From Blastocladiella emersonii ATCC 22665 (lineage: Eukaryota > Fungi > Blastocladiomycota): a stretch of 64,000 nucleotides of DNA. The DNA is taken from the NCBI GenBank assembly GCA_025594325.1, contig JANHCV010000005.1, positions 1,054,001-1,118,000 of the forward strand. Reading direction: 5' to 3'. This document shows, piece by piece, positions 1 to 64,000 of the stretch. The notes beneath the pieces were generated by a model that saw nothing but the letters and a program-made list of their open reading frames with translations, had not been told where the DNA came from and made no database searches. The translations under genes were made by a program, and so were the position numbers. Every line of letters starts with the position of its first letter. Position 1 is the first letter of the stretch.

Positions 1-3000
1 ATTGGCCGTCGTCTCGGCCATGGCCATCGCGTGCGTTCGCGTCGTGATCCTGCCCCGGCCAGCACTCCTCCACGTCGATCCAGGGCAACGTCGCGCCGCT
101 GTTGCAGCAGCACGGCCCATCCGGGTCTGGCGGCGGTAGCGGTAATACAACAAAGGTATGCTACGGATCGACTACCGCGTCACGGGAAATGACGCGTCGC
201 TCGGTCCTAGTAGACATTCAGCTCGCCATGTACACGGCCTCGGGCGGCGGTGTTCCTGCTCCATGGTTTCCGCAGCCCCTGTGCGTGTCTCGACAACAAC
301 GACTACCTCACGCTCGCCCGCCCGCCGAATGATCTCCTCCTTGCCGACAAGGTCGACCTCGACGTGGGCCGCGTCTCCAGTAGCAAGCAGCTCGGTTCCG
401 GTACGCGTGGCGTGGTCGAGACCGCCACACGACTCGCGCTAGCACGCGACCGCATCTGTGTAGCTCAGTCGACCAATTGACCGACCAATCTCGTCCTGCC
501 CAAGCTCGCACACGTTCGGCGGCGCCTTTGCTACCTCCGGTACGCCAAAGGCACGCTTTCTGGCGTCTGCTGACGTGATGCGCATCGTTACAGACCTCCT
601 ACAACAACATCAAGAAGCCTTTCGGCGGCTCCACCTCCTCGAGTCGGAACGGTACGTGTCCTGTTCTCCCTCGAGGCGCTCTCATCGAAAACGCGTCGCT
701 TTGCGCTCGTCATCCAGCTGTCCAGTTTGTTTCGCGTTACGGCCTCAAGTTCTCGACGGACCGTTTGCACGTCCGGCTCTCGAGTCCGGCCAGCCATGTC
801 GCTCGATGGCGACGACGACGCGAACACGCGCTCGCCGAGGCGATCCGGGTGCCAAGATGCAGGTCAAGCTCGACGCGGATCGCGTAGATCCCGGTACGGC
901 AGCAGCAGTTTGGTGACGGTGCGCGCGTGTTCACAAAAGATCCGCCACTCGGCTCAACACTGACCTGGGTCGGCGGCTTCCGCGTAGCAGCAACGACATC
1001 AAGCTCGCACTTGGGCGTGCTGGCCGCGGCGTCGGCCGGCTGTTCCGCGACCATCAACCGCTCCTCGTGTTTCTCGCCCAGTTCTCGCAGCAAGGTCGTT
1101 TCCTCCAGGCATTTCCTTCAAGCATGGCGGTGGCGGCGGTACGTGTCCATGGCCTCTTCGTGGTCGTCATGCCCTCATCGCTCACTCTTGACGACCGACC
1201 GTGTAGTCGCGGTGCGCGGCTGCTCGCGGAGGCTGTGCGCGCAAGTTCGAGGGACCGAGTCGCTCGACTACTACAACAACACGCTACGACAACGCGTCAA
1301 GTCGGCCACGCTCAAGTTCAACACTCAACAGTCAACAATCGACACTCAGCACTCACGTTCAACGTACGGCATGACGCTCTCGACTGACCGTGCAGCGCGC
1401 AAGTCCAAGACGGCGGGCGGCGTACATTTCCCAGCATGGATGGTACGTGTCGTTTTGCGTCGGTCGCCGCCACGAAAGGTATTACCGACGATCACTCACA
1501 TTTAGCTGTTGCCGCATCTCTCCAGATCCTCACTGTGTCGCGCGATTGAGGCACTGGCTCCCCACGGCGACACGGCACACCACGACCGAGAACCAGCACG
1601 CGCACGCTCAAGGGCAGCGGCAGCATCGGGCGTGGGCCCTCATTGAGAAGCTCGCGCTCATGGAGAAGATCATCACATACACGCTCGTTCGAGGACTCGC
1701 TTGAGGACTCGCTCGCTGATCGAGATCCGGCGCGCGACCATGGCCAAGGGTCGCGGTCGTGGCCATCATGGACTCGCTTGGGCCGTGGGTCGTCTGGGAA
1801 GGAGCAGCAGTGCAAGCAGACCATCGTCGTCGTCCATCCCCGAGACCACGCGCGCCAGGTGCGCAAGTCGGACAATCGGTAGCGTGTATGGTACGCGAAG
1901 AGTCCATCGCCATCCACAGAATAGCGACTGACGCGTCGCTCAGGGCTAGGGCGAGTACGGCACCACGACTTCTGCCCGACCAACACTAACGGCCAAGCTC
2001 ATTCAACACGGTGCTCTCAACAACTGCGACACGGCGTCTGCGACAACACCGCGCGCGCGCGGTGGTCTTTCCCGTCAGTCGACGACCACCAAGCTCCGGC
2101 CAGCCACGACACGACGCGCCGCGCCGCGACGCAAACGACCGGCTCAAGTCGGTGGCGAGCGTCATGCGTCACGCGTCACGCGGCGGGGTCGCAGGTCAAC
2201 GTCAACCTGGGACGTGTCGCGCTGGATCTGTCACTCGTGCAAACATGGCCGATCACTCACGCTACTCGCTCGCTCGTCGCACTGCCCTAGAAACCCATCG
2301 TGTGTGCCTCGACCAATTACTCGTGCGGCAGTCGAACCACTCTCTTTCTCTCGCAAACGCTTCCGCTGCCGTCATGTTCGACGGCCATTGCGTACGCACG
2401 CAACATCGTGATCACGCCTCACGCCAGCGCTGCAAGTCGATCCAGGTCAACCTCATCGCGCTCCGCCGACATTGCCGTGTTCGCGTCCGCCGCCGCCGCC
2501 GCTGCGCCAGTGGGCGGTGGTGCTACCACTCCGAAGGTACGCTACCGACCTCCTGCCGCCGCGTTGTCACGGGAAAATGACGCGTCGCTCGATGCTAGAT
2601 GACTGAGATCCCTTGAGCGGAACACGGACGAGGTCCGTCGGAGCGCGACAGCAGCAGCTACGACCACCCCAACCACACGGTACGGCATGCACTCGGGCGC
2701 GCATGTCGGCCGCAAGCTCATGGGCTACAACTCGGTAATTGTCGGCATCCTCGGCTTCGTGCAGCAGCGGCGGTGGCCCAGCACTGGACGATCAAGACGA
2801 ATACAAACGGAATCAACTGCGAGCTCATCACGATCCACCAGACGACGATCTACGGCATCAACGAGTCGACCAACACTCAGCATCCCACAAGCAGCGAACC
2901 TGGAACGTGTCGCTCTCTTTTTTCCTTCCACCACGCCCGTGCGCGAGTCCGTGATCGCTGACATGTGCTTTCTGCGACTGGTAGATGGAAGCCGCGCTAC

Positions 3001-3822
3001 TTCTCCTCGCTCGCATTGATCCGGCTCGTGTTTGCACGCGCGCCGTGCCGCGTAACGACAATCTACCGCGTCTTTGCTCGCTCGCTCGCGGCCAGCTGCT
3101 CGCCTCGTACACGGACGGCCTCGGCTGCATCCCCACCACCGCTCCGAGTCATCAACGCGCTGACCGGGACGAGGTCAAGCTCAAGAAGAATCGCGGCCGC
3201 GGGCGGATTACACAGCAACTCGATGATGATATCGGTACGCATGGCCGAGACGAGACTATCCGCACGACGGCTCGTACTGACCGAGCCGCGCGACTGCATC
3301 TGCCGTGTAGCTAGCCGACTCGACCGTCTTTGACTTGTTTCTCCGCGCCCGAACTCGCCTCCATCCTCACCGCTGCCGCCGCCACGACCAGCGGTGCTTC
3401 ACGGCGACAACGACTCGTTTCCATGACGGTACGCTCGCGCTCCGTTCCCTTTGCGCGCAGCGCTTGCGCATACCGCGGGCTGACGCGCGAACTTCGTTCC
3501 TCCAAGTAGGCACTGCACGTTCAACAGGAGCTGTCGATCGATCGTATCGCCACCGTCGCTCCACCTCTTCCTCAAGCGTCAAGCGTGTCTGGATCATCTT
3601 CCTCGTCGTCGCCCATCTGCTGCTTTGGTAACCTCAACGCTTCGCATTCGCGTCATCGCCCAACCAACCAGCGCGTGTTCGTGGCCTCGCGCTGTGACCA
3701 TGGCCGTGGAGGGCATCGACTATGGCTGATTACCCGTGACATGATCGAGCCCGGAGCGCGCGACACGAACCGACGACTCTCATCCCCGAGATACACGCGC
3801 GCACGTTCGAGTCCAAATCGTC

Positions 3823-3858
<36 letters not shown>

Positions 3859-4950
3859 CTGGCAGTGGTCGGGCAGGTCGTCGTCCAGCATGGGACGTGT
3901 TTTCCTGGTCGGTTGCGGCAACCCCACCCATTCATCAGCTGATGACCACTCACGCCTTGCTTGCTCGCTGCGCTGCACTAGTAGAGCTGGTGCCCAGTCC
4001 ACCGTGCTTTGGGCTGAAACGGTGGTCAGCAGTCCAACGATGATCATCCGTTTCTCGAGCATTGTATCGACGCTGTGATTAACAAGAATGGCGACGCGCG
4101 CGTCAAGCTCTTCTTCTCCCTCCACGTCGATCTGGTTCCACTTCACTTCTTGCCAGCAAGCTAGCTTGCCGCGCAGCACGGCGACCAAGACTCAGGTGGC
4201 GGGCGACACTACGGTGGGTGGGTACGCGAGAAGCCGTTCACTCTCGCTCGATTACTTGCCACGGATACTGAAGATTCGCCCGAGTCTTGTGAGATTCGAC
4301 GACACGAGGGCGCGACACGCGACGATTGGCCGGCGCGCTTCTTTCTGCGGCTGCGAGCAAGGCCAGCTGCTTTGACTGCAACTCACTCCACTCCAAGCTG
4401 GGCTCAGCGGCGCGTCGCGGCTCGTCGAGGCAAGATCAAGGATCTCGCTCTCCTCCTGGGCGACCTCGACTTTGCCACAAGTTGGTGACACGCTCACGTT
4501 CAACGTACAGCATGACGCTCTCGACCAACCTTGCAGCGCGGATCCAAGACGGCGGGCGGCGTACATCATTGCCCTGCATGAATGGTACGTGTTCATTTGC
4601 GTCGCCACGGAATCGTCGCCACCAATGATTACTCAGAACTCGCTGCTGCTCCTGACTGTCACCAAATCCTCAGCGTGTCCCTCGATTCCAGCGACTGGCG
4701 CTCCACGGCGGCACACGACGACCCGAGAACCAGTACGCGCGCGGTTAAGGGCAGCAGGATCGGGCGCGGGCCAGCTCTCGCACATTATGGAGCTCGTTTG
4801 ACACTCGGGCAAGGACCCGCTCGCTGATCGGGATCCAGCGCGCGGCCACGGCCATGGCCATGGTGACTCGGGCCGCGGGTCATCCAGCAAAAGGCAGCAG
4901 CAGCAGCAGTCCAAGCTGAACCATCGTCGTCCATCGCCGAGACCACTCCA
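1..4950 (+). pseudogene. Degenerate intron-rich paralogue array, units in IR1 left arm (unknown family)
   Basis: Intron-like segments at 401-463, 540-593 (GTACGC..CTGAC..CAG), 894-987 (GTACGG..CACTGAC..TAG) and 1139-1206. Internal paralogy is visible (e.g. ~1350-1460 vs ~4495-4600; 181-203 vs 2567-2592). Exon frames show stops and frameshifts between paralogues. Confidence 0.6.
3823..3858. repeat. (GTCGTG)6 microsatellite (mirror copy 13600-13635)
   Basis: Six exact hexamer units read directly. Confidence 0.9.
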
Positions 4951-5663
4951 CGCTTCCGATTTGGCCCTTGACTATGGATTGCCGCGACTCGGCACACCAC
5001 CGAGAGTTCGCCTGCTACTTTCTATGGCTTCCGAAGCGCTCGCTCAACGATCAAATCGAGTCCGCTTTCGCTAGTCTCATTGCTTCCTCTCGTATTTTTG
5101 CCTGGGCGTACTCGCAAGCTTGGTCGCCGATTCCATGCCTTTCCCGCTCAGTCGGAGTTGGAGCATTGCGCTGCTCATGCTCCACGCTGCGACCCGCGCG
5201 TCCTTGCATTTTTCTCATCAGTGGTGGGCTCTGAGCCAACGCCCAACGACGAGCTTCCAGATTGATTTTTCGCCATCACTTGTCATAAATTCAACAGGCA
5301 CAGGTGCTACGCCCGCGCTCCTCGTCAGCGGATGAACAAGCTGACGCCGCGAACAAGCAAAATGATAGGTAACTCGTCGTAAGACGCAAGAGATCGTTGA
5401 TTTTTTTCTTCAATAATGTTGTGCTCGTCGCTGAATTTAAGACTTGAGATGCCCGAAGCGTGCGACGCGTGACGCGCTGCGCCACGGCGTGACCGCGGCG
5501 AACGCTGAGTGGTCGCGGTCCGCACTGCTCATCATCCTCGTGTCTCGCATGTCTCGCACTGCTCCAGTTCCAGTCAGTCAGTCAATCGGTCTTGTATCTC
5601 TCGCCCTCATGCACCCGCTCGTTGGACGCATGCGCATGCGCATGCGTGTGCCGCCTCCGATCG

Positions 5664-5669
5664 TATAAA
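5664..5669 (+). promoter_or_regulatory. TATA box of Q/A-rich gene copy 1
   Basis: TATAAA ~90 nt upstream of the ATG at 5759 in otherwise GC-rich DNA; conserved in all four copies. Confidence 0.7.
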
Positions 5670-5758
5670 TCCGGGCCGTTCCCCGCTCTCCCCACCTCTA
5701 GCTCAACACGCTTGCATACCTTGCTCACGTATCCGACAAACCAACCTACTATCGAAGA

Positions 5759-6793
5759 ATGGGTCGCACTCAGCTCCACTCTGCCCAGCGCCAGGCCGTG
5801 CATCAGCACCAGGCCCAGGCCGCCAACGCCAAGTCCGCCACCGCGAACAACAACAACAACGCGCCCGCCGCGAAGCAGCAGCAGCAGCAGGCCCGTGCCC
5901 AGTCGCCGCAGCTCAAGCAGGCTGCTCCTGCCGCCGCTCAGCAGCAGCAGAAGCAGGCCCCGCAGCAGGCCCGCGCGCAGTCGGCTCAGCCCAAGCAGGC
6001 CGCCGTTCAGCAGCAGCAGGCTCGCGCTCAGTCGCCCCAGCTCAAGCAGCAGCAGCAGCAGGCCTTGGTCGCCGCCGCTCCCCAGAAGCAACAGCAGGCC
6101 CGTACCCAGTCCGCGGCCGCCGCCGCGCAGGTGTACCGCGCCACGCCCGTCCGCGAGCATCCCGACGACGCGTTCCTCTCGGGCGCGTGGATGTTTGACG
6201 AGGCCCGCATTCCGCAGTGGATGGCGCCACAGCTTCCGAAACAGCAGCAGGCCCGCGCCGCTCAACCCACCGTTGCTGTTCGCGCCCAGTCGCCTCAGCA
6301 GCAGAAGCAGCAGCTCAAGCAGGCCGCTCCCGCTCCCGCTCCCGCTGCCGCCGCCACGCCCGCGAAGCAGCAGCAGGCCGCCCGCGCACAGCCGCAGCAG
6401 CAGGCCCAGCTCCCGCGCAACGCCGCTGCCGTGATCCCCGTTGGCGCTGTCCGCGCCAAGAACGCGTCGGCCGACGACGCCTTCTTCTCGGGCTCGTGGC
6501 TCTTTGACTCGGCCGCCGCGCCGCAGTGGCTCCAGTCGCAGCTGCCCGCGCCCAAGGCGCAGCAGGCGCAGCAGGCGCAGCAGGCGCAGCAGCAGCAGCT
6601 CAAGCAGCAGGCCGCCGCTCCTCGCGCGCAGTCGGCCCAGCTCAAGCAGGCCGCTCCTCAGCAGCAGCAGACCCGCGCTCAATCGCCGCAGCTGAAGCAG
6701 GCGCAGCAGCTTCAGACGCCCCAGCAGCAGGCCCAGAAGCAGCAGGACCAGCGCCGCCCGCAGTCGCCGACTCGCGGCAACAAGCGCGCGTAG
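5759..6793 (+). CDS. Gln/Ala-rich low-complexity (prion-like) protein, copy 1, 344 aa, intronless
   Basis: ATG to TAG, GC3-rich codons, upstream TATA, and reading frame preserved across four copies despite in-frame indels. RAQSPQ repeats and two DDAF[LF]SG[AS]W[ML]FD modules. Confidence 0.8.
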   Translation: MGRTQLHSAQRQAVHQHQAQAANAKSATANNNNNAPAAKQQQQQARAQSPQLKQAAPAAAQQQQKQAPQQARAQSAQPKQAAVQQQQARAQSPQLKQQQQQALVAAAPQKQQQARTQSAAAAAQVYRATPVREHPDDAFLSGAWMFDEARIPQWMAPQLPKQQQARAAQPTVAVRAQSPQQQKQQLKQAAPAPAPAAAATPAKQQQAARAQPQQQAQLPRNAAAVIPVGAVRAKNASADDAFFSGSWLFDSAAAPQWLQSQLPAPKAQQAQQAQQAQQQQLKQQAAAPRAQSAQLKQAAPQQQQTRAQSPQLKQAQQLQTPQQQAQKQQDQRRPQSPTRGNKRA

Positions 6794-7290
6794 CGGCCTC
6801 GACGCATAACTATACCCTTGACGTGCATCGCGAGGAGCGAAACCGGCTCATACGATGTTCGACCAATCAATCAAAAGCATTTTTCATCCTCTCACGTATT
6901 GGAGAATCGGTGGACGCGTCGCGATATCATGTGGCGACCAAGTGGCGCGGCGGAGACAGTTTCGTTCGCGCCGGGAAGCGACCGTCGTCGTTGGCTTCCT
7001 TGGCCGTTCCTCTCACGGCTCACCGCCACTCGCCATGATATCTGATGAACGAGTCGATGCAACGACCATGTAATCACGCGATGAACTTGACTTGCTGCAT
7101 TATGGCCCTCACGCTTCCAAGTGCTTCTCAGTCGGTCGGCCGAACCGCACTGCACTTCACCCGCTTGAACGAAGCTAGCGGGCGGGGCCTCGAGCCAGGC
7201 CGACCCTCTCTCATGGTCGACCCGAATAGAATCGACCCGACGGCGATGACTTGCCGTTGATACACCAGACAGACGTGCGTCTCGAGCGGC

Positions 7291-9689
7291 ATGACGAGGC
7301 TGCCGTAAGGATGGATGAATTCCCCCGCCGTTTACGATCGCATCATGTCGCGGATCCTCTCCGACTTCCGCGGAGGCTACTGCGAGTCATATTTGGACGA
7401 CTTGCTCTCGTACGGTCCGGACTTCGTTTGCGACGAGACGCTCGACGAGCACCGAGTTCGCCAGTCCGTCGCCGACCACATTGACGGCCTTGACCAGGTT
7501 CTCGGCGCGATCGAGGGCGCCGGGCTCACGTTCGCCGTCGAGAAGACGATCCTCGGCTCCGAGTCGGTCCCGATCCTCGGCACCATCGTCGACTACTACG
7601 GCCACCGCCCCGATCTGAAACTCGTGTCCAAGATTGACCAGTGGGAGCTTCCCAAGGCGCTGTCTAACCTGCGCGGCTACCTCGCCCTCGTCGCCCAGGT
7701 GCGCATGTATGTCGCGCACTGCTCGACCATGCTCGAGCCGCTGCTCGCGCTCACGCGCGGCAAGAGCAACGCACCGGGCACGTCGCCGGTAGAGTGGAAC
7801 GACGCGGCGCGCGCCGCGAGCGCGTGGTCCAAGGCGTGGATCAAACAGATTACGGCACTCCAGGCGGTCGATCTCGACCATGGCGCTGAGCTCGTGCTAT
7901 ACACGGACGCCTCGGACGTCGGCGCCGGCGCGGCGCTCATGCGCGTGGACGCGGACGGCTGGGGGCACCCGGTGCGCTTCGAGTCGGCGGTCCTCAACTC
8001 GGCACAGCGCAACTCCAGTTCCCGAAACGCAAACTGCTGGGCCTGCTCACGGCGCTGCACAAACTCCGGCCGTACCTCGATACCCGCCGGTTCCGCGTGC
8101 GCATCAACTCGTCCGGCATCGCGCAGATCATCAACAACGGCTCCGACACTGTCGACGCGGCCATGAACCGGTGGGCGCTCGCCACTCGTGACTACGACAT
8201 GGTCGTCGAGCACGTCTCGCGCTACAAGAACAAGCTCGCCGACGCGCTGTCGCGCATAGAGTCGGCGCTCGACGACAAGAAGACGGCCGTCGAGGCCCCG
8301 GGTTCGATGCCGCAGAGGAAAAGAACCTCGACCGCGTCACCTTGGCTGAGACGGGCGTCACGCAGGGCGTCGCTGCGGCGATCGGTACTCCGTCACCCAC
8401 CGTCGCCTTCGCTATCGGCCCACTCACGCATCAACACGCGTCAAACCTCGAGTACCTGACCACGGGCGCCATGTCGCCCACGCTGCCCATGCACACGGCC
8501 GCCGAGTTCCTCGCCAAGGTCGGCGGCTACGTCGCGTGCGGGCGCCTGTATCGCATCGGCGAACCAGGCAAGCCGCCCCGTCTCGTCGTCGATCCCGCCA
8601 CGCAGTAGCGCATTCTAGCGGCGCTCCACGACGACATGGGCCACCGCGGCGAGGTCGGCACTCTCGGGCTCGCCACGCATCGCTACTACTGGCGCAACAT
8701 GGCGCACTCGATCCGCAAGTACCTGCAGTCGTGCGACTTGTGCCAACGCTGGTCTGCTCGTCGCTTCGTCGACCCGCTCGGCGGTCGCGCGGTTTCCGCT
8801 GGCCCGTTCGACCAGATCGTCATCGACCACGTGCAGTTGGCCTCGAGCAAGGCGTCGACGCAGGTCATCGTCGCGCGCTGCCTCTTCTCGGGCTACGTCA
8901 AGGCCCGCCACGTGCCAACCACCGGGGCGAGTCACGTCATCGACTTCCTCCACTCGCTGTTCCTCACGCACGGCGTTCCACGACGCATCCTCTCGGCTAA
9001 CGGCCACTGCGGCGCGGCCGCTGTCGTCGAGTGGGCCGGCGTACACGGGTGTCGGGTGACGCACACGATCGCTCCAACCCGGGCGCCAACGGCGTTGTCG
9101 AACGCGGGCACCAGTTCCTGATCCACGCGCTCGGCAAGCTGGCCACCCGCGACCCGGCCAACTGGGCTGCACACCTGCTGCCCGCGGTCGTCTTCGCTGA
9201 CCGCTGCATGGTCCGCGCCGCGACGGGCCTCTCGCTGTTCCAGCTCGTCCACGGGCGCGACCCGCGGCTCCCGCTCGACAACTTGCTCCCCGACTGTGCC
9301 GAGATTGACTTTGACGCGCCCGCTGCGAGCCTCGAGCGCCGCCTCGATGAGATCCGCGAGCATCGGTTCCGCGTCGCCGCAGCCGTGTACGACACCGCCG
9401 AGGCGCGCGCGCAGACTGCGAGGCGCAGCTCGTGCACGTCAACCGGCCCGAACCACGTCGCGTCGGCGACCTCGTCCTCGCCCTCGACATCAAGGTCGAC
9501 GGCTCGCTCTCGGACAAGGAAAAGGCCGCGCGCACCGGCCCGTACATCATTATCGACCAGGCCGCGAGCAAGCACGGCGAGCCGCTGACGACATACTCGG
9601 TGCTCAACGTGACGACGCTCGCCCAGGGCGGCGCCTGGGCCGGCAAGGCCAAAGGGCTGCGAGTGTTGTGCATGAAGCGCAGCTCCCAC
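7291..9689 (+). mobile_element. pol: Ty3/Gypsy-type LTR retrotransposon pol remnant (RT-RNaseH-integrase), 5'-truncated and pseudogenised
   Basis: RT motifs TRLP*GWMNSP and YLDD; RNase H motifs LYTDASDVG and NKLADALSR; integrase HHCC (LHDDMGH..CDLC), IDH, ANGVVER and GPY. Stops at 7306 and 8606 plus several frameshifts. RT-RH-INT order is Ty3/Gypsy. Confidence 0.92.
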
Positions 9690-10664
9690 AGGGCGCCAAC
9701 GCCCAGTTCAACCGCGTCCTTCATTGCACTGCGCTCTCGGCATGCATGAGCCAATATGTAATATCTCCATTTGTGCAGTCGACTCGCCCGCTGCTTGGTT
9801 GCCCTCTCCTAAAATGAACGAACACGTGTAATGCGTGTCCTTGACCCCAGATTTCGGCCGGGTCGCGGCCATGGTGTGGCCAAGTACGTTTAAGCATTGA
9901 TTCCGCACTGGCAGCCAGCCCGCCCATACCTCGGGGATCATCGACAACTTTGCATCAAGAGCGGCGACACCGGCTGATGCAACAAGCACATCAGCACGGA
10001 CTGCGCGCTGATCAAAACAGGCCATTAGGTTCTCATCGACCGTGTCGAAACCTTTGCTGCAGTTCGAGTCAAGTAGTTTGGGAACAAGTTCGAGACTCAC
10101 GAGGGACATCGGACAAGATGGATTTGAAACTCGTTCTGGAGCGGCAGCCGCACCGAGCACCAAGTCGGCCGCTCGGGACGCACGTCTGTCTGGTGTATCA
10201 ACGGCAAGTCATCGCCGTCGGGTCGATTCTATTCGGGTCGACCATGAGAGAGGGTCGGCCTGGCTCGAGGCCCCGCCCGCTAGCTTCGTTCAAGCGGGTG
10301 AAGTGCAGTGCGGTTCGGCCGACCGACTGAGAAGCACTTGGAAGCGTGAGGGCCATAATGCAGCAAGTCAAGTTCATCGCGTGATTACATGGTCGTTGCA
10401 TCGACTCGTTCATCAGATATCATGGCGAGTGGCGGTGAGCCGTGAGAGGAACGGCCAAGGAAGCCAACGACGACGGTCGCTTCCCGGCGCGAACGAAACT
10501 GTCTCCGCCGCGCCACTTGGTCGCCACATGATATCGCGACGCGTCCACCGATTCTCCAATACGTGAGAGGATGAAAAATGCTTTTGATTGATTGGTCGAA
10601 CATCGTATGAGCCGGTTTCGCTCCTCGCGATGCACGTCAAGGGTATAGTTATGCGTCGAGGCCG

Positions 10665-11699
10665 CTACGCGCGCTTGTTGCCGCGAGTCGGCGACTGCGG
10701 GCGGCGCTGGTCCTGCTGCTTCTGGGCCTGCTGCTGGGGCGTCTGAAGCTGCTGCGCCTGCTTCAGCTGCGGCGATTGAGCGCGGGTCTGCTGCTGCTGA
10801 GGAGCGGCCTGCTTGAGCTGGGCCGACTGCGCGCGAGGAGCGGCGGCCTGCTGCTTGAGCTGCTGCTGCTGCGCCTGCTGCGCCTGCTGCGCCTGCTGCG
10901 CCTTGGGCGCGGGCAGCTGCGACTGGAGCCACTGCGGCGCGGCGGCCGAGTCAAAGAGCCACGAGCCCGAGAAGAAGGCGTCGTCGGCCGACGCGTTCTT
11001 GGCGCGGACAGCGCCAACGGGGATCACGGCAGCGGCGTTGCGCGGGAGCTGGGCCTGCTGCTGCGGCTGTGCGCGGGCGGCCTGCTGCTGCTTCGCGGGC
11101 GTGGCGGCGGCAGCGGGAGCGGGAGCGGGAGCGGCCTGCTTGAGCTGCTGCTTCTGCTGCTGAGGCGACTGGGCGCGAACAGCAACGGTGGGTTGAGCGG
11201 CGCGGGCCTGCTGCTGTTTCGGAAGCTGTGGCGCCATCCACTGCGGAATGCGGGCCTCGTCAAACATCCACGCGCCCGAGAGGAACGCGTCGTCGGGATG
11301 CTCGCGGACGGGCGTGGCGCGGTACACCTGCGCGGCGGCGGCCGCGGACTGGGTACGGGCCTGCTGTTGCTTCTGGGGAGCGGCGGCGACCAAGGCCTGC
11401 TGCTGCTGCTGCTTGAGCTGGGGCGACTGAGCGCGAGCCTGCTGCTGCTGAACGGCGGCCTGCTTGGGCTGAGCCGACTGCGCGCGGGCCTGCTGCGGGG
11501 CCTGCTTCTGCTGCTGCTGAGCGGCGGCAGGAGCAGCCTGCTTGAGCTGCGGCGACTGGGCACGGGCCTGCTGCTGCTGCTGCTTCGCGGCGGGCGCGTT
11601 GTTGTTGTTGTTCGCGGTGGCGGACTTGGCGTTGGCGGCCTGGGCCTGGTGCTGATGCACGGCCTGGCGCTGGGCAGAGTGGAGCTGAGTGCGACCCAT
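10665..11699 (-). CDS. Gln/Ala-rich low-complexity protein, copy 2, 344 aa
   Basis: Translation identical to copy 1; lies in the IR1 right arm. Confidence 0.8.
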   Translation of the reverse strand: MGRTQLHSAQRQAVHQHQAQAANAKSATANNNNNAPAAKQQQQQARAQSPQLKQAAPAAAQQQQKQAPQQARAQSAQPKQAAVQQQQARAQSPQLKQQQQQALVAAAPQKQQQARTQSAAAAAQVYRATPVREHPDDAFLSGAWMFDEARIPQWMAPQLPKQQQARAAQPTVAVRAQSPQQQKQQLKQAAPAPAPAAAATPAKQQQAARAQPQQQAQLPRNAAAVIPVGAVRAKNASADDAFFSGSWLFDSAAAPQWLQSQLPAPKAQQAQQAQQAQQQQLKQQAAAPRAQSAQLKQAAPQQQQTRAQSPQLKQAQQLQTPQQQAQKQQDQRRPQSPTRGNKRA

Positions 11700-11788
11700 T
11701 CTTCGATAGTAGGTTGTTTTGTCGGATACGTGAGCAAGGTATGCAAGCGTGTTGAGCTAGAGGTGGGGAGAGCGGGGAACGGCCCGGA

Positions 11789-11794
11789 TTTATA
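11789..11794 (-). promoter_or_regulatory. TATA box of Q/A-rich gene copy 2
   Basis: TTTATA on the + strand, mirror of 5664-5669. Confidence 0.7.
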
Positions 11795-12499
11795 CGATCG
11801 GAGGCGGCACACGCATGCGCATGCGCATGCGTCCAACGAGCGGGTGCATGAGGGCGAGAGATACAAGACCGATTGACTGACTGACTGGAACTGGAGCAGT
11901 GCGAGACATGCGAGACACGAGGATGATGAGCAGTGCGGACCGCGACCACTCAGCGTTCGCCGCGGTCACGCCGTGGCGCAGCGCGTCACGCGTCGCACGC
12001 TTCGGGCATCTCAAGTCTTAAATTCAGCGACGAGCACAACATTATTGAAGAAAAAAATCAACGATCTCTTGCGTCTTACGACGAGTTACCTATCATTTTG
12101 CTTGTTCGCGGCGTCAGCTTGTTCATCCGCTGACGAGGAGCGCGGGCGTAGCACCTGTGCCTGTTGAATTTATGACAAGTGATGGCGAAAAATCAATCTG
12201 GAAGCTCGTCGTTGGGCGTTGGCTCAGAGCCCACCACTGATGAGAAAAATGCAAGGACGCGCGGGTCGCAGCGTGGAGCATGAGCAGCGCAATGCTCCAA
12301 CTCCGACTGAGCGGGAAAGGCATGGAATCGGCGACCAAGCTTGCGAGTACGCCCAGGCAAAAATACGAGAGGAAGCAATGAGACTAGCGAAAGCGGACTC
12401 GATTTGATCGTTGAGCGAGCGCTTCGGAAGCCATAGAAAGTAGCAGGCGAACTCTCGGTGGTGTGCCGAGTCGCGGCAATCCATAGTCAAGGGCCAAAT

Positions 12500-13599
12500 C
12501 GGAAGCGTGGAGTGGTCTCGGCGATGGACGACGATGGTTCAGCTTGGACTGCTGCTGCTGCTGCCTTTTGCTGGATGACCCGCGGCCCGAGTCACCATGG
12601 CCATGGCCGTGGCCGCGCGCTGGATCCCGATCAGCGAGCGGGTCCTTGCCCGAGTGTCAAACGAGCTCCATAATGTGCGAGAGCTGGCCCGCGCCCGATC
12701 CTGCTGCCCTTAACCGCGCGCGTACTGGTTCTCGGGTCGTCGTGTGCCGCCGTGGAGCGCCAGTCGCTGGAATCGAGGGACACGCTGAGGATTTGGTGAC
12801 AGTCAGGAGCAGCAGCGAGTTCTGAGTAATCATTGGTGGCGACGATTCCGTGGCGACGCAAATGAACACGTACCATTCATGCAGGGCAATGATGTACGCC
12901 GCCCGCCGTCTTGGATCCGCGCTGCAAGGTTGGTCGAGAGCGTCATGCTGTACGTTGAACGTGAGCGTGTCACCAACTTGTGGCAAAGTCGAGGTCGCCC
13001 AGGAGGAGAGCGAGATCCTTGATCTTGCCTCGACGAGCCGCGACGCGCCGCTGAGCCCAGCTTGGAGTGGAGTGAGTTGCAGTCAAAGCAGCTGGCCTTG
13101 CTCGCAGCCGCAGAAAGAAGCGCGCCGGCCAATCGTCGCGTGTCGCGCCCTCGTGTCGTCGAATCTCACAAGACTCGGGCGAATCTTCAGTATCCGTGGC
13201 AAGTAATCGAGCGAGAGTGAACGGCTTCTCGCGTACCCACCCACCGTAGTGTCGCCCGCCACCTGAGTCTTGGTCGCCGTGCTGCGCGGCAAGCTAGCTT
13301 GCTGGCAAGAAGTGAAGTGGAACCAGATCGACGTGGAGGGAGAAGAAGAGCTTGACGCGCGCGTCGCCATTCTTGTTAATCACAGCGTCGATACAATGCT
13401 CGAGAAACGGATGATCATCGTTGGACTGCTGACCACCGTTTCAGCCCAAAGCACGGTGGACTGGGCACCAGCTCTACTAGTGCAGCGCAGCGAGCAAGCA
13501 AGGCGTGAGTGGTCATCAGCTGATGAATGGGTGGGGTTGCCGCAACCGACCAGGAAAACACGTCCCATGCTGGACGACGACCTGCCCGACCACTGCCAG

Positions 13600-13635
<36 letters not shown>

Positions 13636-16600
13636 GACGATTTGGACTCGAACGTGCGCGCGTGTATCTCGGGGATGAGAGTCGTCGGTTCGTGTCGCGC
13701 GCTCCGGGCTCGATCATGTCACGGGTAATCAGCCATAGTCGATGCCCTCCACGGCCATGGTCACAGCGCGAGGCCACGAACACGCGCTGGTTGGTTGGGC
13801 GATGACGCGAATGCGAAGCGTTGAGGTTACCAAAGCAGCAGATGGGCGACGACGAGGAAGATGATCCAGACACGCTTGACGCTTGAGGAAGAGGTGGAGC
13901 GACGGTGGCGATACGATCGATCGACAGCTCCTGTTGAACGTGCAGTGCCTACTTGGAGGAACGAAGTTCGCGCGTCAGCCCGCGGTATGCGCAAGCGCTG
14001 CGCGCAAAGGGAACGGAGCGCGAGCGTACCGTCATGGAAACGAGTCGTTGTCGCCGTGAAGCACCGCTGGTCGTGGCGGCGGCAGCGGTGAGGATGGAGG
14101 CGAGTTCGGGCGCGGAGAAACAAGTCAAAGACGGTCGAGTCGGCTAGCTACACGGCAGATGCAGTCGCGCGGCTCGGTCAGTACGAGCCGTCGTGCGGAT
14201 AGTCTCGTCTCGGCCATGCGTACCGATATCATCATCGAGTTGCTGTGTAATCCGCCCGCGGCCGCGATTCTTCTTGAGCTTGACCTCGTCCCGGTCAGCG
14301 CGTTGATGACTCGGAGCGGTGGTGGGGATGCAGCCGAGGCCGTCCGTGTACGAGGCGAGCAGCTGGCCGCGAGCGAGCGAGCAAAGACGCGGTAGATTGT
14401 CGTTACGCGGCACGGCGCGCGTGCAAACACGAGCCGGATCAATGCGAGCGAGGAGAAGTAGCGCGGCTTCCATCTACCAGTCGCAGAAAGCACATGTCAG
14501 CGATCACGGACTCGCGCACGGGCGTGGTGGAAGGAAAAAAGAGAGCGACACGTTCCAGGTTCGCTGCTTGTGGGATGCTGAGTGTTGGTCGACTCGTTGA
14601 TGCCGTAGATCGTCGTCTGGTGGATCGTGATGAGCTCGCAGTTGATTCCGTTTGTATTCGTCTTGATCGTCCAGTGCTGGGCCACCGCCGCTGCTGCACG
14701 AAGCCGAGGATGCCGACAATTACCGAGTTGTAGCCCATGAGCTTGCGGCCGACATGCGCGCCCGAGTGCATGCCGTACCGTGTGGTTGGGGTGGTCGTAG
14801 CTGCTGCTGTCGCGCTCCGACGGACCTCGTCCGTGTTCCGCTCAAGGGATCTCAGTCATCTAGCATCGAGCGACGCGTCATTTTCCCGTGACAACGCGGC
14901 GGCAGGAGGTCGGTAGCGTACCTTCGGAGTGGTAGCACCACCGCCCACTGGCGCAGCGGCGGCGGCGGCGGACGCGAACACGGCAATGTCGGCGGAGCGC
15001 GATGAGGTTGACCTGGATCGACTTGCAGCGCTGGCGTGAGGCGTGATCACGATGTTGCGTGCGTACGCAATGGCCGTCGAACATGACGGCAGCGGAAGCG
15101 TTTGCGAGAGAAAGAGAGTGGTTCGACTGCCGCACGAGTAATTGGTCGAGGCACACACGATGGGTTTCTAGGGCAGTGCGACGAGCGAGCGAGTAGCGTG
15201 AGTGATCGGCCATGTTTGCACGAGTGACAGATCCAGCGCGACACGTCCCAGGTTGACGTTGACCTGCGACCCCGCCGCGTGACGCGTGACGCATGACGCT
15301 CGCCACCGACTTGAGCCGGTCGTTTGCGTCGCGGCGCGGCGCGTCGTGTCGTGGCTGGCCGGAGCTTGGTGGTCGTCGACTGACGGGAAAGACCACCGCG
15401 CGCGCGCGGTGTTGTCGCAGACGCCGTGTCGCAGTTGTTGAGAGCACCGTGTTGAATGAGCTTGGCCGTTAGTGTTGGTCGGGCAGAAGTCGTGGTGCCG
15501 TACTCGCCCTAGCCCTGAGCGACGCGTCAGTCGCTATTCTGTGGATGGCGATGGACTCTTCGCGTACCATACACGCTACCGATTGTCCGACTTGCGCACC
15601 TGGCGCGCGTGGTCTCGGGGATGGACGACGACGATGGTCTGCTTGCACTGCTGCTCCTTCCCAGACGACCCACGGCCCAAGCGAGTCCATGATGGCCACG
15701 ACCGCGACCCTTGGCCATGGTCGCGCGCCGGATCTCGATCAGCGAGCGAGTCCTCAAGCGAGTCCTCGAACGAGCGTGTATGTGATGATCTTCTCCATGA
15801 GCGCGAGCTTCTCAATGAGGGCCCACGCCCGATGCTGCCGCTGCCCTTGAGCGTGCGCGTGCTGGTTCTCGGTCGTGGTGTGCCGTGTCGCCGTGGGGAG
15901 CCAGTGCCTCAATCGCGCGACACAGTGAGGATCTGGAGAGATGCGGCAACAGCTAAATGTGAGTGATCGTCGGTAATACCTTTCGTGGCGGCGACCGACG
16001 CAAAACGACACGTACCATCCATGCTGGGAAATGTACGCCGCCCGCCGTCTTGGACTTGCGCGCTGCACGGTCAGTCGAGAGCGTCATGCCGTACGTTGAA
16101 CGTGAGTGCTGAGTGTCGATTGTTGACTGTTGAGTGTTGAACTTGAGCGTGGCCGACTTGACGCGTTGTCGTAGCGTGTTGTTGTAGTAGTCGAGCGACT
16201 CGGTCCCTCGAACTTGCGCGCACAGCCTCCGCGAGCAGCCGCGCACCGCGACTACACGGTCGGTCGTCAAGAGTGAGCGATGAGGGCATGACGACCACGA
16301 AGAGGCCATGGACACGTACCGCCGCCACCGCCATGCTTGAAGGAAATGCCTGGAGGAAACGACCTTGCTGCGAGAACTGGGCGAGAAACACGAGGAGCGG
16401 TTGATGGTCGCGGAACAGCCGGCCGACGCCGCGGCCAGCACGCCCAAGTGCGAGCTTGATGTCGTTGCTGCTACGCGGAAGCCGCCGACCCAGGTCAGTG
16501 TTGAGCCGAGTGGCGGATCTTTTGTGAACACGCGCGCACCGTCACCAAACTGCTGCTGCCGTACCGGGATCTACGCGATCCGCGTCGAGCTTGACCTGCA

Positions 16601-19600
16601 TCTTGGCACCCGGATCGCCTCGGCGAGCGCGTGTTCGCGTCGTCGTCGCCATCGAGCGACATGGCTGGCCGGACTCGAGAGCCGGACGTGCAAACGGTCC
16701 GTCGAGAACTTGAGGCCGTAACGCGAAACAAACTGGACAGCTGGATGACGAGCGCAAAGCGACGCGTTTTCGATGAGAGCGCCTCGAGGGAGAACAGGAC
16801 ACGTACCGTTCCGACTCGAGGAGGTGGAGCCGCCGAAAGGCTTCTTGATGTTGTTGTAGGAGGTCTGTAACGATGCGCATCACGTCAGCAGACGCCAGAA
16901 AGCGTGCCTTTGGCGTACCGGAGGTAGCAAAGGCGCCGCCGAACGTGTGCGAGCTTGGGCAGGACGAGATTGGTCGGTCAATTGGTCGACTGAGCTACAC
17001 AGATGCGGTCGCGTGCTAGCGCGAGTCGTGTGGCGGTCTCGACCACGCCACGCGTACCGGAACCGAGCTGCTTGCTACTGGAGACGCGGCCCACGTCGAG
17101 GTCGACCTTGTCGGCAAGGAGGAGATCATTCGGCGGGCGGGCGAGCGTGAGGTAGTCGTTGTTGTCGAGACACGCACAGGGGCTGCGGAAACCATGGAGC
17201 AGGAACACCGCCGCCCGAGGCCGTGTACATGGCGAGCTGAATGTCTACTAGGACCGAGCGACGCGTCATTTCCCGTGACGCGGTAGTCGATCCGTAGCAT
17301 ACCTTTGTTGTATTACCGCTACCGCCGCCAGACCCGGATGGGCCGTGCTGCTGCAACAGCGGCGCGACGTTGCCCTGGATCGACGTGGAGGAGTGCTGGC
17401 CGGGGCAGGATCACGACGCGAACGCACGCGATGGCCATGGCCGAGACGACGGCCAATCAAACATCGAGAATGGTCGGGTTGTTGATACAATGCGGTCGAG
17501 ACACACGGTGGGTTTCTAGAGCAGCGCGGTGATCGAGCGAGCGAGTAGCGTGAGCGATCGTCCGTGTCCGCGCGAGAGAGGGATCCAGCGCGATGACACG
17601 TCCCAGGTTGACGACGGCCTGCGCCGCCCGCCGCCCGACGCCCGCCGCCACCCCCGACTCGGCCTGGATCACGTCGCGCCATGGCCAGAGTCGCTTGACG
17701 GCCTGGCCGGCTTGCCCACTGCGCGTCAGCGTGATCTCGGAGTTGATGGTGGCCAGCTTGAGCTGCTGCTGCTTGCCGTGCGGTCCGCGGCCCGAGCCAC
17801 GATGGCCATGACCATGGCCATGGTCGCGCCCTGCTGGATCTGGACCAGCGAGTTCTTGAGCGCGATCGAACTCGCCCGCACCGATGCTGCCGCCCTTGAG
17901 CGCGCGCGCGTCCTGGCTCTTGGTCGTCGAGTGTCCCCGAGTGTCGCCCATGGAGGTAGCTGCAGATGGATCGAGAGATACGACGAGGTTACGGTGAGGA
18001 AGTAGACGAGCTACACCCACGAGCAAAATGTGAGTGATCGGTCATTCAGCAGTGTTGTGACGTACTGTGGCGACCAAGCGACAAGGTGAACGACACGTCC
18101 CATGCCAGGTGATGGATGTCGCCGTCTCGAGTGCTCGCTCTGGCAGGGTCGAGCGGCATGCTGTACGAGTCGAGCGAGGAAAGAAGAAGCCCGATGGCCG
18201 GTCGATTGAGCTACACGGATGCAGTCAGTCGCGCGAGTCAGTACACGCCGTGCGATACTTTTGGCCACGCGTACCGAGCTGCTGTTGATTCCTGGTACTC
18301 GTCGAGCCTTGACCTTCTCGTTCGGCGTGTAGGTTACTCGGAGATGGGAACGGCGAGGCTGTGTACGAGGCACGCTGGTCGCGAGCGGTCAACGCGCGAT
18401 ACTCTGCGGAGACCTCGCGTCAGGGCGGCAATGCGCGCGTTCGACCAGATCGGGCCGAGCAATGAACCGTAGCATGTGTCAGTGACCGGGAACGAATGTC
18501 AGCGGTTACGGTTTTGGGCGAGGGCTTGATCGGAGGAGGAAGGCGCGGCGTACCAGGTTCGCCGCCGTTCGGAAGCCCAGTGTCGAGCGGCTCGTCGCTG
18601 CCGTGGATCGTGCACTCCCTACACCCGAGCGATGCGTCATTTCCCGCGACGCGGTCACCGATCTGCAGCGTGACCCCGTAGTAGTGCCACCGCCCACCCG
18701 TCCGTGCGGCGGCGGCGAGCCCGGCCACGGCAACGAGTGATTGAACTGGATCGACGCTGGTAAGAGAGTAACGCGAGGCGGGCGCTGGCGATGGTCATAA
18801 CGTGCCCGCAAAGGTCCGAGAGCTGTCCAGCTGTTGAAAGTACTCGGGCGAAGCACGCAGCGGGTTTCTAGAGCGCAGAGCAGCGATGAGTGATGATCCG
18901 TGTGCGCGGGTGAGGGATCCAGAGCAATGACACGTCCCAGGTCGACGATAGCCTGCGCCCTCGCCGCTCGCCGCTCGCCGCTCGCCGCTCGCCGCCGACT
19001 GAAGGTGGCTCGCGTCGCGACTCGGCCGGACATGCTTGACAGACAGGGCCACGGTGCGAGTGTCGCTGGCTCGATTCCGAGTCCTGCACGCTGCCCCACT
19101 GCTGCTGCTCGCTGGCGGTCGTCGAAGGAGCGAGGCCCAGCGGCGCCTCTTGTGGCGGTAGTCGTGGCGTTGACCTCGCCCTAGATTCGAGCGAGGCGTC
19201 ATGAGTCTGCGGATTGCGACGGAATCCCCGCGTACCGCACCTTAGCCGCCAGCCACTCGCGCTCGGATTGTACCCAGCGCGTGAGCTCGACATAGGAGAC
19301 GGTGACAGCCAGCTTGAGCTGCCCACGGTCGCTCGTCAATCGGCCCGTGGCTAGCGACCCGAGGCACGGCCATGGTCGCGCCCTCGACCTCGATCTCGAT
19401 CAGCAGCGAGTCCTCGAGCGAGCGCCGACCTTCTCGTGCGCAATCTGGCCCGCGCAGATCCCGACCTTGAGCGCGTGCGTACGGTTACTCGTTCACCGTG
19501 TGTTGCCGCGGAGGAGCGCCAGCTGTTGGATTGGGAGACACGACAACGGTCTGGTGAAAGGAAGCATCAAGATGTGAGTGATCATCAGTCATGTTCCGCG

Positions 19601-20700
19601 GCGAGCGACGAAACGACACGTCCCATTCCAGGCAATGCACGCCGCTATCTTGCACCCGTGCCGCAGGCTCGAGCTGGATACCGTACGCCGACCGTGAGCA
19701 CGGTCGCCTTGACGCATCGTCGCAGCGTAGCCAAACGACTCGGGCCTTGAACTCGCGCGCGCGTAGCCACGCGGCGGCTATATGAAACGGACTGATGGTC
19801 GTGAGTGGGAATGGCAGTCACGACGAGGCCATGGACACGTACCACCGTGCAGTGAGGTCAAGTCGGGAAGCGAGGTTATTGCGAGGAAGAGTACAGGCAG
19901 GAGGTGAGCGGCACATGGTCGCAAGGGAACAGCCGCCATCGGCGCGGCCGAGAGGGAGGGTTTGAAGTCGCTGCTACACGGGAACCGGCGCTCATGTTAG
20001 TGCAAGCCGCGCAATGTGCCTCAAGCGCCCGCGTACCGAACCGCTCGCCGTTGATGCGCGATCCGCGTCGAACTTGACCTGCATCTTGGCGTGGATATCA
20101 CTCGGCGAGCGCGACGCGAGGTCGATGAGTCCAGTTGCAGGCAGTCGCGGGCTCGGCCGGCCATGCCCAGGATCTCCTTGAGGTCGTCGCCGACTAGGCG
20201 GACAGGCGTCGTGTCAGCAGACATCTCGGCGCATGCACTTGGCGTACCGGACGCGCAGTTGCCAAGTACGACCGAGGACGCGACGTGGTGTTGGTGCACG
20301 GGCCTGGAGTGCTCGGCGTTGCGACCATCGCACTGCCCGTACCACTCGTCGTGCGACAACCGGCCGCGACAGGTGGGACCCGGCCCCGTTGAGCCAGCGG
20401 TCCGCCCGCGCGGGTTGGAACGCGTGGATCCCGGGTGCGAGCCGCAAGAACGTAGAGCGGTTGCGCGTGGTGTTGCAGAAGCACGCGGCGGAAGGCGGGG
20501 AGTCGATGACATTGCACGTAAAGGAGTCAACGCATGTGGCGAGAGAACACGTTGCTTGACGCGCCGAAGATTCGACGCGTCGCGTTTCGGGAGGCAAGCG
20601 TGTGGCCGGTGTACCCGCAAACGCGTCTCCCGCAGCCGCGGCCGCGAGACAAAACGTGACGCTGGCGTGATTCCGCGACGCGACGCGTTTCACCACGCGC
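12500..20700 (-). pseudogene. Degenerate intron-rich paralogue array (about 4 partial units, all on the minus strand)
   Basis: Recurrent markers: CGCGTCATTTCCCG-like at ~14880, ~17265 and ~18635; GGCCATGGTCGCG-like at ~12600, ~15720, ~17815 and ~19370. Introns 20194-20247 and 19974-20036 sit at the same positions as 540-593 and 894-987. The peptide AKMQVK[LF]DADR is shared. Confidence 0.6.
18960..18994. repeat. (CTCGCCG)5 heptamer tandem repeat
   Basis: Five exact units read directly. Confidence 0.9.
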
Positions 20701-22652
20701 CGCCCCAGCATCAAGTGCAATGCGTTCCATCAAGTCGCTCTCATCGGCACACCCGAGTTACCGCACGCCCTCGCGCGCTGAGGCGTAGAGAAGGCACTGC
20801 ACGTCGCCGGGCGCGCGATCGACGCGTTACGCCACATTGCATCACCACGGACTCGGCGTGCGTGGCGGTCCGCCACTCCCACACCCTCCTTACAACGGCG
20901 GCCCCCCGCTCCCCCGAGCTTTCGCCTTGCTGGCGCGTTCACAGGCGTCCCGGGGCACCATGCACCGCACATAACTAAGCGCAACTGCCCGCAACGGCGC
21001 TCCCACAGCCGCGCCGATCGCCTGCCGCTGCGTCGGCGCGCTCGGAGGACTGTGTGGTGGTTCGGGTCGTTTCAACCGTACTCGATCGGCAGCTGTGGCT
21101 ATACGAGACGCTTTCCGAGGTGCGTGCACACGGCCACGCGAGGAGATCCGGCCCCGAAGGGACGCCGCGGACCGTTTCTCTCGCGTCTCGGACGGGCGCG
21201 ATCGCCACCGCTTCTCGTCCTCGGCAGAACCACCAGCATCCACATCTCATGTACTTCATGGCGCCCACGACCGATCTATAGCATCGTTCACGTCACACAT
21301 CCCATCCTGCTCTTCGCGGCGTGGACCACTCGCCTCGCGCCCCCGTCTGCGTCGCCAGCGGGCTCGAAGATGGCCGGCTTCCATGTTGCTGCATGGCTCC
21401 AAGGGAGAGAGATCTTGAGCCGACGAGCGTTGCAGCTGCTCCCCGACGCCCATGGACGCGTCCCGATGCAACGCGCACGCAGTTGCCCCCGCTTCTCTCC
21501 TCGCGCGCCGCGTGAGAACGCCGCGTGAGAACGCCGCGAACATGCCGACCCCCGAGAGCGCGCGTTGGCTCACGCGATCCCCGCGATTCTTCTTGTCGAG
21601 TTGCCTGCGAACCGTGCCTGAGCACCACCCGGACGAGGCGCCCCGGCGGCCCACGAGCGGCACGTCGAGCCGGCGGTCGCTGCTCTCACCTGCGCTGCTC
21701 TGCCACCCACGAATCGCATGAAAACCAACCGTCACTTGCTGCATCGCGCTTCAAGAGTCTTTCTATTCACGCTCTCGTTGCCGCGGGCAGCAGCCAGGGA
21801 CCGGTGCTGCGTGTGCACCGCGCCTCGCCCTGCGACTGCACTCGCGCAACGCGCAGGCCCGGTGCAGCCTCCCGCCCTCTTACTCTCGCATTCTTGGGAC
21901 CTGTCACGCGAGCGGAGAACGTGTGCTCATGTCGCGAAACCAGCAGCGTCCATGCAGATCGAGGTCGCGCTCGCCAACGTGGCCGCATCGCAGAGCGCCG
22001 TCCTCTCCGGCTCGAGCATTACCTCCTTTGGCCTCGAGCCTTACCTTCTTCGACCTCGGTTGCTTCGAACGCAAGGCAGGATAACAGAGCGCCGAGTACA
22101 TGCATGACTTGTCCGATACTCGAGGCTCTCATTTTGAGATGTCGGCGGTACTGCTCGACCTCGTTGGCCGCCCGCGATCCGGGCGGGAACATGTCGTACG
22201 TGGGACCGAAGGCTGCTGCTGCTGCCGAACTCGTAATTTGCCGAGGACCTGGACGCGAGCGCTGAGCCGCCAACTTTGCCCGCGGCGCTCTCGCCTGTCC
22301 CCGACGTGAGCGACAGCATCTCCAACGGCGTATCCGGCCGTGGAAACTTGGTCGAGTGGATACGATGCCACTCGCCGTCAAGAACAGTTCACTTTTGGCC
22401 CTACCCGGTGACACGGACGAGTGTTGAGACGAGTGAGCAGGAAAGTATACCCTCATGTCGCGGCTTCACGCACACTTGAGTTGCGAGCAAACTGCCGGCC
22501 CCGGCGGCGCTGCGATGACGAGGTGGCGTGCCGATGGGCCCCGACGGGGAGTGGCGCAGCGCGGTCGCTGGGCTCCGACGGAGCGCTGCAAGCGGGCGCG
22601 TTTCGCCTCCGCCGGCGACCCGTGGCGACCAACGAGCCCAACACGGCTCCGG

Positions 22653-22660
22653 TATAAGAA
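22653..22660 (+). promoter_or_regulatory. TATA-like box of AKR (mirror 62877-62884)
   Basis: TATAAGAA ~90 nt upstream of the ATG at 22745. Confidence 0.55.
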
Positions 22661-22744
22661 GGGTCGGTCGGTCGCAGCGCTCTCTCCCAAGACACACAGT
22701 CCAACGCACCCAGCAACCGCCACTCCCAAAACCACATCACCAGC

Positions 22745-23911
22745 ATGTCGACCACTACCACCGCTGCGACCGCCACCGACCGCCCGAACGCGCACAAGAT
22801 GCACTACGCCCGCCTCGGCAAGACCGGCCTCCAGGTCTCGCGCATCTGCGTCGGCATGATGTCGTACGGCTCGTCCGACTGGGAAAAGTGGGTCCTCGAC
22901 GCCGACAAGGCCCTGCCGCTCCTGCGCGCCGCGTGGGACCACGGCATCAACTTCTTCGATACGGCCGACGTCTACTCCTCGGGCATGTCGGAGCGCCTCC
23001 TTGGCCAGTTCATGCGCGAGAACGGCGACATCAAGCGGTCCGAGATTGTGATTGCGACCAAGGTCTTCTTCCAGGTCGGCGACACGCCGACCGACCAGCC
23101 GGCGCTCGCGTCGCTGCCCGCGTACGCCATGGCCAACAAGCGCGGCCTCTCGCGCAAGTACATTTTCGAGGCGGTCGAGGCCTCGCTCGCGCGCCTCGGC
23201 ACCGACTACATTGACCTGTACCAGATCCACCGCTGGGACTACAACACGCCCATCGAGGAGACCATGGGCGCGCTGCACGACCTCGTCAAGGCCGGCAAGG
23301 TCCGCTACATTGGCGCGAGCTCCATGTACGCGTGGCAGTTTGCCAAGGCGCAGGCCGTGGCCGAGCGCAACGGGTGGACGCAATTTGTCAGCATGCAGAA
23401 CCTCGTCAACCTGGCGTACCGCGAGGAGGAGCGCGAGATGCTGCCGCTGTGCCGCGACATGGGCGTCGGCGTGATCCCGTGGTCGCCGCTCGCTGGCGGC
23501 CTGCTCTCGGACAAGGGCAAGTCGACGACCTCGCTGCGCGCGCAGACTGACACGCTGCGCAACGTGATCCACCTGACCGAGTCGTCCTCTTTGGCGGACG
23601 GCGGCTCGGGTGAGACGGTCGAGGCGGCCGAGCTGTCGAACGAGGACCGCGCCAAGGCGATTGTGGCGGCGACCGACGACCGTAGCATCGCGGCGCTGCG
23701 CAAGGTGGCCGCGGCGCGCGGCGTTCCGGCATCGCAGGTCGCGCTCGCGTGGGTCCTCGCCAAGCCCGAGATCACGGCGCCGATCGTTGGCATCAACAAG
23801 GTCGCGTACCTCGAGGACGCGGTCGCCGCGCTCTCGATCACGCTCACGGCCGAGGAGAAGGCCGCCCTCGAGGCGCCGTACCTGCCCGTCCCGGTTCGCG
23901 GCAACTTTTGA
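22745..23911 (+). CDS. Aldo-keto reductase (aryl-alcohol dehydrogenase/YajO-like), 388 aa, intronless
   Basis: Motifs YARLGKTGLQVSRICVGMM, GINFFDTADVYS, IATKV, LGTDYIDLYQIHRWD, GKVRYIGASS, IPWSPLAGG and QVALAWVL. Confidence 0.95.
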   Translation: MSTTTTAATATDRPNAHKMHYARLGKTGLQVSRICVGMMSYGSSDWEKWVLDADKALPLLRAAWDHGINFFDTADVYSSGMSERLLGQFMRENGDIKRSEIVIATKVFFQVGDTPTDQPALASLPAYAMANKRGLSRKYIFEAVEASLARLGTDYIDLYQIHRWDYNTPIEETMGALHDLVKAGKVRYIGASSMYAWQFAKAQAVAERNGWTQFVSMQNLVNLAYREEEREMLPLCRDMGVGVIPWSPLAGGLLSDKGKSTTSLRAQTDTLRNVIHLTESSSLADGGSGETVEAAELSNEDRAKAIVAATDDRSIAALRKVAAARGVPASQVALAWVLAKPEITAPIVGINKVAYLEDAVAALSITLTAEEKAALEAPYLPVPVRGNF

Positions 23912-25272
23912 GCGGCGATCAACGGTTGGTCGTGTCTGCCAACGCTGCACGACCTGCATTCAATACACGCGCGATTCTCTGTAAACCGTGCATGTGAGGC
24001 TCAATGTTGATCCGAACTCTTCGATGATACGCCCGGTGGGCGCTACCGCGTTCTGAACCGCGCTGCGACACACGCGTGTGTGTCGCGTCCTCGCACCTTT
24101 GAAACTTTGTTGTGCCTAACAAGTACTCGTGTTGCGACGACGGCGAGCAGTACTTGAGCACGTATTCAGGCTTAGATGTCGGCCCGGCCTTAGCCAGCCG
24201 GCCAAAGGTGATGCTCTCAACAGGGCCGGGGGAGTCTGCCGCCACAGGATCCAATCCTGTCTTGGTGTCAACCTCCTCTTCCTCTGTTTCGAACATCCCT
24301 TTTGCGCCGCCTTGTCTTCTAATGGTCATTTTTTAACGAGTTGATTGTCCATTAAAGCCTTCATGAGGGGACCTCATGCGTTTCTCTCGGCGTACCCGAA
24401 ACCTGTCTCGCGCGCGGAGGGACGCGTCAAACAAACACGTGAGCGGCGCGAGACACGATCTGCCGTGACTTGCGCCAGGCCAGGCGCCGCTGCTTCCCTC
24501 CCTTCCCATCCGTCGATCAACATCCTCGCAGCATCTGTGCTTATTCGCGGCCCATCACTCTATGCAACGAACACGGATCTTCGCATGGAAGCGTTGTGAG
24601 CTGCAGGAAACAGCGGCACCGCACTGAGCGCCGACTCTCGGCCCTTCAACGTTGCCGTGCGGGCAGCATGGGGTTTCACCGAGGGCGACATCACCGTGAA
24701 CTACAAGCGCGTCACCGCCAACGGCGCGCAGCACGAGCCGGGTTTCGAGCTGCTCGTCCACTTTGTTGAGCGCGCGAGGTCGCAGGTCGGGAAGCACGTT
24801 GAAGCGTAGATTCACGACGGACGGGTTGGTCGCCGTTGAGGGCGAGGCTGAAGGTGTGCTCGAGGATTGCGCTGGGGCAGCCGAAGACGTCTGCCCGCGA
24901 GCCTGCCCGCGAACAAAGGCGCAACCGGTTCAAGGGCGAGCCATCGTCGGCCGCCCTCACCACTCCTGTCACCGTCCTCCACCACCACTACTTGCCATGA
25001 ATCCAATGAACGAGTAGATACGGCGAAAGAAGCGCACGGCGACGGTGACTCTGGCTGCATCAAGGCCTCGCGCGTACAAGCGCCTCTCCGTCGGCCGGCC
25101 GAAACGCGCACGCGTCCCGCTCGAACAAACTTGGCGGCGATCTCTGACGCGTCCACCAATGCTTTTGTACATGAAATGAAGAAGAAAGCGTTTATTGATC
25201 GCACAAGTATCATGGAGAGCCGATTTCGCTCCTCGCGATGCGTGCCAAGGGTATCGTTACGCGTCGAGGCCG

Positions 25273-25670
25273 CTACCCACGCTTGTTGCCGCGGGTCGGC
25301 GAATGCGGGCGGCGCTGGTCCTGCTGCTTCTGAGACGGCTGCTTCTGCTGCTGCGGAGCAGGGGCGGCCTGCTTGAGCTGCGGCGACTGAGCGCGCGCCT
25401 GCTGCTGCTGCTGAGTCGGGGCGGCAGCCTGCTTGATCTGAGCCGGCTGCGCGCGAGGAGCGGTGGCCTGCTGCTTGAGCTGGTGCTGCTGGGTCTTGGG
25501 CGCGGGCAGCTGCGACTGGAGCCACTGCGGCGCGGCGGCCGAGTCAAAGAGCCACGAGCCCGAGAAGAAGGCGTCGTCGGCCGACGCGTTCTTGGCGCGG
25601 ACAGCGCCGACGGGGATCACGGCAGCGGCGTTGCGCGGGAGCTGGGCCTGCTGAGGCTGCGTACGAGTGA

Positions 25671-25702
<32 letters not shown>

Positions 25703-26214
25703 GCCTTGGGCAGCTGCGGCGCCATCCACTGCGGGACGCGGGCCTCGTCAAACATCCACGCGCCCGAGAGGAACGCGTCGTCGGGGTGCTCGCGCACGGG
25801 CGTGGCGCGGTAGACCTGCGCGGCGGCGGCCGCGGACTGGGTACAGGCCTGCTGTTGCTTCTGGGGAGCGGCGGCGACCGAGGCCTGCTGCTGCTGCTGC
25901 TTGAGCTGGGGCGACTGCGCGCGAGCCTGCTGCTGCTGAACGGTGGCCTGCTTGGGCTGAGCCGACTGCGCGCGGGCCTGCTGCGGGGCCTGCTTCTGCT
26001 GCTGCTGAGCGGCGGCAGGAGCAGCCTGCTTGAGCTGCGGCGACTGGGCACGGGCCTGCTGCTGCTGCTGCTTCGCGGCGGGCGCGTTGTTGTTGTTGTT
26101 CGCGGCGGGCGCGTTGTTGTTGTTGTTCGCGGTGGCGGACTTGGCGTTGGCGGCCTGGGCCTGGTGCTGGTGCACGGCCTGGCGCTGGGCAGAGTGGAGC
26201 TGAGTGCGACCCAT
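25273..26214 (-). CDS. Gln/Ala-rich low-complexity protein, copy 3, 313 aa (diverged type)
   Basis: ATG at 26214 with the same N-terminus and both aromatic modules. Has a 27-bp ANNNNNAPA duplication, a shorter central region and the C-terminus RRPHSPTRGNKRG. Confidence 0.8.
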
Positions 26215-26303
26215 TCTTCGATAGTAGGGAGATTCGTCGGGTACGTGAGCAAGGTATGCAAGCGTGTTGAGCAAGAGGTGGGGAGAGCGGGGAACGGCCC
26301 GGA

Positions 26304-26309
26304 TTTATA
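26304..26309 (-). promoter_or_regulatory. TATA box of Q/A-rich gene copy 3
   Basis: TTTATA on the + strand, same spacing to the ATG as in copy 1. Confidence 0.7.
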
Positions 26310-28669
26310 CGGTCGGAGGCGGTACACGCATGCGGCGGGGACTCGGCGAGTGCAAACGAAGGGGGCACAGGACCGACTGACGGAGAGGCGCAGTGCGAGA
26401 CATGCGAGACGCGAAGATGATGAGCAGTGCGGACCGCGACCACTCAGCGCTCGCCATGGTCACGCCGTGGCGCAGCGCGTCTTTGCTCTCACCGAGAGCG
26501 CCTGGAAAGCTTCGAACGGCCATTTCAGGGTTTCACACATCTATAACGACTCGAGTTAATTAAACACAGACGCCGGCTATATCCACTTAAAATCACTAAC
26601 GGGTTCGAGAGAACGTGATGTGCGCCCGTTTCCTATCCATGTGCTAGATGTTACCCGGCAGTCGAGCAGCGGACTCGTTACCGGGTCGTCGCAGTTGAGG
26701 AGGACAATGACCATGTTTGATACCGACTGGAGGTCGGCTCCGCGGTGGTCAGGTTGCGAACGGTTCAGCATCCAATGCGGTCGGTCTGGGAGCTGAAGTA
26801 CGGCGTTTAAGCAAGTGCGGCGCTGGACAAGGTGCATTGATCACTTTCCGAAGACATTCCCCTCACAGCCAGGAACAAGGTCGAAACGTTGACACACGCG
26901 GTAGTTCCGTTTGAGACAGGGATGTCGAAGTCGAGCTGACGAACTGACTCGAGCTGGGACTCGGCGGGCGACACGGTCACGCTGTGGCTCAGCAGTGCAG
27001 GCGGTGGCGCCGCTGCTTCGATCCGTCCCGAAGCGGCAGGAGCCCTTAACCCGTCCGCACCTCAGTCTTCGGCACTCGTAAGAACAACGCTGCGATGCCC
27101 GAAGCGCAGACACGCAGGAGCGGATCCGCCAAGCCGGCTCGCGACGGTGTCTTGCTGCGGCGAGAATGATAGAAGCGACCCAAGGGGGAAGGAAACTCAG
27201 CCAGCCGATGCCGATCCGTGCCGCCGAGCTCTGCTGCCCGTCTCAGTGCACCACCGGCCCCTCTGGGCGATGCCGAGCGTGCCCACGTCAGCCACCTCGA
27301 GTCGAGAGGGCCGCGCAGATGCGGATCAGATGCGCTGAGCCAGTGAGCGAGTCGTGGAGCGCGAGGATCGCAGAGGAAGAAGGGCTTGGCGGTTCCATTC
27401 GCTCCGTATCGCCAGCTCGAGGCGCGAGCAGCGGTTTGGTTGAGGTGAGGAAGGCACAAGAAGCGCGATCGCGGCAGTTTGCAGCAAGTCATGGCGGACA
27501 ACGGGCACTCGCAGGGCAGGAACAACAACAACAACAACAAGGCGAGTGGGCGGGCGGGTGGTGCCGTACAGTACGTCGCGCGCACCGGGTGTGGTGAGCA
27601 GCGACCGGCCGACCCGACCTCATTCCACCAGCCACGGCGAGCGGCGAGCGGTGCGTTGCGCTCGCGCGCGTCCACGAAACGTGTCGCGTGCGCACCGCTT
27701 CGTGCAGCGGAGCATGTTGCATGTTGCATGTCGTTTGGCGCGTCGCCGCGGGCGCGGAGCCGCGAGCCCGAGCCGCCGTCATGCTTCAGCAGCTGCCACG
27801 TTGGCCGTGATCAAGCCCGATCGTCCGCCCGCCTCTCGCCGCGGCGACGCGACTGCTGCGAAGACGCCGCCGCCGACGACGACGACGACGACGAGAAGCG
27901 AGCTGGCCGGCCCTCTCGGAGCGCGTGACTCTATTTCGTCGAGGGTGGCTCAGCCGCGGGTCGGTGTGTCACCGATCTCGCCACTGCTGCGCTGAGACCA
28001 TCGATGCGGCGTGCGTGTTCCGGAGAGAGTTGGAGTCAGCGCTGCGCCATCAAGGTTTGAGTGTCGTTCGGCGCCCGCCACGGTGTCGCGCGCGCGCGCC
28101 GGCGGGTGTTCCGCGGCGGGTTGCGTTGGCGGCCACGGCGGCAGGCGCGGCGCGGGTGTGAGACACTTGCCCGCCGCGAGTCTGAGCCACCCACCCCACC
28201 GCGCCGACCGCGTGAGACACTCTCACCCCAACGCGCGTTGTGACTTGCAAACGCGAACGCGTCGTGGGTCGCGGTCGATGGCCGTGACCGCCATCGAGAT
28301 CCTGAAGAGGGCAGCAACTGAGGCGAGAGGAGACGGTGGTGGTGGGGAATCTGTACATGATATCTATTTACATGGTACGAGGAGAAGGGAGAGAGGAGCG
28401 GTGCGCGTGCGCAAGCGGCGAGAGGGCGAGGGAAAACACGATTTTGTTGAGCGGCAGCGCACACGGGCGGACATAGAGAGGGGGACTAGGACAGTAACAC
28501 GAGGGTAGAGTCGAGTCGAGCGGGAGGGAGGGAGCGCGCGGCGACGCAAGGAGGAAGGCGAGGGTCTGAGGCGAGACACGCGCCCCGTCGGCAGCGCCCC
28601 CGTCGCGCGCGCACCTGCGCGTCGAGGATGGTGGATGGGTTGTCGTCGTCGATCGGCAGCAGCAGCAGC

Positions 28670-29377
28670 TTAGCGGAGGAGCAGCGGGGCGATGAAGGCG
28701 CCGTGATTGGACAGCGGCGAGGTCGAGGGCGACGGGGCCGAGGTGCCGAACAGCGACGTGATGGGCGACGCGGGCGGATTGGACGCGGACGCGGACGCGG
28801 ACGCGTGCGAGGACGACGACGGCGCGCCGCCGAGGGCCATGGTGGGCATGCCGAGCGACAGCGACGGCATCGAGTGCAGCGCGGCGGCAGCGGCCGCGGC
28901 GGCGGCGGGCGCGGGGCTCCACGCGGGCGACGACGACGGGCTGGAGCCGGCCGAGGAAGTCGACGACGACGTGGACATGCGGCGGCCCGAGAGCGACGGG
29001 AAGCCCGAGGCGGTGGTCGCGGCGAGCAGCGACGCGGCCGCGGTGCTGAAGGCGAGCGGCGACGCGGGGACCGACGACATGGGCGACGCCGAGGTCGCGG
29101 GCGACATGGCCATCATGGACGGCGACGCGGCGGCGGCGGTCGCGCCGTGGTAGTGGCCGTGGCCGTGGCGACCCGAGCAGCCCGTGTCGGAGACGCGCAG
29201 CGAGCGGGCGACGTCGACGCGGCGGCAGAGCTATGGAGGGAGGTGGGAGGGAGAGGAGACGAGTCAGATCGAGGGTTCTTCTCGGCGATCCCGATCGCAA
29301 AGAGTAGTATGTACCTCGGAGCAGTAGGCACCGCCGGTGGTGTGCTTCTCGCAGACGAGGCACCAGGAGAGGTCCAT
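28670..29377 (-). CDS. Ecl1-family (extender of chronological lifespan) zinc-binding protein, 207 aa; exons 29315-29377 and 28670-29230
   Basis: Removing the 84-nt intron 29231-29314 (GTACAT..CTGAC..TAG) joins MDLSWCLVCEKHTTGGAYCSE to LCRRVD, giving the CxxC..YCSxxCRxxD signature, followed by a Ser-rich tail. Confidence 0.8.
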
Positions 29378-32300
29378 GGTTGGTGATGGGTGGTTGATGA
29401 TGATGGTGAAGTCGGGCGGTAGTGGTGCGTGTGCGTCGTCGTCGTCCCGAGGAGTGGTGGTGGACGAGGGCGAGGGCGAGGACGGGAGGCAGCGGCGGGT
29501 TGGTGGTGATCGGCACGGCGAGGTGGGCGGCGGGGGGCCCAGGGCCTTTTGAAGGGCCCGCGGCTGCCGCCGTGCCGGCCGGGCAGCGGTGGAAGGGCCG
29601 GCTGGGCGGGGCGGGGCGGGCGACACAGGCAGGGGTGCGGCGGCGGCAAGGCACGGCGGGCGGGAAAAGAAGAAACCGGCTGGCTGGTGCCATCGATGAC
29701 ACGGATAGCGTGCTAGGCACCCCCGCCAATATGGGAGACGGGGCCGCGGGCGCCCCGAGCACGCAAACCGCCTCAGTCACGCCGGCTCAGCCTCGAGTCA
29801 CCGCTCTCCGTCTCTCATTTCGCGCTGTGCCGCACCCAAGTGAGCATGCGAGCAAACGTGCGGGCGAGCCCGGCCGGGCGGACACGGCGGCGGCGGCAGC
29901 TGGCGGCGGCAAAGTGCGGGGAAGCAAGGGAACGTGCCGCCGCCACACGCTTCCTGGGGCCGCGGCCCTGCTGCTGCTCCCTGCTCGCACTCTCGCATCA
30001 ACACAAGGCTCGCTCTCGCTGCCGCCCGAGTGTCTCCGCCCCCGCACGTGAGCTGATCAAGCTAGGCCGCGTCTCAAGTTTGATGAGCTCCGCCACAGCC
30101 TTGTTCCTCGAGTGCTTCGTGACCGCTCCCCTTGTGTAAATGCTCTACGCACCCGGACGTGCTGCCGAGCGCGCAACTGAGCAGCTGCTGATCGCGCGCG
30201 CGGGTGCACGACTGAGCCACCCCGCACTCGCTGCCGTTGTTGACGGCGTGTCGACTCGCACGCACGCGTGCATGCTCGACCGCGTGCGCGCGTGCCGGTG
30301 ATGGAGTCAAGGGCTTGTTGATCCGCTGGCTTCTGCACCCGCCGGCGGATCGTCGCAGCGGGGGGTGAGGCTGATCGACTCGAACCTTTCTTTGGCCAGC
30401 ATCGATGCTGCTGCTGCTGCTGATGCGATGGATGATGCTCGCCCGCCAACAATGCTTACGAATCGATGTCGACGCATCAGATCCATGTCCATGAGGAACA
30501 TTCTGGGCTCGCGCCATCGACGCGATCGTCTTCCTTTTCGTCACGGCCACGTCCTCGATCCCAAGTTGCACCCGCACCACCGGTGGCCATGGAACCCGAT
30601 GGACGGCGGCGTCACCCACCGTGGTCGCCATGACCGTCATCGGGGCCAACCGGACCGGATCGACCCGACTCGCCGACGACTGTCTCAGGTCGGCGTGTCT
30701 CTCTCTCTCACTCCACACCTTTCTGCCGGCGCTCCCTTGTCCATCTTCACCTGCCATGAGAGCAATCGTAGCTCGATGCAACGCAATGAACGTCGCGCCC
30801 CGAGCGCCGCAGCGGCATCGCCGCCGCCGCCCGAGTCAGGCGACCTCGCTCTCATGTATCAGCGGCTGCCGCCACGGTCACGGCACCGACACCGCGCGCG
30901 TGTTATTCTTCCGGGCGCGCCCCTGGATCCGCTCTTCCGCCCTTCCGCCGACTTTTGTGGTCGACGGCAACGCGGCGTTTGCGGCTGCTGACGATGGTCG
31001 CCCCGCCACGCGTCGTCGCGTCGCGCGGCCTCTCTACGGCGTCGATCCCCTCTGCAGGCGTTCGTGGCGACGCCTTCACGCAGGCCGACTGCCGCCGCGT
31101 TTCAGTCTTGAGATGAGCCTTGTGCAGAGCAAACCGTGAGCTGCGAGCGACCGTTTGCTCTCTTTCGCTTGACCTTTGCTGAAACTTGGACAAGGCCGAC
31201 CTTGTGTGTGTGCGCGTGCCCTTGTCTAGGGCGACACCTTGTGCGGCTCGTCGTCGTTGAGTGCGACGTCACTGATCCGTCCCTGATGGGCAGCGGCGGT
31301 GGTGCTTTGCCACCTCGCCCAGTCGTCGCCGCTGCCGCCCGCATGCGAGACACTTTCTTCGCACCCACACCAGGCCCCATGCCCGCGAGCACGAGCTCCG
31401 GCATGGAAGAGCATGATGCGCAGTGATGCAATCTCGTCGTTCGCTGCACCAGACAGCGCTCACGCGGCCACGGACGCGCGCGCATGGGGCCTGCCTTCCC
31501 CGCTGCTGCGCCTCGTTGCCTATTTCGTGGCATCATTTGTTAGATCAAGCAGCGTTCGAGTGGCCCCACGCGGGTCCGCCCTTGCCCGTGGCGGCGGATT
31601 TTTGGAGCCAAGCGGGCCCGACCGCCCGAGGGCGTGGGCTTCTGGACTCCTGTTCGCGCTGTCGCGAGCGCACCCCCGCGTGTGTTGCCCGAGTGTGCGC
31701 GCGCGCGCTCCCTCATCGTCAATCAAACTTTGGATGTTCATCTCCCGTGCTCATCTCCCGCCGAGAGGAGTTGCCACGTCGGCGCGATCGGCTCGTTTGA
31801 TCCGACGGTTCCCGCGCGTCGCTCATTGTCGCGCTTCCTTATTCTTCTCTTCGGCCGTGCGTGGGTCGATCACTCTCGCGCGTCCTTGGCCTGGGCCGCG
31901 TCGCGCCGGCCGCGTCGAACAGCGAGGGTTGGTGGTGGACCCAGCGCCACAACGCCACAGCGAGTGCGGGTGCGTGCGTCGGGCGCGTCGCGTCAGGCGT
32001 TGGCGCACGTCGTTCGGCACCCCGCACGACTCGCCGAGCTTTGGGTCAGCTGTCTTGAAAGTTGCGCGATTTTCTCCGAGGTGCTGATCACCATGACCTC
32101 ATTTCGGATCAACTTCGCGTGAGCGCACGAGATGACGAGCGCGATGATCGCCTGACCACCATCCGTCGCAGCTGTCGTCGCGGCCCGGTGACCACGACCC
32201 TCATCGACGACGGGGCCATGTGATGGATCAGCTGCACGCTCTCGTCGGCTGCTGCGGTTTGATGAAGTGCGGGATGCCGCGAGAGGAGCCCTCTCGCGCT

Positions 32301-34054
32301 TGACGCGTGCGCGCCTTCCTCTCTCGCATCGAGGGGGAGAAAAACATGTTGCACTTGGGCACAATGATGGAACACGTTAAGCAGCATCATGTATCACTTT
32401 GAGTCCAGCGCGACCGAGGCCGCCCGCGCGAAGATCAGTGACAGGATCACGCTCGAGTAGCGACGACGGCCGAACGCTTCTTCACCCGGCCCAGGGCCGC
32501 GCGCTGTGAGATCACCCTTCGTCCTGAACGAGAAGGTCTTGTGCGCGACGCAATCAGCCCGCAAGTGACCCACTGCTCCGCGGACACTGGGAGCGGGCAG
32601 CGTCAGGGGTCGTCCAATCTCGCACTTCACTACACTACTCCTGAAGATCCAACCACCGAAATTGATCGTCGCCTGCATCCCATCCATCTATGCCCGGGGT
32701 CCGCGGACGGGTAAACGTGTGCGCCGTGCGGAGCGTTGCTTGTTCGCTGTGATCCGCCCCGCGCGTGTCGCGACCAAGTTCCCACGCTTCCCCGCGCGCG
32801 CGCCGTTCGCGGTTTGCGGGGGGAAGGAGCGGCCGAGACGCGGGCTGCTTCGCTTCCTTCCGCGAACATGGCCTTCCCCCCGCTCGTTCGCCCTCTCAGC
32901 CCTTGACCGCCCTTCACAGTTGACGCAGTGTGTGTCACAACGCGTTAACGACATTGTTCGTAGGCCGCAGTGAGAGATTGAGAGACACGATGATCGCGCA
33001 GAGGGCCGGTCACCGTCTCCCGCGCCGTCCTTGCTTCAGGGATCCAAGTTTGGGCGCGGAGGACCGTCGCTCGACAAGGTTTCTTCGCAAGCAACTTCCG
33101 TTACGGTTCACGGCGTAGACAACAACGATCCGTCAGGGTGATGGCCGTTGACTCAGTCTCGCGAGCTGAACAAGGTTCGTCTCCCACCTTCTCCGCCGAC
33201 TCGCTCAACGGATCAAGGGTGTCCAATCCGTTCGGTCGGCGAGCGCTTCGAAACTTTGTCGTATCTCTTACTTGCTCAGCAGTTCCCGTCCGACAACGGC
33301 GGTGAAGCTGAGCGAGCGCCTGCTTCCAGCCCCGTCCGTGTTGCGCAGGCTCCCGGTTCATCAATCTACTCGGCCCTGCGAGCGATCATATCATGGTGCA
33401 AGGTGCATGATCAGAGCTTTTTCTGCAAGTTGAGTGTCGCACGAGCAGTCGTTCGAGGGGCGACGCGTTGCGTCGCGGGCGCGAGACACCCGTGTCTCAA
33501 GTGTGGCTCAGCCCACGAGAAGCTCATGTGCTCGTGAGCATGGCACCATCCACCGCTCCAAGCTCGCAACTCCCTCTCATACCCACGCCACAGTTGTGCC
33601 ACCGTTCACACCCAACTGAAGACTCAACGATGGCGCCATGCTCCCCGCACTTGAGGCTCCCGTCGAGGCGACGTCGCCGGTCATGGGAGGGACGGTGTGG
33701 GCGCACGGGTGGCGCTGTTCCTCTCCGAGCGCCTGAACCTTGTCGTCTTCGCTGAGCAGGGTCGAGCGTTGCGATGCGCTCTCTCCTCCATCAATCTCGA
33801 GTACTCGGTCGACAGTTCATGCGCGTGCGAGTCTCCCAGCCGTATCAGTCCTCGCCGTGGCGATCAACCATCGCCACAACCATGGTTCCTGCCGCGAAGC
33901 CCTCGCTGTCGTGGGCCAGCATCCTTCGCCAGCCTAGCTGTACGTCTTCCATCGTCGCTTCTCGACTCGGCGGAGCGTTAAGGGGAGGCGGCTGAGCCAC
34001 CACGACCGCCGACGTGCCGCGGCCGAGTTGCCGGCGCACGTTTTCCGCCTGCTC

Positions 34055-37000
34055 ATGAGCGGCCCGTCTCGCACGGCTGTCTCCACTCGTCTCGCGGGTG
34101 GCTCAGCCGGTCCCTTCCGACCTCCGCCGAGCTGCGGTCCCACGCCTCGAGACGCCCGACTGACACGGTCACGCGCACATGTTCGCGCCGCCCCTCCCGC
34201 CCTCCCGCCCGTAGCGCTCCCGAGCACGCATCCCCGCCCCCGCAACGTATCAACAGCGCACGCGCCACTGCGTGCAACGGAGCACGCAAGCCCTCCCTCC
34301 CACGACAACATGCGTCCGTGCGCGACCACCACGTTCTCGCCTGCTGCCGTGCCTCCCACGCCGCCCTCGGCCTCGTCGCGCCGCTCCTCGAGCGTCATGT
34401 CGTCTACAACCCGCACCTCGGCGCCCGCGAGCGACCCACTCACGCCCGGCCACTCGGTCTCGCTGTCGCGCTCGTCGTCGGCCGCGCACCTGCAGGACGC
34501 CACCGCGGGCGCCGCCGCCGAAGCCAAGGCGGGCGGGTCGCGTCGCCAGCGGAAACGCAGCTCGCGCGCGCGGAAGCGCAGCCAGCGTGGCGGTGCGAGT
34601 GAGGAGTCCGCGACGCCCGTGTCGCCGCAGCAGCAGCCGCGGAATACGACGCCGCCGGGGATCGCGTCGGCCGTATCGTTCTCGTCGGCGTCGAAGCCGG
34701 CCGGCTCGTCGCCGACTCGCCGCCCCTCGGTCTCGCAGGCGCCCGCCCCACCGGTCGCCCGCAAGCGCGCGCCGTCGCTCTCGTCGACGTCGCCGATCCG
34801 CTCGCTCCTCGACGCCGCGCTACCGGCGAGTCTCCTCGACCCGGCGCGCTCGCCGACGTCCGCGACCGACGGCGATGAAGATCTCGTCTCCGCCGAGCCG
34901 CACGATCTCCGCCTGCTGCACCTACTGGAAGCCGCGTCGCCGCTCGTCCCCGTCGCCGTGTCCGCGAGCGCGTCGTGGCTCGTCCTCGGGTGCCAGACGG
35001 GCGAGCTCCTGCTCTTCGACCCCGTCACCTTCAGCCACGCGCACACGCTGCGCGGCCACTCGCGCGCCGTGCTGACGCTGGCCGCGATCGGCACCGACGA
35101 AGAGCTGCTGCTCAGCACGTCGGCTGACGGCACCGTGCGCATCTGGTCCGTGAGCCCGACCGCAGGGGACCCGCGCGCCGTCTCGGTCGTCGTCGCCGCC
35201 GACCCCGGCAGCGTGTACGCCGCGGTCCGCGACGACCGCTCGCGCACCGTGTTCCTCGGGTGCCAGAACACGAGTCTGCAGTGGTTCCCGTCGTCCTCCT
35301 CATCCGCCACTCCATCCTCGCCCGTTCGTCCCGAGTCCGCGGATGACGACGACGGGCAAGGCCGCGCGACGCTCGCGGCGCGCGAGTTCTCGTACTTTTT
35401 CTCGCCACGCAAGCTGCACGCGTTCCTGACCCCCGCCGAGCGCGACGCGGGCCACCTTCGCCCGGCCGTGATCCCGGACGCCCACACGCTCCCGCACGCG
35501 CACGGCGGGTACGTGTACGCGGCGGCGGTGCACCCGACGCGGCCGTGGCTCATCACGGGCGCGGGCGACGGGTCCGTCAAGATCTGGGACATTTCTTCAA
35601 CAACGCCGTCGCTCGTCCGCACGCTGTACGTGGTCGCGTCGCCCGACGAGGACGGGGACACATACGGCGACGACGAGGAGGCGGGCGTGGTGTCCCTCGC
35701 CGTGGCGCGCGACGGGTCGACGCTGTACGTCGGGTGCCAGGGCGGCCTGATCGCCGTGTGGGACCTCGAGACCACCCAGTGCCTCCGGCGGCTGGTCGAG
35801 CACACGGCCGACGTGACGGCGCTCGAGGTCGCCGGCGACGTGCTCGTGTCCGGCAGCCTCGACGGGAGCATCAAGCTGTGGGCGCAGCGCGAGAACTACG
35901 CGTCGCTCGCATCGGTCACGCACTCGCTCCCCGTCCTCGGCCTCGCCATCGCACGCACCGGCAGCGTCGCGGCCGTCTACGACGACGGCACGTGCCGCGT
36001 GTGGGAGCTGCCCGCCGCGCTCAACAACCCACCCCCGCGCGCCGCCGTGGACCTCGACGCCGCCGGCAGCCCCGCGGACCTCCTCGCCGGCACCTCGCGC
36101 CGCCCGTCGCTCGTCGGCGCGTCCGTCGACGACGCCCCGCACATGGTCGACGCGCTCCTGTTCGCCCTGCGCGGGTGGATCCCGTACCGCACCGTCTCGG
36201 GCGACCCCGCGTGCGCCGAGCAGTGCCGCGCCGGCGCGCAGTACCTCCGATCCATCCTCATGCAGCTCGGCGCGGACGCCACCCTGCTGCCCGGGAGTCC
36301 CGGGCGGAACCCGCTGGTTCTCGGCCGGTTCCACGCGCCTGCCGCGCCGGCAAAGGGGAAGGCGGGGGCGAAGCCGGCCAAGCATATCGTCTTCTACGGC
36401 CACTACGACGTCGTCCCCGCTGACCCGACGCAGTGGGAGACGGACCCGTTCGAGCTGACGGGCAAGAATGGGTACGCCGCTTGACCCGTGAACGCACTCG
36501 ACTGGCACTGACCACGCGCGCGCGTAGGGTGCTGTACGGCCGCGGCGTGAGCGACGACAAGGGCCCGATCCTGGCGGCCATCTTCGCCGCCGCCGAGCTG
36601 CAGGAGGCCGGGCAACTCACCTCGACCATCACGTTCCTGATCGAGGGCGAGGAAGAGTCCGGTTCCGCGGGCCTCGCCGAGGCCATCGACGCGCACGCGG
36701 ACCTGATCCTCGGGCCCTCGGGGAAGGCCGACGTGATCCTCATGTCCAACAGCTCGTGGTTCGGCGAGCGCCTGCCGTGCCTCGTCTACGGGCAGCGCGG
36801 CGTCGTGCACGCCACGGTAACCGTCGAGGGCGGGCCCGCCGACCGCCACGCGGGCGTCGACGGCGGCGCCCTCGCCGCCGAACCGCTCCCGGACCTCATC
36901 CACCTCCTGGCCTCGCTGACCGACCCCGCAGCCCCCGCGGCGCGCCGAGTCCGCATCCCGCACTTTTACGACGGCGTCGAGGTCGGCGACCACGCCGCGA

Positions 37001-37665
37001 CGACCGACCACGCCGCGTACGACACCGTCGTCGCCCGGATCCTCGACGCGCGCGGCGTCGCCCCTGCCAACCGCCCCGCAGCCGCGCGGGACCTCAAGCA
37101 GTCGCTGATCCAGAAATGGCAGACCCCGACCCTCACCGTGTCCCGCGTCCTGACCTCGGGCGGCGGCGGCGAAGCGCGCACCGTGATCCCACACCGCGCG
37201 TCCGCGACCATCTCGCTGCGCACGGTGCCCGGGCAGACGACGCCGCAGCTCGTCGAGCACCTGTGCAATTACCTCCGCGCGCAGTTTGACGCGATGCAGG
37301 CCGCGCGCGCGGGCGACGCGAATTCGAACTCGAACTCCCTCAAAATTGCGGTCCCGACGGTCGCCGACTGGTGGCTCGGGTCCCCGCGCGACCCGGCGTT
37401 CCAGGCATGCGCGCGCGCCGTCCACCGCGTGTGGGGGATCAGCCCGCTCGCGGTGCGCGAGGGAGGGAGCACATTGCCGCTGCACTGGCTGCGGCGGCGG
37501 TTGGCTGGCGGGGATGGAGGGAAGGGGGAAGTGCCCGTCGTCAACGTGCCGCTGGCGCAGGCGAGCGACCGCGCGCACCTCGCCAACGAGTGCATGGCCG
37601 TCAAGAACCTGGTCGTCGGCCGGCGCGCGCTGCGCGAGTGCCTGCGGAACCTGCAGGAGCTGTAA
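34055..37665 (+). CDS. DUG2: WD40 + M20 peptidase protein (Dug2-like glutathione degradation); intron 36472-36527; start codon uncertain (34055, 34310 or 34397)
   Basis: WD repeats (STSADGTVRIWS, TGAGDGSVKIWD, SGSLDGSIKLW). M20 motifs FYGHYDVVP, NG|VLYGRGVSDDKGP after splicing a 56-nt GTACGC..CACTGAC..TAG intron, IEGEEESGS and AHLANE. Confidence 0.88.
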
Positions 37666-37751
37666 GAGACAACGAAATTGTAGAGTTGTAGTAGTATACG
37701 AATGCAGGGGAGGGAGGGGAGAGACTAAGGGAGACACACAAGATACCGATC

Positions 37752-40726
37752 TTACTCGAGAGCGACCTCGGTCACGGCCGTGATCTTAGCGAGGAGCTCG
37801 GGCGTGACAGCGTCAACCGTGGCGAGCTCGACCATGATGGCGCGCGTGAGCGCGTCGAGCTGCGGGATGTCGACCTTGGAGTCGGCGTAGAACTCCATGA
37901 ACTCGGCCGCGACGAGGTGGTCGACGGCGGCGTCGGCGGCCAGCACGCCCTCGGTGACGGCGAGCGCGAGCGCCTTGCCGAACAGCGTGGCCTGGGCGAC
38001 CTTGGAGTCGAAGATGACGTTGACCGAGTGCGAGATGATCGGGGCGGCGTACTTGGCGTACTTCTTGAGGTCGTCGACAAACTCGGTCGCCTCCTTGGAC
38101 GACAGCAGGTTGGCCACGATCGCCTTGGACTTGGCGGCCACCTCGTCCTCGGTGAGCTCGATCTCGGCGACGGGCGCGGGGGCAGGCGCAGCGGCCTCCT
38201 CCTTGGCCTCCTCCTCGGCAGCCTCCTCCTCGACCTCGGCCTCGGCCTCCTCCTCCTCCGACTGCGGCTCGGCCTCGGCCTGGTTGAGCATGTCGAAGAT
38301 GTTGATGGGCTTAGGCTTGGCGGCCTCCTTGGCGGCGCGCGAGCCCTGGGCGGGGGCGGGGCCCTGGCGGCGGTTGCCGCCCTGGTTCCCACCACGACGA
38401 TCGCCACCGCGCTGCTGCGACTGCTGCGCCTGCTGCGACTGCTGCTGGTTGCCGCCGCGCTGGCCGCCGCGGGACGACGACGGGCGGGACGCGTTGTTGT
38501 TGTTACGGGCCTGGCCGCGCGACGACTGCGACGGCGACTGGATCCAGCCGTCGTTGTCGGCGGCGGGAGCGGGGGAGGCGCCGGAGGCCGAGGACGCGGG
38601 CGAGGCGTTGAGCTGGCCGCGGCGGTCGGAGCCACCGGTGTTGGAGCGCGTGGGGGCGTTGCGGTTGCTACCGGCGGGTCCGCGGGCCGACTGGGTGCGC
38701 ACGTCCATGGACGAGAAGGCCATGACCTGCTTGCCGCGCGACTGGGTGCCCTGGCCGGGGATCACGTACTCCTTGTTCCAGCGCGACGCGCGGAGGTCGA
38801 GGAGGTCGGCAATGGCGAACTTGACGCGCGAGATGAGCAGCTCGGCCTGCTCGGTGACCTGGGTCAGGGTCTCGAACCACGCGTCGACCATGTCGGCCTC
38901 GAGCGACTTCTCGAGGTAGACGCCAATGGTGGTCAGGAGCATGATGACGCACTCAATGTCCTCCTCCTTGGCGGCCGCCGGGTCGGCGGTGGGCAGCAGC
39001 TGGGCAATGATCATGGAGATGATCTTCTTGGAGATGATGCCCGAGTTGTAGAGCTCAGCGACGAAGCGCATGTTGCCGAGGGCCTTGGTCTTGATCTTGA
39101 CAATCTCCTCAAACTCCTCCTCGGTGATCTTGCCCTGCGACTTGTGCGACCACATGGGGCGGGTCTCGAACTGGTGCTGGCACGCGGCGATGACCGTCTT
39201 GCGGATGAACTGGGTGTTGTCGCGCTTGGCCGCCTCGGACGTCTCGTCGGCCGTCTCGGGCACGGGCGCGTTCTGGCAGAAGTAGAGCGTGAGGCGCGCG
39301 TACAGCGACGCGTACTTGGGCTCCTCGAACGACTTGCGCACGAGCAGCTCGGAGACGGCCTTGAGCGCCGTCGGGAACTTGGCCTTGAACAGGAACTGCA
39401 CCTTGAGCTTGTCAAAGTTCTCGGGCGACATCTTGTTGAGCAGGCCGCGCATCTTCTTGACCATGGCCTGCACGTACGCGTCCTCCTCCTCGGGCAGCTC
39501 CTTCTTGTCCGTCTTGTTGAGCTCGGGGACCCAGGCCGTCTCCGACTTCTCGAGCGGCTTGAGGTCCTCGGGCAGGAGCTCGACGCCGCGCGCGCCCATG
39601 ACGCCGCGGCGCGACTGGCCGCGGCTCGACTCGGACGCGTTGGCCATGCCGCCCTCGGGGCGGTCGCCCGACGGCGTGCCGGCGTTGTTGCGCGGGCCGC
39701 CGCGCGTCGAGCCACGGGTGCTGCCGGCGCGCGAGCCGGGGCCCGAGCGGTCGCCACCACCGTTGCGGTCGCCGCCACGGCGGTCGCCACCGCGCTCGGA
39801 GCGCTCGCCGCGAGGGCCGTCGCGCGCACCACGGCCGCCACGGCCGGAACGAGCACCGCCGCGCGACGAGGCGTCGTCGGCGGAGCGGCGCTGCATCTTG
39901 GACACGACGTCGAGGTTGGCGAGCGCCGGCATGGGCTCGGCCGGGTTGCGGAGCGCAAGCATCTGGGTCTTGGTGTAGCGCACAATGTCGTCGGTGGTGT
40001 GCAGGGCCTCGTCGTCGCTGATCTCGCCCTCCTCCTTGTCGTCCTCGGCGGCGACGGGGGTGGCGGGGGCAGCGGCGGCAGCAGCGGGGGCGGCATCGCG
40101 GGCCGGCGAAGCAGCACGAGCGGGGCTAGCGGCACGGGCCGGCGACGCAGCGCGGGCCGGGCTGGCAGCGCGAGCGGGCGAGGCGGCGCGCTTGGGGGCC
40201 TGGATGGGGATGGCCTTGCTCTCGCGGTGGATGGCGCGCTCGGCGAGCTCGGACGCCTCGGCCTGCACCTGCTCCTTGGCGGGCGACGCCGTGGCGCTCA
40301 GCGCGCGCACATCGACCTCCTCGTTGGTGGCCGGGTTGCGCAGCGTCACCTTGACGGGCGTGCGCGAGGCTACGTGAGGGGTCGGGTGTCAGTGAGTGAC
40401 GAGCGGTGGCGGCCGGCCGGATCAGGCCAGCAAACAAACACGGCGAGCATGACATACGCGACGCAGCGCGGGCCGGCGAGGCGGCGCGGGGCTACGAGTG
40501 AAATCGAGTCGTTAGCGTCACCAAGTCGAAGCGCGCGGCGCGGGTCGTGACATACGGCGGCAGCGGGCGGGTTCGACGGCATGGCGGGGACCGGAACGGG
40601 AGGGAGCGGCGGGACGACAGCGGCGGAGACGGCGTCCGAGGAGCGGCTCTTGGAACGACGGCGGGACTTTGACCGGCGCCGGTTGTTGCTTTGGGGGGAC
40701 GAGGACGGAGAGGGCGAGCTGGTCAT
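37752..40726 (-). CDS. eIF4G: Eukaryotic translation initiation factor 4G, 940 aa; exons 40556-40726, 40458-40491, 37752-40369
   Basis: MIF4G domain (KKMRGLLNKMSPENFDKL, EPKYASLYARL, GNMRFVAELY, SRVKFAIADLLDLR) and an eIF4E-binding-like YTKTQML. Two GTATGT..TAG introns restore the frame (2823 nt total). Confidence 0.93.
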
Positions 40727-41154
40727 GGCGGATCGCGGGCAGGCTGGGCAGGGCAGCGGGCACGGAGGGCAGAGCGGGCTGGGTGCGCAGCAGCGAGGGA
40801 GACGGTCTGAAACTTGCTTTCGCGCTCTCCCCTCCACAACTGACTAATCCTCACCTCTCCCCTTTCCCTTGGTCCTCACCAGTTTCTCCTCGCCGATCCT
40901 CGAGTGATCGCCCTCTCAGTCAATATACCGCGTCATAATTAATGAAATCGATAATCGGCCCACAAAAGCAGGTGGCGCGTCCGTCACGCGATGGTCACGC
41001 GACGCGTCGCGAGGGGCCGACGCGTGGCTCGCACGTGCCTTGCCGCTGAGCGACGCGACTTTTTCGTCTCGGTCGCGCGCTCATCCTCCGCGCCCTCCTC
41101 CTCCGCTCGTAAATCGAGTACATGCATCAAAGTGAATCTCATGCATCCAGCGCC

Positions 41155-44100
41155 ATGAGCGGCGCCATCCCGATCCACGACCGCCTGCTCGTCGAGTCGT
41201 GCGAGGCCCTGCTCGCGTTCCTCGCCGACGTGCTCGCGTCGCGGTCGGCGCTGTACGACGACGCCAACCTGCGCTGCCTGCACGCCACGCTGCCCGCCCT
41301 GTGCACCGCCCTCTTTGGCTCGGCCCGCTCGCTGTACGCGCACCCCCACAATGACTCCCTGCACGGCTACCCCTGACCGCCATCCCCTCCACCACAGAGG
41401 ATGGATCCACCGCAACCTGCCGCCCGAGCACGAGCGCGCCGTCATGGCCCTGCTGCTGCCCTCGGGCCCGCTCATGGCCGTCCTGCTCGAGCACGCCGCC
41501 AACCGCGACTGGCTCTACCAGGTCGACGCCCTGCGCCTGCCCGACGCGACCGCCGCCCTGCTCGCCGCCGGCAAGCTTGATGAACTGCCCGACCTCTACC
41601 GCGGCCGCGTCCACGTCCCGCCCGGCATTGACGTGCTCGCCCGCCTCTCCGCCGACTACGCCCTCGCCGGCCACTACGCCGCCGGACCCGGGTCGCCCGT
41701 CGCCGTCACCTTAAATATGTTCGAGTTCTTCACCTTCTACTTTTGCTGGGCTCTTGTCGGTGGCCGATCCACCCTCGGCACCGCCGCCGCGACCCACGCT
41801 AGGGGGTCGCCTACCACGCCGACCGCCGCCACGTCGCACGCGTTCGCCGCCGCGCAGGGCATCCCGAACCCGCCCGGCACTGCTACGGCCATGCCACCAC
41901 CGCAGCAGCAGCAGCCGCCGCGCCCGTACGGCGGCTACCCCGGCCCGCGCCCGCTACCCGCGCGGCCTGGTGTCGTCGGCGGTGCGACGTACCCAACCGT
42001 CAACGCGACCGGTGCCGGCCCGACCCCGCTGTACCCGCAGCCGCAGCTGCCCATCGGCCCCGCCCGCATCGCGCCCTGGTACACGCGCCTGCTGCAGTGT
42101 TACCTCGCCTACTTTATCCCGACCTCGATCGCCACCCAGCCCGAGCCGCGCCAGTCCCCGCGCTCCTACTCGCCGACGTTTGGGAATGACGGCGCCACCG
42201 CTGAGCCCGCCGCGAGTACGCCAATGTCGCCGCTCAAGTACCTAAACGAAATGTCGCGCCGCATGTTCCAGCGCCGCGGCAGCACCACGGGGCCCGCGCC
42301 CGCTGGCGCTTCTGCAAATGCGCCCGCCGGAAAGCTCGCGGCGAACCCGGCCCTCGCGGATTTCGGGCTCGGCCGGTTCCACGTCTTTGTCCCGCTCGCT
42401 GCCGGGATAGCGGCGGCGGCCGAGAACGGGTTCGGGGCTGCGGACGCGTTGTCGTCGTCGTCGATCCGGCGACCCTCGGCATCTGGTTCTACGGCGGCCG
42501 AGTACCCCGCCGCGGCGCTCTCGGCGGGCATGCTCGCGTCCGCGCGCTCCTCGTCCTTTTACGGCGGCCTGCCCGTCTCCGCTGCGGCCCCGTCCGCCGC
42601 CACGGCCACGCTGACGCCCATTGCCGCGGCGGCCGCGTCGTCGTGGGAAGCCGAGCGGCTCGCGTGCTCGCAGTTCTTTGTCGAGTGTATCGTCGAATGC
42701 TGGCTCGGGCAGTCCGACTACGGCGCGCGCGCCTTCAAGCCCGTCCCCGTCGACGTGCTCAAGGCGCTCGCCGACGTGGTCGACCACGTCGCGGTCCCCG
42801 AGCTCCTCGAGTGCCTCCACTCACACGTCCCGACCCAGGTCCTCAACCTGTCCCGCATCGAGATGCCGTCGCGCGACCAGTTTGGCCAGATGGCGCTCAA
42901 GAACGCGTACCTGATGCTCGGCGCGCCGCTGTACCGCTTCCTGACACTGGCGCTGACACATGCGCCCGTCGCCGACAAGTCCCTGCACTACGCGGTCACC
43001 GTGTGGACACGGTGGCTGACGCCGATTCCGCCGCAGCTGTGGACCGCCCCGCCGCCCGGACCCGACATGCCCGGCGACGCGTACCACCACGCGTCGTCGG
43101 TTTCGGAGGTATCCCATTACCGCGGCCAGGCCGACGCCGACGCCGTGGAGCCCTTCGTCATCGACAACCTCGCCGCGTACACGCGCCTGCTCGCCGTGTT
43201 CCTCGACCGCGTCCGCCGCGAGTTCCAGCTCGTCGCACCGCGCCCTATCCCGGCGGCTTCGGCGGCCGCCGGCGCCGTGGTCCCGCGGTCCGGCGAGCTC
43301 GGGATTCTGGATACCGTGCTCAACGTGTTTGTCGTGCGGTCGCAACAGCACCCGCACCAGGCCGCGTCACGTCCGATTGCGGCCGTCGTGACGCGCCGCC
43401 CGCGCTCGCCGTCGACCGGCGCACAGTTCAACTGGAAACCCGCGCACCGCGCGTCCACTTCCCCGCCGCGCACCGCGGGCCCCGAACCCAGTGCGGCCCG
43501 CGGCGACTGCGCGCCGTCGCACTACCTCGGCACCGTCCTCCAGCTCGAGTCGCTCCTGTGCAACGTGCCCTCGTCGCGCGCGCGGTGGGACCACCCGAAC
43601 ACGATCGTGTCGGCGCTCGCCGTCGGGCTCGCGCGGCTCGAGGGGAATGCGCCCAAAGGCGGGCAGCCGGCGGCTGCGGCAGCGGTGTCCAACGTCGCGA
43701 GCCTCCTGTTCGTCCTCGCCGAGCGCACGGGCAAGTCGGACGTCGGGCGCGACGTGCTCGAGCAGATGCTCGAGGCCACGGTCGTCCGCGGCGAGATGTT
43801 GCGGCCGCACAGCCGCGGCGGCTCGCTGCACGTCTCGCCCGAGCGCGCGAACCAGGCGCTCCCCGAACCCCCTGGTACGCCTCGCGCGTCAGCAGCCGCG
43901 CCCGCTGCCGGCGGCATGATTCCGGCCGCCGCGACCGCCGCCATCGCCGAGTACTCGGCCCTTGCGACCGAGTGGGTCAAGTCGACGTTTGACTGGCTCA
44001 CCACCTCTTCCTCCTCCGCCACGACGCCAACGGCCGCGACCTTCCCCGCAACCCCCGCCGCCGCGCGGTCCATGGTCGTCGGTCTCGCCGCGTCGTATTT

Positions 44101-44818
44101 CGCGCCGCGCGCGTCGCCGCTGCAGCTGCAGACGGAGCAGAAGGTGCTGTACCGGCTCGCGCAGGCGCTGGCCTGCCTGCTGCACGTCTCGGACACCGAG
44201 TACCGCGACCTGCAGGCTGCGGCCGAGGCGAGGGTCGCGATGCGCCGGGTTGCGGGTCCCTCTCCAAGTACTTCCACCACGTCGTGGTTCGCGAGCCCGA
44301 CGCGGTCGATCCCCGCGACCCCAAGCGTTCTCCCGCCAAACGTCGACCAGCTCGACATGTCGCACGACCAGCTCCTCGTGTCGTCGGCGGGCCGCATCCA
44401 GCTGCTCGACTCGGCGCGCAAGTGTCCGCCCGTGCCGCGCCTGTACCCCGGCCAGCTCGCGCGCGACCTGTACCACTCGACCGAGCTCCCCGTTTTGGTG
44501 GACCTCGGGTACGCCGTCGCGGACACCGTCGAGGCCGTCCTCCTCCGTGCCGCGCGCGGGGTCCACGCCGCCGCGGAAGGGTGGGAGGACGAGGACCGCG
44601 CGGCCATCTACGCGGGCGTGCTCGCGTGGATCCTGCGGTTGGTCGCGCGCGGACTCGTCGCGGCGGCGGGGCGGCCGCTCAATGTGCGGTGGATCGCCGA
44701 CCGGCGCACGGTCATCTGGGCGGTTGTGATCATGGCCGTATGGTTTGGGGGAGGGCGGTACGTCCTGGCCGCCGCGCTCGGGCTCGCCTTGCTCGTGTGG
44801 TTCTGGCCCTCCGCATAG
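41155..44818 (+). CDS. SMPD4: Sphingomyelin phosphodiesterase 4-like (SMPD4/nSMase3) protein, 1199 aa; intron 41334-41397
   Basis: After splicing it reads LFGS..GW, LLPSGPLM and LNMFEFFTFYF (recalled as resembling SMPD4 IFGS..GW, LDPGGPMM, LNPFEYYIFFF). Late GRIQL..Y.G..STELPVLV and C-terminal hydrophobic segments are also present. Total length 3600 nt. Confidence 0.75.
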
Positions 44819-44852
44819 TTCAATATACCTCCTATTTATTGCCCCCCACATC

Positions 44853-45569
44853 TCACAGCACGCCGCCGCGATGGAACACGTCGAGCACCCCATCCTCAAC
44901 GGGCTCCGCGCTCACCCTGCTCACGACCGCCGCCGCGCGCACCCCCTCGCCCACGCGCGCCAGGATATACTCGTTCACAAACTCGCTCACCGCCTTTGCC
45001 GCATGCATCCCCGCCGCGAGCTTATACGTGACACTGGCCACCGTCGCCGTGAACGCGCCCGCGACGTACACCTGGCCCAGCGTGACCCGCACGTCGCGCA
45101 CGTCGACCGTCGCGCCCGCGATCCGCGCCGTCTGCCGCGCGGTCCACAGGTTGCGCATCGTGGAGACCATCGCGAGCCCGGTACCGAAGGGTGCGGGGAC
45201 CGAGGTTTTGGGGGAGGAAATCCCGTGCGGGTAGACCACGATCCGGTCGTGCTGCGCTGCGGGAACGTCGACTTCGAGGACGTACGCGCGCGCGGCGTCG
45301 CGCTCGGCGCCTTCCGCCGACGTCGTGAGGGAGGTGGAGGGGGAGAGCGCAGAGGCGAGGCGCGGGACGGGCCGAAAGACGTGGATGTGCACGTTGGACC
45401 GCGCGACGGTCGTCGTGGACGGCGGGACCGCGGACTTGAGCGCGTCGAGCAGGTGGTCGACGAGGTTTGGGTCAATGGAGGGCAGGAGCACCACGCACGA
45501 CGGCGGGCCGAGCGCTGCCGTTGGTGGGTCAGCGGCGGCCGTGTCGGATGATGGTGACGCGTGTGTCAT
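44853..45569 (-). CDS. MED20: Probable Mediator subunit Med20 (Srb2)-like protein, 238 aa
   Basis: True ATG and coding-like codon bias. MRNLWTARQTARIAGATVDVRDVRVTLGQV resembles the Med20 core motif. Confidence 0.62.
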   Translation of the reverse strand: MTHASPSSDTAAADPPTAALGPPSCVVLLPSIDPNLVDHLLDALKSAVPPSTTTVARSNVHIHVFRPVPRLASALSPSTSLTTSAEGAERDAARAYVLEVDVPAAQHDRIVVYPHGISSPKTSVPAPFGTGLAMVSTMRNLWTARQTARIAGATVDVRDVRVTLGQVYVAGAFTATVASVTYKLAAGMHAAKAVSEFVNEYILARVGEGVRAAAVVSRVSAEPVEDGVLDVFHRGGVL

Positions 45570-45740
45570 CTTAGAGGCTCAGGCGTCAGCTTAGTCGAGT
45601 GCATCAAGTTATCGAGGGCATACATGGAAGCGTGGGGGGTACAGCGTGCAGGGAACGAGAGGAGAGAGAGGGGATGAATAGACAAAACACGGCACGACAC
45701 GGCGACGCGACGCGACGCTCAAACAAAGACACAAACCAAC

Positions 45741-47496
45741 TTAGTGCGACGGGCCAAAGTTGAACCCCGACGGCGGCGCGTTGGTGTTAGCGTTGAACCC
45801 GACGAACCCCTGGTCGTCGGTGGCCGCGCCCGCACCGGCCATGACGTCGGCATCGTCGGCGTCGGGATCAAAGTACTCTTCGAGGATGCGGTACACCTTG
45901 GCGTAGATTTCCTGGTTCTCGTGGTCCTGGAGCTGGAACAGGCGGTCGGCGCCGCCGGCGGCCTCGATGATGGCCACGTACGGGTTGACGGCCTCGGCGG
46001 TTGACTGCGCGTACATGCGGCCGACCTTGAGAATGTTCTCGAGGGCGTCGAGGGCGACGTGGATCGTCTTGTTGTCCATGCACCCGAGCAGGTCCGACAG
46101 GGGCTTGATGATGCCCTGGTTGACCAGGTACTGGATCTGCTGCGGGAACTCGAGCCCCGACGAGGTGGCGTTGGACAGCGCCCAGCACGCCTCCTTCTTG
46201 GTCTTGAACTCGCCCGACTCGAGCAGGTGCACGAGCGGCGGGATCAGGTTCGCGTCAATCACCTGCTGGATCTGCTGCCCCGTGCCCGCCGTGATGTTGG
46301 ACAGCGTCCAGCACGCCTCCTTGCGCAGGGACTCGCGCGGCGAGTACAGCAGCGGCAGGAGCCCCGCGAGCATGTTGCAGTTGAGGACGATCTGGGTCTG
46401 GTAGTCGTCGCCCGTGACAATGTTGCCGACGGCGCGCAGGGCCGGGGTCTGGACCGAGACAGCCGGGTGGCCGAGCAGATCGACGAGGCGGCGGCACACG
46501 CCCGTGTCGATGACGGCCTGGATCTTGACGTTGGACCCGTCCGAGAGGTACGAGAGCGCCCAGGCCGCGTCGGTGAGCACCTCCTCGTCGTGCGAGTAGA
46601 GGAGCTTGGCGAGCGTCGGAAGCGCAATCTTGATCGTGTCCCAGTCGGGGACGGGGTTCTTGCCGCGGCACAGGTTGGACAGGGCCCAGGTCGCGTTGCG
46701 GAGGAGCGAGGCCTTGTTGACCGACTCGTTGAGCAGCTCGAGCAGGTTGGGCATGATGCCGTGCTGCAGGACCACGTCGCGGTACACGGGCGAGTCGCCG
46801 GCAATGTTGCCGAGCGCCCACACGGCCTGCTCGCGCACGTCCGACACGGGCGACCGCAGCAGGTCAATGAAGTAGGGGATGGCGCCCGAGTTGATCACCT
46901 CCTGCGTCTGCTCCGACGTGCCCGACGCAATGTTGGTCAGCGCCCACGCCGCCTCGAACTGCAGCTGCGGGTCCTCGGCGCGCAGGAACTCGACGAAGCG
47001 CGGGACGACGCCGCACTGGATCACCTCCTGGATGGGTGGGGAGCGCTCTGGTTTGGGGGACAGGGGAGTGAGTGGTTGCCGAGGGGTAGGCAAGAAGCGA
47101 GATGAGTACCGCGCGAGAGCAGGCGGCGGAACTGGGTGGTGGCCTCGACCTGCTGGTCGGGCGCGTTGCCGAAGACGGCGGCGGTGAGGGCCTGGAGCTG
47201 CTCGGGGAGCTGTTGCGTGACACGGCGTCAGTAGGCGAATCGAGCATCGTCCCAAGAGATCAACGTACGGGGCCAGAGTAGGCCACGCCGTCCTCGTCGT
47301 CGAGCGCGTCGTCGAGGCCCGACCCGCGGTGCAGGTTGCGGCGCTTGGCCAGGTTCTCCTCGCGCTTCTGGCGGCGGATCTCCACCTGCTGCTCGCCGCG
47401 GCGGCGCCGCAGGTCGTCCTGCTTGAACGCGCCGCGGTTCTTGTACGTGGCCGCGCGCTCGGACGTCTTGTCGGCAGCGGAACCGGAGCCCTTCAT
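45741..47496 (-). CDS. SRP1: Importin alpha (karyopherin alpha), 544 aa; exons 47269-47496, 47110-47209, 45741-47047
   Basis: IBB domain ([27 protein letters not shown]) and ARM repeats ([38 protein letters not shown]). Two canonical introns restore the frame (1635 nt). Confidence 0.97.
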
Positions 47497-47828
47497 GGTT
47501 GCGTTTGGTTGCGGTCGATGCGGGTCAGACGCGTGCGCGCGAACTGTGAGGGGGAGAGAGGGGATCGGGGCGGGGGGGCGTGCGAGCAGCCAGCAGTCGC
47601 AGCGACTCGATGGATGGATGCCGACCGAAGCGAGCGCAGCAGCGAGCAAAAATGGCCACCGCGCGGCAAGCGAAAAGAAAATCGGGCGCCGACGAGCATC
47701 GCGTGACGGCGCATGATTCGCACGCTCTCCTGACCTCCCCTCTTTTTCAGTCGCGTCTATCAATCAAAAATGTATCGAGACTTGATGCAATGCACACACA
47801 CACACAAAACTGTTGAGAGACAGCGCGC

Positions 47829-49298
47829 TTAGAGAAGCATCGCCATCGCCGTGACCACGACCGCGACCGCCGACACCCCCACCATCTCGGCACCCGACGC
47901 GGCCGCCGCGGGCGGCTGGAACGCGGACCCGACGTTGTGGCGGGGCACCGTGAGGTCCGCGGTATCGTTCTTGGCGATCTTGTCGGCGACCTGGTCGAGG
48001 ACGCCGGCTGTCGAGTTGGTGATGGCCGCGATCGCCGTGGCGTTCCCGCCAAAGTTCATCTGCAGCCAGGCGGACGGGATCCCCGACGGCTGCTGCGGGT
48101 TGACCTCGTCGGGGAACGGGCTGTCGGCGTACGAGTAGCACCAGTCGGCCGTGCGCTCGAGCGAGCCCGCCGGCACGTTCCACGGCACCAGGTTCTCGCT
48201 CGGCTGCGGGTACTTGACGCCCGGGTTGATCTCCTCGAAGTACAGCTGGAAGTGCTTGTCGACCTACACGTTCTCGGACGTCGTTAGAGCGGCTCCTACG
48301 CGTTACACGGGTGAGAAATCGCACCGCGCAATGGTGAATCCAGAACATCGGCGAGCTGGGCGACGCCATCACGGACATGATCCCGCCGACCGCGACGTGC
48401 GGGTTGCCGTGCATCTGGGCCTCGTAGCGGGACCGGAACTCGGAGTAGGTCGGCGACCCGCGCATCAGGCCGACGACAAACTGGATGGCCGCGAGCCGCG
48501 ACGGCGACCACGCGTGCTGCACGCACGCCCCGCCCGACTGCCGCGTGTTCCACCCGGCGAACGCGCCGTCCGTGATGCATCCGGCGCGCGGGCTGCCGAG
48601 CCGCGCGGGGGTGAAGGCCGGGTGCGCGCGGTAGTTCTGCGACGTCCGCGCCCAGTCCCAGTACGGCACGCACACGCTCGGGTCGATTTTCTGCAGCGTC
48701 TGCTCGAAGCGAGCGAGGAAGTACCGGTGCCACATGGCGAACGCGTCGACGCCGTGCGCGTTGGGCTACATGTCTCGCGATTTAGTATTCTTGCTTGGTA
48801 CACCGCAACCAGAGTACGTACCGTGTAGTCGAGATGCTCCTGGACCAGCTTCTCGTACGCCGTCATCTGCCCGCCGCCCTGCCCCTGGTTGAGCTGCTTG
48901 ACAGCCGCAACGTAGCGGTTCCACTCGTCCGTCGTCATCGCCGACACCTCCTTGCGCACGCACCGGCGCGCACACTGCCCGCGGACAGGGACCGCGAGCT
49001 GGATGTTGAGCGGCGCGACGTTCCCGTTGGTCGGCTGTGGCGCCGGCGAAACCGCCGTCGACGAGGTAGGGACCGTGCGGGACGTGGTGACGCCCGCCGC
49101 GGTCGAGGTCGACGAGGCACTGGTGGTGGGACGCGGACCGCCCGTGGTCGTCGGGGCGGGGTCGCCGCCCGAGGCCGAGGAAGAGGTGGGCGAGGGCGAT
49201 GGCGCGGGCGCCTGCGGCGCGGCAAAGGCCGCAGCGGTGCTGGCCAGTAGGACGAGGACCAGGATCGCGAGCAGCGACGTCTTCTTGCGTGCGGTCAT
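47829..49298 (-). CDS. Secreted, probably GPI-anchored tyrosinase/di-copper protein, 450 aa; exons 48822-49298, 48325-48765, 47829-48263
   Basis: Signal peptide, S/T/P-rich stalk and C..CVRKE. CuA His residues (EHL, NAHG, WHR), PYWDW, CuB (HGNPH, SPMFWIHHCA|VD) and a hydrophobic C-terminal tail. Two phase-0 introns. Confidence 0.9.
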
Positions 49299-49571
49299 TC
49301 TACGGTATCTAGCGGGTCTATGAGGGATTTGAGGCCGCGAAGGAGAGGAGAGAGCAAGGGTTGATCCCTGAGCGGACGATGCGGCGTGTGGCGGCGTCTG
49401 AGTGGCGAAACAGGGTAACGCCCGCGTGGGGCCACCGCCTGCTTCCCACGACCGCCGACCATCCATCACCGCCTCCATCAACAACGAACGACCAGGCCAG
49501 CGTGGGCAGAGAGCACAGAAAGAATACATCGAAAATAAAACGCAAAACTAAGAACCCACCATCATCACAGC

Positions 49572-52500
49572 TTAGAAGTACTTCTTAAGCTCGACGCGCT
49601 TATCCGCATCGAGAGCGTTCCAGAGCGCCGTCTGGCGGTCGGCGGGGAGGACCGCGAGCAGCGCGCGCGCACGGTTGAGCACCATCTCCGCGACCGCGGG
49701 CTCCTCGTCGTGGGTGCCCTGGTACAGGAGCTCGAGGAGGGCGTCGATGACGCGCTCGATCTGGGCCCCGACAACGGGATGCTGCGCGTCGATGAGGTGG
49801 ACGAGGAACTTGGTGGCCTCGCTGGCCTCGTCGTCGTCGTAGATGATGGGCATGGCCTGCACCCACAGGGCGAGGTACTCGTCCTTCTGCGGGAACGCGT
49901 CGGCCGCGGGGGACCGCAGCACGTGCGCGAGCGCGGACACGGCGTTCTCGGACGCGAGCACGTTGTCCTCGTCGCGCGCCGCCGGGTCGCGCAGCATCGC
50001 CGCGAGCTGCGGGAGCGCCGCGAGGGTGAGCTGCGCGAACTCGGCGCCGCCGACCTTGGCGGCGATCCCGACACCGTACGCGGCCGACTGGCGGACCGAC
50101 GGCTGCGGCATGGTGAGCGCCTGGAGGTACCGCTCGCCGATCATGGGGAGGTACTTTGCGGCGGCGGGCCCGGCAAACTCGATGAGGTCGTCGAACACGG
50201 ACATGCCGAGGAGGAGCAGGTCCTCGTCGTTGGCCGAGAGCGCCTTGTGGATGGTCGGGAGCAGGGTCTCGAGGAGCGGGAGGATCTTGGCGCCGTACAC
50301 CTTGACGAGGGCCTGGATCGCGACCGCGAGGGACGTCATGACCGCGTTCTCCATGGCCGCGTCCTCCTCGAGCGCCTCCTCCTGCTCAGGGTCGTAGTCC
50401 TCGTCCTGCCGCTTGGCGTCGCGCTCGAGGACGAGCTGGTAAACGACGTCGGCTACCTCGCCGAGCACCTGCACCAGCTGCACCGCCTCCTGCTCCGTGA
50501 GGGCGTTCTCGCGCAGCGTGATGATTACCTCGGCGATCGTCGACAGCGCCTGCTGCGAGAACTCGGGGTCCTCCTCCTCGGGCAGCACCTTGACGAACCG
50601 GGCGAGCGCGGCCGACCACTGCGCGCGCATCTCGGGCGACTCGGGGTTGCTGGCGATCACCTTGGCGATGGCGGCGGCCGCGACCTGGCGCACGCCGTCG
50701 TGGTAGTAGAACTCGAGCTGCGGGACGAGCAGCTCCATGACCTGGACCGCGTAGTCGCGGAACCCGTGGCCGAGGTTACGGGCGTAGCACATGAGCATCT
50801 CGATGGCCGAGAACTTCTCGTCGAGCAGGGACGTGCGGATGCACAGGCGCTGGCCCTCGATGACGGCGTGCTGCCACCCGTCCTCGGCCGCGTACTCGTC
50901 GGGGTTCTCCTCGTGGTCGAGCAGGGCGACCTCGGGCTTGAGCTGCGCCGCGGCGACGAGCGGCGGGATCACGACGGGCAAATACGGGATGAACTGGTCC
51001 TTGAGCACCGTGCACAGGCGCGCCCACGAGTGCATCAGGTACGACACCTGCGGGTCGTCGGCCTCGGTCACCTCGCCCTGGATGTTGGCCAGCGCCTGCA
51101 TGAAGGCCGCCGCGTCGGGCGCAAACGTCTCCTCCTTGACCGCCATGGCGATGAGGGTCGCGCACTCCATGGCCTTGCCGCGCAGGAGCCGGAGCTCCTT
51201 CTGGTTGGGCAGCTGCAGGATCTGCATGAGCGCGGGCATCACGGCCGGGTAGTAGGTCGCGAACGCGTCCTCGGCGGCATCGGCGACCGTCGCCATGGTC
51301 GTCATGGCCTGCTCCTTGACGTAGATCTTGGGCGAGCTCGACAGCACCACGAGCTTGGCGAACAGCGGGTCGAGGAACTTCTGCAGGTCGGCGCGGTTCA
51401 CCTCCTCGCAGAAGTTGACCATGGCGGCCGCCGCGTGCGCCTGGACGCGCGGGTTGGCGCCGTCGTCCATGCACGCCATGAGCGCCGGGATGATGGTGCC
51501 AAAGTGGCGCTTCTGCAGCTGCGGGGCAAAGTCGGTCGCGAGCTGCCCGATGCAGTTGCAGGCCGCGTACCGGACGCGCGGGTGCGGGTCGGCGAGGTAG
51601 GGCACGACCATGCCGACGACCTTGGACAGGTCCTTGTTCATGATCTTGTAGCAGCCCTCGCCGATCGCGGAAACCGCCATGAGCGCGGCGTGGCGGCGCT
51701 GCCACTCGGCGGCCTGCAGCATCTGCGGGATGAGCTGGAACGCGACGGGCGTGACCGTGGGCGCGCCGAGCTTGCGGGCGATGCGGTCCATGGCCTGCTC
51801 GCCGATCACGTACGCCTCGTCGGCGTCGTCCTCGTCCTCGACGCTGTCGGTGGTGTGCCAGGCGGGCTCGTCGTCGAGCTGCGCCATCATGTCGAGGGCG
51901 ACGGGGACCACGGCCTGGCAGAAGTCGGGCGTCTGCTTGCGCACCATGGCGGGCGCCTCGTCGACGAGCGTGAGCAGCAGCTCGAGCGCCGCGTGGCGCG
52001 TGTCGGGGTCGAGCTCCGGGTTGGTGGCGAGCGACAGCACAAAGGCGACGAGCTGCGGCAGGATCGGGCGGAACAGCTTGGGCAGGCCCATGGCGAGCTC
52101 GATGAGCGACGTCATGGCCTTGAGGAGGTCCTCCTCGTTGTCGACGGCGAGCAGCGCGGGCAGCACGTTGAGCATCGCGACCATGAGGTTGGCAAAGGCG
52201 CCCTTGCCGTCCTCGCCGACCTCGAGGAGGAAGTAGACGGCGGCGTTGAGCGCGGCGACGCGCACGGGCATGAGCTCCTGGTCCGACAGCGACGCGTCGA
52301 AGACGCGGGCGACGCTGGGCATGTCGACGACGGCGCCGTCGGTCATGAGGAGCCCCGGCACGTTGGCGAGGATTTGGAACGCCGACTCGCGGAACTCGGG
52401 CTCGGCGGCCTGCACGCACTGGAAGACCGCGGGCATCACCTCGGGCCACGCCACGGCCTTGTTGCGCAGCGACTTGGCCAGCTCCGAGATGCAGTCGCCG

Positions 52501-52928
52501 AGCTTCTTGCGCACGTTGGGCACGGGCTCGACGCCGAGCGCGGCGAGCACCTCGCCCAGGCAGTGCACGCGCGTCGCCTCCTGCACCAGGAAGATGGGCG
52601 CCGTGTGCGTCTTGGTCCCGTCGGCCGCCGTCTGGATGATGGGCGACAGCGACAGGCGGCGGAACAGCACCGCGGCGAAGGCGCGGATCTATTCCCGCGA
52701 AAAGAGGGTGAGCACGGCGGCTCCCACGCAGAGATCGTGATGATGACGACGACGCACCGGCGCATCGGGGTGCTGGCGCAGGACCTGGGTGAGCGCGGGC
52801 AGGCCGAGGTCGGGCTGCGCGTCAATGAACTTTGCGCGCAGCGTGGCCTCGGCGTCTGCGCGCTGCGTGTTGTCGTTGCTGACCAGCGCGTGCAGCAGCT
52901 GCGTGATCTCCGCGGCGGCAGCGTCCAT
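49572..52928 (-). CDS. PSE1: Importin-beta family karyopherin Kap121/Pse1 (importin-5), 1095 aa; exons 52758-52928 and 49572-52688
   Basis: N-terminal LVSNDNTQRADAE, IRAFAAVLFRR after splicing, HEAT repeats (WQRRHAALMAVSAIGEG, HPRVRYAACNCIGQLATDF, RLLRGKAMEC) and the VRQSAAYGVG..ENAVSA C-terminus. Confidence 0.93.
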
Positions 52929-53190
52929 GGTGCGTGCGTGTGGGGTGGTTGCTCGTGGACTCGGTCGTCAAGAGTTCGGGGGAAAGAGAGGAGGAAGGGA
53001 GGCGATGGGGCTGGGCTGGGTGGCTGGCCCGACGCACGCTCCGCCACACGGCGAGGAGCAACGCAGAGCAGAGCGGCGCACGCGGGGTCTCAGAGCGCGG
53101 GGTCGCGGGCTGATCTCACCTGACTGCGTTGCCGGGCACGTTGAAATATCATACTCTGTACATTTTTGTCTCCCGGACCCAACCCAAAAT

Positions 53191-55779
53191 CTACTCATCG
53201 TCGTCATCCTCGGCGGGCGGCTGCGACACGATGGCGTCGGGCGGCTGGATGCCCGCGGCGACCATGAGCTCGCGCAGGCGCTCGTTCTCGGCCTCGAGCT
53301 CGTTGACGCGGTGCTCGAGGTAGTCGATCTTGGCCGCCTTGCGCGCGCGCGACTTGCGCGCCGACAGCGTGTTCTTGAGCCGCTTGAGGTCGCGCGGGTC
53401 GACACTCTCGAGGTCGACGCCGCCGCCGTCCTCCGCGCCATCGCCGACCGCTGCTGCTTCTGCTGGCACCGCTGCCGCCGTAAGCTGCGACTTGGCCGGC
53501 CGCCCGCGCTTGCGCTTGGTCGGCGCCTGCAGGATGACCGACGGCAGGATCGCCGCGCCCGCCGACGTGGCCGGCGAGTTGGACTTGGACTGGATCGGGG
53601 CGTCGATCGGGATCAGGTGCGCCGGGTACGCGAGCACGGGTGGGAGCGACTTGCAGTGCGTCGTGCTCTTCTTGGTCGTCGACGGGATCAGCGTCTCGGG
53701 CGCACCGCCGCCGCTCGCCGCCGTCGTCGCCGTCGACGCGCCCGAGCTCGCACGGTGCAGGACCGGCGGCGGGTCGGACGGTTCCGTGGCGGCGGTCGTG
53801 GTGGTGCTGGCGGCGGCGGCACCGCGCCGGGACACGCGGCGCGAGGTCGACGCGGAGGCCGTGGTGGTGGTGGTTGTCGTGGCACCTGCCGCCCGCGTGG
53901 TCCGCGCACCCGACGCGCGTGAAGCAGCTGGTGCGGCGCGCCGGCGCGACGGCTTGGCCTCGACCGCGACCCGCACGTCCGACGACGACGTGCTCGAGAG
54001 ATCGTCGGTGTCGACGATCCCCATATCGCCAAACTCGGACTCGACCCCACACGGCGGCGGCGCTCCATCTTGTCCGTCGCGTCGCCGCACCTGCCCACGC
54101 GACCCGTAGTACCCCTGCCGCTGCTGCATCATCTGCTGCCACTGCTCGGGCGACGTGGGCGCGGTCGGGAGGCCCGTCGGCGGGAACCGGTGGTCCGGGT
54201 GCGCGTGCCCGTGAGGGGGAGGGGGCGGAGGGTAGTCGTACGGCGGGTAGCCGCCATCCAAAAGATGCGGCGGCGGCAGCGGGTGGCCGTGCGCGTGCGC
54301 GTGGTACCGGTGGTGGTGGTGGTACTCGGCGGCAGCCGCGTACGCGTACTCGAGCGCGGGCGGCGGCGGCGGGTAACCCGTCTGCGCGCCCGGGTAGTGG
54401 TAGTGACCGGGAGGCGGCGGCGGGTGGAGATGGTGCGGGTGGGGAGGCGGGTACACGTGCGGCGGCGGGAGAGGTGGCGGGATCCCGTGCGCATCGCCAT
54501 TGCCGTTGGCGGTGACAGCGGTCGACGACGACGCAAAGACCGACGGCGGCGCAAGGTGCGGCGGCATCTGCAGGTGCGTGCCGAACGGGTTGGGCGGTTC
54601 GTCACCAGCCTGCTGGCCGGGCGACTGGTCGCTGCCGTCCTGCTGCGCGGGCGGGGGAGGCGGCGAGAAGGGCTGGTCGTGGTTGCGCATCAGGGCGACG
54701 CGCGCGGGCGTCGCGACAAACGAGGCGGGCGACTGCGCCGTGGACTCGGCGGCGGGCGCGACACTCACGACGCCGTCCATGGGCGACACGGCGCGCGGGA
54801 GCGAGGCGCCAAAGCACGAGTCCGGAATCGACGAGCCGGCGGGACCCGGCGCGAGCTCGCGGCGTTGGCGCGACGTCAGCGGCGACAGGACGGGCGGAGC
54901 GATGCCGGACGTGTCCATGGCGTCGTCGCCGTTGGGGACCGAGTCGAACTGCATGGCGGGCAGGTGGCGCAGCGACGTCTGGGTGTGCGGCATGGGCTGG
55001 GTGTCGAGGCCGGGCTCGGTCTTGACGACGTCCATGTCCATGGGCTCGTCGCCCTCCTCCTCGTCGAGACGGCGCAGCTGGCTCGGCATCGGCTCGGCCG
55101 TGGGCTGGCTCGGCATCGGCTCGGCCGTGGGCTGGCTCGGCATCGGCTCGGCCGTGGGCTGGCTCGGCATCAGCTGCGAGAAGGACGGCGGGTCCATGAG
55201 CTTGGAGAAATCCTGCGACGACCCGTCGCCGGGCACGACGGCGCTCGGCGGGAGCGGGACGGGCGCGGCGAGCGGGGTCGAGGCGGTGGCGGACCGCGAC
55301 CCGCTGCGGCGCGACCCCGAGCGCGAGCCCACGGCCGTCAGCGTCGGCGGGGCATCGGCCGATACGAGCACGGGCGAGTCGACCGAGTCGCGCTCGTGCT
55401 GGCTCAGCGAGCGGACCTCAAAGTTCTGGCTCGACGGCGGGTCGGCGGGCGCCAGCGACACGCTGAGGTCGCCGCGCGCCGTCACGGCGGTGCGCAGGTC
55501 CGGGTCGCGCGCGGCGGCAGTCGCAGCGGCGCCGGGCAGCGACGCGAACCACGCCGGGTTGATGTCGCGGGCGGCCGAGGCGGGCGGGGCGGGCGCGGCG
55601 TGGCCCTGCGAGTCGCCGGTGCCGCTGTCCTCGTTGAGGTCAAACACCTCGGACAGGCCCTGCGAGACGAGGAAGTTGGGCATGCTGTCTTCCTTGCTGG
55701 CGTCCTTGTCGTCGGACGTCGATGCGGTAGTTGTGGTAGGGGGAGCGCCGGCGGGCGGAGGGCTGCCCGCGAGCGACAT
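53191..55779 (-). CDS. bZIP transcription factor with Gcn4/CPC-1-like basic region, 862 aa
   Basis: C-terminal DPRDLKRLKNTLSARKSRARK followed by the zipper LEHRVNELEAENERL; long disordered P/H/S-rich N-terminal region. Confidence 0.85.
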   Translation of the reverse strand: MSLAGSPPPAGAPPTTTTASTSDDKDASKEDSMPNFLVSQGLSEVFDLNEDSGTGDSQGHAAPAPPASAARDINPAWFASLPGAAATAAARDPDLRTAVTARGDLSVSLAPADPPSSQNFEVRSLSQHERDSVDSPVLVSADAPPTLTAVGSRSGSRRSGSRSATASTPLAAPVPLPPSAVVPGDGSSQDFSKLMDPPSFSQLMPSQPTAEPMPSQPTAEPMPSQPTAEPMPSQLRRLDEEEGDEPMDMDVVKTEPGLDTQPMPHTQTSLRHLPAMQFDSVPNGDDAMDTSGIAPPVLSPLTSRQRRELAPGPAGSSIPDSCFGASLPRAVSPMDGVVSVAPAAESTAQSPASFVATPARVALMRNHDQPFSPPPPPAQQDGSDQSPGQQAGDEPPNPFGTHLQMPPHLAPPSVFASSSTAVTANGNGDAHGIPPPLPPPHVYPPPHPHHLHPPPPPGHYHYPGAQTGYPPPPPALEYAYAAAAEYHHHHRYHAHAHGHPLPPPHLLDGGYPPYDYPPPPPPHGHAHPDHRFPPTGLPTAPTSPEQWQQMMQQRQGYYGSRGQVRRRDGQDGAPPPCGVESEFGDMGIVDTDDLSSTSSSDVRVAVEAKPSRRRAAPAASRASGARTTRAAGATTTTTTTASASTSRRVSRRGAAAASTTTTAATEPSDPPPVLHRASSGASTATTAASGGGAPETLIPSTTKKSTTHCKSLPPVLAYPAHLIPIDAPIQSKSNSPATSAGAAILPSVILQAPTKRKRGRPAKSQLTAAAVPAEAAAVGDGAEDGGGVDLESVDPRDLKRLKNTLSARKSRARKAAKIDYLEHRVNELEAENERLRELMVAAGIQPPDAIVSQPPAEDDDDE
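55077..55171. repeat. 27-bp coding tandem repeat x3.5 (PSQPTAEPM) in the bZIP gene
   Basis: Unit GCTGGCTCGGCATCGGCTCGGCCGTGG repeated exactly. Confidence 0.92.
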
Positions 55780-56750
55780 GGTGTTAGTGGGCGGGCCGGC
55801 TGCGGCAAGTTACGTTGCAGGGAGGGCGAGGGGGCAGCGGACGAGGGCGAGGTCGGCGGCGGGAGCGAGAGCGGGAACGAGCGGGCAGGGCGAAGGCGCA
55901 GGCTGGTGGGGACGGCCGGAGCCGACAGTCGCCGAATCGAGCACGCATGCTCGTCTGCCCGGCGACCCGCGCGCGAACCGAGCACGCTTTCATGCTCACG
56001 GCAAGCGGGCGCAGCTGCCGTCACCGCCATCACCGAGCCGTGCTCGCCCGGTCCGCGACCGATGAACCGAACGCGACCGACCACCACGGGTCCGCGAGGG
56101 CTCCAACGCGAGCGAGGGCGGGCGGATCCGGGAGGCCCAGCATCGAGCCTCTCCTCTCCAAGGAGTGTGATGGACGCCGTACCTGATGCAAGCAGGTAGC
56201 GCGGTGCGGATAAGATGGATGGATGCGTGTTCGCGTGCAGAGGGGACCGAACGGGGCGGGGGGCGGTTCAAGAGAGGGAGCGGAGCCGCAACCGCAGTGA
56301 CGCATCCGGCCGGGCGGCCGAGCCCGAGTCGTGACTCCCCGCCCGACCGAGTTGCCCCGGATCGGCGACTGCGCCGCCGTGTGAGTCCCTCGCGCACCGA
56401 CCTCCTCCCCGCGGCTCGTGCCGACGCTTCTCGCGGTGTGGCCTTCGCCTGTCTCCCCGTCCCCACCACGTGCGCGCGACCGACGCGTCGAAGGGGGAGA
56501 CGCGTCGCGTGGGCGGGCGGCCCAGCCGCTCATCTTCGACGCTCCTCGCGAACCTTCCACCGTCCACGCGCCGCGCCGCAGCAGCCGCACCGATCGATGA
56601 TGAACCACATGCATAGCGGCGCCCATGATGAGCGCACGCCGTCATGCCGCCGAGACACGTCGGCCCAGGCCACCGCGCCGACCGCCGCGGCCGCCAAGAT
56701 CCGCATGCTGGACGCCGTGAGCGCGCGGCCGCACCGAGGCAGGCAAGTGG

Positions 56751-56756
56751 TATAAA
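56751..56756 (+). promoter_or_regulatory. TATA box of App1-like gene
   Basis: TATAAA ~105 nt upstream of the ATG at 56860. Confidence 0.6.
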
Positions 56757-56859
56757 GATGCCCTGATGCCGCCGCTACCCCCCGCCGTCGTGCTCTCGTC
56801 GCTCGACACGCTGCTGCTCGCCCAACCTGTCCTGCCCGTCCACCACCGCCACTACCACC

Positions 56860-58654
56860 ATGACGTCCAAGGACCCCACGCACCCGCGCGCGCGCCCCAA
56901 GCGCTCGATCGTGTCGGCCATCGCCGCTGCCGCCGTGTGCGGCCTGCTGTGCGTCGGCGCGCTCGGCCCGGCGCCCGTCCTCGCGCAGTCGCCGACCACC
57001 ACCACCAGCTTGTCGGCCGGCACCACGCGCAGCACCATCGACGGCACCATCATCCCGACGGTCCTCGTGCTCCCGGGCTACGCGTCGGCCTCGCTCGCGC
57101 CGCCCGCATCCACGACGCCGCCGCCCGGCAGCGGGTCCGTGACGTCGACCACGGCCACGCTCACCATCACGTCGGGCACCTTCTCGACGCCCGTCACGCT
57201 GACCCTGACCGCCACCGACACGGCATCGTCGTCCGCGCCGGGGGCGTCGAGTACCCCGACCACAACTTCAGCAGCGCCCGGCGGCTCGCCGACACCCGGC
57301 GACTCGATCCGCGCCGTCGCGCAGGCGTTCCTGTTCACGCCGCCCGATCCGACCGACGACGACACGACCGACCCGTACTCGGGCCCGTTCAGCGTGTTCC
57401 AGCTCGCCAACCTCAACGCCGACCAGGAGGCGGTGCTGCTCAACCGCAGCTACTACTTCAAGGGCCGCGGCCAGGTGACGCCGGCGCAGGTCGTGCTGAG
57501 CGCCAACACCTCGTCGCCGCTGCCGCGCCCGCCGCCGCCCATCGCGCCCGTCGCGTTCCCGGTCCCGCGCGACTTCCCCAAGGCGTGGGCGTCGCCCGAC
57601 AACCCGCCCGTGTCGCGCAAGAACCTGACGACGGCCGCCAATGGCGTGCTGCAGATCAACCACACGTGGACCAACCTGCCGCCCGGGTTCATCCCGACAC
57701 TGCCCGCCATTTCGGGCGCCGTCATGATGCCGTTCCAGGTCGCCCCGTTTGTGAGCAACTCGTCGACGGTCGGGCCCGGCGCGCTGCCCGGCGCCGAGGT
57801 CTCGTACATGGTGCTCGTCAACGAGGGGCCGGGGTCGGGGTCGTCGGCCCAGCAGTCGCCGTCGCCCTCGCCGCCCGCGCAGCAGCACTTTGCCGTGCTC
57901 TCGGACATTGACGTACGTTTCTCACTACTCGACTCGCCGCATCGCATCGACCCGATCACTAACCGACGCTTTCATCCGAAACCAACAGGACGTGCTCAAG
58001 ATCACCAACGTGTCGAGCCCGTGGCGCGGCCTCATCAACAGCTTCACGTCCGTGTACGAGCCGGTGCCGGGCATGCCCAACGTGTTCGACGGCATCGCGC
58101 AGCGGCTCGCCTTCGTCGGGTCCAACGCGACGTTCCACTACGTGACGGGCACGCCGATCCCGCTGTTCCCCGGCCTGCAGCAGTTCCTCGGCGCCTACTA
58201 CCCGCCGGGCTCGCTGACGCTGCGGCCCGTGATCGACTTTGACGCGCAGTCGTTCATCAACCTCATCTCGGAAACCCCCAACGACGCGTACCGGTCGGGC
58301 GCCCTGACTGACATCCTGACCGTATTCCCGGCCGCGACGGGCATGATCTTCGCCGACAGCGCCGCCTCGTCGTACCGCGCATACCTCGACGTCGTGTCGC
58401 GGTTCCCCGACCGCATCGGGTGCATCTACATGCGCAACCTGACCGTCACCGAGCCCGGCCGCACGGGACCCGGCGGCGGGCCCGGCGGCGTCCGCCAGCG
58501 CCTCATCCTGCTCACGCGCGACGACGCCGTCAAGCAGCTCGCCGACCGGCTCCAGGGCAACACCACGCGCGCTGAGAACATGCTCGTCACCTTCTCGGAC
58601 CCGTCGGCCATCCTCGGGTTTGACTGGACGGCGCAGCCGCTGCAGTGTTCGTGA
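56860..58654 (+). CDS. APP1: App1-family phosphatidate phosphatase-like protein with N-terminal hydrophobic segment, 572 aa; exons 56860-57912 and 57989-58654
   Basis: Splicing the 76-nt intron (GTACGT..CTAAC..CAG) creates VLSDID|DVLKITNV, a DxDx(T/V) motif. Also FHYVTGTP, YPPGSL, and FPDRIGCIYMRN. Confidence 0.8.
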
Positions 58655-58987
58655 GCGCGCGTCGGTTTGTGTTGTGGATACCCGTCGTCGTTGGTGAGGC
58701 CGGGTGTGAAGAAATCTGCTGTGTCCTGTATCGAATATCATCCGCTGTAACTATCAGCCATAAGCGCTGGCTTTGAAGAAAGCCGTCGGTGAAAGCCTTA
58801 GAACCGCGAGGGAGCAAAAGTCGCGCTGCGCCACGGCGTGACCGCGGCGAGCGCTGAGTGGTCGCGGTCCGCACTGCTCATCATCTTCGCGTCTCGCATG
58901 TCTCGCACTGTTCCAGTCAGTCGGTCCTGTGCCCCCTTCGTTTGCACTCGCCGAGTCCCCGCCGCATGCGTGTACCGCCTCCGACCG

Positions 58988-58993
58988 TATAAA
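58988..58993 (+). promoter_or_regulatory. TATA box of Q/A-rich gene copy 4
   Basis: TATAAA at conserved spacing from the ATG at 59083. Confidence 0.7.
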
Positions 58994-59082
58994 TCCGGGC
59001 CGTTCCCCGCTCTCCCCACCTCTTGCTCAACACGCTTGCATACCTTGCTCACGTACCCGACGAATCTCCCTACTATCGAAGA

Positions 59083-60264
59083 ATGGGTCGCACTCAGCTC
59101 CACTCTGCCCAGCGCCAGGCCGTGCACCAGCACCAGGCCCAGGCCGCCAACGCCAAGTCCGCCACCGCGAACAACAACAACAACGCGCCCGCCGCGAACA
59201 ACAACAACAACGCGCCCGCCGCGAAGCAGCAGCAGCAGCAGGCCCGTGCCCAGTCGCCGCAGCTCAAGCAGGCTGCTCCTGCCGCCGCTCAGCAGCAGCA
59301 GAAGCAGGCCCCGCAGCAGGCCCGCGCGCAGCCGGCTCAGCCCAAGCAGGCCGCCGTTCAGCAGCAGCAGGCTCGCGCGCAGTCGCCCCAGCTCAAGCAG
59401 CAGCAGCAGCAGGCCTTGGTCGCCGCCGCTCCCCAGAAGCAACAGCAGGCCCGTACCCAGTCCGCGGCCGCCGCCGCGCAGGTGTACCGCGCCACGCCCG
59501 TCCGCGAGCATCCCGACGACGCGTTCCTCTCGGGCGCGTGGATGTTTGACGAGGCCCGCATTCCGCAGTGGATGGCGCCACAGCTTCCGAAACAGCAGCA
59601 GGCCCGCGCCGCTCAACCCACCGTTGCTGTTCGCGCCCAGTCGCCTCAGCAGCAGAAGCAGCAGCTCAAGCAGGCCGCTCCCGCTCCCGCTCCCGCTGCC
59701 GCCGCCACGCCCGCGAAGCAGCAGCAGGCCGCCCGCGCACAGCCGCAGCAGCAGGCCCAGCTCCCGCGCAACGCCGCTGCCGTGATCCCCGTTGGCGCTG
59801 TCCGCGCCAAGAACGCGTCGGCCGACGACGCCTTCTTCTCGGGCTCGTGGCTCTTTGACTCGGCCGCCGCGCCGCAGTGGCTCCAGTCGCAGCTGCCCGC
59901 GCCCAAGGCGCAGCAGGCGCAGCAGGCGCAGCAGGCGCAGCAGGCGCAGCAGGCGCAGCAGGCGCAGCAGGCGCAGCAGGCGCAGCAGGCGCAGCAGGCG
60001 CAGCAGGCGCAGCAGGCGCAGCAGGCGCAGCAGGCGCAGCAGGCGCAGCAGCAGCAGCTCAAGCAGCAGGCCGCCGCTCCTCGCGCGCAGCCGGCTCAGA
60101 TCAAGCAGGCTGCCGCCCCGACTCAGCAGCAGCAGCAGGCGCGCGCTCAGTCGCCGCAGCTCAAGCAGGCCGCCCCTGCTCCGCAGCAGCAGAAGCAGCC
60201 GTCTCAGAAGCAGCAGGACCAGCGCCGCCCGCATTCGCCGACCCGCGGCAACAAGCGTGGGTAG
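59083..60264 (+). CDS. Gln/Ala-rich low-complexity protein, copy 4, 393 aa (mosaic)
   Basis: ATG at 59083. N- and C-termini are copy-3 type, the middle is copy-1/2 type, and it contains 15 QQA units. Confidence 0.8.
   Translation: MGRTQLHSAQRQAVHQHQAQAANAKSATANNNNNAPAANNNNNAPAAKQQQQQARAQSPQLKQAAPAAAQQQQKQAPQQARAQPAQPKQAAVQQQQARAQSPQLKQQQQQALVAAAPQKQQQARTQSAAAAAQVYRATPVREHPDDAFLSGAWMFDEARIPQWMAPQLPKQQQARAAQPTVAVRAQSPQQQKQQLKQAAPAPAPAAAATPAKQQQAARAQPQQQAQLPRNAAAVIPVGAVRAKNASADDAFFSGSWLFDSAAAPQWLQSQLPAPKAQQAQQAQQAQQAQQAQQAQQAQQAQQAQQAQQAQQAQQAQQAQQAQQQQLKQQAAAPRAQPAQIKQAAAPTQQQQQARAQSPQLKQAAPAPQQQKQPSQKQQDQRRPHSPTRGNKRG
59911..60045 (+). repeat. (CAGCAGGCG)15 coding minisatellite
   Basis: Fifteen exact 9-mers counted; three in copies 1/2 (6560-6586) and none in copy 3. 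Confidence 0.93.
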
Positions 60265-61625
60265 CGGCCTCGACGCGTAACGATACCCTTGGCACGCATC
60301 GCGAGGAGCGAAATCGGCTCTCCATGATACTTGTGCGATCAATAAACGCTTTCTTCTTCATTTCATGTACAAAAGCATTGGTGGACGCGTCAGAGATCGC
60401 CGCCAAGTTTGTTCGAGCGGGACGCGTGCGCGTTTCGGCCGGCCGACGGAGAGGCGCTTGTACGCGCGAGGCCTTGATGCAGCCAGAGTCACCGTCGCCG
60501 TGCGCTTCTTTCGCCGTATCTACTCGTTCATTGGATTCATGGCAAGTAGTGGTGGTGGAGGACGGTGACAGGAGTGGTGAGGGCGGCCGACGATGGCTCG
60601 CCCTTGAACCGGTTGCGCCTTTGTTCGCGGGCAGGCTCGCGGGCAGACGTCTTCGGCTGCCCCAGCGCAATCCTCGAGCACACCTTCAGCCTCGCCCTCA
60701 ACGGCGACCAACCCGTCCGTCGTGAATCTACGCTTCAACGTGCTTCCCGACCTGCGACCTCGCGCGCTCAACAAAGTGGACGAGCAGCTCGAAACCCGGC
60801 TCGTGCTGCGCGCCGTTGGCGGTGACGCGCTTGTAGTTCACGGTGATGTCGCCCTCGGTGAAACCCCATGCTGCCCGCACGGCAACGTTGAAGGGCCGAG
60901 AGTCGGCGCTCAGTGCGGTGCCGCTGTTTCCTGCAGCTCACAACGCTTCCATGCGAAGATCCGTGTTCGTTGCATAGAGTGATGGGCCGCGAATAAGCAC
61001 AGATGCTGCGAGGATGTTGATCGACGGATGGGAAGGGAGGGAAGCAGCGGCGCCTGGCCTGGCGCAAGTCACGGCAGATCGTGTCTCGCGCCGCTCACGT
61101 GTTTGTTTGACGCGTCCCTCCGCGCGCGAGACAGGTTTCGGGTACGCCGAGAGAAACGCATGAGGTCCCCTCATGAAGGCTTTAATGGACAATCAACTCG
61201 TTAAAAAATGACCATTAGAAGACAAGGCGGCGCAAAAGGGATGTTCGAAACAGAGGAAGAGGAGGTTGACACCAAGACAGGATTGGATCCTGTGGCGGCA
61301 GACTCCCCCGGCCCTGTTGAGAGCATCACCTTTGGCCGGCTGGCTAAGGCCGGGCCGACATCTAAGCCTGAATACGTGCTCAAGTACTGCTCGCCGTCGT
61401 CGCAACACGAGTACTTGTTAGGCACAACAAAGTTTCAAAGGTGCGAGGACGCGACACACACGCGTGTGTCGCAGCGCGGTTCAGAACGCGGTAGCGCCCA
61501 CCGGGCGTATCATCGAAGAGTTCGGATCAACATTGAGCCTCACATGCACGGTTTACAGAGAATCGCGCGTGTATTGAATGCAGGTCGTGCAGCGTTGGCA
61601 GACACGACCAACCGTTGATCGCCGC

Positions 61626-62792
61626 TCAAAAGTTGCCGCGAACCGGGACGGGCAGGTACGGCGCCTCGAGGGCGGCCTTCTCCTCGGCCGTGAGCGTGAT
61701 CGAGAGCGCGGCGACCGCGTCCTCGAGGTACGCGACCTTGTTGATGCCAACGATCGGCGCCGTGATCTCGGGCTTGGCGAGGACCCACGCGAGCGCGACC
61801 TGCGATGCCGGAACGCCGCGCGCCGCGGCCACCTTGCGCAGCGCCGCGATGCTACGGTCGTCGGTCGCCGCCACAATCGCCTTGGCGCGGTCCTCGTTCG
61901 ACAGCTCGGCCGCCTCGACCGTCTCACCCGAGCCGCCGTCCGCCAAAGAGGACGACTCGGTCAGGTGGATCACGTTGCGCAGCGTGTCAGTCTGCGCGCG
62001 CAGCGAGGTCGTCGACTTGCCCTTGTCCGAGAGCAGGCCGCCAGCGAGCGGCGACCACGGGATCACGCCGACGCCCATGTCGCGGCACAGCGGCAGCATC
62101 TCGCGCTCCTCCTCGCGGTACGCCAGGTTGACGAGGTTCTGCATGCTGACAAATTGCGTCCACCCGTTGCGCTCGGCCACGGCCTGCGCCTTGGCAAACT
62201 GCCACGCGTACATGGAGCTCGCGCCAATGTAGCGGACCTTGCCGGCCTTGACGAGGTCGTGCAGCGCGCCCATGGTCTCCTCGATGGGCGTGTTGTAGTC
62301 CCAGCGGTGGATCTGGTACAGGTCAATGTAGTCGGTGCCGAGGCGCGCGAGCGAGGCCTCGACCGCCTCGAAAATGTACTTGCGCGAGAGGCCGCGCTTG
62401 TTGGCCATGGCGTACGCGGGCAGCGACGCGAGCGCCGGCTGGTCGGTCGGCGTGTCGCCGACCTGGAAGAAGACCTTGGTCGCAATCACAATCTCGGACC
62501 GCTTGATGTCGCCGTTCTCGCGCATGAACTGGCCAAGGAGGCGCTCCGACATGCCCGAGGAGTAGACGTCGGCCGTATCGAAGAAGTTGATGCCGTGGTC
62601 CCACGCGGCGCGCAGGAGCGGCAGGGCCTTGTCGGCGTCGAGGACCCACTTTTCCCAGTCGGACGAGCCGTACGACATCATGCCGACGCAGATGCGCGAG
62701 ACCTGGAGGCCGGTCTTGCCGAGGCGGGCGTAGTGCATCTTGTGCGCGTTCGGGCGGTCGGTGGCGGTCGCAGCGGTGGTAGTGGTCGACAT
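61626..62792 (-). CDS. Aldo-keto reductase, second copy, 388 aa
   Basis: Translation identical to 22745-23911. Confidence 0.95.
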   Translation of the reverse strand: MSTTTTAATATDRPNAHKMHYARLGKTGLQVSRICVGMMSYGSSDWEKWVLDADKALPLLRAAWDHGINFFDTADVYSSGMSERLLGQFMRENGDIKRSEIVIATKVFFQVGDTPTDQPALASLPAYAMANKRGLSRKYIFEAVEASLARLGTDYIDLYQIHRWDYNTPIEETMGALHDLVKAGKVRYIGASSMYAWQFAKAQAVAERNGWTQFVSMQNLVNLAYREEEREMLPLCRDMGVGVIPWSPLAGGLLSDKGKSTTSLRAQTDTLRNVIHLTESSSLADGGSGETVEAAELSNEDRAKAIVAATDDRSIAALRKVAAARGVPASQVALAWVLAKPEITAPIVGINKVAYLEDAVAALSITLTAEEKAALEAPYLPVPVRGNF

Positions 62793-63610
62793 GCTGGTGA
62801 TGTGGTTTTGGGAGTGGCGGTTGCTGGGTGCGTTGGACTGTGTGTCTTGGGAGAGAGCGCTGCGACCGACCGACCCTTCTTATACCGGAGCCGTGTTGGG
62901 CTCGTTGGTCGCCACGGGTCGCCGGCGGAGGCGAAACGCGCCCGCTTGCAGCGCTCCGTCGGAGCCCAGCGACCGCGCTGCGCCACTCCCCGTCGGGGCC
63001 CATCGGCACGCCACCTCGTCATCGCAGCGCCGCCGGGGCCGGCAGTTTGCTCGCAACTCAAGTGTGCGTGAAGCCGCGACATGAGGGTATACTTTCCTGC
63101 TCACTCGTCTCAACACTCGTCCGTGTCACCGGGTAGGGCCAAAAGTGAACTGTTCTTGACGGCGAGTGGCATCGTATCCACTCGACCAAGTTTCCACGGC
63201 CGGATACGCCGTTGGAGATGCTGTCGCTCACGTCGGGGACAGGCGAGAGCGCCGCGGGCAAAGTTGGCGGCTCAGCGCTCGCGTCCAGGTCCTCGGCAAA
63301 TTACGAGTTCGGCAGCAGCAGCAGCCTTCGGTCCCACGTACGACATGTTCCCGCCCGGATCGCGGGCGGCCAACGAGGTCGAGCAGTACCGCCGACATCT
63401 CAAAATGAGAGCCTCGAGTATCGGACAAGTCATGCATGTACTCGGCGCTCTGTTATCCTGCCTTGCGTTCGAAGCAACCGAGGTCGACAGGGCAGCTCGT
63501 TCGTGAGTTTCTGCGCTCCTTGACTGGGCCGGAGCCACATGAAACGTGACGCGATGCTCAAGTGCACGTGACGTGGGCTCAGCAAAGTGGTAAGTTGAGA
63601 TCCGGTCAGC

Positions 63611-64000
63611 TCAAAGGCGCGGCAGCGGCGACGAAGTGTTGGCGCTCAGCACGACCTGCGCCGGCGTCACCTGGCCGCGGCCCTTGAAGTAGTAGCTGCG
63701 GTTGAGCAGCACCGCCTCCTGGTCGGCGTTGAGGTTGGCGAGCTGGAACACGCTGAACGGGCCCGAGTACGGGTCGGTCGTGTCGTCGTCGGTCGGATCG
63801 GGCGGCGTGAACAGGAACGCCTGCGCGACGGCGCGGATCGAGTCGCCGGGTGTCGGCGAGCCGCCGGGCGCTGCTGAAGTTGTGGTCGGGGTACTCGACG
63901 CCCCCGGCGCGGACGACGATGCCGTGTCGGTGGCGGTCAGGGTCAGCGTGACGGGCGTCGAGAAGGTGCCCGACGTGATGGTGAGCGTGGCCGTGGTCGA
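63611..64000 (-). pseudogene. Inverted, 3'-truncated duplicate of the App1-like gene (continues past window end)
   Basis: 63616-64000 is the reverse complement of 57145-57529 (sum 121145) with one synonymous change at 63635. The frame ends at TGA 63611-63613, before the DxDxV motif. Confidence 0.88.

Follow-up and report, generated by a model that had tools for sequence, protein, structure and literature searches.

A palindrome-borne Q/A-rich gene family of Blastocladiella emersonii with a conserved acidic-aromatic module as a putative docking site

The question raised by this locus is whether its repeated Q/A-rich open reading frames (ORFs) are genes and, if they are, what kind of protein they encode. 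The window, a 64-kb stretch of contig 17 of the Blastocladiella emersonii ATCC 22665 assembly, was described in an earlier note as holding a four-copy gene, embedded in two inverted-repeat systems (IR1 and IR2), for a prion-like protein that might be a condensate scaffold or a functional amyloid. Our analysis found the four cassettes where the note had placed them, each with an intact ORF (Table 1); ORF bounds and lengths were counted from the conserved ATG, which in copy 1 stands in an A(-3)/G(+4) context. Homology between the inner (IR1-type) and outer (IR2-type) copies extends from 5471 to 6920, covering 288 nt on the 5' side and 127 nt on the 3' side of the coding sequence (CDS). The proposed promoter segment of about 290 nt with a TATA box was thus recovered, and the 3' flank, put at about 200 nt, was found to be shorter. 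The description "four-copy" is true inside the window only, since the genome contains 12 two-module copies and about 27 module genes in all.

Table 1. Coordinates of the gene copies, conserved elements and palindrome parts, in window positions.
Feature	Position	Strand	Remarks
Copy 1 CDS	5759..6793	+	344 aa, intronless, pI 11.9, net charge +29
Copy 2 CDS	10665..11699	-	344 aa, identical to copy 1 (mirror arm)
Copy 3 CDS	25273..26214	-	313 aa, outer cassette of right palindrome arm
Copy 4 CDS	59083..60264	+	393 aa, in dispersed third copy of outer segment (58812-63487)
Copy 1 conserved promoter and 5' leader	5471..5758	+	TATAAA ~95 nt 5' of ATG, near 5664
Module A, YRATPVREHP-DDAFLSGAWMFD-EARxPQWMxxQLP	6134..6238	+	copy 1 residues 126-160
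Module B, VIPVGAVRAKNAS-DDAFFSGSWLFD-SAAAPQWLQSQLP	6431..6547	+	copy 1 residues 225-263
In-frame 9-bp minisatellite AGGCGCAGC	6555..6592	+	encodes (AQQ)n, 4.2 units in copy 1
Conserved basic C-terminal tail RRPQSPTRGNKR-x	6752..6790	+	includes R-P-x-S-P site
Left palindrome arm, in-window part	1..7290		extends 16 kb past window start; fifth cassette about 9 kb upstream
Palindrome spacer, 2,877 nt	7291..10167		truncated retrotransposon pol remnant
RT C-terminal part and RNase H remnant	7315-8166	same as copy 1	in spacer, 520 nt downstream of copy 1
Right palindrome arm	10168..33256		99.8-99.97% identical to left arm except inside outer Q/A gene

Judged by its sequence, the Q/A-rich cassette is a real gene under selection. 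The Q/A frame of copy 1 has GC1/2/3 values of 0.80/0.49/0.87, a coding signature in a GC-rich genome, and we therefore count this frame as coding. The dN/dS ratio was 0.19-0.25 in well-alignable paralogue pairs, including copy 1 and its close paralogues, and the differences between paralogues within the module core were synonymous changes only. When the subfamily of contigs 17, 15 and 4 was compared with those of contigs 11 and 7, DNA similarity started exactly at the ATG (5759) and stopped at the stop codon (about 6792), indicating that the CDS is the sole conserved part. Exactly one TATA[AT]A was present in the 300 nt upstream of the ATG, at -64 to -101, in 12 of the 12 family genes examined, where base composition leads us to expect this motif in about 2% of 300-nt stretches at 65% GC; the TATAAA block is unchanged in five close paralogues. 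These results support the earlier proposal of an intronless gene with its own TATA promoter.

The same data bear on the possibility that the cassette is a non-functional ORF within a repeat, or that it belongs to the neighbouring retrotransposon as a gag-like ORF. The truncated RT/RNase H remnant lies close downstream on the same strand, the ORFs are absent from public annotation, and GC-rich DNA gives long ORFs in all frames, all of which could point to such an origin. Selection at a dN/dS of about 0.2, a GC3 signature in a single frame, the conservation of the CDS alone between subfamilies and the separate TATA box of each gene argue against it, as do the related genes in five other blastoclad species. 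An LTR-retrotransposon Gag was rejected in particular, because Pfam gave no gag or zinc-knuckle match, the pol remnant breaks off at the palindrome junction, and most copies have no RT or pol neighbour. We regard this explanation as already largely refuted, and its probability as minimal.

The Q/A-rich subfamily appears to be unannotated in public protein sets. Exact look-up of 13 Q/A-rich ORFs (the three distinct window proteins and ten from other contigs) in a collection of 15 billion proteins found none of them, and a word-based search with residues 118-290 returned B. britannica relatives and, from B. emersonii, the two non-Q-rich proteins but none that is Q/A-rich. Four non-Q-rich relatives from B. 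emersonii are, in contrast, present in that collection and letter-identical to GenBank entries KAI9190380.1, KAI9164383.1, KAI9189210.1 and KAI9189187.1. The published B. emersonii annotation was produced with the funannotate pipeline and ab initio predictors, and we infer that low-complexity sequence was missed or masked in that process. The absence fits gene-caller misses, but leaves the Q/A-rich copies without an independent gene model.

The strongest purifying selection in the protein falls on an acidic-aromatic W/F module; the Q/A/P/K/R spacers, in contrast, drift and vary in length through in-frame slippage. The 12-residue module cores lie at 6164-6199 and 6473-6508, exactly as reported previously. 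All 10 F/W/Y residues and 8 of the 9 D/E residues are located in the two modules, in agreement with the claim that the aromatic residues are nearly confined to two acidic modules. The modules are likewise invariant among the window copies, whereas the spacers are set apart by in-frame repeats, which account for the length differences among these copies: copy 1 has 4.2 and copy 4 has 16.2 units of the perfect 9-bp repeat AGGCGCAGC, which is missing from copy 3, and copies 3 and 4 both contain a duplicated 27-bp unit. Of the suggestion that dosage and length are tuned, the variation in length by slippage is confirmed; nothing shows tuning, and that part was an over-reading.

The module follows the consensus [DE]-[DT]-x-F-x-[ST]-G-[AS]-W-[LM]-F-[DN]-x4-P-x-W-[LMF]-x2-[QE]-[LV]-P. 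Over 61 distinct instances from at least seven species, G and the first W are conserved in 100%, F and P in 95% each, and the second W in 93%. The two modules of the window copies match the profile of the scan of their own genome at E values of 4.8e-26 and 2.4e-21. When the PDB was searched with the module profile, chance matches only (DltD and a designed scaffold) appeared up to an E value of 10. The Pat1 DDX6-binding motif, the SHP box, the LIR and the MDM2-binding motif were considered as likenesses of the module, but their spacing did not match.

Whole-genome protein and module-profile searches of B. emersonii ATCC 22665 gave 41 module matches, which were resolved into about 27 genes. Twelve of these genes are two-module and Q/A-rich (contig 17 has eight of them, contig 15 three and contig 4 one), and 11 of the 12 are intact, the other having an internal TAA stop. 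Eight are one-module and Q/A-rich (five on contig 11, two on contig 7, and one of 624 aa on contig 1), and seven are module genes that are not Q/A-rich. AAACCT telomere arrays were observed at contig starts of the B. emersonii assembly.

Beyond this genome, a 43-residue module profile searched against 1.84 billion representative proteins gave 31 matches at E<=1e-3, 24 of them at E<=1e-10. The named matches, all labelled "hypothetical protein", come from Catenaria anguillulae, Allomyces macrogynus, A. javanicus, Coelomomyces lativittatus, Blastocladiella britannica and B. emersonii, and the remainder are nameless metagenome or ENA proteins. As judged from the named matches, the family has so far been seen only in Blastocladiomycota. 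Pfam, run on the window proteins, on six paralogues within B. emersonii and on ten relatives of other species, yielded sub-threshold PAM2 matches and noise only; a search of the ESM Atlas with a 193-aa relative gave no usable match, and the literature on blastoclad low-complexity proteins and on the locus tags of the relatives held nothing on the W/F-module family. The earlier note had recognised no described family; the module search that it proposed led to relatives in blastoclad fungi, none of them a characterised protein, and neither Pfam nor the PDB offered a match. On the sequence comparisons made here, the W/F-module family is undescribed, and it is defined in this study by its module, of about 25-40 residues, which its members contain in 1-5 copies.

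Further features are shared between members. The B. britannica protein P0033 (232 aa) combines the M-G-R start and an RRPQSP tail with both modules, A and B, in much shorter spacers. All window copies, like most members from B. emersonii and B. britannica, have the M-G-R start together with an RRPxSP basic C-terminal tail, and RRPxSP lies near the C-terminus in most members of the family, other species included. N-myristoylation of the M-G-R start was considered and rejected, since position 6 is inconsistently Ser/Thr and some relatives begin with M-A-R or M-V-R. Some relatives have a hydrophobic stretch near the C-terminus, a predicted anchor, or an [AG]-C-W end.

A PAM2-like motif, L-N-[IV]-N-A-x-P-F-Y-P, occurs in two relatives, KAI9190380.1 of B. 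emersonii and KAI9216642.1 of B. britannica, where it scores 16.0 and 14.4 bits (E 0.0097 and 0.031) against Pfam PF07145, below its cut-off of 20 bits. Two independent sub-threshold matches to the same 18-position model are unlikely to be due to chance. MLLE is the receptor of PAM2 on poly(A)-binding protein, and the B. emersonii genome encodes one MLLE domain. The known PAM2/MLLE proteins (Paip2, ataxin-2, Tob and GW182) resemble the blastoclad family in being disordered and acting through short conserved motifs, and two blastoclad relatives have a near-consensus PAM2. They differ in that Pfam found no PAM2 in the window proteins, the relatives score below the cut-off, and the W/F module does not follow the PAM2 pattern. 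A second subfamily of relatives has the motifs K-Y-[VI]-P-P-x-x-R, P-T-W-R and A-L-V-L-[KR]-R-R, the first of which resembles Y-[IV]-P-P-H-L-R of DDX3/Ded1 N-termini, a motif linked to eIF4E binding. None of these three motifs, and no PAM2-like motif, is present in the window copies.

The genomic setting of the copies was examined with sequence extended on both sides of the window. The repeats form a single large palindrome on contig 17, with arms at window positions -16038 to 7290 and 10168 to 33256, at least 23 kb long and 99.8-99.97% identical. Each arm contains one inner and one outer cassette, the outer cassette of the left arm lying before the start of the window. IR1 and IR2 are therefore not two systems: IR1 is the inner part of this one palindrome, and IR2 consists of the outer segment of the right arm and its counterpart at 58812-63487, a dispersed third copy of the outer 4.7 kb. 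Between the two outer cassettes there is a difference of 80 codons (393 versus 313 aa) in otherwise near-identical arms, which argues against a trivial fold-back artefact of assembly and shows fast repeat turnover.

A paralogous palindrome with homologous junctions and spacer is present on contig 15. Its identity to the contig 17 palindrome is only 81-91%, whereas its two arms match each other at 100% over at least 7,574 nt. The simplest reading of these identities is that the palindrome is older than the duplication and that its arms have been kept alike by arm-to-arm gene conversion. The proposal that copies are homogenised inside palindromes is supported by the same contrast, between 99.97-100% identity of arms and 81-91% identity of the palindromes of the two contigs. 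Large gene-converting palindromes with multi-copy genes, for example those of primate sex chromosomes, are similar in their long, nearly identical arms, here around a 2.9-kb spacer, and mirror-paired genes; a diverged palindrome with the same junctions and identical arms of its own is a further likeness. The present case differs in lying in a fungal genome and in having a retrotransposon remnant as spacer, and its arms are taken as given by the assembly.

What kind of protein is encoded? It contains 28.5% Q, 25% A, 8.7% P and 11% K+R, with a pI of about 11.9, a net charge of +24 to +30, and 5-8 R-x-x-S-[PA] sites per protein. AlphaFold2 with family alignments gave a mean pLDDT of 46.8 for copy 1 and 51.7 for B. 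britannica P0033, with short helical turns (pLDDT of about 55-71) at the modules only and one helix across the AQQ tract; the models of both proteins had zero predicted strands and no beta structure. On these predictions, the best description of the protein is a disordered chain in which two locally ordered segments may serve in docking.

This description leaves little room for the earlier idea of a prion-like or functional-amyloid protein, in which the Q-rich regions would form a cross-beta core. Q+N makes up 31-34% of the protein, as such an idea would have it, and we took as a prion-like domain a Q/N-rich segment of at least about 60 aa that is poor in charged residues and proline. Such a segment was found in copy 4 alone, by virtue of a 51-residue (AQQ)17 tract without charge or proline, but this tract is a copy-variable minisatellite, missing from copy 3 and modelled as helix. 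The best 60-aa windows of copies 1-3 contain 5-6 charged residues and 4-6 Pro, and fall outside this definition. The median gap between K, R or P residues is 4 residues, runs free of K/R/D/E/P reach at most 15-16 aa in copies 1-3, beta structure is absent from the prediction, and the net charge is about +29. The spacing of K, R and P, the shortness of the uncharged runs and the lack of predicted beta structure, at a pLDDT of 47, thus disfavour a prion or amyloid, which we consider very improbable.

A sticker-and-spacer condensate scaffold is possible, if doubtful. In such a scaffold, the acidic-aromatic modules of one molecule would interact with the cationic Q/A spacers of another, or RNA would be bound by the spacers, and copy number and spacer length would set the threshold of phase separation. 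Charge is indeed segregated in this strongly cationic protein, where two islands contain every aromatic and almost every acidic residue; the chain is predicted to be disordered, near-identical gene copies are numerous, and the repeated R-x-x-S-P sites could tune charge. However, each chain has only two aromatic clusters (residues 126-154 and 242-257), so that the stickers are not evenly spaced, and 10 aromatic residues in two clusters differ from many stickers along the chain with a valence well above 2. The strict, position-specific conservation of the module favours a stereospecific interface over generic stickiness, and the module is kept in one-module relatives and in relatives without Q/A spacers. 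The prion-like domains of FUS and hnRNPA1 share the low complexity, the richness in Q, the predicted disorder and aromatics as the sole hydrophobic features. In contrast, the blastoclad protein has 11% K+R, 9% P, a net charge of about +29 and two tight, conserved aromatic clusters, and it lacks their evenly spaced aromatics and Gly/Ser/Tyr-rich composition. A condensate would also be compatible with an adaptor role of the protein.

The composition of the module itself raises a further possibility. Each module groups D, W, F and L/M residues ahead of a Pro in a Q-rich environment, and might be an acidic-hydrophobic activation motif with Gln-rich flanks, docking on Mediator or another co-activator in the manner of a transcription co-activator; the basic tail could serve as a nuclear localisation signal. 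The yeast Gcn4 activation motif, W-x-x-L-F, offers a possible comparison. We consider this role unlikely, because the Pfam search revealed no domain, DNA-binding or otherwise, activation domains as a rule show little sequence conservation, unlike the module, and some relatives have predicted membrane anchors. Accessory proteins of vesicle coats have tryptophan-based acidic motifs in disordered tails (W-x(1-6)-[WF] for delta-COP and W-x-x-F-acidic for AP-2). These motifs resemble the blastoclad module in presenting W-x-F in an acidic context of a disordered chain, in multiple copies, and the predicted membrane anchors of some relatives are in keeping with this; the module differs in its 25-residue pattern, its much stricter conservation and its second element, P-x-W.

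The position-specific conservation of the module, together with its re-use in Q-rich, non-Q-rich and possibly membrane-anchored contexts, suggests a stereospecific docking site. We therefore favour, with a probability of about 0.55, the reading that the cassette is an intronless, TATA-driven gene for a disordered polycationic protein of a Blastocladiomycota module family. Each module would fold on binding a conserved cellular partner, and as docking sites two modules per chain would make the protein a bivalent linker or adaptor. The cationic spacers with their repeated R-x-x-S-P sites may render it switchable by phosphorylation; R-P-x-S-P matches the consensus sites of DYRK-type and other proline-directed kinases. 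The Q/A-rich subfamily of B. emersonii has expanded through segmental duplication, and arm-to-arm gene conversion keeps its palindrome-borne copies identical. The module could instead self-associate or bind nucleic acid or membrane, since it exceeds typical linear motifs in length and in the rigidity of its conservation.

The PAM2-like motifs of the two relatives weakly suggest a possible link of these docking proteins to poly(A)-binding protein and mRNPs. They make the stored mRNA/ribosome compartment of the zoospore a candidate for a more specific proposal, which we regard as rather unlikely: the W/F module would be a new phylum-specific docking domain, through which a large set of polycationic proteins with many phosphorylatable sites organise a blastoclad-specific structure such as this compartment, and R-x-x-S-P phosphorylation would switch its assembly at germination.

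Our analysis also provides insights of wider use. B. emersonii is currently being established as a model zoosporic fungus, and about 19 Q/A-rich family genes appear to be lacking from its public protein set, so that they would be invisible to proteomics and transcriptomics that rely on that set. The paired palindromes on two contigs clearly exemplify concerted evolution through conversion between arms, here in a fungus of an early-diverging lineage. The conserved module offers a handle, as a pull-down peptide or through point mutants, on a family of hypothetical proteins that has so far been met only in this phylum.

The inverted repeat IR1 described in the earlier note is present; however, it is merely the inner 7.3 kb of one large palindrome on contig 17, which carries two Q/A gene cassettes per arm, an inner and an outer one. 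The arms of this single palindrome are at least 23.3 kb long, share 99.8–99.97% identity, and flank a spacer of 2,877 nt. The differences between the arms are concentrated in the outer Q/A gene, whose versions in the two arms encode 393 aa and 313 aa. The spacer contains a pol remnant comprising the C-terminal part of RVT_1 and RT_RNaseH_2 (Pfam E 2.5e-10), and its 5' break coincides with the palindrome junction at window 7290.

The spacer of the paralogous palindrome on contig 15 also holds an RT remnant, homologous to the contig 17 spacer. The contig 15 arms are 100% identical to each other over at least 7,574 nt, yet the two palindromes are just 81–91% identical. This contrast provides evidence for gene conversion between palindrome arms. 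Elsewhere on contig 17, L011 is the sole two-module copy with an internal stop. It probably represents a pseudogene and is homologous to the window only as far as the palindrome junction at 7288.

Public protein collections contain none of the 13 Q/A-rich B. emersonii ORFs of the family that were tested, although they do contain neighbouring non-repetitive relatives. Low-complexity genes are probably absent more generally from the published B. emersonii annotation.

Coordinates of the palindromes, family loci, and related features (G000, B. emersonii genome; C, contig; L, locus)
Feature	Location	Strand	Remark
Palindrome	G000:C17:1037963-1087256		window 1-33256 plus 16 kb upstream of the window
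Truncated retrotransposon pol	window 7315-8166	+	within palindrome spacer; Pfam
Paralogous palindrome	G000:C15:1268001-1288000		L037/L038; region examined; junctions common to contig 17 palindrome
L011, two-module copy	G000:C17:645027-645959		TAA between modules
L022	G000:C1:4776144-4776620		PAM2-like motif carrier
MLLE domain	G000:C16:1275884-1276078
L024, L029	G000:C1:1757787 and 1699264		second subfamily
L023	G000:C3:621833-622510		[AG]-C-W end

Two family members, L022 and B. britannica P0023, carry the near-consensus PAM2-like motif L-N-[IV]-N-A-x-P-F-Y-P, placed differently in each with respect to the module; the Pfam scores (16.0 and 14.4 bits) lie below the 20-bit cut-off. Only one MLLE domain is encoded in the genome.

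A second subfamily, formed by L024, L029, and Catenaria and B. britannica relatives, has additional conserved short motifs after the last module: K-Y-[VI]-P-P-x-x-R, which resembles the DDX3/Ded1 N-terminal motif, P-T-W-R-P, and A-L-V-L-[KR]-R-R. Three family proteins from three species (L023, Allomyces P0003, and B. britannica P0016) terminate in [AG]-C-W, while the relatives P0024 and P0027 have a hydrophobic stretch close to the C-terminus. These ends and stretches may serve as membrane anchors or lipidation sites.
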